From Squalus acanthias (Eukaryota), in contig CM059432.1 of assembly GCA_030390025.1 (NCBI GenBank), positions 32,924,001-32,988,000 on the forward strand: 64,000 nt of DNA. The letters are read 5' to 3'. The notes beneath the pieces were generated by a model. That model did no database searches. It was not told the origin of the DNA and saw only the letters and a program-made list of their open reading frames with translations. Position 1 is the stretch's first letter. The number at the start of each line of letters is the position of its first letter. Shown here in pieces: positions 1-64,000 of this stretch. The position numbers and the translations under genes are program-made.

Positions 1-129
1 TCGATAGAAAAAAAACTATGTTGTATTAATATCCATTATGTAGGTGGGTGACACTGTCATAGGATATCTCAAGGGTAAATCCATGTTTTGAAAAGATGTG
101 TTATAGTCAACTGTGCATTGCAGACATTT

Positions 130-892
130 TGACCCCGATCTTGACAGGGTTAGGTTGCGCATGCGGGGTGAGGGGGGTGGGGGAGGTGGAGGAGTTAGGA
201 AACCCGGAAGTTTGTGTTTGCCCACATGCTGTGGAGTTTTGACTCCACAGCGTGTGTAGTATTTTTCTGTAAGATCTCCTCTGGAAGTCAGCCTGACTGA
301 CAGGCTTGACTTACAGTTGGGCGCGGAGCACTCCGGAGCAGGCCGCAGGAGCAGGTAGGGAGCCTGCAGCTGCTACTGGGAGTGTGAGGGGTCTGATCCC
401 CGACCCCAGGGGGGGGCGATCTGACCATGGGGGTCCAATCCCCAACCCGGGTGGGGGGGCGGGGCGGGGTCCGATACCCAACCCCAGGGCGGTAGTCCAA
501 TCCCCGACTTCGGGTGGTTTTTGTATGGGTGGGAGCTTGGGGGGCCGGGGAAAGCACTCCTGCTTTTCCTGGCCCACAAGCAATGCTGTAAATGCACTTA
601 TCTTCTCCCCAAAGCTGTCCTCACCTCCCTTCAGCTGCCAGGTTTCCCCGAGGCCTGCAAAACCCGGCTGGCCAGGGTTAAACCTATAAAGCAGGTTAAA
701 TCTGAGGCTGCCAGCCTCATTAAAATATTTAAACAGCCAACCCGTCTCCTGGGAGCAGGTTGGCTGCCCGGCCCTTGTCCCGCCTCCGTTAAACCCGAAA
801 GTGGGTGAGTTGGGGTTGGGTTTGGGATTTGTAAAGTTTTAACATCTCACCCAACCCCAACCTACCCATTTTTGGGGGTTAAGATTCAGCCC
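130..892. mobile_element. GC-rich non-autonomous DNA transposon (Harbinger-type MITE); left end degenerate
   Basis: Right terminus ttaagattcagccc; internal similarity to 32355-33122 (ctggcccacaagca.tgctgtaaa.gcactta, ggaaacccggaag). Confidence 0.6.
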
Positions 893-1398
893 TATGTTTC
901 CATTCCTGAACACCAGGTGACACGTTGGCAATGCCTCAACTGCAGAGAAAAATCCTACAATCTCGAGTAAATATCCATTTGTGGAAATGTAATTAATTCA
1001 AAATGATTTTGTGTTCAGGGAAAATTTTGATGAGGAAAACCCGGCTCATGCCCCCTACTCCCTACCCCAACTAAGATAGTTCCCTTGACTTTGTTGCTCC
1101 TTGTCCTTATCCACTCCCCTCTCCTCCAATGACCCATTCTCCTTCCCCATTCTATTTCCCCGTTCTGATTCCTCAATCCTCCTCCTCTCTCTCTTCCATT
1201 CTCTCTCCCTTCCCTCTCCCTGCTCGCTCTCCCATCTGCCTCTTCTGTCTCCCCCTTCTTCCCTCCCCCACTTTGGTCTAGTTATCTTCCACTCTCTCAC
1301 CCTGTTTAACCTGAACACTACCTTCCCCCATTGCACACTCAGACCAGATTCCCTGTATGCAACACCATGGAAGATCAGTTAATATTTTAAAAAATAAT

Positions 1399-2774
1399 GG
1401 CCCGTATTTTCCGATGCCTACGGGTGTGTACGAGCTGTGTACTCACCCGTAGGGACCTCAAATGCCGGTTCCAGGCATGCGAAGCGCATGCGCTGAAAAC
1501 CGGCACTTCCGATCTGTCAAGAATCCTCTTGACAGATCGCACGCCTGCCCTGAAGAAGGGCCTCTGCAGGTGGAGAGTTCTGCCTTCTGCAGAACCTTCA
1601 CCCGCTGAAATCCGTTAAAAATCTTATGCCTAGTAAAAGCAGGCTTTTACCAGCATAAGAGTTTAAAAAAGTAAACAAAATAATTTTTTTTCACTCATTT
1701 ATTTAATTTAATGGGGCAGAAATTCGGGTCTCCACGGGTGAGTACGCGCTGTGTACTCACCCGTAGGGCCACCGGAAGTGCCGGTTTCGTGCATGCACTG
1801 CGCATGCACGGGAAACCGGAACTTCCAGTCTCGTGAAAGAAGGGGTTCGAGGGTCAACTGCGTGCGCCGGAGAGGCAGCGCGCACGCAGCGAACTTCGTT
1901 TTTTTTTTCAGGTTTCTCCGTGAGGTTAAGTATGGAGAAGCTGCGCAGGAAAAAAGGAGGCGCAAGGCTTGTTTTTAACAAGGTAAGTGGTGAATTAAGT
2001 AGAATTTAAAAATTTTTCAACAGGTTTATCTTTTTTACATACTTTAAAGAAATATAAGTTTATTTTTAGCACCGTTAAAAAGTGTAATTAATTTTTTCAA
2101 AAATTTAAATTTTTGTTTAATGTAGTTAATTTATGTAATTTATAGTTATTTTAAAAATGTGATGTTTTATTTTATTTATTTGAAGTTTAAGTGAGGTTTT
2201 GGGGCTGATCTCTATTCATAGATTTGACAGGTCTTCCTATCAAAATCTATGAATGGAGATTCCCTGCTCCGATTGGCTCTCCATGGCCCACGTGATCCCA
2301 GGGGACGCTTTGAACTAACTGCGCCCCTGGGATACGCAAGCACTGCGCGCCAGCAGCTGCAGGAGGCCCAGGAGCCGAAGTCCACACGGGCCCGAAGCAC
2401 AACGGCAGGCGCGGTAGGTAAGTACGCGCGCGATCCTTGCACCTGCGGGAAGCCGGAGAGCCGAATTTCTGGCCCAATGTAATTTTAACTCATTTTAAAA
2501 ACGTGATGGTTTTTAAAAAATTTATTTAATGTTTTGATGTCTTTTTTCAGTGATCCCCATTCCCTTCTCCCATTGGCTCGTCTGGCCCACGTGATCCCAG
2601 GGACGTTTGTGAACCGCCTGCGCCCCTGGGATACCTGGGCCTCTGCACCCGTGCACCAGGAGAGGCCCAGGAGCGGAAATGGCCAGACCTCGGAAGCCCT
2701 CAGGTAAGGGCATAGATTTTTTCCCAATAGGAGGCATCCGAACGCAGGAAGCCTCCTATCGGAAATTACGGGCC
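1399..2774. mobile_element. MITE with TIR ggcccgta(t/a)tttccgat and 3-bp TSD aat
   Basis: TIRs and the aat duplication are directly visible; similar to 27783-28495. Confidence 0.85.
1713..2475. mobile_element. Related MITE nested inside the 1399-2774 element
   Basis: TIR ggg(g/c)cagaaattcgg; TSD aat at 1710-1712 and 2476-2478. Confidence 0.85.
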
Positions 2775-4105
2775 AATTAGTTAGACAATAGGGAGCAGAT
2801 AAATGAATTCTGCAATTCCCTGAAAATATCCCTTTAAAGTGAAACAGTTGTCATTGCTGGATGCAACATTTGCTTATAAGTAAAAGCTGTTTATGTTGAC
2901 ACTACATAACTCATTAGAGGTCATGCTTGGAATATTCTGCAGTTGTGGGCACCATACCTTTAAAAGATTGTACGAAAGGCTGATATTTAAAGATATTTAG
3001 TAGACGAGAATCATATATGTATAACTTCAAGTGTAGCCGTTGACCAAATAATATTGCCCATAATTACTCCTGGGTAACTACAAAGCTAAGACTTGTTCAA
3101 AATGTAACTGCACAGTCAAAAGCAGTTTGACTAAGTTTTGATAACAAACAGCCACAGACTGCGAGTGAAGGTTAAATTGCTAAAAAAACCATATTATAAT
3201 GCTGTATAGAACTTAGAATTCGCTTACTAAAACTAATTGCAATGATATTTAAAAAATAATTAGTATAAGGACATAAAATGAGAGAGATCATGGAGATATG
3301 GTATTTATCTGGTAGATTAAAGTGAGATAGTTTGGATCCCTCAAGACTAGTGAAACAGCGCTGATATGGGCCCTTGGTATAAAGTCCTTGTACTAGGGAG
3401 GCTATGAAATGAAAGAGATATGGTAAATTCCAATGGGGGTGAAAAACTATAAACAAGATAACACTGAACATGGCAAAGTTGGTGGAAAAATACTGGAAAG
3501 GCGGGATGCTACCTTAGTCTGAGTGACAATGGTATTTTGACCATTAGAACCAATTATAAAAGGTGATTTTGTTAAAGACCATATATGGACACTGGCCAAA
3601 CGAACTGTTGTTAAGAAAAGGGTTAAAACCTCGATACTCAAAGATTAACTTCACACAGACGTACTGTGAGAACAAAGGAACAGGCTTAAGACAACGTCAT
3701 CTGTGTCCAAGAGGTTTCAGAGACCAAGGGTTGTGAGCTATTCGTTAAAACTATCGCCTAATATGAAGTATATTACGCTGTAAGCTTAATAAATCTTGAT
3801 CTATTGCTCAAACATACTGGCTGCTGCCTATTGGTGTCTTGTCCAAGAACTCAGAGATCATTAAGATCTTACAAGGTTATTGATTCATTGGACAGAGTTC
3901 AGACAAAGGTGAAAGTTGATTCTAGGGCCAACACCGTATTACCAATGTTCTCCCCATCTCTTTTGAAGGTGGGATCTTCTGTTGGGGTAAAGCCTTCAGG
4001 TCCCGCACACATTCTTTGTGTGTGTGACCCTGGACAATGAGTGCAGGCAGGATATTTGACTATGAGCGCCTTCACAGTCTCACTACAAAAGAGGGCAATT
4101 CGTAC

Positions 4106-4277
4106 CTTCAAATCCCGATGAATGTAGTTTTGACTGTGAATGTAAGCCAAGCCATCACTGATCTGATAAACTATTTGAAGTCGATTCTTCTTCAGTTCAT
4201 CTACGTCAACATTTTGTAACCACGTCTTCAGTGTCTGCTTGCACAACTCCATTTGAATGCAGAGGTATTTAACCGCC
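4106..4277 (-). CDS. Kinase exon, subdomains V-VIb (YLCIQMELC...HRDLK)
   Basis: Acceptor cttttcatcag, donor gtacg, 172 nt; ends at HRDLK in phase 0. Confidence 0.92.
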
Positions 4278-7200
4278 CTGATGAAAAGAGTGCAAAATAG
4301 GATTTTAATTGTAGAATCATAGAATCTTACACCACAGAAGGAGTTCATTCGGCCCATCGTACATATGCGGCTCTTTGAAAGAGCTATCCAATTAGTCCCA
4401 CTCCCTGCACTTGCTCCAAATGTCTGCCCATGAAGCCATTCTCTATCCTTGATAAAACTGGTTTGAGTGTGCATTGGGGCTTTCTAATTAGGGCATATAT
4501 ATTTTGCAGATCTCCCAAAAATCAGTAATTTGGATTCAAATTGCCTTAAGGACCAGGTATACTTTTCTGGTGAACTCATCCTTGTTTGGCATATAAAAAT
4601 CTGTCAACATTGTCAACTTGCCAGCGTTCCCACCTCTGAGTCAGAGGGTTGTGAGTTATAGGAGCGTAGGAACAGGAGCGTAGGAACAGGAGCGTAGGAA
4701 CAGGAGCGTAGGAACAGGAGCAGGCCACTGTGGAAGTGCAGTTTACTTTTAAGACACAAATAAAATGGCTTCTCTAAGAAAAGAATTTAAAAAGGGAATT
4801 CAAAATGGCCGACAGTAGGAGTCACCATAATAAGTAAATCATTCTAATTAGCTACAAGGAGGTGACAACTCAAAATTCCTTATCTAAGAAAAGCTTAGCA
4901 AAATAAGGCATCAATTAGTTCTAACCAGCTCAGGATGAGATAAGGTAAGCCATCAACCCACAGATTAGAGAATGAACATTGAACAAACGGATCCCACAAG
5001 GAAGGTCTGGTTATCTGATCTTTAAGGAATTTCTGCTCGTTATTATAACGAAAACCTATGCAATAACTCACAAGTTTGTGCCTCATTAATAGGATGTTTA
5101 ATGCTATGTCATATGGCCTGTTCTGTGTTCTTTTTTGTATAAAGTATGTTCAAATCTTGTAAGATTCGAAGCATTCTGACATAGCAACTTGACTGTGTCA
5201 GAACCTTCCCTTGTAACAAGTAAACTTTATTAAAAAGCCTTCTTTGACACGATTCTTTGTTTAAATTAGTTCTACTCGGCATGTAAAACTTCCACACCAC
5301 TCAGCCCTTTGAGCCTGTCCTGCCATTCTATTAGATCATGGCTGAGCTGTACCTTAACTCTTTGATCCATATCTCTTGATACCCTTACCCAACAAAATCT
5401 ATCGATCTCAGTCTTGAGAGCTTCAATTAATCCATCATCCACAAATATTAAATGCTAAATTAAATTGTTGAGAATCCCTATCATTTTATACAATAGCAAA
5501 ATACTGCGGATACTGGAAATCTGAAACAACAACAGAAAATGCTGGAAACACTCAGCAGGTGGAGAGAGAAACAGAGTTAACGTTTCAGGTCAATGACCCT
5601 TCGTCAGAACTGGAAAAAATTGGAGAAGTAACAGATTTTTAAGCATGTGTGTGTGGGGCAGGGAAAGGGAGGAGGGGAGGAAAGAACAAAAGGGAAGGTC
5701 TGTGATAGGATGGAAGGCAGGAGAGATTGAAAGACAAAAGGGATGATGGTGCAAGGCAAAAGGAGATGGTAATCAGACTAGTAGAACTAGAAAATTTCAT
5801 TCACTTTGCTTCCAATTTCCACCCTTTCCTCACCTTCACATGGTCCATCTCCGACTCTTCTCTTCCCTTCCTCGACTTCTCTGTCTCCATTTCTGGGGAT
5901 AGGCTATCGACAAACATCCACTATAAGCCCACTGACTCCCACAGCTACCTGGATTACACTTCCTCCCACCCCGCTTCCTGTAAGGACCCTATTCCATTCT
6001 CCCAGTTTCTCCGTCTCCACTGCATCTGTTCTGACGATGCCACCTTCCATACTTGTGCTTCCGATATGTCTTCCTTTTTCCTCAACCGAGGATTCCCCTC
6101 TACTGTGGTTGACATGGCCCTCGACTGTTTCCGTTCCATTTCCCGCACTTCTGCTCTCACCCCTTCTCCTCCCTCCCAGAACCACGATAGGGTTCCCCTT
6201 GTCCTCACCTTTCACTCCACCAGCCTCCACATTCAACGGATCATCCTCCGCCATTTCCGCCACCTCCAGCGTGATCCCACCACCAAACACATCTTCCCCT
6301 CCCCCCCCCTTTCAGCATTCCGAAGGGACTGTTCCCTCCACGACACCCTGGTCCACTCTTCAATCACCCCCAACTCCCCCTCCCGTTCCCGGGGTACCTT
6401 CCCATGCAAGCGCAGGAGATGCAACACCTGCCCTTTTATTTCCTCCCTTCCCACTGTCCAGGGCCCCAAACACTCCTTTCAGGTGAAACAGCGATTTACT
6501 TGTACTTCTTGCGGTCTCCTCTACATTGGGGAGACCAAACGCAGATTTGGTGACCGCTTTGCGGAACAACTCCGTTCAGTCTGTAAGCGTGACCCCGAGC
6601 TTCCAGTCGCCTGTCACTTTAATTCTCTGCTCCACTCCCACTCCACTCCCACTCTGATCTCTTCGTTCTCTGCCTCTGACACTGTTCCAACAAAGCTCAA
6701 CGTAAGCTCGAGGAACAGCACCTCATCTTTCGAGTAGGCACTTTACAGCCTTCTGGACTCAACATCGAGTTCAACAATTTCAGACCATAACCTCGGCCCC
6801 TATGTTTTCTTTTCTCTCTCACATGGCAGCTGTTGATGATTCTGCCATTGCCAGTTTCACTTCATCTAGAGTCATCTTTAGCTTCTTAACTTGTCCCATT
6901 TCCATCTCCTTTTGCCTTGCACCATCATGCCTTTTGTCTTTTAACATTGTTTCCCACATTACAACAGTGACTACACTTCAGAAGTACTTCATTGGCTGTA
7001 AAGCGCTTTGAGACGTCCAGTGGTCGTGAAAGGTGCGATATAAATGCAAGTCTTTCTTTCTTTAATCTCTCCTGCCTTCCATCCTATCACAGACCTTCCC
7101 TTTGTTCTTTCCTCCCCTCCCCCCTTTCCCTGCCCCACACACTTGCTTAAAAATCTGTTGCTTCTCCAACTTTTTTCAGTTCTGACGAAGGGTCATCGAC

Positions 7201-10200
7201 CTGAAACGTTAACTCTGTTTCGCTCTCCACGATGCTGCCTGACCTGCTGAGTGTTTCCAGCATTTTCTGTTGTCCTATCATTTTATAGCCTTGGGAGCAG
7301 CAGGAAACTGACGAGCATGTGGGAAAACAGTCGACCAGTGAGCATCTCCCTGAGCTAGTGGATTGGTCCATACTCAGTGCCACTGAAGCTCAGCAGATCA
7401 GAGGAAGGCGCTGCCAGGACCATTAGGTGTTTTAAATGTGACAGGGTGGGTCACAAGTCAACTAACTGCTGGCCTGTAAAAGGGTTCACAGCGAATTTGG
7501 GGGAAAAAACAATGTGGTTGTGAGATTTGAGACTGCTGGTTGCAGGCTTGGAAAATAAAAATGGCTTTTTTTCTTACACCTGGTGATGAAATGATCCTAA
7601 TGGGATCAATTAATGAAAGAAAGAACGAGTGCCTTTCACATCCTCAAAGTGTCCCAAGGGATTAATTTTAAAGTGCATTCTCTGTTGTTATGTAGGCAAA
7701 CACAGCAACCAATTTGCATGCAGTAAGGTCACAGAAGCAACAAATGAAGGAATAATCAAATAATCTACTTTTGGTGAAATTGGTTGAAGGAGAAACATTG
7801 GCCAGGATACCTGGAAAACTGCCTGTGATATTATATGCACCCAAGCAAGCAGATGGGCCCTCAGTTTAATGTATAATCTAAAAGGCAGCACCTCTGACAA
7901 TGAAGCATTCCTTCAGTGCTGTACTTAAGTGTCAGCCAAGTTACAGGTTCAAGTCTTCTGTGGGGCTTGAACAGATGACCTTCTGACTCAAAGGCAGAAG
8001 TGCTACCAACTGAGCAAAACTGTCATCTAAATGAATGGATGGAACAATGGGGCAGCATGCTTGCAATGTTCTGATATGTGCTGCTGGTGGGCAAGTTAGT
8101 TCGGGACTCTTGTAGCTAATGGCACATGAGGCAACCCTCACAACCCCCTACCAGGAGGGTCTGTGGACTGCCTTTAGTCTAGCTTCTACCTTTTGACCTG
8201 TCTAGCTTGGTTGGGCCTACCAGGAGTAATACTCTCGCCAGCATAGCTCTCAGGATCATAGGAGCATGCAAGCCTTCCCACAACCTCAAGGGAAGGGCTG
8301 GTGGCAACATGAATTAGGGAAATTACCTCCAGCATTCCTGTGGTTCACATGCTGCTTGATTGGAATGGGTAATAAGAGCTAAATAGCAAGGCACAGGTTG
8401 GTCAGAATCACAAAGATATGAACAGACAAGGGAAGCCATTCAAGACATCTTTAAAAAAATATAATTCTTGGGATGTGTGCATCGGCATTTATTGCCCATC
8501 TCAAGTTGCCCTGAGAACGTGGTGGTACAACTGAGGAGTGGCTTACTAGGACACTTCAGAGGGCAGTTAAGAGTCAACCACGTTGGTGTGGGACTGGAGT
8601 CACATATAGGCCAGACCGGGTAAGTACCTCATGCTTCCACAGAAACTTGCAATCTCCCTGTGACAGCATCTGCCTTTTGAACGGCATCTTTTGCCTCCAC
8701 TACCCTACCCAGAAGACCATTCCAGGTCTTTGTCACTCTTAAGGACAGAACAGAGATGTTTAGCATCTACCTTGCATTTGCTGTTTTCATTGTCGAGTCT
8801 GCACCCTGAGCAGTGAATATTGTTTCATTGATGAATGGAGAGGTATGTAAATCAATCCTGATTTTTCTTATGATCACTTCTATATTAGAATAAATCCAAT
8901 AGCTAAATGTTTTTTGCACTCAACCTACCGTGATGAAGATGTGTCGATCCAGGAACTGTAGTAACGGATGATATTTTGATGAGAAAATCTTGCAAGTGTT
9001 CTGGCTTCTTTTATTATTGTCTGTGCATCCACATCCCTAAGAACATAAGAGCACGGAATGAGAAAGAGCCAGTCAGCCTATCAATTCTATTCCTTCCACA
9101 GAACACATCCACTGCATTCAATCACAGAATATACTAACAAATCTCCAGAGGGAACGTTCCGAAAAGTTTTAATTTGCTGTTCTCTCTCCCCAAGAGTAAA
9201 TCCACCAAAACTCTAGTTCTATCTAACTTTAAACCTTGCATTATACATCCTTGATCAGTCGCCTTCCTTGGCGAGACATTTTCATAGTCCCAACAGCTCA
9301 GACACCGTCATCATCTACCAGTACAGTGTTGTAGTCCTATCATTGACCCGCGCTGTCGGTGAGTGTGGTTGCCTGCTGGGAGCGCAGGATCGTGGAATCA
9401 GGCTGTGCCTTCAGCCGCCTAGGCGCTAAGCTTTGGAATTTCCTTCCTAAACCTCTCTGCCTCTACACCTCTCTTTCCTTCTTTAACACTCTCCTTAAAA
9501 CCCAATTCTTTGACCAACCTTTTGGTCACCTGTCCTAACATCTCCTTATGTGGTTCCTTGTCAATTTTTGTCTGATTGCAATCCTGTAAAGCGCTTGGGA
9601 TATTTTACTATGTTAAAGGCATTATATAATTGCAAGCTGTTATTTATCTACGGCTAATCATCTCTGTCAAGCCCAACATCTGACACATATACATTGCAGC
9701 AGGGTTACTGAAAGTAATCAAAACTGCGGAATATATTATTTTGTTTCATCTTTACTTCATCCTACATTTTTCAAACTTCTGCTCCCAAGCTTAGAGTCAC
9801 CTAATCACCTCTTTCACTCTTTTCAACCTTGGTGGTATTCTACACTATCAACCTTGGTCCTTATCCTTGGCTTCGGAACAAATAAAACAGGAATCCTGGC
9901 AGATTTTTCCCTCCCCACCCTGGTGGCACTGAGGTCTATTTTGGCAACTTCTCCATTGTTTCCAATTGAGGTCAACTAGGGTGGATTTACACAACAAGTT
10001 TAGCATTGGTGTGGGGCAGTCTTGAGCTCACTACTAAATGGGATTGTGAACTTATCAACTGAGTCCCACACTGAGAAAGGTAGCCACTCATTTTTGTGTG
10101 GGAGAGAGACATTGATTTGGGGATAGGAAGCAGAAATAAAGAACTTGCATTTATATAGGGCTTTTTACGACCTCAGGATGTCCCAAGGCGCTTTACAGCG

Positions 10201-13200
10201 AATGAAGTACTTTTAAACTGTAGTCACTGTTGTAATGTAGGAAACGCAGCAGCCAATTTGTGCAGAGCAAGCTCCCACAAACAGCAATGAGATAATGATC
10301 AGAAGCTTAATCTGTATTAGAGATGTTGGTTGAGGGATAAATATTGTTCAAGACACAAGAAAACTCATCTGCTCTTCTTCAAAATAGTGCCATGGGATCA
10401 TTTATGTCTTTCTTAGAGGGCAGACAGGGCCTCGGTTTAACATCTCATCTGAAAGATGGCAGCTCTGACACTGCAGCACTCTCTCAGAACTGCAATGAAA
10501 TATCAGTCTAGATTTTGTACTCAAGTCTGTGGAAGTGGGACTTGAACCCACAACCTTCTGACTAAGAGGCGAGAGCGCTACCACTGACCCAAGGCTGGCA
10601 CCTTAAGAAATAAGCACACCAATAAAGTTACAAAGCAGTGTGGATGAAGCTTGACCAGATCTGCAATGACTACCACTGATGATGGGTAAAAATAAAAGTG
10701 GAAAAATGATGGCATTCTGCAATCTTAACATCCTTCAATTTTTGTTATTCATCCTCGGGATGTGGGCGTCGCTGGCAAGGCCGGCATTTATTGCCCCTCC
10801 CTAGTTGCCCTTGAGAAGGTGTTGGTGAGCATTCTTGTTGAACCGCTGCAGTCCGTGTGGTGAATGCGTTCCCACAGTGCTGTTAGGGAGGGAGTTCCAG
10901 GATTTTGACCCCTGGGGACGGTTTGATTAGGGTGGACAGCTGCCCAGCTTCAAATGGAACTGTCCAATTTTTCGGGGCGGCTGCCTTTGTAATTTTGATA
11001 ATAGAAACTCAGACGACGAGAGTCCTGTTATCGGTAGATAGTATGTTTAGAAAAAGAAACTTTGTGAGCGCACACAGGAGCGGACATGTTTGTCAGTCGC
11101 ACGAGCACAAGCGGCCCATTTCACGTTACTCGTGTGTGCGCACGTCTGCACTAGATACGGTGACAACAAAAATTCACAAGGATAGAATAACATATTTTTT
11201 CCCAAGCAGAATAAGTACACTTACTCAGTTAATTCCACACATTTGATAGCATACACGCTGTTGTCGATTTTGTGTCTTACTTCGTAAACTGAACCAAAGG
11301 ATCCCTTTCCAATACTTTGTAGCTCATCAAAGGATTTCCTGTAACTGTAAATTCAGGTTTCATACACGGCTGGTCAGAATAAATAAACTGAGAGAAAAAA
11401 AAAATTACTAAATGAATAGTGGAATGAAAACAGTAAATACTGGAAAGCACTCAGCAGGTCAGGCAGCATCTGCGGAGAGAGAAACAGAATTAACGGCCCT
11501 GATAATAACTCGCAGGGGAGACGAGAACTAGGGGCCATAAAGAAAAGATAGTCACTAATAAATCCAATCGGGAATGCAGGAGAAACTTCTTTACCCAGAG
11601 AGTGGTTAGAATGCGGAACTCGCTACCACAAGGAGTCGTTGAAATGAAAAGCATAGATGTATTGGTGTCTAAATACAGAAATCTTTAAAGCTGATAGGGC
11701 AAGTTGATAAGGTGGTTAAAAAAGCATTGTTACTTGGGTTTATAAATAGAGGAATAGAATATAAAACCAGAGAGATCATGCTAGAACTTTATAAATCACT
11801 GGTTAGGCCTCAGCTGGAGTATTGTGGACAATTCTGGGCACCACACTTCAGAAAAGATGTAAAGGGTGCAGAGGATTTTTACCAGGATGTTACCAGGAAT
11901 GAGGGACTTCAGTTATGAGGAGAGGTTGGAAAAGTTAGGACTGTTCTCCTTGGAACAGAGAAGGTTAAGAGATGACCTAATACAGATTTTCAAGATGATG
12001 AGGTTTAGATAGAGAAAAACTATTTCCTCTGGCGAGTGGGTCAATAACCAGAGGTCATAGATTTAAAATCATTGGCAAAAGATCTAAGAGGGAGATGAAG
12101 AGAAATTTTTACACTGAGAAGTTGTCGGGATCTGGAATGCTCTACCTGAAAAGGTGGTGGAAGCTGATTCCATAAATAATTTTAAAAGGGTGTTGGACAG
12201 GTGCTTGAGGATGAGGAACTTACAGACAAAAAGCGGGGGTGTGGGACTAAGCATGACTGCTCTTTCAAAAAGCCAGCTCAGGCACGACGGGCCGAATGGC
12301 CTCCTTTTGTGCTGTAACTTTCTATGATTCTATGCATTCAAGAGGAAGCTAGATAAGCACATGAAGGAGAAAGGAATAGAAGAATATGTTGATGGGATTA
12401 GATGAAGAGTGGTGGGAGGAGGCATGGACCTGGTGGGCTGAATAGCCTGTTTCTGTGCTGTAACTACTTTGTAACTCCGAGACGTGTAAGGAGCTGGGGG
12501 CAGGGGTCTGAAATTGTGTGGGAAACCCGGAAGAACTTTCAGCGCGTCTGTCTGTGGCATTTTAACTCTGCCACCTAATTAGAATATTACTTTCTGGGTT
12601 TGGCGTCGAATACGTGTCAGCGAGCGTGGTACGGACCTGCATGTCGCAATTGCAGAATTGTGAAAAAGCTCCCAACTCCTCTAAATTCCATCTTTGATTT
12701 GCCCTTTAAATACTTGAGTTGAGATCGCGTCATGCAGGTCCGTACCACGCTTGCTGAAGATGGACTCAGGATGCTCAAAGGCCACACTTTAACAAGGCCT
12801 CCCTTGATGTACTGTTGGGTGCATTGAGGAGTCAGAGAGAGATACTCTTCTCCAGCAATGGGAGGAAGAAACCTGCTGCTGCCGTAAAGAAGGCGTGACC
12901 GGATGTGGCTGAGGAGGATAGCATCAAGAGCATTGTGCCACGCTCCTGGCTTCAGTGCAGGAAGCGCTTTAATGACCTAACCAGGTCAGGAAAGGTAAGT
13001 ACAGCTTCACATTCACCTACATCCAGTTGTGCGCATTACCCCAGCCCTCGCCTCACTCAAGCCTACTACATCACATTACTCCTCACAACCACTTACCTTG
13101 CAATCATTCTCTTTCTATGCAATTACTCACATCCTCATCTATCCACCCACCACTGTCACTCACCCTGGTCCTTATGCAATTTGATGCCTCTCCCTGATAG

Positions 13201-16200
13201 TCACCCTCACCAAATGTACTGCATCCATCGGATGAACAGGTGCATTTGCAGTCACTTATAGGTCTGTTCTTTCCCCTGTCGCAGGAGGAGAGCCGAGAAC
13301 ACTAGGGAGAGGGAGAGAACTGGAGGTGGTCCTCCACAGAATTTCCAGCTGACAACTGCAGAGGAGGAAGCACTGGAGATTCGGGGCATTTCGGTGTCCC
13401 TAGCCATCGGAGATAGGGAGATGGGGACCTCCCAGCTACCTGGTGACAGAATTAAATATCAGCGACCCACATGTCATACAATACTCAGTTATAAACCTTT
13501 TTTTGTGGTTGCACACCAACTGAACATTGATGGAGTGGAAGCCCTTGCGATTGACGCATACTCCTGGTTGATCTGGGGGTGCGCGGTTTGCCATGTGTGT
13601 GCAGTCAATGCCGCCCGGCATCTGTGGGAAGCCAGCCAGAGACACAAACCCGAGCGTCCGCTCATTCTGACTGATGTCATCACAGGCGAAGTTGACATAA
13701 TTGCCCTGGCAAACAACCTGCCTTATGCGTTTATGTGCAGCCGACTGGGAGATCCTGAATATGTCTTTGGCAGTGCCCTGGAAGTATCCGGAGGCAAAAA
13801 AGTTGAGGGCGGTGGTCACTTTCACAGCCACTGGTAATGTGTGGCCACCAGGTCCAGCAGGCAGCAGGTCTTCTTCTAGGAGGCTGCAAATATCTGTCAC
13901 CACCTGAAGTGACAACCTCAGCCTCCGGAGGCGCTGCTGTTGGGACATGTCAAGGAAACACAGCCTCTGCCTGTACACCCTGTTACGTGGGTAGTGCCAC
14001 TTGCGAACTCGACCCCTCTGCTGCTCCCCTTTCTACTGCTCCCCTATCTGCTCACCACCTGCAGGTCAATCCACTGCACGCTGTTGCTGCTGCTGATGGT
14101 CACCTTGCTCTTCATCCGAGGTCCAATCTAAGGCAGCCACAGCACCACCCATCCTGATCTGCATATCAATACCTCCAAAGTGCAGAAATTAACCTTTCAC
14201 CACAAGTACTCTCCGAGTGGTAGGTAAGAAAGCAGCTGTGAGCGCTGAGTATTTATTGCAGTATTTGCTTGGCTTTTAATGAGCCCCATGAATTGCCATT
14301 CTGTTCCCACCTTGGTTTCAATGGCGAGCTTCAGGAAACCCGGGAAACCCATGTATGTGCCATTAAATTTAAATGCCGGTTAAAATATAGCTGGAATTCA
14401 TATTTAAATTGCTAACCCGCCTCTCCGGAGGCAACCAGCCGAACGCGCCCGAGTTAAAACCGGGAATCAGCGCACTGGAGCCGGCTTCCGGACACGATCA
14501 CATTTTCGCCGTCTTTAACCACCTACCCGCAACTAAACCCACGCACTCCTCCAGGTTAAAATTCCCCCCAACATTTCAGGTCGATGACCTTTCATCAGAA
14601 CTGGAAGATGTTCGAGGTGAACAGGTTTTAAGCAAATATAGAGCCACGGAAAGGGGGTCAGGGACAGAACAAAGTCTGTGATAGGCTGGAGTGAAAAATA
14701 ACAAAAGGGATGATGGCGCTAGGCAAAAGGAGGTGATAATGAGACAAGTATAGAAACAAAAGATGGGTCCAGAGTAGGTGTAAATGGTTAAAGCAGTATA
14801 GCCGAGGGGGAGGATAGCATATCAAATCTGGCAAAGTGGAGAGGGTTGCCGTGGTATGGGAATGCGGCGGATGAAAAGCAGGTGGACTCCAGGGGTGCGG
14901 ACCACCCCGTGTTACTTTAGAGGATCTCCACCCCTAGCACCAGCCCAACCTTCTCCACTCCCAGTGGCTCTGGTGCAGCCATCCTCCATTACCAACACCT
15001 GCTGTCTGAGAGAAAATGGAAACGGCAAAAAGCCTAATTCCAATAACCAAAAGATTTCAACATTAAAAAAATCCATCAAGTGAATTTCCCTATATTCTTA
15101 TACAGAGAGATACAGTACAATTGCTGGTGCCTTTCAGTCAGCTCTCATTCCCTGGTTGTTTAAAGGCTGCCTGGGAGCAGTTATTTTGTACAGGAGATCT
15201 TACACGGCATTAGAAGTTACATTCCAGTGGCATTATTAACAGGGAGGGCTGCCGTCAAACCAGTCTTCTTGTTCATGACGTCACTGGATTGTAACTTCTA
15301 ATGCAGTATATGAACTCATAATGTCACTTTACATGGAGTTGCACACAAACTGGCTGTTTGCAAGCTGCTGCTAACCTATAATTCTGAAGTATAAAAACAC
15401 TATAGCAAGTGGCAAGATACTTAATTATAGTTTGTTATTGACTGTCCCAAGTGCTGGCATCAGTTTTTGCACCTCTAGATTTCCAGTGGTGCTATTTTGA
15501 ATGAAATTGTAAACAAACACATTTATGGTTTGTGCTCATTGTCAGAGCGCATCTGCTAAATCTCTGTACTTAAAAAGGTGTATAGTATACAGTGAATCAT
15601 AAATCTGCAGGGCTCTGGGGAAAGAGCAGGAGAGTGGGACTAATTGGATAGCTCTTTCAAAAAGCCGGCACAGACAAGATGGGCTGGATGTCCATCTTCT
15701 GTACTGTATGATTCTATGATTCCAAGAAAGAGACATCTGGGTAAGGGAGAAAGAGAGGGAAAGAAAGAGAGAGACACACACACACAAAGTTGGGGAGTGG
15801 GGAAATTAGAGAAAGACATACAATCAAGGGATGGGGGAGAGACAGAGAGAGATACACAACATGGAGAGGGGGTGGGCGACAGAGAGAGATACACACACTA
15901 ACAAATGTGTGAGGATAGAAAGATGTACACACACAATCCGGGCAGGTGGGATGGGGAAGAGAGAAAGAGAGAGACATAAACATAACCAAGAAACACAGGG
16001 GAACCTGAAGGGGAGAAAGAACAAATTAAAAGAAAAGGCAAGGAAAGACTATCAGACCCATCATGTCATCCTTTTGCTTACCCTCATATCCAATCATGTG
16101 AGGGATAAACACTCAACCTGAGGAGGGAGCAGAGGGATAGACACAAACAACTGGCATAACTGACTCAAATCTTCACTCCAACTGCAGTGTACCACTGTCC

Positions 16201-18566
16201 TACAGCCTGCAACTCTATTGACAGGATCCACTTTACTTGTGACCAATACCACAGATCAACTGCTACAGCTATAAACAATTGTTACAAGACGATTCTGCTT
16301 CAACTCAGAGTTGAAGTTGGATGAACGAGCATGGGGTGTGCACTGCAGCCCCTCCTCCTCATCCACGTCAATTCTGAGCATCACAGTGGTCTGCGAAAGA
16401 ACACAGGAAGATTACAACTGGCGCGCAGACAGTGGCAGGTGAATGAAAAGTATAGTTACAAAGAGAAAGAAGTTACCAAGTAACAAAGGTGTAGCTATGA
16501 CTTTAGTGATTATTGAGTATTAGTGATCAAAAATCTGCTTACAATGACCGTCTTTTAAACTTGCTGGGTTCGATGGTGTCTTCAGTTTGGTTAAAATCCT
16601 CTTGGTAGCTTTCAGCAGATTCATCAAGTAGTGAGTTACAGTCAGAAGACGCAGTGGTATCGGAAAATAATTTAGGACTTGTACCAAATCCGGAGCTTTC
16701 AGTAATGTTTTTGGCAGGAGGCATGCCAGAGAGATCGTAACTACTGTCACTGGAATTCGCTAAGCTTAACAAGAATTTGACTTTTCTTTTTGCATTGCTA
16801 CTGTCAACAAACAGGACATTATCAGAACTATTTGTCTCTTCAGAGGTAGAGGTTTGAGGATGGGGCCTATCCAGTTTATCTGACCCAAACTCACTGGAAC
16901 TATTGGGGCAGGTATCCAAGGCTCCACGTGTACCATCTATATCAACTGGCACAGGGTCACTGGGATCGCAACAATTGGTCTTCATGCTCAAAGGCACGGG
17001 ACTACCGGGATTCGTGTGGCCAGAGCTTGCTATCTTAAGTCCATCCAGGTTTACGAATTTTTCATTTGCTTCACTTCCTTCATAGCTGGGGTTGTTGACA
17101 TCAATAGGGCAAGCATGTTCAGACTTATTGAGGTTGGATATGTTAGCTTCATCATTCCTGGCAGGACTAGATTTATTAGATACACACCTACACCAAGAAA
17201 AACAAATACCATTGAGACAATGAATTCTATACGTGGACTGGCTTTGAGAACAGTTTTATTTATACTGTAATTGTTTTTTTAATTTCTAACTTTCTGTTGT
17301 CCTCTTCTGCAGGCACTTACAGGGCTATTGGAAGCCATCTTGCACGGTACTCTATGCTACACGTTTGAGCTAGATAATGGCTTTCAACGGACTATTCAGC
17401 CGTGGAGGTTAATCACAGCTAAACACAACATCCTGCAGGAGTCATTAGATCGTAATCAGAAGTGAGAACTCGGGCTGATTTTTGCCCTTCTCTAGCCCAG
17501 GGACAATGAAGCCAACTGTAACACCCCAACACTGACCTGGCTGAGTCAAGTTGACTCAAGATGAAATCCAGGATCCTATTGACCTGTATGGCTCAGTACC
17601 ACACCAGATGGTGTACTTACTGTTTGAGCCATGTGAGGAGCACACTACAGATTTTCTTTTGTTTTAATTTTAACTAAGAAACATTTCAAGACAAGACTGG
17701 GATAACTTTGACTTTGGGCAACAGTGTAAAACAGGCGATATCGGATCAGCCGCCCGTGATACATCGCTTGACGATTTTCATTTCCATTCAAGTCAGTGCG
17801 CCCATGTTTCTGCAACTCAGCACCAGTGGGTGACCCCTGATGGGCAGCGTGCTTTTGTGGCCGTTCGATCAATTGAGCCTGCTCTATCATTTTGGCAGCT
17901 CTATCTCTTCAATCCCAATTTCCTGCCCTCTCTCCCTAAATAAGTCCCAATCAACCCTTCAAACACCTCAATTGATTCTTCATTGATGGGCTTCTGGGAC
18001 AGTGCTTTCTACATTCTTCGAAACCTTTGTTTGAAGACATTTTTCCTTGGATTTGCTTTTAATCAGCCATATCTAAAATGAGGTCCCTTGTTCGGGATTC
18101 CTCTACTAAGGGGAGGAGCTGTTAAAAAAAATTATTCATTATCAGAATGTGGGCGTCACTGGCAAGACCGGCATTTATTGCCCATCCCTAGTTGCCCTTG
18201 AGAAGGTGGTGGTGAGCCATCGCCTTGAACCGGTGCAGTCCGTGTGGTGAAGGTACTCCCACAGTGCTGTTAGGGAGGGAGTTCCAGGATTTTGCCCCAG
18301 CAACGATGAAGGATTGGCGATATACTTCCAAGACAGGGTAGTGTGTAACTTGGAGGGGAACTTGGAGGTGGTAGTGGTGAGGCACAGAACCTTCCATCAG
18401 GTAACTGTACTGCACTGAGGCACAGAACCTTCCATCAGGTAACAGTGCTGCGCTGAAGCAGAGAGACAATATTGCATACACATACTTTCTGTACTTACTC
18501 GAGGGCAGTTCCCACGGATTTGTTGCTCTTCATTTCCGTCTCTGCTTTGTTCTCAGCCTTTTTGTC
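4106..18566 (-). CDS. EIF2AK2-like: eIF2-alpha kinase, PKR-like (spliced; 3' part lies outside the window). Exons 18499-18566, 16543-17187, optional 14916-15005, 11225-11344, 8929-9036, 4106-4277
   Basis: Exons have AG/GT borders with compatible phases (2,2,2,2,0). They join to ...YRKSFDELQSIGKGSFGSVYEVRHKIDNSVYAIKCVELTE|DVDAQTIIKEARTLARFSHQNIIRYYSSWIDTSSSR|AVKYLCIQMELCKQTL...IHSQNYIHRDLK. The L-x-IQMExC motif is typical of eIF2-alpha kinases. Orthology within the family is not established. Confidence 0.85.
4660..4720. repeat. 14-bp tandem repeat (ggagcgtaggaaca) x4; expanded CR1 3' tail
   Basis: Direct reading; continues into minus-strand CR1 3' sequence at 5301-5445. Confidence 0.8.
4729..5296 (+). 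mobile_element. Solo LTR (568 bp)
   Basis: TGTGGAAG...CTTCCACA termini, 4-bp TSD ccac, internal TATAAA and ATTAAA; interrupts a CR1 tail. Confidence 0.8.
5494..7272 (+). mobile_element. Penelope-like element, 5'-truncated (RT C-terminus and GIY-YIG endonuclease remnant)
   Basis: ORF 5727-6737 has LPFLD, YKPTD and LYIGETKRR. 5494-5775 is an inverted copy of 6890-7272. A SINE tail is inserted at about 6945-7062. Confidence 0.85.
7615..8025 (-). mobile_element. tRNA-derived Deu-type SINE, diverged
   Basis: Head gctcagttggtagcac...gttcaag; same body as 10135-10600. Confidence 0.75.
8929..9036 (-). CDS. Kinase exon, subdomains III-IV (KEARTLARFSHQNIIRYYSSW)
   Basis: Acceptor tcttatgttcttag, donor gtaggt, 108 nt, phase 2-2. 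Confidence 0.88.
10135..10600 (-). mobile_element. tRNA-derived Deu-type SINE, full length
   Basis: A- and B-box-like head and ...ctatataaatgcaagttcttt tail; many copies in the window (37000-37345, 39680-40110, 45757-46196). Confidence 0.85.
11225..11344 (-). CDS. Kinase exon, subdomains I-II (IGKGSFGSV...YAIK)
   Basis: Acceptor tttacag (an alternative AG lies 6 nt inside), donor gtaagt; Gly-rich loop and catalytic Lys present. Confidence 0.92.
11665..12335 (+). mobile_element. CR1 LINE 3' fragment
   Basis: [15 protein letters not shown] motif, ctatgattctatg tail. Confidence 0.85.
12495..14569. mobile_element. Degenerate, internally deleted Harbinger transposon (Myb/SANT remnant on +, transposase remnant on -)
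   Basis: QCRKRFNDLTR exon ending about 12993; IDCTH and NRKGFHSINVQLVC in 13436..13978; right terminus ttaaaattcccc. Confidence 0.8.
14916..15005 (-). CDS. Candidate symmetric cassette exon of the kinase gene (QQVLVMEDGCTRATGSGEGWAGARGGDPL)
   Basis: Strong acceptor ccattttctctcag, donor gtaaca, 90 nt, open in the required phase 2-2. Confidence 0.4.
16543..17187 (-). CDS. Large Ser/Asp/Asn-rich N-terminal exon of the kinase gene (about 215 aa)
   Basis: 645 nt open frame, acceptor tttcttggtgtag, donor gtaagc, phase 2-2; contains track ORF 16539..16997. Confidence 0.8.
18499..18566 (-). CDS. Kinase gene exon (DKKAENKAETEMKSNKSVGTALE); first in-frame ATG at 18533
   Basis: Acceptor atttttctcaacag, donor gtaagt; phase matches the exon starting at 17187. 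Confidence 0.75.
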
Positions 18567-18824
18567 CTGTTGAGAAAAATAGTTGCTTTGACAGCACTTT
18601 TAATGACAGCACTTTTAAACTCCCAACTGTCTGACCTTTGGCCCTCCTTTCGCCACAATACTTCTGCAGCTGCTCAATTATACCCTCACCATCTTTCCTT
18701 GTCCCCAGTAAAACCCTTACTCTCTCCCACCCTGGTTGCTCTCCTTGGTATGGTCCCCCATCTTCATTCCCTTAAGTCCAAGGGATGGAGAAATGAATGT
18801 ATATGGCAGCACTCAAGGTAGAAA

Positions 18825-21800
18825 AGTCATCCGGTCTGGATTTGATGCATCTTAGATTGCTGAGGGAAGTAAGGGTGGAGAAGGCTCTGGCCACAATCTT
18901 CCAATCCTCCTTAGATATGGGAGCGGTGCCAGAGGACTAGAAGGTTGCAAATGTTACACCACTGTTCAAAGAAGGCGAGAGGGATAAACCCAGCAACTTC
19001 AGGCCTGTCAGCTTAACGTCAGTGGTGGGAAACTTTTAGAGACAATAATCCAAGACAACATTAACTATTACTTGGAAAAATATGGGTTAATAACTGAAAG
19101 CCAAAATGTATTGTTAAAGGCAAATCATGTTTGACTAACTTGATTGAGTTCTTTGCTAAGAGACAGAAAGAGAGAGAAGTGCTGAAAAGTTTGTTTTTCA
19201 GACTGGAGGGAAGTATACAGTGGTGTGTCCCCAGGAGTCAATATTAGGACCACTGCTGTTTTTGACATATATTAATGACCTGGACGTGGGTATTCAGAGC
19301 ATAACTTCAAAGTTTGCAGATGACACGAAACTCAGAAATATAGTAAACAGTGAGGACGATAGTTCTCCTTCTTAGGCAGTCCCTCGGAACCGTGGATGAC
19401 TTGCTTCCACATTAAAAATGAGTTCTCAGGTGACTGATGAGTCCAATGCGGGACCTACAGTCTCTGTCACAGATGGGGCAGACGGTGGTTGAAGGGGCGG
19501 GTGGGTGGGGTGCTTGGGTTGACGTGCACTCCTTGCGCTGCTTGTGCTTGGCTTCCGCTTGCTCCCGGCGAAGACTTGAGGTGTTCGATGCCTTCCCAGA
19601 TGCTTGTCCTCCACTTTGTGCGGTCTTGGGCCAGGGATTCCCAGGTGTCAGTGGGGATGTTGCACTTTTTCAAGGAGGCTTTGAGGGTGTCCTTGAAGCG
19701 TTTCCTCTGCCCACCTGGGGCTCTCTTGTCGTGTCGGAGCTCCGAGTAGAGCGCTTGTTTTGGGAGTCTCGTATTGGGCATGCGGACGTTGTGACCCGTC
19801 CATCGGAGCTGATCGAGCGTGGGCAAAGCTTCGATGCTGGGGATGTTGGCCTGAGCGAGAACACTGACGTTGGTACGCCTATCTTGCCAATGGATTTGCA
19901 GGATCTTGTGGATGTAGCGATTATGGTACCTCTCCAGTGCTTTGAGGTGCCTGCTGTACATGGTCCATGTCTCTGAGGCATACAGCAGGGCGGGTATCAC
20001 TGCTGCTCTGTAGACCATGAGATTAGTGCCGGGTTTGAGGTCCTGGTCTTCAAACACTCTCTTCCTCAGGTGACCGATGGCTGCACTGGCACACTGAAGG
20101 CGGTGTTGGACTTTGTCATCGACGTCTGCCCTTGTTGACAGTAGGCTCCCGAGGTATGGAAAGTGGTCCACGTTGTCCAAGGCTTTGTCGTGGATTTTGA
20201 TAATCGGTTGGCAATACTGTGTGGCGGGGGCAGGTTGGTAGAGGACCTTTGTCTTACAGATGTTTAGTGTAAGGCCCATTCTCTCGTACACTTCAGTGAA
20301 GGTGTTGACGATGGTTTGGAGTTCGACCTCCGAGTGAGCGCAGACGCAAGCGTCGTCTGCATACTGTAATTCAACGACAGAGGATGGGACGACCTTGGAT
20401 CTGGACTGGAGGCGACGGAGGTTGAACAGTTTCCCGTTTGTTCTGTAAATTAGCTCCACTCCAGCGGGGAGCTTACTGAGGGTGAGATGGAGCATTGCAG
20501 CAAGGAAGATCGAGAAGAGCGTTGGTGCGATGACACAGCCTTGCTTGACCCCGGTCCGTACGTGAATTGGGTCTGTGGTGGAACCGTTGGTCAGGATCAC
20601 GGCTTGCATGTCGTCGTGAAGCAGGCGGAGGATGGTGACAAACTTTTGAGGGCAGCTGAATTTGAGGAGGACACTCCATAATCCCTCACGGTTGACAGTG
20701 TCGAAAGCCTTTGTGAGGTCAAAGAAGGCCATGTACAGCGGTTGGTGCTGTTCCCTGCATTTCTCTTGTAATTGACGTGCGGTGAAGATCATGTCCATTG
20801 TGCCCCTTAGTGGGCGGAATCCGCATTTCGACTCTGGGAGGAGCTCTTCGGCCACTGGGAGAAGGCGATTGAGGGGGATTTTTGCGATGACTTTCCCTGT
20901 GGCAGACAGCAGGGAAACTCCTCTGTAATTACTGCAATCGGACTTGTCACCTTTCTTGAAGATGGTCACAATTACGGCGTCTCTGAGATCCCCTGGCATG
21001 CTCTCCTCCTTCCAGATAAGAGAAATGAGTTCATGAATTCGCGCCAGTAGTGCTTCTCCGCCATGCTTTAGTGCCTCGGCAGGGATTCCATCTGCTCCTG
21101 AGGCCTTGTTGTTCTTCAGTTGTCGGATGTCCTTTTCAACCTCCTGCCGGGCTGGGGTTGTGCTGAGATGGTGGCGGGTAGCATGCTGCGGGATGGAGTT
21201 GAGGACACTCGCGTCGAAGACAGAGTCTCGGTTAAGGAGATCTTCGAAGTGCTCCTTTCAGCGGGCACTGACTGCCTCTCTGTCCTTGATGAGTACCTCT
21301 CCGTTCTTGGCCCTGCAGTGAGGTAGGACCGAGTGAGGGACCGCAAAGACGTCCGCATCACCCGCGCCATGACAGGAGCTGACGACTGCTGGACAGACCA
21401 CCGCCTAATCCGCTCTGTCATCTCCATCAATGTAGCGCCAAAACAGCGGTGGCAACAGAAACAATGCCGCAGGAAAATCAATGCTGGAGCACTCAAAGAC
21501 CCTGCTAAGAAAGCCCTATTCAGCCTGCGCCTCACAAACAACCTGATGACACCCAGTGATGCAGAGACACAGAGTGTCCACAGCGCCTGATCTGCACTCA
21601 AAGCCTCCATAATCAGCACCTGTGAAGAGACGCTCGGTCACTCGACCAGGAAACACCAAGACTGGTTCGACGAGAACGACCATGAGATCCAGGAGCTAAT
21701 AAGCCGCAAGCGCAAGGCATTCCTGATCTGGAAACAGCAACAGAACTCGAGAGCAAGGAAGCAGCTCTACAGACGCCTGAAGGCCGAGGTCCAACAAAAA

Positions 21801-22790
21801 ACTCGCGACCTAAAGAACAGATGGTGGGTGGAGAAAGCGCAGGAGATCCAGCAGCTAGCCGACAACCACGACGTGCGTGGATTCTTTAGTGCAGTCAAGA
21901 CCATCTACGGCCCAAGCACTCAAGGACGATAGTAACAGACTTCAGGAGGACATTTAAGGACTGATGAAATGGGCAGACAATTGGCAGCTGAAATTTAACG
22001 TAGAGATGTATGAAGTGATGCATTTTGGTAGGAAGAATGAGGCGAGGCAATATGAACTAAATGGAACAATTTTAAATGGGATGCAGGAGCAGAGAGACCT
22101 GGGGGTGTATGTGCACAAATTTTTGAAGGTGGCAGGACAAGTTGAGAAGGCTGTTAAAAAAGCATAAGGGATCCTTGGCTTTATAAACAAAGCTATAGAG
22201 TACAAAGCAAGGAAGGTATGCTAAACCTTCAAGAATCACTGGTTAGACCCCAGCTGGAGTATTGTGTCCCATTCTGCGCACCACACTTTAGGAAGGATGT
22301 CAGGGCCTTAGAGAGGGTGCTGAGGAGATTTACTAGAACGGTGCCAGGAATGCGGGACTTCAGTTATGTGGAGAGACTGGAGAAGCTGGGATTGTTATCC
22401 TTAGAGCAGAGAAGGTTAAGGGGAGATTTAATGGAGGTGTTCAAAATCATGCAGGGGTTTGATAGTGTAAATAAGGAGAAACTGTTTCCAGTGGTAGAAG
22501 GATAGGTTATCAGAGGATACAGATTTAAGATAATTACCAGAGGCGAGATGAGGAGAAATATTTTTACGTAGCGAGTTGTTATGACCTGGAATGCACTGCC
22601 TGAAAGGGTGGTGAAATCAGATTCAATAATAACTTTTAAATGGAATTGGATAAATATTTGAAGGGGAAATATTTGTAGGGCTATGAGGAAAGGGCAAGGG
22701 AATGGGACTAATTGGATAGCGCTTTCAAAGAGCTGGCACAGGCACGATGGGTCGAATGGCCTCCTTCTGTGTTGTATCATTCTATGACAC
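18825..22790 (+). mobile_element. CR1 LINE ORF2/3' part, split by an RTE insertion
   Basis: RT motifs (INDL, KFADD) up to 19363 resume at 21934 and run to the CR1 tail. Confidence 0.85.
19364..21922 (-). mobile_element. RTE-clade LINE with 5' inversion
   Basis: 510-aa RT ORF (GVKQGC, QYADD); 21331-21922 inverted; TSD aggacgatagt at 19353-19363 and 21923-21933. Confidence 0.92.
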
Positions 22791-23059
22791 TATAATTGGT
22801 TTAGCCATACATTGCCAGATCTGATTGGATCACATCAAGCACTATTGGGCCCTGATCTCCGCTGCCAAAACTGCTTAACACTCCAGGATAACCCCCGGCT
22901 TCTTTTCTCCACTACCAATCATCTCGTTAAATCCCTCCCCCACTGCCCCTCAACACTCACCTCGAACAACAAGTGCAAGAAGCTCATGGACCGTCTTACC
23001 ACTAAAACTGAGACCATCTGTTCAGCTGCATCTGCCACATTCCTCTTTTCCCCCAAACA

Positions 23060-25410
23060 ACAACAACTTGTATTTATATAGCACCTTTAACGTAGCAAAA
23101 CGTCGCAAGGCGTTTCACAGCAGTGTTATAAAAGACAATTTGACACCGGGTCACATAAGGGGAAATTAGGGTAGATGTCCAAAAGCTTGATCAAAGAAGT
23201 AGGTTTTAAGGAGCGTCTTAAAGGAGGAAAGAGAGGCGGAGAGGTTTAGGGAAGGAATTCCAGAGCTTAGGGCTTTGGCAGCTGAAGGCACGGCTGGCAA
23301 TAGTTGAGTAGTTAAAATCAGGGATGCTCAAGAGGCCAGAATCAGAGGAGTGCAGATATCTCGGAATGGTTGTGGGGCTGGAGGAGATTACAGGGATAGG
23401 GAGGAGCAAGGCCATGGAAGGATTTGAAAACAAGGATGAGAGTTTTAAAATCGAGGTGTTGTTTAACCGGAAGCCAATGTAGGTCAGTGAGCACAGAGGT
23501 GATGGGTGAACGGGACTTGGTGCGAGTTAGGACACGGGCAGCAGAGTTTTGGGATAACCTCAAGTTTACGTAGGGTAGAACGTGGGAGGCCAGCCAGGAG
23601 TGAGTTGGAATAGTCAAGTCTAGAGGTAACAAAGGCTTGGATGAGGGTTTCAGCAGCAGATGTGATGAGGCAGGGGCGGAGGTGAACGATGTTACGGAAG
23701 TGGAAATAGGCGGTCTTAGTTATGGCGCGGATATGTGGTTGGAAGCTCATTTCGGGTCAAATATGACACCAAGGTTGCGAATAGTCTGGTTCAGCCTCAG
23801 ACAGATGTTAGGGAGAGGGATAGAGTCAGTGGCTAGGGAACAGAGTTTGTGGTGGGGACTGAAGACAATGGCCTCGGTCTTCCCAATATTTAGTTGGAAT
23901 AAATTTCTGCTCATCCAGTACTGGATGTCGGACAAGCAGTCTGACAATTTAGAGACAGTGGCGGGTCGAGAGAAGTGGTGGTGAGGTAGAGCTGGGTGTT
24001 GTCAGCGTACATGTGGAAACTGACGCTGTGTTTTCAGATGATGTCACAGAGGCGCAGCATGTAGATGAGAAATAAGAAGGGCCAAGGATAGATCCTTGGG
24101 GGACACCAGAGGTAACAATGAGGGAGCAGGAGAGAGCCATTACAGGTAATTCACTGGCTACGATTAGATAGATAAGAATGGAACCAAGCAAGTGCAGTCC
24201 CACCCAGCTGGACGACGATGGAGAGGCGCTGGAGGAGAATGGAGTGGTTAACCGTGTCAAAGGCTGCAGACAGGTCGAGAAGGAGGAGGAGAGATACTTT
24301 ACCTTTGTTACAGTCGCATAAGATGTCATTTGTGACTTTGATAAGAGCCATTTCGATACTGTGGCGGGGGCGGAAACCTGATTGGAGGGATTCAAACATG
24401 GAGTTCTAGGAAAGATGGGCACAGATTGGGAGGCGTCAACACGTTCAAGGACTTTGGAGAGGAAAGGGAGGTTGGAGGTGGGACGGTAGTTTGCAAGGAC
24501 GGAGAGGTCAAGGGTTAGTTTGGTGAGGAGAGGGGTGATGATGGCAGATTTGCAGGAGAGTGGGACAGTACCTGAGGAGAGAGATCTTTTAACAATTTCA
24601 GCTAACATGGGAGCCAGAAGAGGAAGTTGGGTGGTCAGCAGTTTAGTGGGAATAGGGTCGAGGGAGCAGGAAGTGTGTCTCATGGACAAGATGAGCTTGG
24701 AGAGGGCATGAGGGAATACCGGAGAGAAACTGGAGAAAGTTCAGGGTTAGGGCAGCGGGGGGAACCTTAGAGTAAGTTTGGCTCGGGGAAGGAAGGGAAG
24801 TGGCAGAGGCAGCTGATTGGATGGTCTCAATTTTAGAGAGAAAGAAGTCCATGAGCTCCTCGTACTTGTTGTTGGCGATGAGGGTGGAGGAGACAGGGGA
24901 GAGGGGTTTAAGAAGATGGTTTGCAGGAGAGAAAAGAAGCTGGAGGTATTTTTGCATTTCAAAATGATCCTGGAAAAGTGAGCAGTTTTTGCAGAGGAGA
25001 GCTGGACCCGATGATGCTTTATATGTCCCAGCCAGATCTGGCGGTGAATGGCTAAACCAGTTGTCCACCATATCCATTCAAGTCTGCATCCCTTGGACTT
25101 AAGGAAGCGGAGATGAGGGCTGTACCAGGGGGAACGGCCAGGGTGAGAGAGAGTAATGGTTTTAATAGGGACTAGGGCAGCAAAGGTGGTGTGTGGTTGG
25201 CAGAAATGTCGTGGTGAATGGAGGGCCAAAGGCTGGACAGTTAGGATTTTGTAAGTGAGTTGGAGGAAAGTTTTTTCTAGGGGCATATACACAAGGAAGT
25301 AGGGTTAGGGAGGGGGGGGGGGAAGGGGGATATGGGTGGAGAGCGATAAAAGGAAGTGGTCAGAGATGGCCTTATCTGTAGTTAACACGATGGGACACAT
25401 CACACCAAGC
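23060..25410 (-). mobile_element. L2 LINE, decayed
   Basis: [21 protein letters not shown] and LHWLPV fragments; (caa)n tail; short plus-strand L2 pieces flank it. Confidence 0.85.
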
Positions 25411-25603
25411 TATCTTGAAGGTTTGCCCTTCCCTAGCCATGAATTTGCATCTTTCTCTAGTTTCGCTCCCATCTTCTCTCATGCACTCTCCAAGTTCATT
25501 ACATTACTAAAACAGATTATCTGGTCATTATTACATTGCTGTTTGTGGGAGCTTGCTGTGCGCAAATTGGCTGCCGCGTTTCCTTCATTGCAACAGTGAC
25601 TAC

Positions 25604-25984
25604 GAGAAGGAGTGCTTGTCTACGTTCGCATGCTCTATCTGACAATATTCCACTTGTAAATTGCTTTGTATGTTGAAGAAACAATATTCTCCTTTTAGAT
25701 TGCTTTTTATGCTGAAGTTAAAGAATAAATTAATTGTAACCATAAGACTGAATGTATTATTACTCAAGTGAACAACAGATGATTGTTTATAATAACAAAA
25801 AGATGAGAAGTATAGACTCACAAACTCACCAGCAGTTCACTGGGTCTCTGCGCCCGGCTCTTGTTCTTTAAGCTCTGCTGTTTCCTCCTCAGTTCAGAGA
25901 TTAGTTTCCTTAAGAACTCTGGAAGCTGCACAGTGTCAGTAAACGCTGCCCTTTCCAATCTTCGTGTTGTCCAGCAAAATGGAC
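25604..25984 (-). other. Probable upstream exons of the kinase gene (25830-~25984 and 25604-25711), either 5'UTR or coding
   Basis: Donor ctg|gtgagt at 25830 and acceptor ttctttaacttcag at 25711. Both frames are open and in phase with the 18566 exon but contain no in-frame ATG. The second donor (gtagtc) is weak. Confidence 0.5.
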
Positions 25985-26115
25985 CTTGGATTCAATTGAA
26001 AAAAATCACTCGGGAGCAATACACGGAGAGTAATAAGTAAGAAATTATCAGTTGATAAACATATGCCTAAATATGTCAGCCACTCCCCAGCTTTCTGATT
26101 CCTATCAATTCCTTA

Positions 26116-26127
26116 AGTTTCACTTTC
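26116..26127. promoter_or_regulatory. ISRE/IRF element
   Basis: AGTTTCACTTTC matches the AGTTTCNNTTTC consensus; lies in unique sequence about 130 bp 5' of the most upstream kinase exon. Confidence 0.65.
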
Positions 26128-26459
26128 ATTATGTGAAGCAACCAGCAGCTGCAGTTCAGCTTTTGGCCAGGCATAATACTGTTTGTGTTGCTTGGACAAA
26201 AGTGAGAAGTTGCACAACACCAGGTTATAGTCCAACAGTTTTATTTGAAATCACAAGCTTTCGGAGCTGCTGCTCCTTCGTCAGGTGAAGTCTTGGTCTT
26301 GGTAGCGAGTCGTGAATCAGGCCAACGACCTATCCACATAGAATGCAAACAACTCAAAGTACAATCTGCTGAATGTAAGAGCAATGGAAGAAATGGGTTA
26401 CCTCATGTGCCACTGGGCATTGAAGATGAAAATATAAAGTCAGCAGTAAAGAAACCAAC

Positions 26460-27100
26460 TCGATTTCAACAAAATTTGACACCGAGACACATAAGCAGAT
26501 ATTAGGGCAGATGACCAAAAGCTTGGTCGAAGAAGTACAACAACAACAACAACAACTTGTATTTATATAGCGCCTTTAATGTAGTAAAACGTCCCAAGGC
26601 GCTGCACAGGAGTATTGTAAGACAGAAAATTTGACACCGAGCCACATAAGGATAAATTAGGGCAGGTGAAGGTAGGTTTTAAGGAGCGTCTTAAAGGAGG
26701 AAAAAGAGGTAGTGAGGCGGAAAGGTTTAGGCAGGGAATTCCAGAGCTTAGGGACTAGGCAACAGAAGGCACGGCCACCAAAGGTTGAGCGATTATTTTC
26801 AGGGATGCTCAAGAGGGCAAAATTAGAGGAGCGCAGATATCTCAGAATGTTGTAGGGCTGGAGGAGATTACAGAGATAGGGAGGTGCAAGCCTATGGAGG
26901 GATTGGAAAACAAGGATGAGAATTTTAAAATCGAAGCGTTGCTTAACCGGGAGCCAATGTAGGTCAGCAATCACAGGGGTGATGGGTGAACGGGACTTGG
27001 TGCGAGATAGGACACGGGCAGCAGAGTTTTGGATGAACTCAAGTTTACAGAGGGTCGAAAACGGGAGGCCTGCCAGGAGCTCATTGGAATAGTCAAGTCT
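26460..27100 (-). mobile_element. L2 LINE 3' fragments
   Basis: LHWLPVKQRFDFKIL; (caa)n tail at 26538-26556. Confidence 0.8.
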
Positions 27101-27782
27101 AGAGCAATGTTCCCTTTATTTTTTTTTGGTTCCGCGGCCCATTCAAATTTTTGTGCAGTGCGGTTTTTCCATTCGAAAGCCGGTGACTGGCCTGTGTGGC
27201 CGCGCAGCTTAACGAGAACATTGGTCTAGAAAGAAAGACTTGCATTTATATAGCGCCTTTCACGACCACCGACGTCCGAAAGTGCTTTACGGCCAATGAA
27301 GTACTTTTTTTGAACTGTAGTCACTGTTGTAATGTAGTAAACGTGGCAGCCAATTTGCGCACAGCAAGCTCCCACAAACAGCAGTGTGATTTTTTTTATT
27401 CGTTCCTGGGAATGTGGGCGTCGCAGGCCAGGGAACGGTCGTATAATGGTTATGTTACTGGACTAGTAATCCAGAGGCCTGAACTAATGATCCAGAGACG
27501 TGAGTTCAAATCCCACTGCGGCAGCTGGGGAATTTAAGTTCAGTTAATTAAATAAATCTGGAATAAAAAGCTAGTATCAGCAGAGGGACCATGACACTAT
27601 TAGATTGTTGTAAAAACCCATCTGGTTCACTAATGTCCTTTAGGGAAGGAAATCTGCTGTCCTTACCTGGTCTGGCCTATATGTGACTCCAGACCCACAG
27701 CAATGTGGTTCACTCTTAACTGCCCTCTGATATGGCCTAGCAAGCCACTCAGTTTTAACAAACCGCTACGTAAAACAATATT

Positions 27783-28495
27783 GGGCCGGATATTCCGATC
27801 CCGACGCTGTGTACCCACCCGTAGGGACATCGGAAATGCCGGTTTCAGGCATGCACTGCGCATGCGCTGGAAACCGGCATTTCCAATCTGTCAAGAAAGC
27901 TCTTGACAGATCCTCCGGCTGCCCGGGAGCAGGGCCTCTGCGGGGGGAGAGTTCCGCTTTTTGGAGAACCTCCGCCCACAGAAAACACTTACAATTCTTG
28001 CTCCTAAGAGTTGAAAAAAGTTTTTAAAAAAAGATTTTTCCACTGATTTATCATTTAAAAATACTTTAAAAAAAGGTAAGTTTATTTTTAGCCCTGTAAA
28101 AAACTTTATATTATTTTTTTCAAAAATTTAAAGTTTTGTTTAAAATAGTTAATTTATTGGACTTTCAAGTCATTTAAAAAATTTGATTAAAAAAAAAAAT
28201 TATTTGAAGTTTTACTATGTTTTGGGGGTGATCTCCATTCATATATTTGACAGGTCTTCCTGTCAAATGTATGAAGGGAGATTCCCTTCTTTGATTGGTT
28301 CCCCATGGCCCATGTGATCCCAGGGACGCTGCGAACTACCTGCGCCTCTGGGATACGTGGGCCCTGCACACCGGCAGTTTGGTGAGGCCCAGCAGCGGAA
28401 CTGTGCGCCTCCCGGGAGCCCTCAGGTAAGGGCCCAGATTTTTCCAGATCGCAGTCCTCCGCCCGCGGGAGGCCTGCGATCGGAATATCTGGGCC
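27783..28495. mobile_element. MITE (family of 1399-2774) inserted in a LINE 5' region
   Basis: TIR ending gatattccgat at both ends; host LINE continues at 28496 (PDIVILTESYL). Confidence 0.8.
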
Positions 28496-29040
28496 AATGA
28501 GAATAAAATTGGATGGACCACCCAGCATCAATCTCGGCACTGGCTTCGGACATGACAATGGCACACCCAGCTCAGTCGACCCTGCAAAGTCCTCCTCACC
28601 AACATCTGGGGATTTGTGCCAAAATTGTCCCACACACTAGTCAAGCAACAGCCTGACATAGTCATCCTCACAGAATCATACCTTTCAGCCAATGTCCCAG
28701 ACTCCTCCATCACCATCCCTGGGTATGTCCTGTCCTACCAGCAGGACAGACCCACCAGAGGTGGCAGCACAGTGGTATATAGTCGGGAGGGAGTGAACCA
28801 ACATGAGGGAAAAACCTACTTGACCTCGTCCTCACCAATCTACCTGTCGCAGGTACATCTGTCCATGTCAGCATTAGTAGCAGTGACCACCGCACAGATC
28901 TTGTGGGATAGATTCAGTACAGATCTAGCAGCTCAAAACTGGACATCCATGAGGTGCTGTGGGCCATCAGCAGCAGCAGAATTGTATTCCACCACAATCT
29001 GTAACCTCATGACCAGGGTTATTCCTCACTCTACCATTAC

Positions 29041-30038
29041 CAGGGATCGGTACTAGGACCACTGCTTTTCTTGATATGCATTAATGACTTAATGACGTAC
29101 AGGGCACAATTTCAAAATTTTAAGATGACGCAAAATTTGGAAGCATAGTGAACAGTGAGGAGGATAGTGATAGACTTCAAGAGGACATAGACAGGCTGGT
29201 GGAATGGGCGGATACGTGGCAGATGAAATTTAACGCAGAAAAGTGCGAAGTGATACATTTTGGTAGGAAGAACGAGGAGAGGCAATATAAACTAAAGGGT
29301 ACAATTCTAAAGGGGGTGCATGAACAGAGAGACCTGAGGGCATATGTGCACAAATCATTGAAGGTGGCAGGGCAGGCTGAGAAAGTGGTTAAAAAAGCAT
29401 ACAGGATCCTGGGCTTCATAATTAGGGGCATAGAGTACAAAAGCAAGGAAGTTATGATGAACTTTTATAAAACACTGGTTCGACCTCAACTGGAGTATTG
29501 TGTCCAATTCTGGGCACCACACTTTAGGAAGGATGTGAAGGCCTTAGAGAGGGTGCAGAAAAGATTTACAAGAATGGTCCCAGGGATGAGGGACTTCACT
29601 TACATTGATAGACTGGAGAAGCTGCAGTTGTTCTCCTTAAAGCAGAGAAGGTTGAGAGGGGATTTGATAGAGATGTTCAAAATCATGAGGGGTCTGGACA
29701 GAGTAGATAGAGATAAACTGTTCCTATTGGTGGAAGGGCCGAATACCAGAAGACACAGATTTAAGGTGATTGGCAGAAGAACCAAAGGCGACATGAGGAA
29801 AAACTTTTTACGCAGTGTGTGGTTAGGATCTGGACTGCACTGCCTGAAAGGGTGGTGGAGACAGATTCAATCTTGGCTTCCAAAAGGGAATTAGGTAAGT
29901 ACCTGAAGGAAAAACAAATTGCAGGGCTACGGGGAAAGGGCGGGGGAGTGGGACTCGCTGAAGTGCTCTTGCAGAGAGCCGGCACAGGCTTGATGGGCCG
30001 AATGGCCTCCTTCTGTGCTGTAACCATTCTATGATTCC
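29041..30038 (+). mobile_element. CR1 LINE 3' fragment
   Basis: 248-aa ORF with WQMKFN and [15 protein letters not shown]1 tail. Confidence 0.9.
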
Positions 30039-30164
30039 ATTCTCTAGCCACTGACTCCATCCCTCTCCCTGGCAACTATTTGAGGTTCAACCAGACTGTT
30101 CTCAACCATGGTGTCATACTTGACCTCGAGATAAGCTTGCGACCACTCTAAGACCACCTATTTT

Positions 30165-31270
30165 TAAAAAATATTTGTTCCTGGGATATGGGCGTCGCTG
30201 GCAAGGCCAGCATTTATTGCCCATCCCTAATTGCCCTTGAGAAGGTGGTGGGGAGCTGCCTTCTTGAACCGCTGCAGTCCTTTCGTTGAAGGTACTCCCA
30301 CAGTGCTGCTAGGGAGGGAGTTCCAGGATTTAGACCCAACGACGATGAAGGAACGACAATACATTTCCATTATTTTTGTGACTGGCCCAGTTAAGTTGCT
30401 GGTCAATGGTGACCCCCATGCCCTTGATGGTGGGAGAATCGGTGAAGGTAATGCCGTTGAATGTCAAGGGGCGGTGGTTAGACTCTCGCTTGTTGGCTGT
30501 AACAAGATGAGGGCGGAGTCGGGCAATGTTGCAAGTGGCACATACTCACCAATAACCTGCTCACTGATGCTCAGTTTGGGTTCCGCCAGGACCACTCGGC
30601 TCTAGACCTCATTACAGCCTTGGTCCAAACATGGACAAAAGAGCTGAATTCCAGACGTAAGGTGAGAGTGACTGCCGTTGACATCAAGGCAGCATTTGAC
30701 CGAGTGTGGCATCAAGGAGCCCTAGTAAAATTCAAGTCAATGAGAATCAGGGGGAAAACGCTCCACTGGCTGGAGTCATACCTAGCACAAAGGAAGATGG
30801 TTGTAGATGTTGGAGGACAATCATCTCAGCCCCAGGACATCGCTGCAGGAGTTCCTCAGGGCAGTGTCCTAGGCCCAACCATCTTCAGCTGCTTCATCAA
30901 TGACCTTCCCTCCGTCATAAGGTCAGAAGTGGGGATGTTTGCTGATGATTGCACAATGTTCAGTTCCATTCGCAACTCCTCAGATAATGAAGCAGTCTAT
31001 GCCTGAATGCAGCAAGACCTGAACGTCATTCAGGCTTGGGCTGATAAGTGACAGGTAACATTCGTTCCACACAAGTGCCAGACAATGACTATCCCCAACA
31101 AGAAAGCATCTAACCACCGCCCCTTGACATTCAACGGCATTACCATCGCCGAATCCCCCACCATCAATATCCTTGGGGGGTCACCATTGCCCAGCAACTG
31201 GACCAGCCACATAAATACTGTGGCTACAAGAGCAGGTCAGAGGCTGGGTATTCTGCGGTGAGTGTCTCCT
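30165..31270. mobile_element. CR1-group (Zenon/Jockey-like) LINE fragment with inverted halves
   Basis: [21 protein letters not shown] and FADD on +; the 3' end is on - at 30165-30540. Confidence 0.75.
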
Positions 31271-32354
31271 GCTTCTTCTGTCCAGGATGGTGTATTCGAT
31301 TAACAATTTGTTTACTTGCTTATTGAGAAAAGATCGGAGATCGGAGACTTCTTCAAAAATACTTGCTCAGTGAGGGAAGAACTCTTTTGTTCTGAAGCAG
31401 GAAGAAGGTGCCCAGACTAGTTTACCCATGTGGGAGCTTTAGTTTATATGGAAAAGAAAGAAAGAAAGACTTGTATCTCTATAGCGCCTTTCATGACCAC
31501 TGGAGGTCCCAAAGTGCAATGTGCAGTTAGTCTGAAGGAATTAAGAGTTACTCCACAGCAGAAGTAGAGATAGTGTTTTAGTTGATAATAGGTTCAGCAG
31601 AGGCAAAAACAGATTTTCTTTGTTAGCAGAAAAGCAAAATAGTGCAGATGCTGGAAAACTGAAATAAAAACAGAAAATACTGGAAACACTCGGCAGGTCA
31701 GGCAACATCTGTGGAGGGTGATTCTTGTTAAAACTGAAGTTATTGCAGCTAATTGAATGAGATAATGCTATTTTCATGTAGAAAAGGGTATAAAAATGGG
31801 GATGTTTGGAGAGCTCCGAATTCGATGAGGCCTGATCAGCCATTGACTCCTCCCACCTCAACTCAAGAACTGTAACGGGTTGAATTCTTTGGGGAACTCG
31901 TATTGCCGTAAGTTTGCTCTTACGTTTATGTGTAATTGTTGTTAATAATAGTTATTGTATGTTTAATTCATATGATTTGCAATAAATGCTTCTCGAGGAA
32001 TAACTTATAAATTTATAATCGCTGATTATAATCGCTCAACCTTTGGTGGCCGTGCCTTCTGTTGCCTAGGCCCTAAGCTCTGGAATTCCCTCCCTAAACC
32101 TCTCCACCTCTCTACCTCTCTTTCCTCCTTTAAGACGCTCCTTAAAACCTACCGGTTTGACCAAGCTTTTCGTCACCTGCCCTAATTTATCCTTATGTGG
32201 ATCGGTGTCAAATTTGTTGTCTTAAAGTACTCCTGTGCAGTGCCTTGGGGCGTTTTACTATGTTAAAGGCGCTATATAAATACAAGTTGTTGTTGTTGTT
32301 GTTATACGCAAGAACACCCATTCCATAACGTGGGGACCATGGCCCCAATATTTA

Positions 32355-33122
32355 TGGGGTTTGCTTTCGGAGTGAGGGGAGGAGTTATGAATGGGAAACC
32401 AGGAAGTATGGGTTTCCCTGAATGCCCTGCAGTTTTAACAGCAGGGCATGTTTGAATTTTTTTTTCCAGGTTCCCTGCCCGACAGTCAGCCTGAATGACA
32501 GGCTTGGTTGCCTTTCGGGTGGGGAAGAGGAGCAGGTAGATTTAGTAGTGGTGGGAGGAAGAGATCGCGGGGGGTCGGGAGTAGGTAGAGCATGGTTGGG
32601 TGCATCGGTGATTGCGGGGGGGAGTCGGGGAAGATGACAGATCAAGGAGGGGAGATCACGGGTGGGAGAGGTGGGGGGGTTGATGATCACAGGCCGGGGT
32701 CAGGGGGAGATTGTGGTGGTGGTGAGGTGTTGGACAGATCATGGTGGGGTGGGGGGCGGGTGGGCCGTTTACAGGGTGAGCTTGTTGGGTCTGGAGAAAA
32801 TGCTCATGCTCCTCCTGGCCCACAAGCAGTGCTGTAAAGGCACTTACCTTATTCCCTTCTTGCCTCCTTTTAGCTGCCGGGCTTCCCGAGACCAGGGTTA
32901 AGAATGGAAACCTTGTTAAAATGAAGGCACGTAGCCTCCTTAAAAAGATTCGACGACCGACCCGCTTCCTGTGAGCGGATTGGTCGCCCGCCTCCTGCCC
33001 CACCTCCATTAAAACCGGAAGTGGGCGGATTTGAGGCGGGTTGGGGTTGTGTTTGAAATTTCAAAATGTTTAACTCCCCAAGTGTACCTGTTTTTGTGGG
33101 TTAAAATTACCCCCTCCCCCCC
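32355..33122. mobile_element. Harbinger-type MITE (family of 130-892)
   Basis: Shared internal blocks and ttaaaattacccc terminus. Confidence 0.6.
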
Positions 33123-34218
33123 CATAAGTCCGAGTTAGGCCAAGGTTGAATGGTAGAGATGTAGGAACGGATGAATGTACTGGAATTTTACTTGATCACT
33201 TTGTGGGGCGAGGGGTTGGTGGGGGGCAGAAGGGTGGGTTCAGGGTGTATTTATACAAAAGTTTCGGTCATGAGATTAAATAGATGAGCGAAGTCTATGA
33301 TAGGGAAGGTTGTACATCAAAGAGTGGTCTTGATGGGCCAAATGGAGAATTTTAGGTATGAGGGAAGTTTGGATAGGCTGGGGTTGGTTTCTTTGGAACA
33401 GAGGAGGCTAAGGTAGAGTGGATAGGAAGGACCTATTTCCCTTAGCAAAGAGGTCAATAACCAGGGGGCGTAGATTTAAAGTAATCGATAAAAGGATTAG
33501 GCGGGAGTTGAGGAGACATTTTTTCACCCAGAGGATGATGGGGGTCTGAAATTCACTGCCTGAAAGGGTGGTGGAGGCAGAAACCCTAATCGCATTTAAA
33601 AAGTACTTGGATATGCACTTGAAGTGCCGTAACCTACAAGGCTACGGACCAAGAGATTGAAGGTGGGATTAGGCTGGATAGCTCTTTTTCGGCCGGCACA
33701 GACATGATGGCCCAATGGCCTCCTCCTGTGCCGTAAACTTCTATAATTCTATGGTCTTTATTCATTGCATGCTTGCAGAAAAAATTGTTAAACTGAGGGC
33801 TCTCTGAAAACAATTTAAATAATTCTCTGCAATCACCAACTTGGTTATTGGAAGAACAGAGTTTCATTCCCCACTTAACTTAGTTCTTGATAGTGGGAAG
33901 AGAGAATAATCAGACCTGAGATATTTAGGGCTGGCCGGCACCTCGCACAGCCACTGTCAGCTGAATAGTAGATGCACAAATCCGTTCAGACATTTTTATT
34001 TATTACTCATTCTCAAGATATGGATGTTGCTGGCAAGGCCAGCATTTATTGCCCATCCCTAGTTGCGGTGAGAAGGTTTTGGTGGGCTTTCTTGAACCGC
34101 TGGTAGTGGTTTGATACAACTGAGTGGCTTGCTCGGTCACTTCACAGGGCAGTTAAGAATCAACCACATTGGTGTGTAACTATAGGCACATATAGGCCAG
34201 ACTGAGTAAAGAAAACAC

Positions 34219-36231
34219 GGGGGAAAAATTCGGTTGCTTTGTGCCTCCCATTAGCACCCTAAGAAGGTGCTAATGGGGCGCAAAGCAACTAGTGCCCGGG
34301 CGCGGCGATGTTTGCGCCGCTCGCGAAATTGACCAGGCATTAAGGCACATGGGATTGGGGGCAAGGTATTGACTTGGATAGAGAACTGGTTGCCGGACAA
34401 AAAGCAGAGAGTAGGAATAAATGGGTCTTTTTCCGAGTGGCAGGCAGTGACTAGTGGGGTACCGCAGGGTTCGGTCCTTGGACCCCAGCTATTCACAATA
34501 TACATTAATGATCTGGATAAGGGAACTAAATGTAATATCTCCAAGTTTGCAGATGACACAAAACTGGGTGGGCGTGTGTGCTCCGAGGAGGATACTGAGA
34601 AACTCCAGGATGATTTGGACAGGTTGGGTGAGTGGGCAGAAGCGTGGCAGATGCAATATAACGTGGATAAATGCGAGGTTATCCACTTTGGTGTCAAAAA
34701 CAGAAAGGCAGACTATTATCTGAATGGCAATAGATTGGGAGAAGGGAAGTGCAATGAGACCTGTGTGTCCTTGTGCACCAGTCGCTGAAGGTAAGCATGC
34801 AGGTGCAGCAGGCGGTGAAGAAGGCAAATGGTATGTTGGCCTTCATAGCGAAAGGGTTTGAGTATAGGAACAGGGATGTCCTGCTGCAGTTGTACAGGGC
34901 CTTGGTGAGACCACACCTTGAGTACTGTGTGCAGTTTTGGTCGCCTTATCTGAGGAAGGATGTTCTTGCCATGGAAGGAGTTCAGCGAAGATTCACAAGG
35001 CTGATACCTGGGATGGCAGGAATGACATATGAGGAGAGATTGGGTCGATTGGGCTTATACTTGCTGGAGTATAGAAGAATGAGAGGGGATCTCATCGAAA
35101 CAAATAAAATTCTGACAGGTCTGGACAAACTAGATGCAGGAAGAATGTTCCCGATGGTCGGGGAGTCCAGAACCAGGGGTCATAATCTATGGATAAGGGG
35201 TAAGCCATTTAGGACAGAAATGAGGAAGAATTTCTTCACCCAGAGAGTGGTGAACCTGTGGAATTCTCTACCACAGAAGGTAGTTGAGGCCAAGTCATTA
35301 AGAAATATATCTAACTCATTCTTGAATATATTTAAAGCTAAAGGTATCAAGGGATATGGGGAGAAGGCAGGTACAGGGGACTGAGTTTGGATGATCAGCC
35401 ATGATCTCATCGAATGGCGGAGCAGGCTCGAGGGGCCGAATGGCCTACTCCTGCTCCTATCTTCTACATGTTTCTATGTTACCGGCACAATCTCCTGCGC
35501 CCACAGATCGTGACGCCAGTTGTGCGTGCAACGCCCTGGTAGTGCCCCGGACCAGATATTGAGTGGATCCTCCTGCCTTTCCGCCTGCCACTAGCAATGA
35601 CAGGTTGAGGGGACCGTTTTGCAGTCGGGAAGGGGCTGGGGGAGCGCTATTTAAAGGCGGCCGCTTCCTGCTTTTTTTTGTCGGCGACATTTTTGCACCA
35701 CGCATTCTGAGAGAGAGAGAGAGAGACTTCTGCAAAGATTCAATGCTGTGTGAAGGAGTTTTGGGTACTAAGCAGCACTTTGCAGGTTCATTTTGATTTG
35801 ACCTTCCTTGCATCGATTTAGAAGAGACTTTGGGGGCTGCACTCTGAGCTCTTTCCCTGGGCCTCTCCATTGTTCTTTCCAGCAGAATTGATGTACAGAT
35901 CTCTCCAGGCTGAGATTCAAGGCTGCAATGAGCAGGGTGTGGATGGAGAGTAAGATCGACCCTCCCATTTAAGAACTGGCCGGCGCCAGTGTGCCTGTGT
36001 TCCATTGCTAACTGACATCACATGAGCTTCGCCAGCGCTCTGAGGTAGCGCCTCGGTCCTCAGCGTTAGCGCCTTAAGAGAGGTGTGTAGCACCTGATTT
36101 TGCGCTCCAATCACCTCCAGGGGCGATAGAAGTCAATTTTGCAGTCGGAGGCGATAATTAGCGCCAGGCGCTAATCTTTGCGTCCGGCCGATAATTGCGC
36201 CTCAAACGGGGCGATACCGAATTTCTCCCCC
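34219..36231. mobile_element. Non-autonomous deletion derivative of the 41521-45736 Harbinger family, interrupted by CR1
   Basis: TIR ggggg-a(a/g)aaattcgg; both subterminal regions align to the full copy; ORFs deleted at about 35843. Confidence 0.85.
34340..35478 (+). mobile_element. CR1 LINE 3' part
   Basis: [15 protein letters not shown] and FADD ORFs; tail gctcctatcttct. Confidence 0.9.
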
Positions 36232-36682
36232 CAGGTTTCCTTCCCTAAAGGACATCAGTGAACCAGTTGTGTTTTTCCAACGGTCTGACAGCTTCATGGT
36301 CACTTTTACTGATACCAGCTTTTTATTTCCAGATTTTTTCAACTGAATTCAAATTCTCAAACTACCATGGTGGGATTTAGACTCATGTGTTCTATTAGAT
36401 TATTAGTCGAGGCTTGAGACTTAGGGATCAATTCCACGTAGGAAAAGCTGATGAAAGTCAACAAATTGTTAACATTTGAGTTCAGTGACAGAAGTTCAGA
36501 AAAACAAGTAGCGCAATCTGATGTCCTGGCCAGGAGGAAAACAAAAATGATCAGCAATCTGAGATATTAATAATTAACCATTTTCATTGACGTTTGAAAT
36601 GTTTACGAGTTAAGCCAGTGGGCTCTCTTCCCTTGCATTAGAGTATCTGCCGTCTTGCAACCAGTGAACACGCCAGTGGAAG

Positions 36683-36859
36683 ATGAAGAGTTTGCAGGGA
36701 ATTGCTTTGTTTGTTGGATTGGTTATGATGGCTGTTGATGCTTCTGCTTCAACGCTGACTAGCGAAGATGTGGCTTCTGCTGCTGTTGCTCATTACAACA
36801 GCCTACTCGTACCGACCAACCTCTTTAAGTTGCATCGGATTACCAAAAAAAAAGAACAG
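36683..36859 (+). CDS. Cathelicidin-like coding exon 1 (signal peptide and start of cathelin domain)
   Basis: Hydrophobic N-terminus, A-V-x-x-Y-N helix, NLFKL; donor cag|gtactg. Confidence 0.85.
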
Positions 36860-39800
36860 GTACTGTGTGGGTATGAAAATATCCTGTGGCATTCCTGACC
36901 AGTTAAGACTAAGCTCTGCCAGTGAGACAGACCCTCAAAATCATGGCGATGTTGCAATCAAATCCACTTCATAGAATAAAGCAATCAGACCTCTGTTATT
37001 TGAGAAAAGACTCACTTTATCTGTTGTAATGTCGGCAAACGGGCAGCCTATTGACACAAAGCAAGGTCTCACAGCAATGAGATAAGTGACCATATAGTGT
37101 ATTTTAGTGATGCTGGCTGAAGGATAATTGTTGACTAGAGCACTGAGAGGATTCACCTTCTCTTCTTCAAATAGTGCCACAGGATCCATCTGAGAGGGCA
37201 GATGGGCCCTTGGTCGAGCAACTCATCTAAAAGACGGCATCTCTGACAGTACCAGCACTCCCTCAGTACTGCACTGAAATGTCAGCCTAGATTATGTGCT
37301 AAGTTTCTGGAGTGGGACTTGAACCCACTGAGCCAAGGCGGACATATGTATGAAATAAATAGCGTGACGGGTATGATGATTTCAACAATTTATATGTCAT
37401 GTATCTGAGCTTCCAGTTGGCCTTCAGTGCTTACAGGAAGGGCTGGACCATCAGGAGAATATGTGTGAAATATATGCATTGGGACTATAGAAATGTTATA
37501 CAAGGAAGACATTGGGTGTAATTTTAACTTTCGGTAATGGTGTAAAACGGACGATATTGAATAAGCTGGCCATTATACATACCATGTAGTTAATGGAAGG
37601 GAAAATCGGAAGAGGTGAATAATGGGGGGGGGGTCAATTCAATATCGCAGTTTTACACCATCGGCCAAAGCTAAAATGACCCCCATTATGTCAGGAATCA
37701 ATATGGTAGGATGAAAGTTTAGACACTCTGGAGCTTTGTTTGACTAACCTGCAGGAAGAAAAAAGTTTGATGGCTGGAATGGCCTTGTCTCATTCCATGT
37801 TTGCTGATGTTCTTTTCTGGATCTACCTTGGTGCCCTAACTCTTTTCTCTAGTTACTGGTAAATTTGTAACGTTTCATTTTATCTGCAGAATCTGAGTGA
37901 AGTGAGTATCTACAGACATCGCTTGCTAATGAAAGAGACAATCTGTAACCCAGATGTGGGAATCTATGAAGCAGATGGTTGCGATTTCAAGAATGAAGGT
38001 GTAAGTGAATTTACGACAGTCCTTTTCCCTCCAATTTTTGTTATGTTTTCTGCCTTTAGCCCTCCAACCCTGAAAGTGAGGTAGGCTACATGGTGCAGAC
38101 CATGTTTGGTAACTCAATCTAGTGACCATTATTCATGTGTGAGTCACTGGATGTAATCAGGGTCAGAAACTCTGTCTGTTTTGTTTTCCCCTCTCCTCAG
38201 GACATTAAAGCCAACTCAAGCTCACATACCAGCAGTGCATCTCCAATTAGCAAACAGACCAGGGATGGAAACTAGAACCTTCATGCTCTTATGGTTCAGT
38301 ACCTGACCACACACAGACTGGCAGCTGACTGATACCATGCCCACGTGCCACTCTTCATGTGTTGACAGGATGCGCAAATGTCTGAGGCATCACAGCTAAT
38401 CTCCACACACTACAGCAACTCCCATCCCGGTGACCTCAAACACCAAGGACAAAAGCAACAGTAATTGTGTAAATACCAGTATCTCCAAGTTCCCCACCAA
38501 GTCACACACCATTCTGACTTGGACATATATCACTGTCCCTACATTATCAGGTCAATCAGCACCTCATCCACTAGTCTAAATGTCTATGCCCTCCACCAGT
38601 GGCGTAATGTGGCTGCAGTGTGTACTAGCTAAGGATGCACTGCAGAAACTCACCATGGCTTCTTCGGCAGCCCCTCCCAAACCTGCGACCTCCACCATCT
38701 AGACGGACAAGGGCATCAGGTGCATGGGAACACCATCACCTCGAAGTTCCCCTCCAAGCCACACACCATCCTGACTTGGACATTTCATCGCTATCCCTTC
38801 AATGTCGTTGGATCAAAATCCTACCTAACAGACTGTGGCAGTACCTTCAGTACACAGCGTACAGCAGTTCAAGAGGAGAAACACCACCACCTTCTCAGGG
38901 CAGCTAGGAATGGGCAATCAATGCTCACATCTCAAGAACAAATCTTTAAAAAGTTACTTTGTGGCAGTGGTCACGTAAATAGCGATCAGGAGCGGGAACC
39001 CTGACTGATTTGTTCCCCTCCCCCATCCAGGTGTGCTGAGACTAATTGCTGTGCCCCTGAAATCAACTTAGAGCATAGAGTAGGAACCGAACGGTGGTCT
39101 TGCGGTTTGGTACGACTCTGGGCAGTGTCTTTCGCCATTAAGCCATTGTTATCTACTGGTTAAGTTGCAGATGCATGCTCACAAAAACATGTTAACGCTA
39201 TTGACTGCGCATTGATTGCCCATTCCTCGTTGCCCTGCGAAGGTGGTGGTGTGCCACTCAGAAGATTCCATTAAAATGACACAATGCTTTAATTTTCTTC
39301 ACACCAGGTGACAATGACATGTACAACGCGGGTGATTGTTCTAAAACATTCCCCCACACAACCTCGTGTACTTTCCATCAACTGCAGCACTGTTACCCCT
39401 CAGGTAAGACTGATAGTCGTATCAACGCAAAGAAAGAAAGGCTTGCATTTACATAGTGCCTTTCACGACCTCAAGACGTCCCAAAGCGCTTTACAGCCAA
39501 TTCAGTACTTTTGAAATGTAGTCACGAATGTAATGTAAGCAAAAAATGATTCAATTTGACAGTGGACTTTGAACAGCTGGTTATGAAATCCTTTGATAAG
39601 CCCTAAATCTCAAAACAAACAGTTCATGATTGCGAAGTCCGCTGTTAGCCGTTTAAGGATCAAACCCACCACCTCCTCCAGGCAGTCATGGCTCATTGGT
39701 AGCACTCTTGCCTCTGAGTCAGAGGGCTGTGGGTTCATGTCCCACTCCAGAGACTTGAGCACAAAATCTAAGCGGACATTCCAGTGCAGTACTGAGGGAG

Positions 39801-42800
39801 CGCTGCACTGTCGGAGGTGCCGTCTTTCAGATGAGGCGTTAAACGGAGGCCCATGGCACTGTTTTGAAGAAGAGCAGGGGAATTTTCCCTGGTATCTTGG
39901 CCAATATTTGTCCCTCAACCAACATCACAAAAACAGATTATCCAGTCATTATCACATTGCTGTTTGTCGGACCTTGCTGTGTGCAAATTGGCTGCCGTAT
40001 TTCCTAGGTTACAACAGTGACAACACATCAAAAGTAATTCATTACCTGTAAGGGATGTCCTGAGCTCATGAAAGGTGCTACATGAATGCAAGTTCTTTCT
40101 TTTCTTCTTTACAAAATAAACAAGCACTGCAAAATTTCAAAATGCAAAGTTTCACTAGGAAGATAATCCAGTGATGTTGTATACGGGGCCATCAAATATA
40201 CTGTGCCATGGAATGATAGACAGGGCACATGCTGCCTGCTGCAAGTTCCACATCTTAGCTAAAAGAAAGAAATAAAGAAAGACTAATCTAATTGAATTTT
40301 TTGATGAAGTAACAGGATTGATGAAGGGATTGCAATGGATGTTGTCTACATGGATTTTAGGAAGGCGTTTGACAAAGTACCACATGGAAGGCTGCTTAAC
40401 ATAATTGAGGCTCATGGAATAGTTGGGTCAGCGGCAGCTTGGATAAGGAATTGGCTTAAGGACAGAAAACAGCGAGTTGTGGTAAATGGCTGTTTTTCAG
40501 ACTGGAGGATGGCAGACAGTGGTGTTCCCCAGGGGTCAGTGCTGGGGCCACTGGTTTTTTTGATATATATAAATGACCTGGATATTGAAATACAGAGTAG
40601 AATTTCTAAATTTGCCGACGACACCAAACTTGGGGGTGTGGCAAACAGTGAGGATGATACCAATTGACTGCAACAGGACATAGAAAGGCAAGCAGAATGG
40701 GCAGACAAGTGGCAGATAGAATTTAATAGAGAAGTGTGAGGTGATGCATTTTGGCAGAAGGAACAGGGAGAGGCAATATACACTTACTAGCACAGTTTTA
40801 AAGAGTGTGCAGGGACAGAGGGACCTGGGAGTTAATGTGCATAGGTCCCTGAAGGTGTCAGGACATATTGAGAGAGTGGTTAGCAAAGCATATGGGATCT
40901 TGGGCTTCATAAATAGAGGTATTGAGTACAAAAGTAGAGACGTTATGCTTATCCTTTATTAAGTGCTGGTTAGGCCAAAACTGGAGTATTGCGTCCAGTT
41001 CTGGTCACCACACTTTAGGAAGGATGTGAAGGCCCTCGAGAGGGTGCAGAGGAGATTTACCAGAATGGTTCCAGGGATGGGGGATCTTAGCTACAAGGAC
41101 AGGTTGGAGAAGCTGGATTTGTTTTCATTAGAGCAAAGGAGGTTGAGGGGTGATTTGATAGGGGTGTACAAGATTATGACGGGATTGGATAGGCTAGACG
41201 GGGAAAGGCTGTTCCCACTAGTTAATGGTACAAGGACTAGGGGACACAGATTTCAGGTTTTGGCCAAGAGATACAGGGGGATGTGAGGAAAATCTTTTTT
41301 ACGCAGCGAGTGGTGAGGACCTGGAACTCGCTGCCGACGGAAGTGGTGGAAGCGGACACACTCAATGTTTTCAAGGGGAGACTGGATAGGCACTTGAGGG
41401 AAATAAACTTGCAGGGCTACGGGGATAGAGCAGGGGAATGGGACTGACTGGATTGCTCTGCAGAGAGCCGGCGCGGACTCAATGGGCTGATGGCCTCCTT
41501 CTGTGCTGTTATGACTCAATGGGGTAAAAATTCAGTTGGTTGCGCCTCCCGTTAGCGCCTTAAGAGGGCGCTAATGGGGCGCAAAGCCGCTAACGCCCGG
41601 GCGCAGCGATGTTTGCGCCGCTCGGGAACTTAACTAGAGATTGTGCGGCGGCGCTAAACCTTACCGCTGCGACCACCTGCGCGCGCAGATTGTGACGTCA
41701 TTCCATGGTGCAACGCCCTTGTGGCTCCCCGGAGCGGAAATTGAGTGGCGCCCCCTGCCTTACCGCCTGGCGCATCCAACGACCGGAAGACTGGAACGCT
41801 ATCAATCGCTGTGGGGCTGGGGGGGGCGCTATTTAAAGGGGGCCTCTTCCTGTCTTTTTCTGTGGTGGACATTTTTGCACCACTCGTTCTGAGAGAGAGA
41901 GAGAGATTCGGAGAGAGAGAAAGAGAGACTTCCGCATTGACTCAACGCTTTGTGAGGTAGTTTTGCCTACTGATCCTAACTTCGCTAGTACTTTAGTTGC
42001 TGTCCTTCATTACTTTGCTGGCAAAGAGACTATGGGGGCTGCACTGATTGGGGGCGTCGTCCTGCTCCAGCTGAATCGGAGGACACAGAGACGCAGAGAG
42101 AGAGAGGCAATGATGGCCAGACGGAGGAGGGCCAACAGGCGTATGTACAGGAGAGCTTACCCTCCCAGGGTATATCGTGAACAGCTCTCCTACCTTCATA
42201 TGTCTGAGGAGCTGTGTTTGCGAAGGCTGCGATTCAGCAAGGAGGTGGTCACTGAGCTCTGCCACCTGCTGCAGCCAGATCTGCAGCCTCAACTGAGGTC
42301 CAGGACGTCTCTGTCGGTGGCAGTGAAGGTCACAGTGGCTCTCAACTTCTACGCTACTGGCTCATTTCAAGCTGCTGCTGGGGACCTCGCCAATATCTCC
42401 CAGTTCGCGGTGCATTGCTGCATCCGGCAGGTCACAAATGCCCTCTTTAAAAGGAGACGAGAGTTCATCTCTTTCCCCATGACCCCAGACAAGCAGCGTG
42501 ACCGCGCTCTGGGCTTTGCGAGGGTAGCGGGCTTCCCCATGGTGCAGGGCGCCATTGACTGCACGCATGTGGCTTTGCGTGCTCCGCATGAGAATGCCGA
42601 GGAATTCCGGAACAGAAAGGGGTTCCATTCCTTGAATGTTCAGTTGGTCTGTGACCACAGACAGCTGATACTCGCTGTCAATGCCCACTATCCTGGCAGC
42701 TGCCACGATGCTTTTATCCTGCGCCAGACTACTGTGGCAGAACTTTGAGGCACCGCATCAGCCAGTTTGTTGGCTTCTCGGGGACAAGGGGTACGCATTG

Positions 42801-45800
42801 AGCACCTGGCTGATGACACCGCTCCGTACGCCCAACACCCCTGCTGAGCTGCGGTACAATGAGAGCCATCAAGCTACCAGGAACATAACTGAGCGCACAA
42901 TCGGCGTGCTGAAGCAACGGTTCCGCTGTCTCGACCATTCAGGAGGAGCCCTGCAGTACTCGCCTGAGCGAGTATCCAACTTCGTAGTTGTGTGCTGCAT
43001 GTTGCATAACATGGCAATCCTCAGGACCCAGCCAATGCCACCAGGCCTTGGAGCACCACCAGAGGAGGAGGAGGAAGAGGAGGAAGAGGACGAGGAGGAT
43101 GATCATCAGCAGCACCAAGGCGGGAGGGCGGCCCACAATGGTGAAACTGCAAGGGCCGTCCGTCAATGGCTAATAGCAAGCCGCTTCTAGGGCCCCTGCT
43201 GTGGAAATTGCTTCAGCCATTGCTAACAACATCAATGAACCCAGCACGCAACCCCTAAGCCGGCCAAGGCACCAATAATTCCAACCACCAACCATGTATA
43301 TTTTGAATACAGAAACTTATTTATTTTACAAACTCTGTGTGTGTCAATTCCTCATGACAAACTCATAGAAATAAACACAAAAAAACAGTCAATAACATAA
43401 CTGGTTCTCACAACCTGGAGATAATGTCCAAAACACTAAACAAAAGTTGGACCATGAACCTCGACCTTTAATAAAAAAATGACCAGCATTTTGTCACACC
43501 TCCTACTTTTTGCCCTTCGAGGGTGATCTCCTTCCCTTGCGCACTTCCCCCCTTCTAACCCTACTGCTCCTCCATAATGGGACCTCAGTGGCTGCAGCAA
43601 GGCTGGTGGAAGGCTGCTGCTCGTCAGACCCTGACACTGCAGATGCCCCTGAAGGACGGCCTCGACCAGTTCTGGGCCTGGAGGGCCCGGCTGCAGACTG
43701 CACCAACTCTGCATGGGCGGCAGCAGTCTGTCCTACAGGCGGTGGCAAGTGCAGTGGAGAAGTGACAGTGTTGGCAGCAGGAATGCTGTCATCGTGAGAG
43801 AGGACAGCAACTCCCTGCTCGCCTGACACACTGGCACTCCCACGGGGCAGCACTTCAGCATCCGGAGCAATCTGCTGGAGAACAGATTGCTGGCCTGCTG
43901 CGGCGCGGTGACAGCCCCGGGGACATGTGAACGAACCATCGAGGTTGGCAGCAGTCTGTGCTCGCGTGGCCTCAATCTGAGTCTGCATGAGAGCAGTCAG
44001 AGATGGGATCACGGCAGCCAGTGACTGAATTGCAGCACTAAGCGTTAGTGTGGCATCCGCCTGTGCTACAGCGAAGTGCTCCACACTCCTTGCCAGTGAC
44101 TCAATGCATTCGGGCACCCTTCCCACTGCACCCATGAGCTCAGTGTGCATGCCCACCGCCTGGGTGTTCATTTCTGCGATCAGCCGCTCCTCCTCTGCGT
44201 CCATTGCAGTAGGAGTGTCTGGCATACTCTCCCTCTGGGGAGAAGGCCCCCGTTCTTCCCTACCCCCATGGCGTTGCTGCAGCCCGCTGGGTCCTGGAGC
44301 TTCACCCTCATCAGACCCTTCCCCCCTGCTCCCCTCCAGGGAAGGCGTGTTCCCAGTGTGGGCATGGGCTTCCTCGGGAGAGGGTGGCACTGATGCTCCG
44401 GCTTCCTCTTCCTCCTCGGCTGCAGCTTCACTCCCAGTGGCAGCTTCAGGGCCCGTCTCCTCAGCTGGTGAATCACCATCTGAAAGCAGGGAGGTACAAG
44501 AGTGGCTTTAGCGTGAGGACAGGGTGGCAGTAAGGGAGGAATAAGTGCAGCGAGTTAGCAAGTTGGATTGAAAGTGTCAAAGGCTGGTGTTGTGAGGGAC
44601 AAGTGGAAGGACAGAGGACAAAAAGGTGATGACCTTACCATTGCTGTCCAGAACGGGGTCGGCGTCTCCAGTGGCGACGGGACCGATCACCCGGCTTGCC
44701 ACAATCCTGTTGACGCGCTCCTCAAGATTGCTGAGGGGTTGCAGCTGAGGCCGCCCTCCACCTGTCCGTTGCTGCTGTCTCCGATTACGCGCCAGCTTGG
44801 CCTGTAAGAAAAAGGACAGCATCTGAGTAAATATACAGCCATGGTCTTGCCTGATGTGCCTCCCATAGGTGAATAGCCCTTACTGTATGCAGCCATGGTC
44901 TTGCCTGATGTGCCTCCCATAGGTGAATAGCCCTTACTGTATGCAGCCATGGTCTTGCCTGATGTGCCTCCCATAGGTGAATAGCCCTTACTGTATGCAA
45001 AGTGTGGAATGTGTGTGTGTGTTTCATGAAAGGGCCATAGGTGTTGGATGAGTGTTGTGCATTGGGGTTTTAAGACCCTCTGGCCATAGAGTGAGGTTGA
45101 GATGGAGGGATGGAGAGGTATTGAGAAAAAGCCACTCACCCTGACGACCCGAGTGAGGTCGTTGAACTTTTTGCGGCATTGAGTATGGGTCCTGGGCACC
45201 ATGCTCCTGGAGGAGACGCTCTGAGCCACCTCCCTCCACACTCTTCTGAACTCGCGTGGCAAAGGCCTCCTGCCACTCTCAGGGAAGAGTATACATCTTC
45301 TGCGCTCCACCGCGCCAACCAGAGCATCCAAGGCCCGCTCGGTGAAGCGATGAGCTCGTTCTCTCACCCTCTCCATCCTTGGCAGCAAAATGGATTCACA
45401 GGTCTCTCCAGGCCGAGATTCAAGGCTGCAATGAGCAGGGTGTGGCTGGGGAGCAAGTTGGTTCCCCCCCGCTTTAAGAAGTGGCCGGCGCCAGTGTGTC
45501 TGTGTTCCCTCGCTAACTGGCAGCAGCTGCGCTGCGCTCGCGCGCTGAGTTAGCGCCTCACTGCTCGGCCTTTGCGCCTTAAGACAGGTGTGCAGCGCCT
45601 GATTTAGCGCTCCACCCACCTCCCGGGGCGGTAAAAGTGAAGTTTCCAGTCAGTGGCGATAATTAGCGCCAGGCGCTAATATTTGCGTCCAGACGATATT
45701 TGCGCCCCAAATGGGGCGCGACCTAATTTTTCCCCCTACGACTATGACTCTATGACTTGCATTTATATAGCGCCTTTCACGACCTACCGAACGTCCCAAA

Positions 45801-48800
45801 GCACTTTACAGCCAATGAAGTACTTTTTGAAGTGCAGTCACTGTTGTAATGTAGGAAACGAGGCAGCCAATTTGCGTACAGCAAGGTCTCACAAACAGCA
45901 ATGTGATAATGACCAGTTAATCTGTTTTAGTGATATTGATTGAGGGCTAAATATTGGCCAGGACACCGGGGAGAACTCCCTGCTCCTCTTCGAAATAGTG
46001 CCATGGGATCTTTTACGTCCACCTGAGAGAGCAGACGGGGCCTCGGTTTAACGCCTCATCCGAAAGATGGCACCTCCGACAGTGCAGCACTCCCTCAGTA
46101 CTGTACTGGAGTGTCAGCCTAGATTTTTTGTGCTCAAGTCACTGGAGTGGGACTTGAACCCACAACCTTCTGACTTAGAGGCGAGGGTGCTACCAATTTT
46201 TTGTTTATTATATAATTTGTTGAACATTAAGAACATTTACAACATCGTGATCATTCCATTGTATCATTCAAATCCATTCCGTCGCTCTGCACAGCCATTC
46301 CTCCACCACATATTAACATCAAAACCTGAAGTTTAATTTGTCTCCCGTAACATATATTAATCGATTGTACTTTAAAAATTGATCATAAAATACTATCTTT
46401 AAATTCCTTTCTGAATAAAACATCCACAGAGCCTTATAATGATCTTTTAGTTTATATTTAAAATACTGTTTTGGATTGATTCTCCTCCCCTTAAAAACCA
46501 GAGCATTCCTTCTTTGCACAGTCACAAATCTAGCCAAATTGAACATTATCCGCTAGACTCGGCCAGACTCTCCTGCAATCCCCATCTCAAAATTGAGTCC
46601 CACGGGATTCACATTCTCGCTCTTCGGTCCCCACCCAGCAAAAAAACCTCACACAACTGTCGAACATAGTACTTAAAATCATTTAACTGCGGACATAACA
46701 CCAGTAAATGGGACAGGGTCTCATCCCGTGTCCCACACACTGGGCAAGTTGCCCCCTCCACTCGCCCAATCTTACACAAGACCATCATGGTAAAAATCTG
46801 GTTCAATCCACTCTGGACATTTAAAATTCGCCCACACTCCCTTCCAAATCCTGTTGAAGTCCAGCTGTGGGTATTTCCTCTGCCAAAACTCCTGACCAGC
46901 AGGTGTCTTGAATCTCCATTCTCTAAATACCTCATAGAAATCTCAAGTATTATAGTTGTCAATTGGACCAACTCTCCCCCTTTCTCCAGCAGAAAGCTTG
47001 GAAAAGCGGGACGCATTTTACTTCCTTTGGAGATTTCCGCATTTATTTCTTCCATCCAATCCTGTGGCATTGCCCTCACAATCTTCTCATACATGATCAT
47101 AATTGCTTTTTCCTCTACCTCCTGATCCTCCTCCCACACCATGTCCCTCACTACCGCTTCCGGCAACCAACCTGGAATTACCTCATATAATACATCTTTC
47201 ACACATATACCAGCTTTTATAAAAGCTTGATTAAATAATACCTCTCCTTCAATGTTGACCCACCTGTTCAAAAATAAGGGCTGTTCTAAAAATTCCTCAG
47301 CACCCTTAGGCATAAACTGCACACTTTTTAAAAATTGGGCCCAAGTCTCTACAACCCCCTTATAAAACCTAGGGAGAGGTTTAATCGATTTCAAAAACAT
47401 ATTATTGTATTCCATATACAATATCCCCTGCCCTCCTATCCCACTTCGTTTAAAAAAATGCTCAAAACAACTCTTCCAAAAACTTGTATTTGACTTCTGA
47501 AGAAATCTCTTCACCCATTTGATTCTAAAGGATTTTTTCTTCAAATCAATATCTGGGAAATTGAGTCCTCCCTGATTTCTCCATCCAATGATGGTGTTGT
47601 AAGCAACCAAGGCTGGTTTCCCTTCCCATAAAAACCTCACACAAGCCTCTCGGATGGACTTTTCCGCCCATTCAGGAATATCTTCCACCGTCAATAAATA
47701 CCATAGCTTGGATAGCAGGAGAGCGGACACCACTGTCGCTGTTCCTTGCACTTTCAACTACCTTCTTTCCCATCTTCCCAAAATCTTTTTAATTTTCATA
47801 ACCTTTGGTTTCCAATTTAATCGATCCACTTCATCCCTGTCTTTCTTGCACCCCATATGCACCCCCAGAACTTCCCAAACCTCCACCACCTTAAAGGGAC
47901 TTTCCTCCAACCATTCCCCCCTACCCCTTCCTGCAACCAGGCATTGGGACTTACTATAATTCACTCTGGTTCTTGAAGCTCTACAATATTCCTCCACTAC
48001 GTCCATAGCTTTCCTAACTGACTCCCCATTTCTCAATGTTAAGATTGTGTCATCTGCATATTGGTGTATCAGCGACACCAGCCCAGAACTGGGAACCGCA
48101 ATTCCAACTACACCTTGTTTCTTTCGCATCATGTAACCTGATGGCTCTGCTACCAATGTGTACAACAATGGGGACAGGGGACAACCCCGTCTCACTGACT
48201 TCTGTATCAGAAAATATTTGGATAAAAAACCATTACATTTAACGCAGCTAAATATGTTTGAATAAAAAATCCTTATCCACTCAATGAAATTTTTCCTGAA
48301 ACCAAATGCTTCCAAAACCATCAATAAAAACTCATGAGACCTTATCAAAGGCTTTCTCTTGATCTATCTTTAATACATAAGCCTCCCTCCCACTCTCTTC
48401 CATGGGTTCTATCGCATCTCGGATTGAGACCACAGAGTCTGCGATGTCCCGGCATATGACTCCATAGGACTGAGAGGGCAAAACTATCTGCGGCAACACC
48501 TCCTTCACACGATTTGTCATAACCCTTGCCAAGATCTTATAATCCACATTTAATAATGTGATGGGCCTCCAATTCTTCAGATCCCTTCTATCCCCTTTAT
48601 TTTTATAAGCTAAGCTTATGACACCTCTTCTCATAGATGGGGCCAGGCTTCCCTCAATTTTAATCTCCTTAAAAAGCTCTAAGAGCAATAGACTTAAAAT
48701 CTCAAAAAATTCTTTATAAAATTCTGCACTTAGTCCATCGGACTCTGGGCTTTTCCCCCCCTTCATTCCACTTATTGCTACTTTTATTTCCGCTAATCCT

Positions 48801-51800
48801 ACTTCTTTGTCACACATGCTTCTCTCATCCTCCTTTAAACCCTCTTCAATAAAAGCACTAACCTTCTCCATCGTCAAATTGGAAATGTCTTCTTTTGTAT
48901 CTAACTCTTGATAAAAGCTGTTAGCCGCCTCTACAATCTCCCCACTTTCATTAATGATCTTCTCCCCAACCTTCAACTCTCCAATTAATGATAATCTCTA
49001 TCGCAGCTTCTCTTGCTCTAGAAAATATCTAGTGCATCTTTCGCCCTCCAATGCTCTTTAGCCTTTGCACAGAGAATGGCCCCCTCGCATTTTTCAGCTT
49101 GCAATAATTCCCACTCTTCCTTTAAAACCTGGAACTTAGTCTCAGCTCCCTTATCCCCTCCGTCAACTGCTTTACAGACATCCGTATCTTCTCGACGCCG
49201 GTTAGCTGCCGCTCTCTCTTTCCCATAATGTACCGAAAAAACTTTTACCTCATATTTGAAATTGTCCCACCAAACTCTTCTTTCTTTCAAGAACAAAGGT
49301 TCCTTCCGAGCATTCTTTATTATATTTAAAATCCCTTCTTTGTAAGCAATTTCTTTCAGGTATTGATTGTTTAAAATCCACACCCCTGGACCGATCTTAA
49401 CTCTGCTGTTCCTAATTCTAAGAGTCAAAGCCGAGTGGTCACTAAAAAATACTTTTTTATAATAAATCTCCATCACCTCAGAACTTAACCCTTCCCGCAT
49501 TAACACAAAATCTATTTGGCTTTGTTTTAAAACATCACCCACCCAACTTGTTCTGGAGAACTCCCTTTTTATAGGGTTCCGATCCCTCCATAAGTTTCTC
49601 AAATTTAAATTTGCCATCATTTTTACAATCATCCCTCTGGAGTTATCATCCTTAAAGGTCATCTGGGCTGAAATGTCCATCCGAGATAAAAATACATAAA
49701 AATCCCCCACTATACAAGGGTTTTCCACCTCTGCCACTTCAGTGAATAACCACCGAAAAAACTCGCGCCGCTGCAATGGTCGTTGGTGCATCGATATTAA
49801 AGAGATCACAATTAAATTCCTCCATTTTTACCCTTAGCCGTAAAAAATCTCCCCTCAGTGTTCTTATCCACCAAGGCAACGTTCTCTTTTATGGACGGAC
49901 TCACCAAAACAGCCACCCTCTACGGTTATTGTTTGCACAACTTGCAAACACCTCCCCCTTCCAAACCTTCCGAACTCTTTCTAGGATATCCTCATCCCAA
50001 AAGGTTTCTTGCAGACACAACAAGTCAGTGCCTTTAAAACACTGCAACAACTGCCGCAATTTCTTCTCACCCCTCAGTCCGTTCACATTAATCGAGACCA
50101 ATGTAATCATGGCTCCGAATAAGGGAAGTATGCCTGATAATCTCCCCATCATTTAATCTCTGGCCCTTCCCTCCTCTCATGCTCCTTCTCAACTTTTCGG
50201 GCAGCTGTTGCTTTTTCCTGCAGCCTCCGGCTCTTTTTCACCTCCTGTTTGAAACTTCCCTGCTGTTTCAGCCTCTTCCTTGCATTAGGTTTGGGCCGAG
50301 GAGCTGCCCCTTTTCCCTCCTTCTGCCCCTCACTAACTTTTCCCTTTCCACACGATGACACCCCACCCCTCACTTCCATGTCTCTGTCCCCCTCTGATTC
50401 CTCACTCTCGAGCTCTTCTGTGACCTTCTGTTCCTGCTCCCCGTCAGATACATCATCTCCCATAGAGAGTCTTCCTGCTATCGCGGTTTCTCCAACAATG
50501 TCGCTCCCTTCGGCCTCATCATCCCTTGCTCTCTGATCCGTCTCTCTCTGGGACAATGGCGCACCAATATTGCTCCCTTCTGGCGTTTTTGTCTCGCCGC
50601 TCCCGTCCTGCTGCCCCTTTAAGGCTCCTGCCTCTTGCACCCTCTCCTCGTCTTGTCCCCTCCTGCTCACCGAGATGTCCAACTCCCCGTCTTTCTTTGG
50701 AGTACTTACATTGACCATGCACCCCACTCCAGCCTCCTCTCCCCCCGCGGACACCAGATTCTTTAGGGAGAGCCGAGCGGTATTATGGCTCGACTCTGCC
50801 CTCGACCCGTGCTGCTCTCTGCTGTCTTTGTCCTTTTCCACCGTACTTGGTGTGTTTTCCACCATCTCCATCCTGTTCTCTGCGCCGCAATTTTCTGCCT
50901 CTTCCTGCGCTCTTTTCTCCTTCAATTCACCAGCTGTGTCCCCCGCCTGCTCTGCTCCTCCGGCCATTCCACTCACACCTCCTGCTCCTTCTCCCATCTC
51001 CTCATCACTCATAGAACTTCCTTCTGCCTCACACTCACAGTGGGTGGGGCCTTTGTGACACACCCCACAGCTCTCCGCCTTGCAGCTCCGAGCGATGTGT
51101 CCAGACTCGCCGCAATTGTAACAGTACAAGGCAGGGCAGTTTCTTACAAGATGGTCGTGTCCAAGACAATAATAACAAACCTTCACTTGGTTATCACACA
51201 GTACTCAGAAGTATTGCACTCCTTCCATTGTCTCAAATTTCATGCTGTACGGTAATGACTTCACCCCCTCAGGGATCCGCACCTTTACGTAATGGGTTCC
51301 ATCTGCTACCCGTGTTCCTGGATAGTACCTCCTCTTTAATGCCGAGCAAATTTTAATGTCCCATGACTCCAACTTTTTGATTAGCACCTCGTCCTCAATA
51401 TAAACCGGCAAGTTTAAGAATGAGACAGGCTCCTCCTGTACTATGTTGGAAGTCAGGGACACTTTAGGTGTCCAGGGCGAACACATGTGCAGGAAGTGTC
51501 TCCAGCTGCAGCTACTCGAAATCCGCGTTTTGGAGCTGGAGCTGCGGCTGGAGTCACTGTGGAGCATCCGCGAGGCTGAGATCTTCGTGGATAGCACGTT
51601 TAACAAGGTGATCACACCGCAGGTAAAAAGTGCACAGGCAGACAGGGAATGGGTGACCACCAGACAGAGTAAAAGAACTAGGAAGGTAGTGCAGAAGTCC
51701 CCTGGGTCCATCTCCCTCTCCGACAGATTTTCTGTTTTGGATACTGATGGGGGAGAGGGTTTCTCAGGGGAATGCAGCAAGTGGCAAGTCCATGGCACTA

Positions 51801-53960
51801 CGAGTGGCTCAGCTGCACAGGAGGGGAGGAAAAAGAGTGGGAGAGCAATAGTGATAGGGGATTCTATTGTAAGGGGAACAGATAGACGTTTCTGTGGCCG
51901 CAGACGTGACTCCAGGATGGTATGTTGCCTCCCTGGTGCCAGGGTCAAGGATGTCACTGAACGGCTGCAGGGCATTCTGAAGGGGGAGGGCGAACAGTCA
52001 GAGGTCGTGGTTCACATTGGTACCAACGACATGGGTAGAAAGAGGGATGAGGTCCTGCAACAAGAATTTAGGGAGCTAGGTAGCAGATTAAAAAGCAGGA
52101 CCTCAAAGGTTGTAATCAGTTAGTTTGCAGATGACACGAAAATTGGTGGGGTGGTAAATAGCGAGGAGGGAAGCCTCAGGCTACAGGACGATATAGATGG
52201 GTTGGTCAGATGGGCAGAACAGTGGCAAATGGTATTTAACCCTGAAAAGTGTGAGGTGATGCATTTTTGGAGGACTAACAAGGCAAGGGAATACACAATG
52301 AATGGTAGGACCCTAGGAAGGACAGAGGATCAGAGGGACCTTGGCGTGCATGTACATAGATCCCTGAAGGCAGCAGGACAGGTAGATAAGGTGGTTAGAA
52401 AGGCATATGGGATACTTGCCTTCATTAGCCGAGGCATAGAATGTAAGAGCAGGGAGGTTGTGATGGAGCTATACAAAACGCTAGTTAGGCCACAGCTGGA
52501 ATACTGTGTGCAGTTCTGGTCGCCACACTATAGGAAGGATGTGATTGCACTGGAGAGGGTTCAGAGGAGATTCACCAGGATGTTACCTGGGCTGCAGCGC
52601 TTCAGCTATGAAGAGAGACTGGATAGGCTGGGGTTGTTTTCCTTAGAGCAGAGAAGGCTGAGGGGGGACCTGATTGAGGTGTACAAAATTATGAGGGGCA
52701 TAGATAGGGGTGATAGAAAGGAACTTTTCCCCTTAGTAGAGGGGTTAATGACCAGGGGGCATAGTTTCAAGGTAAGGGGCAGGAGGTTTAGAGGGGATTT
52801 GAGGAAAAACTTTTTCACCCAGAGGGTGGTTGGAATCTGGAACTCACTGCCTGAAAGGATGGTAGAGGCAGGAACCCTCACAACATTCAAGAAGCATTTA
52901 GATGAGCACTTGAAATGCCATAGCATACAAGGCTATGGACCAAGTGCTGGAAAATGGGATTAAAATAGACAGGGCTTGATGGCCGGTGTGGACACGATGG
53001 GCCGAAGGGCCTCTTTCTGTGCTGTATAACTCTATGACTCTATGAGACCACCACCTCTTCTGAATATAACAGAGATACTCCAAGAACTTATCACCAACCT
53101 TCAAACTGAGAAAAAGTCTTTCCACCTCATCTCGGCCACTGACCATCACCTCGAACCCAACATTCGGCTTTGGTTGGCAGGCAAAGCAGCTTCCCTTGTC
53201 ACAGTCCTCATGTACCACTTGGATAATATCCCAAGCTCGTATCTCTTTATCCTCGCACTGAACCACTACCGTGTTTTCTTTTCCAAACCTCCTAGGGTCC
53301 TGGCCCAAATCTTTGGGCCTTTTTCTCTCGCTTCCAGCAACAGTTTCCCCCCTGATTAAATTCATCTTGAGAACGCTGTCCTCTGAGGGGTCCGGCACTC
53401 TGGGCCCCTCAGCAGCCATCTGGCTGCTGTTTATGGGCCAAAAAGGCCCTAAAACCTGAAAAATGAACCCAAAAACCCACCAACAACTTTTTACAAGCTC
53501 ACTCCCACTCCCTGCAGTAATCAAGCAACCAGCAGCACCTGCTTACTCCTAGCCCCTCCCACCTAGAGAGTGCTACCAACTGAGCCACTGGCTGACAATA
53601 TGCCATTTAAGGTTAGGGGACAAGTAAGAGAGGAAGGGAAGAGGAATTGGTGATGTGTTGATGTTTCTGAAGCCCTCCCTTCCCTCGGTGGCTGCTTGGC
53701 ACATTCTGGGATTAAATTTTCGGCCTACTCTTTGCAGAATGGTATAGGAGCCTGGGGATAAGGAGGTACAGGGGGAGTGGGGGTGGGTGGTAAATGCTAA
53801 ATTCAGAACGGCTTTGCCAACTAACACTTGAGAGCCAAAGATGCCAATTGGGCAAAGGTCTAATCACTCTGAAGCCAATAAGGGTATTTGACTTTGTTTC
53901 TGTTTCCTATTGCAGGTGCCAAGATTCAATCCAAATGAATGGGCAGTGATGGCAAGACAA
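36683..53960 (+). CDS. Cathelicidin-like precursor (signal peptide + cathelin/cystatin-fold domain). Exons 36683-36859, 37890-38000, 39308-39403, 53916-53960; 3' end uncertain
   Basis: All introns are phase 0, GT-AG. Joined protein: [143 protein letters not shown]. It has the NLF, KETxC and CDFKxxG motifs and four Cys, with an exon break right after CDFKxxG as in cathelicidins. Confidence 0.8.
37890..38000 (+). CDS. Cathelicidin-like exon 2 (KETIC...CDFKNEG)
   Basis: Acceptor tttatctgcag, donor gtaagt, 111 nt, two Cys. Confidence 0.9.
39308..39403 (+). CDS. Cathelicidin-like exon 3 (second Cys pair)
   Basis: Acceptor ttttcttcacaccag, donor cag|gtaaga, 96 nt. Confidence 0.88.
40281..41520 (+). 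mobile_element. CR1 LINE 3' part; its tail is split by the Harbinger and resumes at 45737-45756
   Basis: [11 protein letters not shown] and FADD; atgactc repeats on both sides of the transposon. Confidence 0.9.
42032..43190 (+). pseudogene. Harbinger (HARBI1-like) DDE transposase with one frameshift near 42745
   Basis: [18 protein letters not shown] and GSCHD in ORF 41963..42748; LGDKGY and [14 protein letters not shown] in ORF 42681..43190. Confidence 0.9.
43503..45376 (-). CDS. Harbinger Myb/SANT-like DNA-binding protein, 3 exons (45140-45376, 44639-44801, 43503-44479), 458 aa
   Basis: [11 protein letters not shown]...WREVA...[13 protein letters not shown] borders in phases 0 and 1; uninterrupted frame. 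Confidence 0.82.
44836..44998. repeat. 54-bp tandem repeat x3
   Basis: cagccatggtcttgcctgatgtgcctcccataggtgaatagcccttactgtatg repeated identically, in intron 1 of the Myb gene. Confidence 0.95.
45757..46196 (-). mobile_element. tRNA/Deu SINE; its 5' tip continues at 53566-53597
   Basis: Body matches 10135-10600; broken within the A-box region by the Tx1 LINE. Confidence 0.88.
46197..53565 (-). mobile_element. Full-length L1/Tx1-clade LINE, decayed (ORF1 ~53419-50152 with CCHC knuckles; ORF2 ~50110-46420 with APE and RT)
   Basis: [74 protein letters not shown]-rich tail; TSD gag(g/a)gtgctaccaa at 46183-46196 and 53566-53579. Confidence 0.92.
51427..53041 (+). mobile_element. CR1 LINE with internal deletion (ORF1 esterase joined to the ORF2 3' end), nested in Tx1 ORF1
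   Basis: CRKC, GDSIVRG and HIGTND, then directly FADD at 52122; TSD atgagac at 51420-51426 and 53042-53048. Confidence 0.9.
53916..53960 (+). CDS. Probable exon 4 ([15 protein letters not shown]; read-through adds VSHP-stop at 53975)
   Basis: Strong acceptor tttctgtttcctattgcag in the first unique sequence after the TE stack; phase 0; followed by gtaagc. Confidence 0.6.
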
Positions 53961-54705
53961 GTAAGCCATCCTTAATATCTTCCAAGTCCACATTTGAAAC
54001 TTGGAGCAAATCATTCTACAGGGCCAACCTCAACTCCCTCGTGAAACTTAGCTGGAAGTATATGAGCAACACAGGAGGGAGAGGGGACCCTCAATTGAAA
54101 CATTTTCATCTTTCCAAATTCCTTCAAACCGCTCTGTAACAGTAACTTCAATTAAAAAAAAGATGGTGTTGAGCTGCATCTTTCAGATTTATAAATTGTA
54201 TCAAATATTACAGTGGGTAGCCTGGAATGAGGAACAGGCTTGAATCTAATCAGGAAGTTGTGGTGGTTTATGTGCAAGGCTTGATTTTGCAAGGATGGCA
54301 AAACAGGGGATGTGCTTGCCCATGGTGCTGGCACACCTGTGCTGTCAGTGGGGTGGTCTCATCAAGGAAGCTTCCTTCGTTTCATGAGAATATGCTCACT
54401 GTCCATGGAAAATGTGTGCAGGAAACAGGTCTGTATGTCGGTCGGCCTAGATTTGCAAAATTGGGTGAGCAGTCGCTCTTAAAGGGTTGTTGCTCGCTGT
54501 TAAAAGAGAGTTATGCACTATTTTCCTGCAGAGCCTTCAGCTGCCTGGATCCTAATTGAGATGTTTAAGATGATGAAAGGATTTGATAGGATAGAGGTAT
54601 TTCCTCTGGTGGTGGAGTCCACAACAAGTGGGTATAACATTAAAGTTAGAGCTAGGCCATTCAGGAAATCTGGAACTCTCACCTCCAAAAAGCTGTTGAG
54701 ACTAA

Positions 54706-55490
54706 GGGCTAGAAATTCAGCTGCTTTGCGCCTGCCGTTAGCGCCTCTTGGGACGCTAATGGGGCGCAAAGGGCTTATCGGCCAGGGGGTGAAAAAAGCG
54801 CCTCCCAAGAAATTCAGCGGGGCGTTGCTGAGGCGTTACCCGATAGTGGCGCGCCCCCACCAGAAGTGCCCTGGGCCACTGCGTTGCCGCCGATGATGTC
54901 ATTGCTGTGCGCCGCGACCCCTTACCAACTCGCGGTAGAAATTTAGCTGTGCCATGCGAGGCTGCTGCAGGCGATGTCAGTGCCAGCCTCGTGGGTCGCG
55001 AACCAGACCAAACTCCGCTCGCGAGGCAGTGTTTAAAGGGGCGGTGCGGCCGCGACCTGCGCCGCCATTTTCTTTTTTTGGCTGGCCTCCAGGTCGGCCC
55101 TCCATGGAGTGCCGTGGTGTGGTCCTGGCCGCCATCACGTAGCCCGGCACCGTGTTTCGGCACCGGGCTGCTGCCATGGTACCACGCCGCCCTGGTGGCC
55201 TAGTGTGGGCCATCGGAGGCCCTGCAGAGTGCGCAGCGGCCCTCCCCTTTAACTGAAGGGGCGGGGCGTTGAAATGCGGCAGTGCTCCACAGAGCCCTGC
55301 CGATCGTGCCCCAACATCACCTCGGTTACCATCCCACCAGGAAGTGGAGCGCCCGAGATTGTGCTCTACTTCCTGTGCGGGGCGGTAAGCTGAATTTAGC
55401 AGCCGGGGCGGTACTTCCGTGATGGGTGCTAAATATCCGACCTTAACTCAGTTACCACCCCCAAACGGGGCATAACCGAATTTTGCGCCC
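54706..55490. mobile_element. Harbinger-type MITE inside a CR1 3' fragment
   Basis: Termini gggctagaaattc / gaattttgcgccc; subterminal gttagcgcc...ctaatggggcgcaaa shared with the 41521 element. Confidence 0.8.
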
Positions 55491-56414
55491 AAGTCAATTG
55501 AAAATTTCAAAACTGCAATTGATAGGTTTTTGTTAGGTAAGGGTATTAAGGGATATGGAACCAATGTGGGTAAATGGAGTTAAGATACGGATCAGCCATG
55601 AATGGCCTACTCCCGTTCCTATGTCCCCATGTCCTACTCTCTGGAATTCCCTCCCTAAACCCATCTGCCTTTCCAGTGCCCTCTTCTTCTTTAAAAGCTT
55701 TCTCAAAAGCCATCTGTTTTTACCAAGCCTTTAGTCACCCCTACTAACCGCTCCCTTCCCAGAACGATGTTAATTTCTTGACACCTATCTGTGAAATGCT
55801 ATGGGGTGTTCTTTATATCAAAGATCCTATATGAATGCAAAGTGTTGCTAATACCAAGAAGAATAGTCATAACTGGGTGGAGCTATAATCATTTTTTCAT
55901 TGGGAAACTAAGGGCAGTGGGAAAGACTCTTTCATTTAGCAAAAAACCCTTGGATGTCCTGTTTCAGAAGGTTCAGCAAAGTAGGGTGGACCTCTTTGGT
56001 GTAGAAGGTGGCCCACCTGTTAAACAAAGTTCAAGTTGTATGGGCGGAGATAGCCTAGCGAGTAAATGCTATGTCCGCCGCTCTATTCTGGGAGCACCTG
56101 TGTCAGAAGTTAAGCTGCATCAGAAGAATTGCCAAGGTTAGTCTACCCACCTTTGTCTACATGCTTACTCTGTCCATAGAAGGCAAATGTTTATCTCCAA
56201 CACCCTCAGGGAGATTAGATGCAAATTATGCAGAGAACATTTACAACTTTTTGCACCCTACCTTTATGCAATACAAGTTACAGAGTACAACTTCAGTGGG
56301 GCAAAGCAAAATCTTGCACATAGCAAATTTCAGCTCCTAAAGAGTACTGCCAGCAGAACCAGTCACTTTGGAGTACGCAGGCAATTGCTAATATCTTCAT
56401 TGTGTTCGCCTTAC

Positions 56415-59400
56415 AGACAATCTAATGTCCTTTAGGGCAGGAAACCTGCTGTCCTTACTCGGTTTGGCCTATACAAGACTCCAGTCCCACACAGACGTGG
56501 TTGACACTTAACTGCCCTCTGGAATGGCCTAGCAAGCCACTCAGTTGTATGAAACCACTACAAAAAATAAGAATAAAATCAGATGGACCACTCGGCTATG
56601 AGCTAGGCATCAAATTTGAACACGCATACAACAAAGAGACACCCAGCCCAGTTGACCCTGCAAAGTCCTTGTCACTAACATGTGAGGACTGTTGCCACAG
56701 AATAGTCAAGCAACAGCCTGACATTGTCATATTTGCAGAATCATACCTGTTATTCAACGTCCCAGACTCCTCCATCACCATCCCTGGGTATGTCCTGTCC
56801 CACCGGCAGGTCAGATCCACCAGAGGTGGGGCCACAGCAAAATAAAGTTGGGGGGAATGGCCCTGGGAGCCCTCAACATTGACTCCAGACTTCATGAAGT
56901 CTCATGGCTTCAGATCAAACATGGGCAAGCAAACATCCTGCTGATTACCTCCTACTGTCCTCCCTCAGCCGATGAACCAGTACAGCTCTATGTTAAAGAT
57001 GACTTGGAAGAAGCACTGAGGGTAGCAAGGGCACAGAAGGTACTCTGGGTGGGGGACTTCAATGTCCATCACGGTTGTATCACCACTGACCGAGCTGGCT
57101 ATGTCTTGAATGACATGGCTGCTAGACTAGGTTTGTGGCAGGTGGTGAAAGAACCAACACGAGGGAATAACCTGCTTGACCTCATCCTCGCCAATCTACC
57201 TTTCACAGATGCATCTATACATGACAGTGGGAGTGACCGCCGCACAGTTCCTGTGGAGTCCATGTTCCATCTTCACACTGAGGACACCCTCCACCGTGTT
57301 GTGTGGCACAACCACTGTTCTAAGTGAGATAGATTAAGGACAGATCTAGCAGCTCAAGACTGGACATCTATGAGGCGCTGAAGGCCATCAGCAGCAGCAG
57401 AATTGTATGCCACCACATTCTGTAATCTCATGCCCGCTTATCCCTCACTCTACCATTACCATCAAGCCAGATGGCCAACCCTGGTTCAATGAGAAGTGTA
57501 TAAGAGCACCAGGCATACCTAAAAATGAGGAGCCAACCTGGTGAAGCTAAAACACAGGACTACATGCATGCCTTAGAGGTGGTGCAACAAACGTTCACGA
57601 GATTGATTCCTGGGATGAGAGGGTTGTCCTGTGAGGAGAGATTGAGTAGATTGGACCTACATTCTCTGGAGTTTAGAAGAATGAGAGGTGATCTCATTGA
57701 AACATATAAGATACTGAGGGGGATTGACAGGGTAGATGCTGAGAGGTTGTTTCCCCTGACTGGAGAGTCTAGAACTAGGGGGCATAGTCTCAGGATTAAG
57801 ACTGAGCTGAGGAGGAATTTCTTCACTCAGAGAGTTGTGAATCTCTGGAATTCTCTGCCCAAAGGGCTGTGGATGCTGAGTCTTTGAGTATATTCAAAGC
57901 TGAGATAGATAGATTTTTGGACTCTAGGGGAATCAAGGGATATGGAGATCGGGCGGGAAAGTGAAGTTGAGGTCGAAGATCAGCCATGATCATTGAATGG
58001 CGGAGCAGGCTCGAGGGGCCGTTTGGCCTACTCGTGCTCCTAATTCTTATGTTCTTATATTGTGTTCTTAAACAGCAGAAGCAGCATGCTATAGACAGAG
58101 CTAAGTGAACCCACAACCAACAGATCAGCTCAAAGGTCTGCAGTCCTACCAAATCCAGTCACAAATGGTGGTGGACAATTAAACAACATGGAGGAGGCTC
58201 CATGAACATGCCCATCCTCAATCATGGCGGAGCTCAGCACGTGAGTGCAAAAGACAAGGCTGAAGTGTTCGCAATCACCTTCAGCCAGAAATGCTGAGCA
58301 GATGATTCATCGCAGCCTCCTTCATCCGGTCCCCACGATCACAGATGCCAGTCTTCAGCCAATTTGATTCACTCCACTTAATATCAAGAAACAGCTGCGT
58401 GTACTGGACACAGCAAAGGTATGGGTTCCGACAACTTCCCGGTTGTAGTGCTGAAGACCTGTGGTCCAGAACTATCCGCACCTCTAGTCAAGCTGTTCCA
58501 GTATACTGGCACTTACCCGGCAAAGTGGAAATTTGCCCTGGTATGTCCTGTCCACAAAAATCAGGACAAAACCAATCGGGCCGATTACTGTCCTATCAGC
58601 CAACTCTCAATCATCAGCAAAGTGATGGAAGAAGTCATTAACAGTGCTATGAAGCGGCACTCACTCACCAATAACCTAGACTCGCCACAAGGACTGTGTG
58701 GTTATCACACCTACCAATACTCTCATGGACAGATGCATCTACACAGGTAGTTTGGTGAGGACGAGGTCAAGTAGGTTATTCCCTCATGTTGGTTCTCTCA
58801 CCACCTGCCACAAACCCAGTCTGACAGCTATGTTTTTTAGGACCCAGCTAGTTTCATCAGTAGTTGTACTACCGAGCCAATCTTGATGATGGAAATTGAA
58901 ATCCCCCACCCAAAGCATATTCTGTGCCCTTGGCCAGGTATGTTCCGTCCACAAAAAACAGGACAAATCCAACCCAACTAATTACCGTCTACTCTCAGTC
59001 ATCAGCAAAGTGATGGAAGGAGTCGTCAACAGTGCTATCAAGAGGTACTTACTCACCAATAACCTGCTCACTGATGCTCAGTTTGGGTTCTGCCAGGATA
59101 ACTCGGCGCCACACCTCATTATAGCTTTGGTCTAAACATGGTTAAAAAGCTGAATTCTGGAGGTGAAGTGAGAATGACTCCCCTTGACATCAAGGCAGCA
59201 TACGATCGAGTGTGACACCAAGTAGCTCTAGTAAAACTGAAGTCAATGGAGATCGGGGGTAAACTCTCCAGTGACAGAAGTTATATATGGCACAAAAGTA
59301 GATGGTTGTGGTTTTGGAGGCCAGTAGTTCCTTATGGAAGAGTCCTAGACCGAACTATCTTCAGCTGCTTCATCAATGACCTTCCCTCCGTCATAAGGTC

Positions 59401-60312
59401 TGAAGTGGGGCTGTTCGCTGATGATTGCAGTGTTCAGTTCCATTTGCAATTCTTCAGATAATGAAGCAGTCCATGCCCACATACAGTAAGAACTGGACAA
59501 TGTCCAGGCTTGGGCTGATACATGGCAAGTAACATTCACGTCACACCAGTGTTAGACAATGACCATCTCCAACAAGAGAGAGTCTAACCACCTCCCAGAG
59601 AGAGTCTAACCTCTTCCCCTTGACATTCAATGGTATTACCATCGCCGAATCCCCCACCATCAACGTCCTGGGGTCACCATTGAGCAGAAACTAAACTGGA
59701 TCAGCCTCATAAATACCGTGGCTACTAGAGCAGGTCAGAGGCTGGGTATTCTGCAGCAAGTGTCTCACCTCCTGACTCCCCAAAGCCTCTCCACCATCTA
59801 CAAGGCACAAGTCAGGAAAGTGATGGAATACTCTCCACTTGCCTGGATGAGTGCAGCTCCAACAACACTCAAGAAGCTCAATATCATCCAGGACAAAGTC
59901 GTCCACTTGACAGCACTTCATCCACCAATTTAAACATCGACTTTCCCCTTCAATACTGTAACGTGGCTGCAGTGTGTACTATATACAGGATGCAAGTTGT
60001 CAAGGCTTCTTCGGCAGCACCCTCCAAACCTGTGACCTCCACCGCCGAGAAGGACAGGGCAGCAGGTGCATGAGAACACCATCACCTCCAAGGTCCCCTC
60101 CAAGTTACACACCATCCTGACTTGGAAATATATCACCGTTCCTTTGTCGCTGGGTCAAAATCCTGGAACGCCCTACCTAACAGCATTGTGGGAGTACCTT
60201 CACCACACGGACTGCAGCGGTTCAAGAAGGCAGCTCACCACCATCTTCTCAACGGTTGGGCAATATATTCTGGCCTTGCCAGTGATGTCCATATCCTGAG
60301 AATTCATTTTTA
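56415..60312 (+). mobile_element. CR1-group (Zenon/Jockey-like) LINE, long decayed copy with a nested CR1 (57571-58058) and an inverted piece (~58680-58930)
   Basis: APE motifs (GDFNVH, LLDL), RT (INDL, FADD), YKAQVRKVMEY. Confidence 0.85.
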
Positions 60313-60733
60313 AAAATTGCCAAGCACAGGCTTATAGGTTTATGAATTAAATTTTAGCAACTAGGATATAAGTGTTTTGTGTCATATGAACACAACTGAA
60401 ATCTCAATTTTGTGTAATCATAAACATGTTCAAATTAATAAGACCACGTTGAGCAGTTGGTTTACAAAAAAATTAAAGTTGCCCTCTCAGCAGTTGTAAT
60501 AAAATAAACTTCTGGTGGTGGCTGATTGGAGGCATGGAACAAAGAACAAACACATAATGTGAGAAAATGTTTAAAATGTCTTGCACTGCATTTACTAGTT
60601 GAGCTGCTGTTGGTTGAGAATATAAAATGTAGACTTCCTATGCCATAGGTGGCGCTGTTAATTTAATGGGAGCTTTGATACAGTGTCCCATCTTTTCTTC
60701 TTACTGAACCCTTGTTGGCGCCCCTGCATGCTG

Positions 60734-60740
60734 TATAAAA
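60734..60740 (+). promoter_or_regulatory. Candidate TATA box
   Basis: TATAAAA in unique sequence, followed by gag|gtgagg at 60775. Confidence 0.35.
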
Positions 60741-61295
60741 GCAGCATTCCTAGTTTAGTGGGAGAGAAAGTGGAGGTGAGGGCTGAAAGTTTCTGCCAGG
60801 ACTGGCTAAATCTTAATGACTAGAAATTCAACAGAGTTGATGAAATAGTAACTGGAAGTTCACTGCAGTGCCAGTTAAATAGTAGGGATGAGAAACTGGA
60901 AGCAGGTATCCTGCTCCACTATTTGACATCATGAATTTAAGTGGACTGAAAAGCTTAAATCGCATAGGATGAGATGGAGCCTGTAGGGTGCTTCGAACTG
61001 TGGAAAAACTTAATTGGGGAAGAAAAAGCAGATTCTGGGTCATCAAAGAAAAGACCTGCTGAAACTTGCATTTAAAAAAAAATCTGCTGTGTAGCCAGGC
61101 AGGATCAGTGTTAATAACAAATTGGAAAAGCACTTTTAAAAAAGAATGTGAGGAGAGGTGATTTTGGCTCTGGATTACTCCCAATTACTCACAGCTGTGA
61201 CATTAGTTTCTTTTGTTGAATTGATGTAGATGCTGCTGTGTTAATTGTTCCCAGTTGGAGGTGGGGGAAGTGAAACTCAATTGCTTGTGAAGCTA

Positions 61296-61840
61296 TTCTA
61301 GAATCACAGAATAGTATAGCACAGAAAGAGGCCATTTGGCCCATCGAGTCTGTGCCAGCTCTTTCGAAAAGCAATCCTGTTGGTCCCTATATCGCTGCAA
61401 TTTTTTTCTCCAAATATTTATCCATTTTCCCTTTTGAAGGCTACTATTGAATCTGTTTCCACCACCTGATAAAGCAGTGCATTCCAAATCCTAAGCACTG
61501 GTTGTGTAAAGTTTTCCCTTGTGTTGCCTCTGGTTCTTTTGCCAATCACCTTAAATCTATGTCCTCTCGTTAGTGACCCTTCAGCCATTGGCAACAGATT
61601 CTCTTTATTTGCTCCCTCCTAAACCCTTAAATTTAAAACACCTATCAAATCAACTCTTCTCCCTCTCTGCTCTAAGGAGAATAACCCCAGCTTCTCTAGT
61701 CTATCCACATAACTAGTCCATTATCCCTGGAACCATTCTAGTACATTTCTTCTGTACACTCTCAAGTCTTCATATCCTTTCTAAACTGCTGCCCAGAATT
61801 GGATGCAATACTCCAACTGGGGTCGAACTAGTGTTTTATA
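61296..61840 (-). mobile_element. CR1 3' fragment
   Basis: Reverse complement of the CR1 ORF2 end and tail. Confidence 0.8.
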
Positions 61841-64000
61841 TGTGGGTAGAACAAATGAAGGACAGCGACATGATGAGTTGCTACTCCCATGTGCTTGCTG
61901 TACTAGGCCAGAGCAAACTGAGCATGCTCATACTAAACCATGTGACAATACATTACACTACTTTCCCCTTTTTAAAAAAAAATGTTTGTATTTCCCCTTG
62001 CAAATACAACTATGGTCCCACTTTTCACAGAATTACATGTACCACATAACAAAAACACCGGCTTTTTTCTTTTAAATGAACTACAAATCCTCCCAAATGA
62101 ACTACAAATTCAATTTAATAACTGGTTTGCGGAGCCTTCCTGATCTCGTTGCAAAAGGTTTTGCTGTTGTACCAATTTTCGGGCTGTTTTGTTTCCAAAC
62201 TCAAAGAAGTAGGTCCCATCACTCTGTTTCCCCACTTGATGCAACTTTGTTCACAAGACAATTCAGTACAATGGTTATGGAATGGATTCAACTCTGTGTC
62301 CAGACACTGATCAGTCCATCCATTCAAGGTGTTTTCATACACTTTTCAGTACAGAGTCCTTTTTGAGTCTCATTTGCAATCTCTGTTGCATTCACAGGAA
62401 AGCCTTTGTCAACTGCACCTAGTGTGAAAATCTCACCTTTACTCCCAACACGGGTTCTCATGTGGCAACTTTTTTTATTTGCTTATGGGCTCTGGGTGTC
62501 GCTGGCAAGGCCAGCATTTATTGCCCATCCCTAGTTGCCCTTGAGAAGGTGGTGGTGAGCCGCCGCCTTGAACTGCTGCAGTCTGTGTGGTGAAGGTACT
62601 CCCACAGTGCTGTTAAGTAGCGAGTTCCAAGATTTTGACCCAGCAACTATGAAGGATCGTCAATATACTTCTAAGTCAGGATGGTGTGTGACTTGGAGGG
62701 GAACTTGGAGGTGGTGGTGTTCCCATGCGCCTGCTGCCCTTGTCCGTCTAGCTGGTAGAGGTCGCAGGTTTGGGAGGTGCTGCCGAAGAAGCCTTGGCGA
62801 ATTGCTGCAGTGCATCTTGTAGATGGTACACACTAGCCGCGGTATGCCGGTGGTGGAGGGAGTGAATGTTTAAGGTGGTGGATGGGGTGCCAATCAAGCG
62901 GGCTGCATTGTTCTGGATGGTGTCAAGCTTCTTGAGTGTTGTTGCAGCTGCACTCATCCAGGCAAGTGGAGAGTATTCCATCACACTCCTTACTTGTGCC
63001 TTGTAGATGGTGGAAAGGCTTTGGGGAGTCAGGAGGTTAGACACTCGCCGCAGAATACCCAGCCTCTGACCTGCTCTTGCTGGTACAGTTAAGTTTCAGG
63101 TCAATGGTGACCCCCAGAATGCTGATGGTGGGGAATTCAGCGATGGTAATGGTAACCTGGACAAGGCATCTGCGATTGAGTATCGCACTTCAAAGCAAAA
63201 CTCAATCATGTAGTTATATTGTGACAACACTGCCCAACGTTGCATTCTTGATGCGGCCATTGCAGGGATGGCAGATTTGGACCCCAATATTGCTTGGAGT
63301 GGTTTGCGATCGGTTATCAGGGTAAACTTTTTGCCGATCAGGGACTGTTGGAATTTCTTGATTCCAAACACTGGCGAGCGCTTCCTTTTCAATTTGTGCG
63401 TAGTTTCTTTTGCGCTTTGTGAGGGTTCGTGATGTGAACGCGATTGATTTCTCTTGGCTGTCATCCATTACGTGGGTTATGACAGCTCCCACACCGTAAC
63501 TGGAAGCATCGCACGCTAATTTAAGCTCACGCTCTGTGTTGTAGTGCACAAGTAGAGCATCGCAAGAGAGACTTCTCTTACAAGCGTCGTAAGCTTCCTG
63601 TTGTGCTTTTGTCCACTTCCACTGGACATCCTTGAGCTCATGCAATGGAGCTAACGTGATCGCTAACTCGGAAGAAACGTGCGTAGTACGGGACCATTCC
63701 AAGGAAAGATCTTGACTCAGACACGTTCTGTGGCTTTGGAGCATTGATGACAGCATCAACCGTTTCCTTAACTGGTTGCAATCCATTTACATCAACTTTC
63801 AGACCAAGGTACACAACCCCGGGCTGCACAAAAGCACATTTGCTCCTTTTCAATTTGACATTGTGGAAATTCAACCTTTTGAAGCACTAAATCTAACACT
63901 TCTAGATTTTCTTCCTCGCTGCTTGTTGCGATCAGCACATTGTCTTGATTGCATAAGCAATTTGGAACTCCTTGCAAAATCTTATCCATCGTAGCCTGGA
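61841..64000 (-). mobile_element. Gypsy LTR retrotransposon remnant (RT/RNase H at 63150-64000; possible 3' LTR 61841-62057), interrupted by a LINE fragment at 62470-63150
   Basis: LACDASSYGVGAV, NYAQIEKEALA, TDRKPL, ADALSRLP, YLGLKV; purine tract before TG at 62057. Confidence 0.8.

Follow-up and report, generated by a model that had tools for sequence, protein, structure and literature searches.

A very probable Squalus acanthias orthologue of the kinase-only eIF2-alpha kinase PKR-sis, with an ISRE-like motif at its 5' end

The window analysed here, a 64,000-nucleotide stretch of Squalus acanthias DNA, contains a gene that is almost certainly the orthologue of PKR-sis, the kinase-only eIF2-alpha kinase of cartilaginous fishes named and assayed by Wu et al. 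2024 (PMC11305385). An earlier note on this DNA had proposed a lineage-specific eIF2-alpha kinase lacking a known sensor. Restriction to cartilaginous fishes was confirmed within the libraries searched, but the kinase was not new: its family has been published and assayed, and the gene is already known in kind. The gene encodes neither a dsRBM nor a Z-alpha domain, and the only new lead at its start is an ISRE-like motif. On the activation of PKR-sis in a shark the locus offers two leads: this motif, whose position resembles that in PKR, and, where the kinase begins, a choice between two splice acceptors that differ by two residues.

The gene comprises ten exons encoding 499 aa, all intact, with no stop or frameshift in the 499 codons. 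All six exons inside the window are present, on the minus strand and with GT-AG ends; the four C-lobe exons, which it was feared might be missing or broken, were found intact to the left of the window. The features are as follows.

26116..26127, minus strand: ISRE-like motif GAAAGTGAAACT, candidate element by sequence, 6 nt upstream of the farthest aligned 5' end of a contig (26110)
25830..26110, minus strand: exon 1, non-coding (contig pieces from four of four runs; gene model)
18499..18566, minus strand: exon 2, 68 nt, with the first in-frame ATG at 18533 (splice sites; contig offset; similarity to orthologue N-termini)
16543..17187, minus strand: exon 3, 645 nt, acidic Ser/Thr-rich region, predicted to be disordered
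11225..11344, minus strand: exon 4, from the Gly-rich loop to catalytic Lys261, with two in-frame acceptors in tandem, 11344 and 11338
8929..9036, minus strand: exon 5, from Glu277 of helix alphaC to the short kinase insert
4106..4277, minus strand: exon 6, IQMELC to HRDLK (single genomic match)
1..4105, minus strand: in-window part of intron 6, leading to exons 7-10
C8:32918446-32918306, 32911531-32911424, 32908950-32908888 and 32907773-32907357, minus strand: exons 7-10, outside the window

Exons 7-10 encode DFG, the activation loop with Ser394, APE, DIYSLG, alphaG and the stop codon, followed by the 3' UTR. The model was compared with contigs from four runs, tentatively taken to be RNA, which carry no expression levels and cannot fix the transcription start. 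A single spliced contig of 2,144 nt agreed end to end with the ten-exon arithmetic, so that no space is left for dsRBM or Z-alpha exons; the comparison revealed no extra exon of this kind. Introns 8 and 9 appeared as spliced joints in the contigs of all four runs, and in the same runs the pieces of exon 1 and exon 3 were offset by 69 nt, from which the presence of exon 2 in the contigs was deduced. Furthermore, a 541-nt offset in three contigs corresponded to the 120-nt form of exon 4 and implied the upstream acceptor at 11344, instead of 11338 as first assigned. The 5' ends of the contig pieces in the four runs were located at 26110, 26088, 26093 and 26013.

In exon 1, an in-frame stop (25994-25992) closes the open frame 65 codons 5' of ATG 18533, and the earlier choice of this ATG as the first in frame agrees with the ten-exon model. 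Compared with the other PKR-sis genes, this start is a downstream ATG absent from the orthologues, and the N-terminus is therefore about 20-40 aa shorter than most of theirs. No separate exon matching the start exon of the orthologues was found within 145 kb upstream. Exon 1 may retain a remnant of it, with GTG at 25931, but this is a hint only, as 11-47% of shuffles scored equally well. Exon 1 also holds an upstream ORF of four codons (ATG 26062).

The assignment to PKR-sis relies on sequence identity, phylogeny and diagnostic residues. The window protein is 76% identical to catshark scPKR-sis (XP_038664788.1) in the kinase and 54% in the N-terminus, and its kinase is 76-80% identical to those of seven shark PKR-sis orthologues. 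In the IQ-TREE analysis (75 rows), the window kinase grouped with scPKR-sis and its cartilaginous-fish orthologues at 100/100, and the same clade was recovered at support 1.0 with FastTree (221 rows); placement in another kinase family, which had been considered beforehand, did not occur. XP_038664788.1 carries E281, K294 and C342 where PMC11305385 places them in scPKR-sis, and the corresponding columns of the window protein hold E248, K261 and C309. E248 and C309 align with Lys283 and Phe363 of human PKR and are diagnostic of PKR-sis: the Cys was present in all nine PKR-sis sequences and the Glu in seven of nine, the exceptions being Lys in the white shark and His in the chimaera. The gene is located on C8, where it adjoins ELP6; no upstream neighbour gene was recognised among 65 scanned frames (chosen from 966 unique frames and 27 exon candidates).

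The PKR gene (EIF2AK2) shares with PKR-sis the place and phase of seven kinase-exon breaks; the earlier note had likewise pointed to exon breaks placed as in PKR. This correspondence is no mark of PKR, because PERK (EIF2AK3) of this genome, on C2, has the same seven breaks and phases, and exon breaks were rejected as a PKR marker. PKR of this genome possesses dsRBMs, unlike PKR-sis, and the two kinases are only 36% identical. PKR is found on C9 with a striatin gene next to it, as it is in human. Striatin matches were obtained on C1, C9 (about 0.2 Mb away from the PKR that has dsRBMs) and C28, and none on C8, and the idea of a copy within the PKR neighbourhood was rejected on this ground. PERK is 38% identical to PKR-sis in the kinase but has a luminal domain and a long kinase insert, both absent from PKR-sis. 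The insert measures 11 aa in the window protein, 11-13 aa across PKR-sis and 11-20 in shark PKR. Among solved structures, the best matches to the orthologue model were the kinases of PERK (the best), PKR and GCN2. PKZ of ray-finned fishes is, like PKR-sis, a PKR-type kinase without dsRBMs, but carries the Z-alpha domains that PKR-sis lacks; it nested within PKR, both here and in PMC11305385.

The place of PKR-sis among these kinases differed between analyses. FastTree (221 rows) put it sister to all PKR, the position in the published model, with support 0.93; IQ-TREE (75 rows) put it with PERK at an unresolved 49/31. In AU tests, a position sister to all PKR (p=0.49) or to cartilaginous-fish PKR (p=0.25) was acceptable; grouping with jawed-vertebrate PERK was rejected (p=0.0005), and so was an origin as a whole-genome-duplication copy of PERK. 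The tree is compatible with dsRBMs that were never gained or were secondarily lost in PKR-sis, and neither history can be rejected. A possible secondary loss bears on the use of PKR-sis as a stand-in for the PKR ancestor.

The absence of RNA-sensor domains, as stated earlier, was borne out. With the N-termini of 17 PKR/PKZ proteins as queries, tblastn found no match in 264 kb around the gene, versus 70 matches, from 15 of the 17, at the PKR locus used as positive control. Genome-wide, Pfam returned at least 15 dsrm and at least two z-alpha matches, the latter both on C24, and none of the matches listed lay near the PKR-sis locus. Exon 3 matched no Pfam family at E<=0.1, and the kinase was the sole domain in all eight PKR-sis orthologues scanned.

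The N-terminus had been described as a short basic segment and a probably disordered region. The second part stood: FoldIndex was negative for nine of nine PKR-sis N-termini, and the orthologue structure model had a pLDDT of about 30-50 over the exon 3 region, a value confounded by the shallow alignment there, versus 71-98 in the kinase. The first part was corrected, as the 222-aa N-terminus is acidic overall (net -16) and its basic patch is confined to the junction with the kinase. A first AlphaFold run on eight sequences was uninformative (mean pLDDT 34.6), and an ESM Atlas search with the N-terminal exon returned no usable match, which says nothing on absence or novelty. Exon 3 is 52-65% identical to the N-termini of seven shark orthologues although predicted to be disordered, and this conservation is a lead towards a partner; since shark genomes evolve slowly, it may mean little. 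Identity to the chimaera orthologue was only 27%.

At the 5' end, the motif at 26127-26116 lies in single-copy DNA and agrees with the consensus given in PMC5371264 at 12 of its 13 positions. Two ISRE-like matches were observed in the window versus 0.30 expected; none occurred in the sequence that reaches down to the exons of the neighbouring gene ELP6. As in PKR-sis, an ISRE-like motif precedes a probable non-coding first exon of PKR: at the C9 locus there are two such motifs, with a GT donor about 130 nt after them and the first coding exon 6 kb downstream. No description of the motif ahead of PKR-sis exon 1 was found in the literature. Because of this motif at its start, the gene is likely to be switched on by interferon, as far as sequence can tell. 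ISRE motifs are weak predictors: in chicken, interferon-regulated genes had them only slightly more often than control genes did (PMC5371264).

In the window protein all catalytic motifs are intact, and Ser394 aligns to PKR Thr446. In yeast, galactose-driven full-length scPKR-sis left growth normal, and growth was slowed once the protein was fused to GST; this toxicity depended on eIF2-alpha Ser51 and on kinase activity (PMC11305385). These data concern the catshark protein, in the isoform with the short exon-4 acceptor. As the overexpressed protein was inert and became active only when forced to dimerise, induction alone is probably not activating. We therefore favour, as on balance probable, a mechanism in which interferon would induce PKR-sis via the ISRE-like motif and the kinase would likely stay inactive until a putative partner dimerises it. 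This protein partner, probably bound to the conserved acidic disordered N-terminus, would replace dsRNA; Ser394 may then be autophosphorylated, and the dimerised kinase would phosphorylate eIF2-alpha and lower translation. The R262-D266 dimer salt bridge (PMC6467004) is missing from nine of nine PKR-sis sequences and also from seven of seven cartilaginous-fish PKRs; its loss is not specific to PKR-sis and was rejected as the cause of latency.

On a wider and rather doubtful reading, PKR-sis would give cartilaginous fishes a fifth arm of the integrated stress response, one induced by interferon and triggered by a protein partner and not by RNA. If the promoter, with its ISRE and non-coding exon, is common to PKR and PKR-sis by descent, interferon control would be older than the capture of dsRNA-binding domains by PKR.

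Two other roles appear unlikely, to the same degree. PKR-sis could be a decoy or modulator, co-induced with PKR, which mainly absorbs viral PKR inhibitors or pairs with PKR and does not signal on its own. The promoter layout shared with PKR and the inertness of PKR-sis alone in yeast (PMC11305385) agree with this role, and a decoy role is proposed in bioRxiv 10.64898/2026.10.23.761390 for tarsier PKR copies. These copies likewise keep the kinase without dsRBDs; they are recent tandem duplicates under positive selection, one of them active untagged, whereas PKR-sis is an old, unlinked and slowly changing gene. Unlike arms-race bait, its kinase changes more slowly than PKR in the same species pair (identity 76% vs 63%; tree distance 0.25 vs 0.63), and the catalytic lysine, HRD and DFG are retained in nine of nine sequences. 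Alternatively, the motif may be there by chance in a non-immune stress kinase answering another cue, as do HRI, PERK and GCN2. The six looser motif forms in 264 kb, contig samples without known immune challenge and a tree placing PKR-sis no nearer PKR than PERK are in line with this; against it, the odds of a chance match no more than 100 nt from the 5' end are about 1 in 2,000 (post hoc; 0.30 expected per 64 kb), and the PKR gene has a matching motif layout.

Still less probable is control mainly by interferon induction, the view of the earlier note, according to which the protein would accumulate until it dimerises by mass action, with no sensor or partner. The ISRE-like motif would suit it, and human PKR can be activated by high concentration without activators (PMC6467004), but it conflicts with the unimpeded yeast growth under full-length scPKR-sis, when the GST fusion did act as a brake (PMC11305385). 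Finally, an artefact, with dsRBMs on hidden upstream exons or a decaying gene copy, is scarcely credible and largely refuted: exon 2 is open 5' of its ATG, which would allow a different first exon to lengthen the protein, the longest contig begins with 21 unaligned nt, and the start codon is unlike that of the orthologues, but the contig fit, the sensor searches, the kinase-only orthologues and the unbroken frame all oppose it.

The two-residue choice at the start of the kinase distinguishes the long form (SFYRKSF), found in the contigs of this gene, from the short form (SLRSF) of the assayed catshark protein; most orthologue records share the long form with the contigs.

By its sequence, the minus-strand gene is the S. 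acanthias orthologue of PKR-sis, the kinase-only eIF2-alpha kinase of cartilaginous fishes. The earlier note had proposed a lineage-specific eIF2-alpha kinase; in the libraries searched it was confined to cartilaginous fishes, but the kinase is not new, as Wu et al. 2024 (PMC11305385) had already reported PKR-sis and tested its activity. The catshark protein XP_038664788.1 (P0006) is labelled scPKR-sis in the supplement of that paper, and its E281, K294 and C342 agree with the text. A protein search with the N-terminal exon gave 6 matches, every one from sharks, and the kinase added Mustelus and Callorhinchus to the set. When 1.84 billion representatives were searched with a profile, the top two clusters were shark and chimaera, followed by a steep fall. 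The kinase was 76-80% identical to 7 shark orthologues and 60% to that of the chimaera. In a 75-row tree (277 columns), with rows selected from about 380 proteins, it was nested within the shark/chimaera PKR-sis clade with a support of 100/100.

S. acanthias also possesses a distinct PKR gene with three dsRBM exon pairs, located on chromosome C9 near a striatin gene, the neighbourhood of human PKR, and a PERK gene on C2. For rays and carpet sharks, the protein searches returned PKR records and no PKR-sis records, possibly reflecting gene loss or merely an annotation or search gap. A lone minus-strand copy of a PERK luminal-domain exon was observed at G000:C8:104703992-104704177 (locus L042), with no further PERK or kinase exon in the surrounding 80 kb.

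In the 3.7-Gb genome (window, C8:32924001-32988000), PKR-sis consists of ten minus-strand exons with GT-AG ends, six inside the window and four to its left:

26110-25830, minus: exon 1
18566-18499, minus: exon 2, containing ATG 18533
17187-16543, minus: exon 3
11344-11225, minus: exon 4
9036-8929, minus: exon 5
4277-4106, minus: exon 6
C8:32918446 to 32907357, minus: exons 7-10, left of the window
G000:C8:32863695-32887394 (L004-L007), minus: three exons of ELP6, the nearest downstream gene

The ELP6 exons, on the same strand, start about 20 kb downstream. Exon 6 and the promoter each had a single match in the genome. The C-lobe exons 7-10, whose loss would have indicated a pseudogene, are intact; the open frame counted from ATG 18533 encodes 499 aa and retains GKGSFGSV, Lys261, Glu277, HRDLKPAN, DFG, GTRLYMAPE and DIYSLG.

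Splicing was checked in 4 of the 12 available runs (2 studies), which are presumed to be RNA. In all four, exons 1 and 3 were found on one contig, 69 nt apart, corresponding to exon 2 plus two unaligned bases, and introns 8 and 9 were seen as spliced joints. The contig pieces fitted the ten-exon model, exons 2 and 4-7 being placed from contig offsets rather than seen as separate aligned pieces. In run X1, positions 22-303 of a 2,144-nt contig correspond to exon 1, 373-1015 to exon 3 and 1554-2144 to exons 8-10, in agreement with the model to within shared junction letters; the 5' 21 nt of this contig were unaligned, and the transcription start cannot be fixed from the contigs. Exon 4 has two in-frame acceptors 6 nt apart (11344 and 11338), giving SFYRKSF or SLKSF at the first kinase helix, which in PKR belongs to the dimer face. 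The long form is implied by three contigs and found in the other 7 orthologue records; the short form is that of the catshark protein assayed in yeast.

Exon 1 contains a four-codon upstream ORF (MFIN, 26062-26048); upstream ORFs can favour translation under eIF2-alpha phosphorylation. The orthologues begin earlier than the S. acanthias protein, with an MSQLPE-like start, and have Gly at the position of ATG 18533; S. acanthias exon 1 reads TDTVQLPE, with GTG at 25931. From these readings, the start codon may have turned over, or translation may begin at the GTG and extend the protein by 45 aa; the likeness of TDTVQLPE to the orthologue start was not significant against shuffled sequences.

The proposed lack of dsRBM and Z-alpha domains was borne out. 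No Pfam family was detected at E<=0.1 in the N-terminal exon or the exon 1 open frame, and the kinase was the sole domain in 8/8 orthologues, while controls returned dsrm and z-alpha. With 17 PKR/PKZ N-termini, tblastn gave 0 matches in 264 kb around PKR-sis versus 70 at a control locus, and of the matches listed by genome-wide searches (at least 15 for dsrm and 2 for z-alpha) none was near the gene. The N-terminus is 24% Ser/Thr with a net charge of -16, and FoldIndex was negative in 9/9 sequences. In the AlphaFold model of the Heterodontus orthologue, residues 1-248 are nearly devoid of secondary structure; the kinase is confidently modelled and closest to PERK, PKR and GCN2 structures.

Concerning its origin, the seven kinase-exon breaks, previously read as a PKR mark, have the same positions and phases in S. 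acanthias PKR-sis, PKR and PERK, and therefore mark the PERK/PKR group. This group was supported (100/99), its three branches being unseparated in the 75-row tree. PKR-sis as sister of all PKR, the view in PMC11305385, was not rejected by the AU test (p=0.49) and was favoured by FastTree (221/267 rows; 0.93). A sister position to cartilaginous-fish PKR, from which dsRBM loss would follow, was not rejected either (p=0.25). Grouping with jawed-vertebrate PERK was rejected (p=0.0005).

Most likely, PKR-sis is an interferon-inducible latent kinase needing a dimerising partner. Interferon would induce the gene through a candidate ISRE-like motif at its 5' end, and the protein would stay latent until dimerised by the putative partner; it would then autophosphorylate Ser394, which occupies the PKR Thr446 position, and phosphorylate eIF2-alpha. 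This candidate, GAAAGTGAAACT, is found 6 nt upstream of the farthest aligned contig end, with 0.30 matches expected per window for the ISRE search pattern. The canonical PKR locus (L030) has two such motifs on the minus strand, one at G000:C9:44483968 and the other about 30 nt further downstream; they precede a GT donor (probable non-coding exon), and the first coding exon follows 6 kb downstream. From its sequence, this region is probably the PKR promoter. In chicken, ISRE-type motifs predict interferon response poorly (PMC5371264).

PKR-sis could possibly act as a decoy, but over the same species pair its kinase has a roughly 2.5-fold lower rate of change than that of PKR. Activation through induction alone (the earlier note had suggested control perhaps mainly by interferon induction) is unlikely because full-length scPKR-sis left yeast growth normal (PMC11305385). 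According to the same paper, GST-fused scPKR-sis caused growth arrest and eIF2-alpha phosphorylation, dependent on K294 and Ser51, and grafted human dsRBDs functioned only with two further changes. The Arg/Asp pair termed strictly conserved for PKR dimerisation (PMC6467004) is absent from 7/7 cartilaginous-fish PKRs compared (S. acanthias PKR: L026, C9), although yeast assays in PMC11305385 showed whale shark PKR to be active.

The main text of PMC11305385 mentions none of ISRE, intron, synteny or disorder, and literature searches for shark PKR, interferon and ISRE, with subscription papers mostly outside coverage, found nothing on PKR-sis regulation. The present analysis adds to what is known of PKR-sis the structure of the gene, evidence of its splicing, a lead on its promoter and a caution on the origin story.

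Upstream of the gene, an 835-codon stop-free frame (L015:4032-6536, minus) matched no Pfam family at E<=0.001. The Pfam frame scan of the window detected:

19470-21257: 596-aa reverse transcriptase frame in PKR-sis intron 1
41837-45649: Harbinger-like element with a DDE_Tnp_4 transposase and, as its partner, a Myb/SANT frame
46199-51425: non-LTR element whose frames encode a zinc knuckle and a reverse transcriptase
63217-63786: Gypsy-like RNase H fragment
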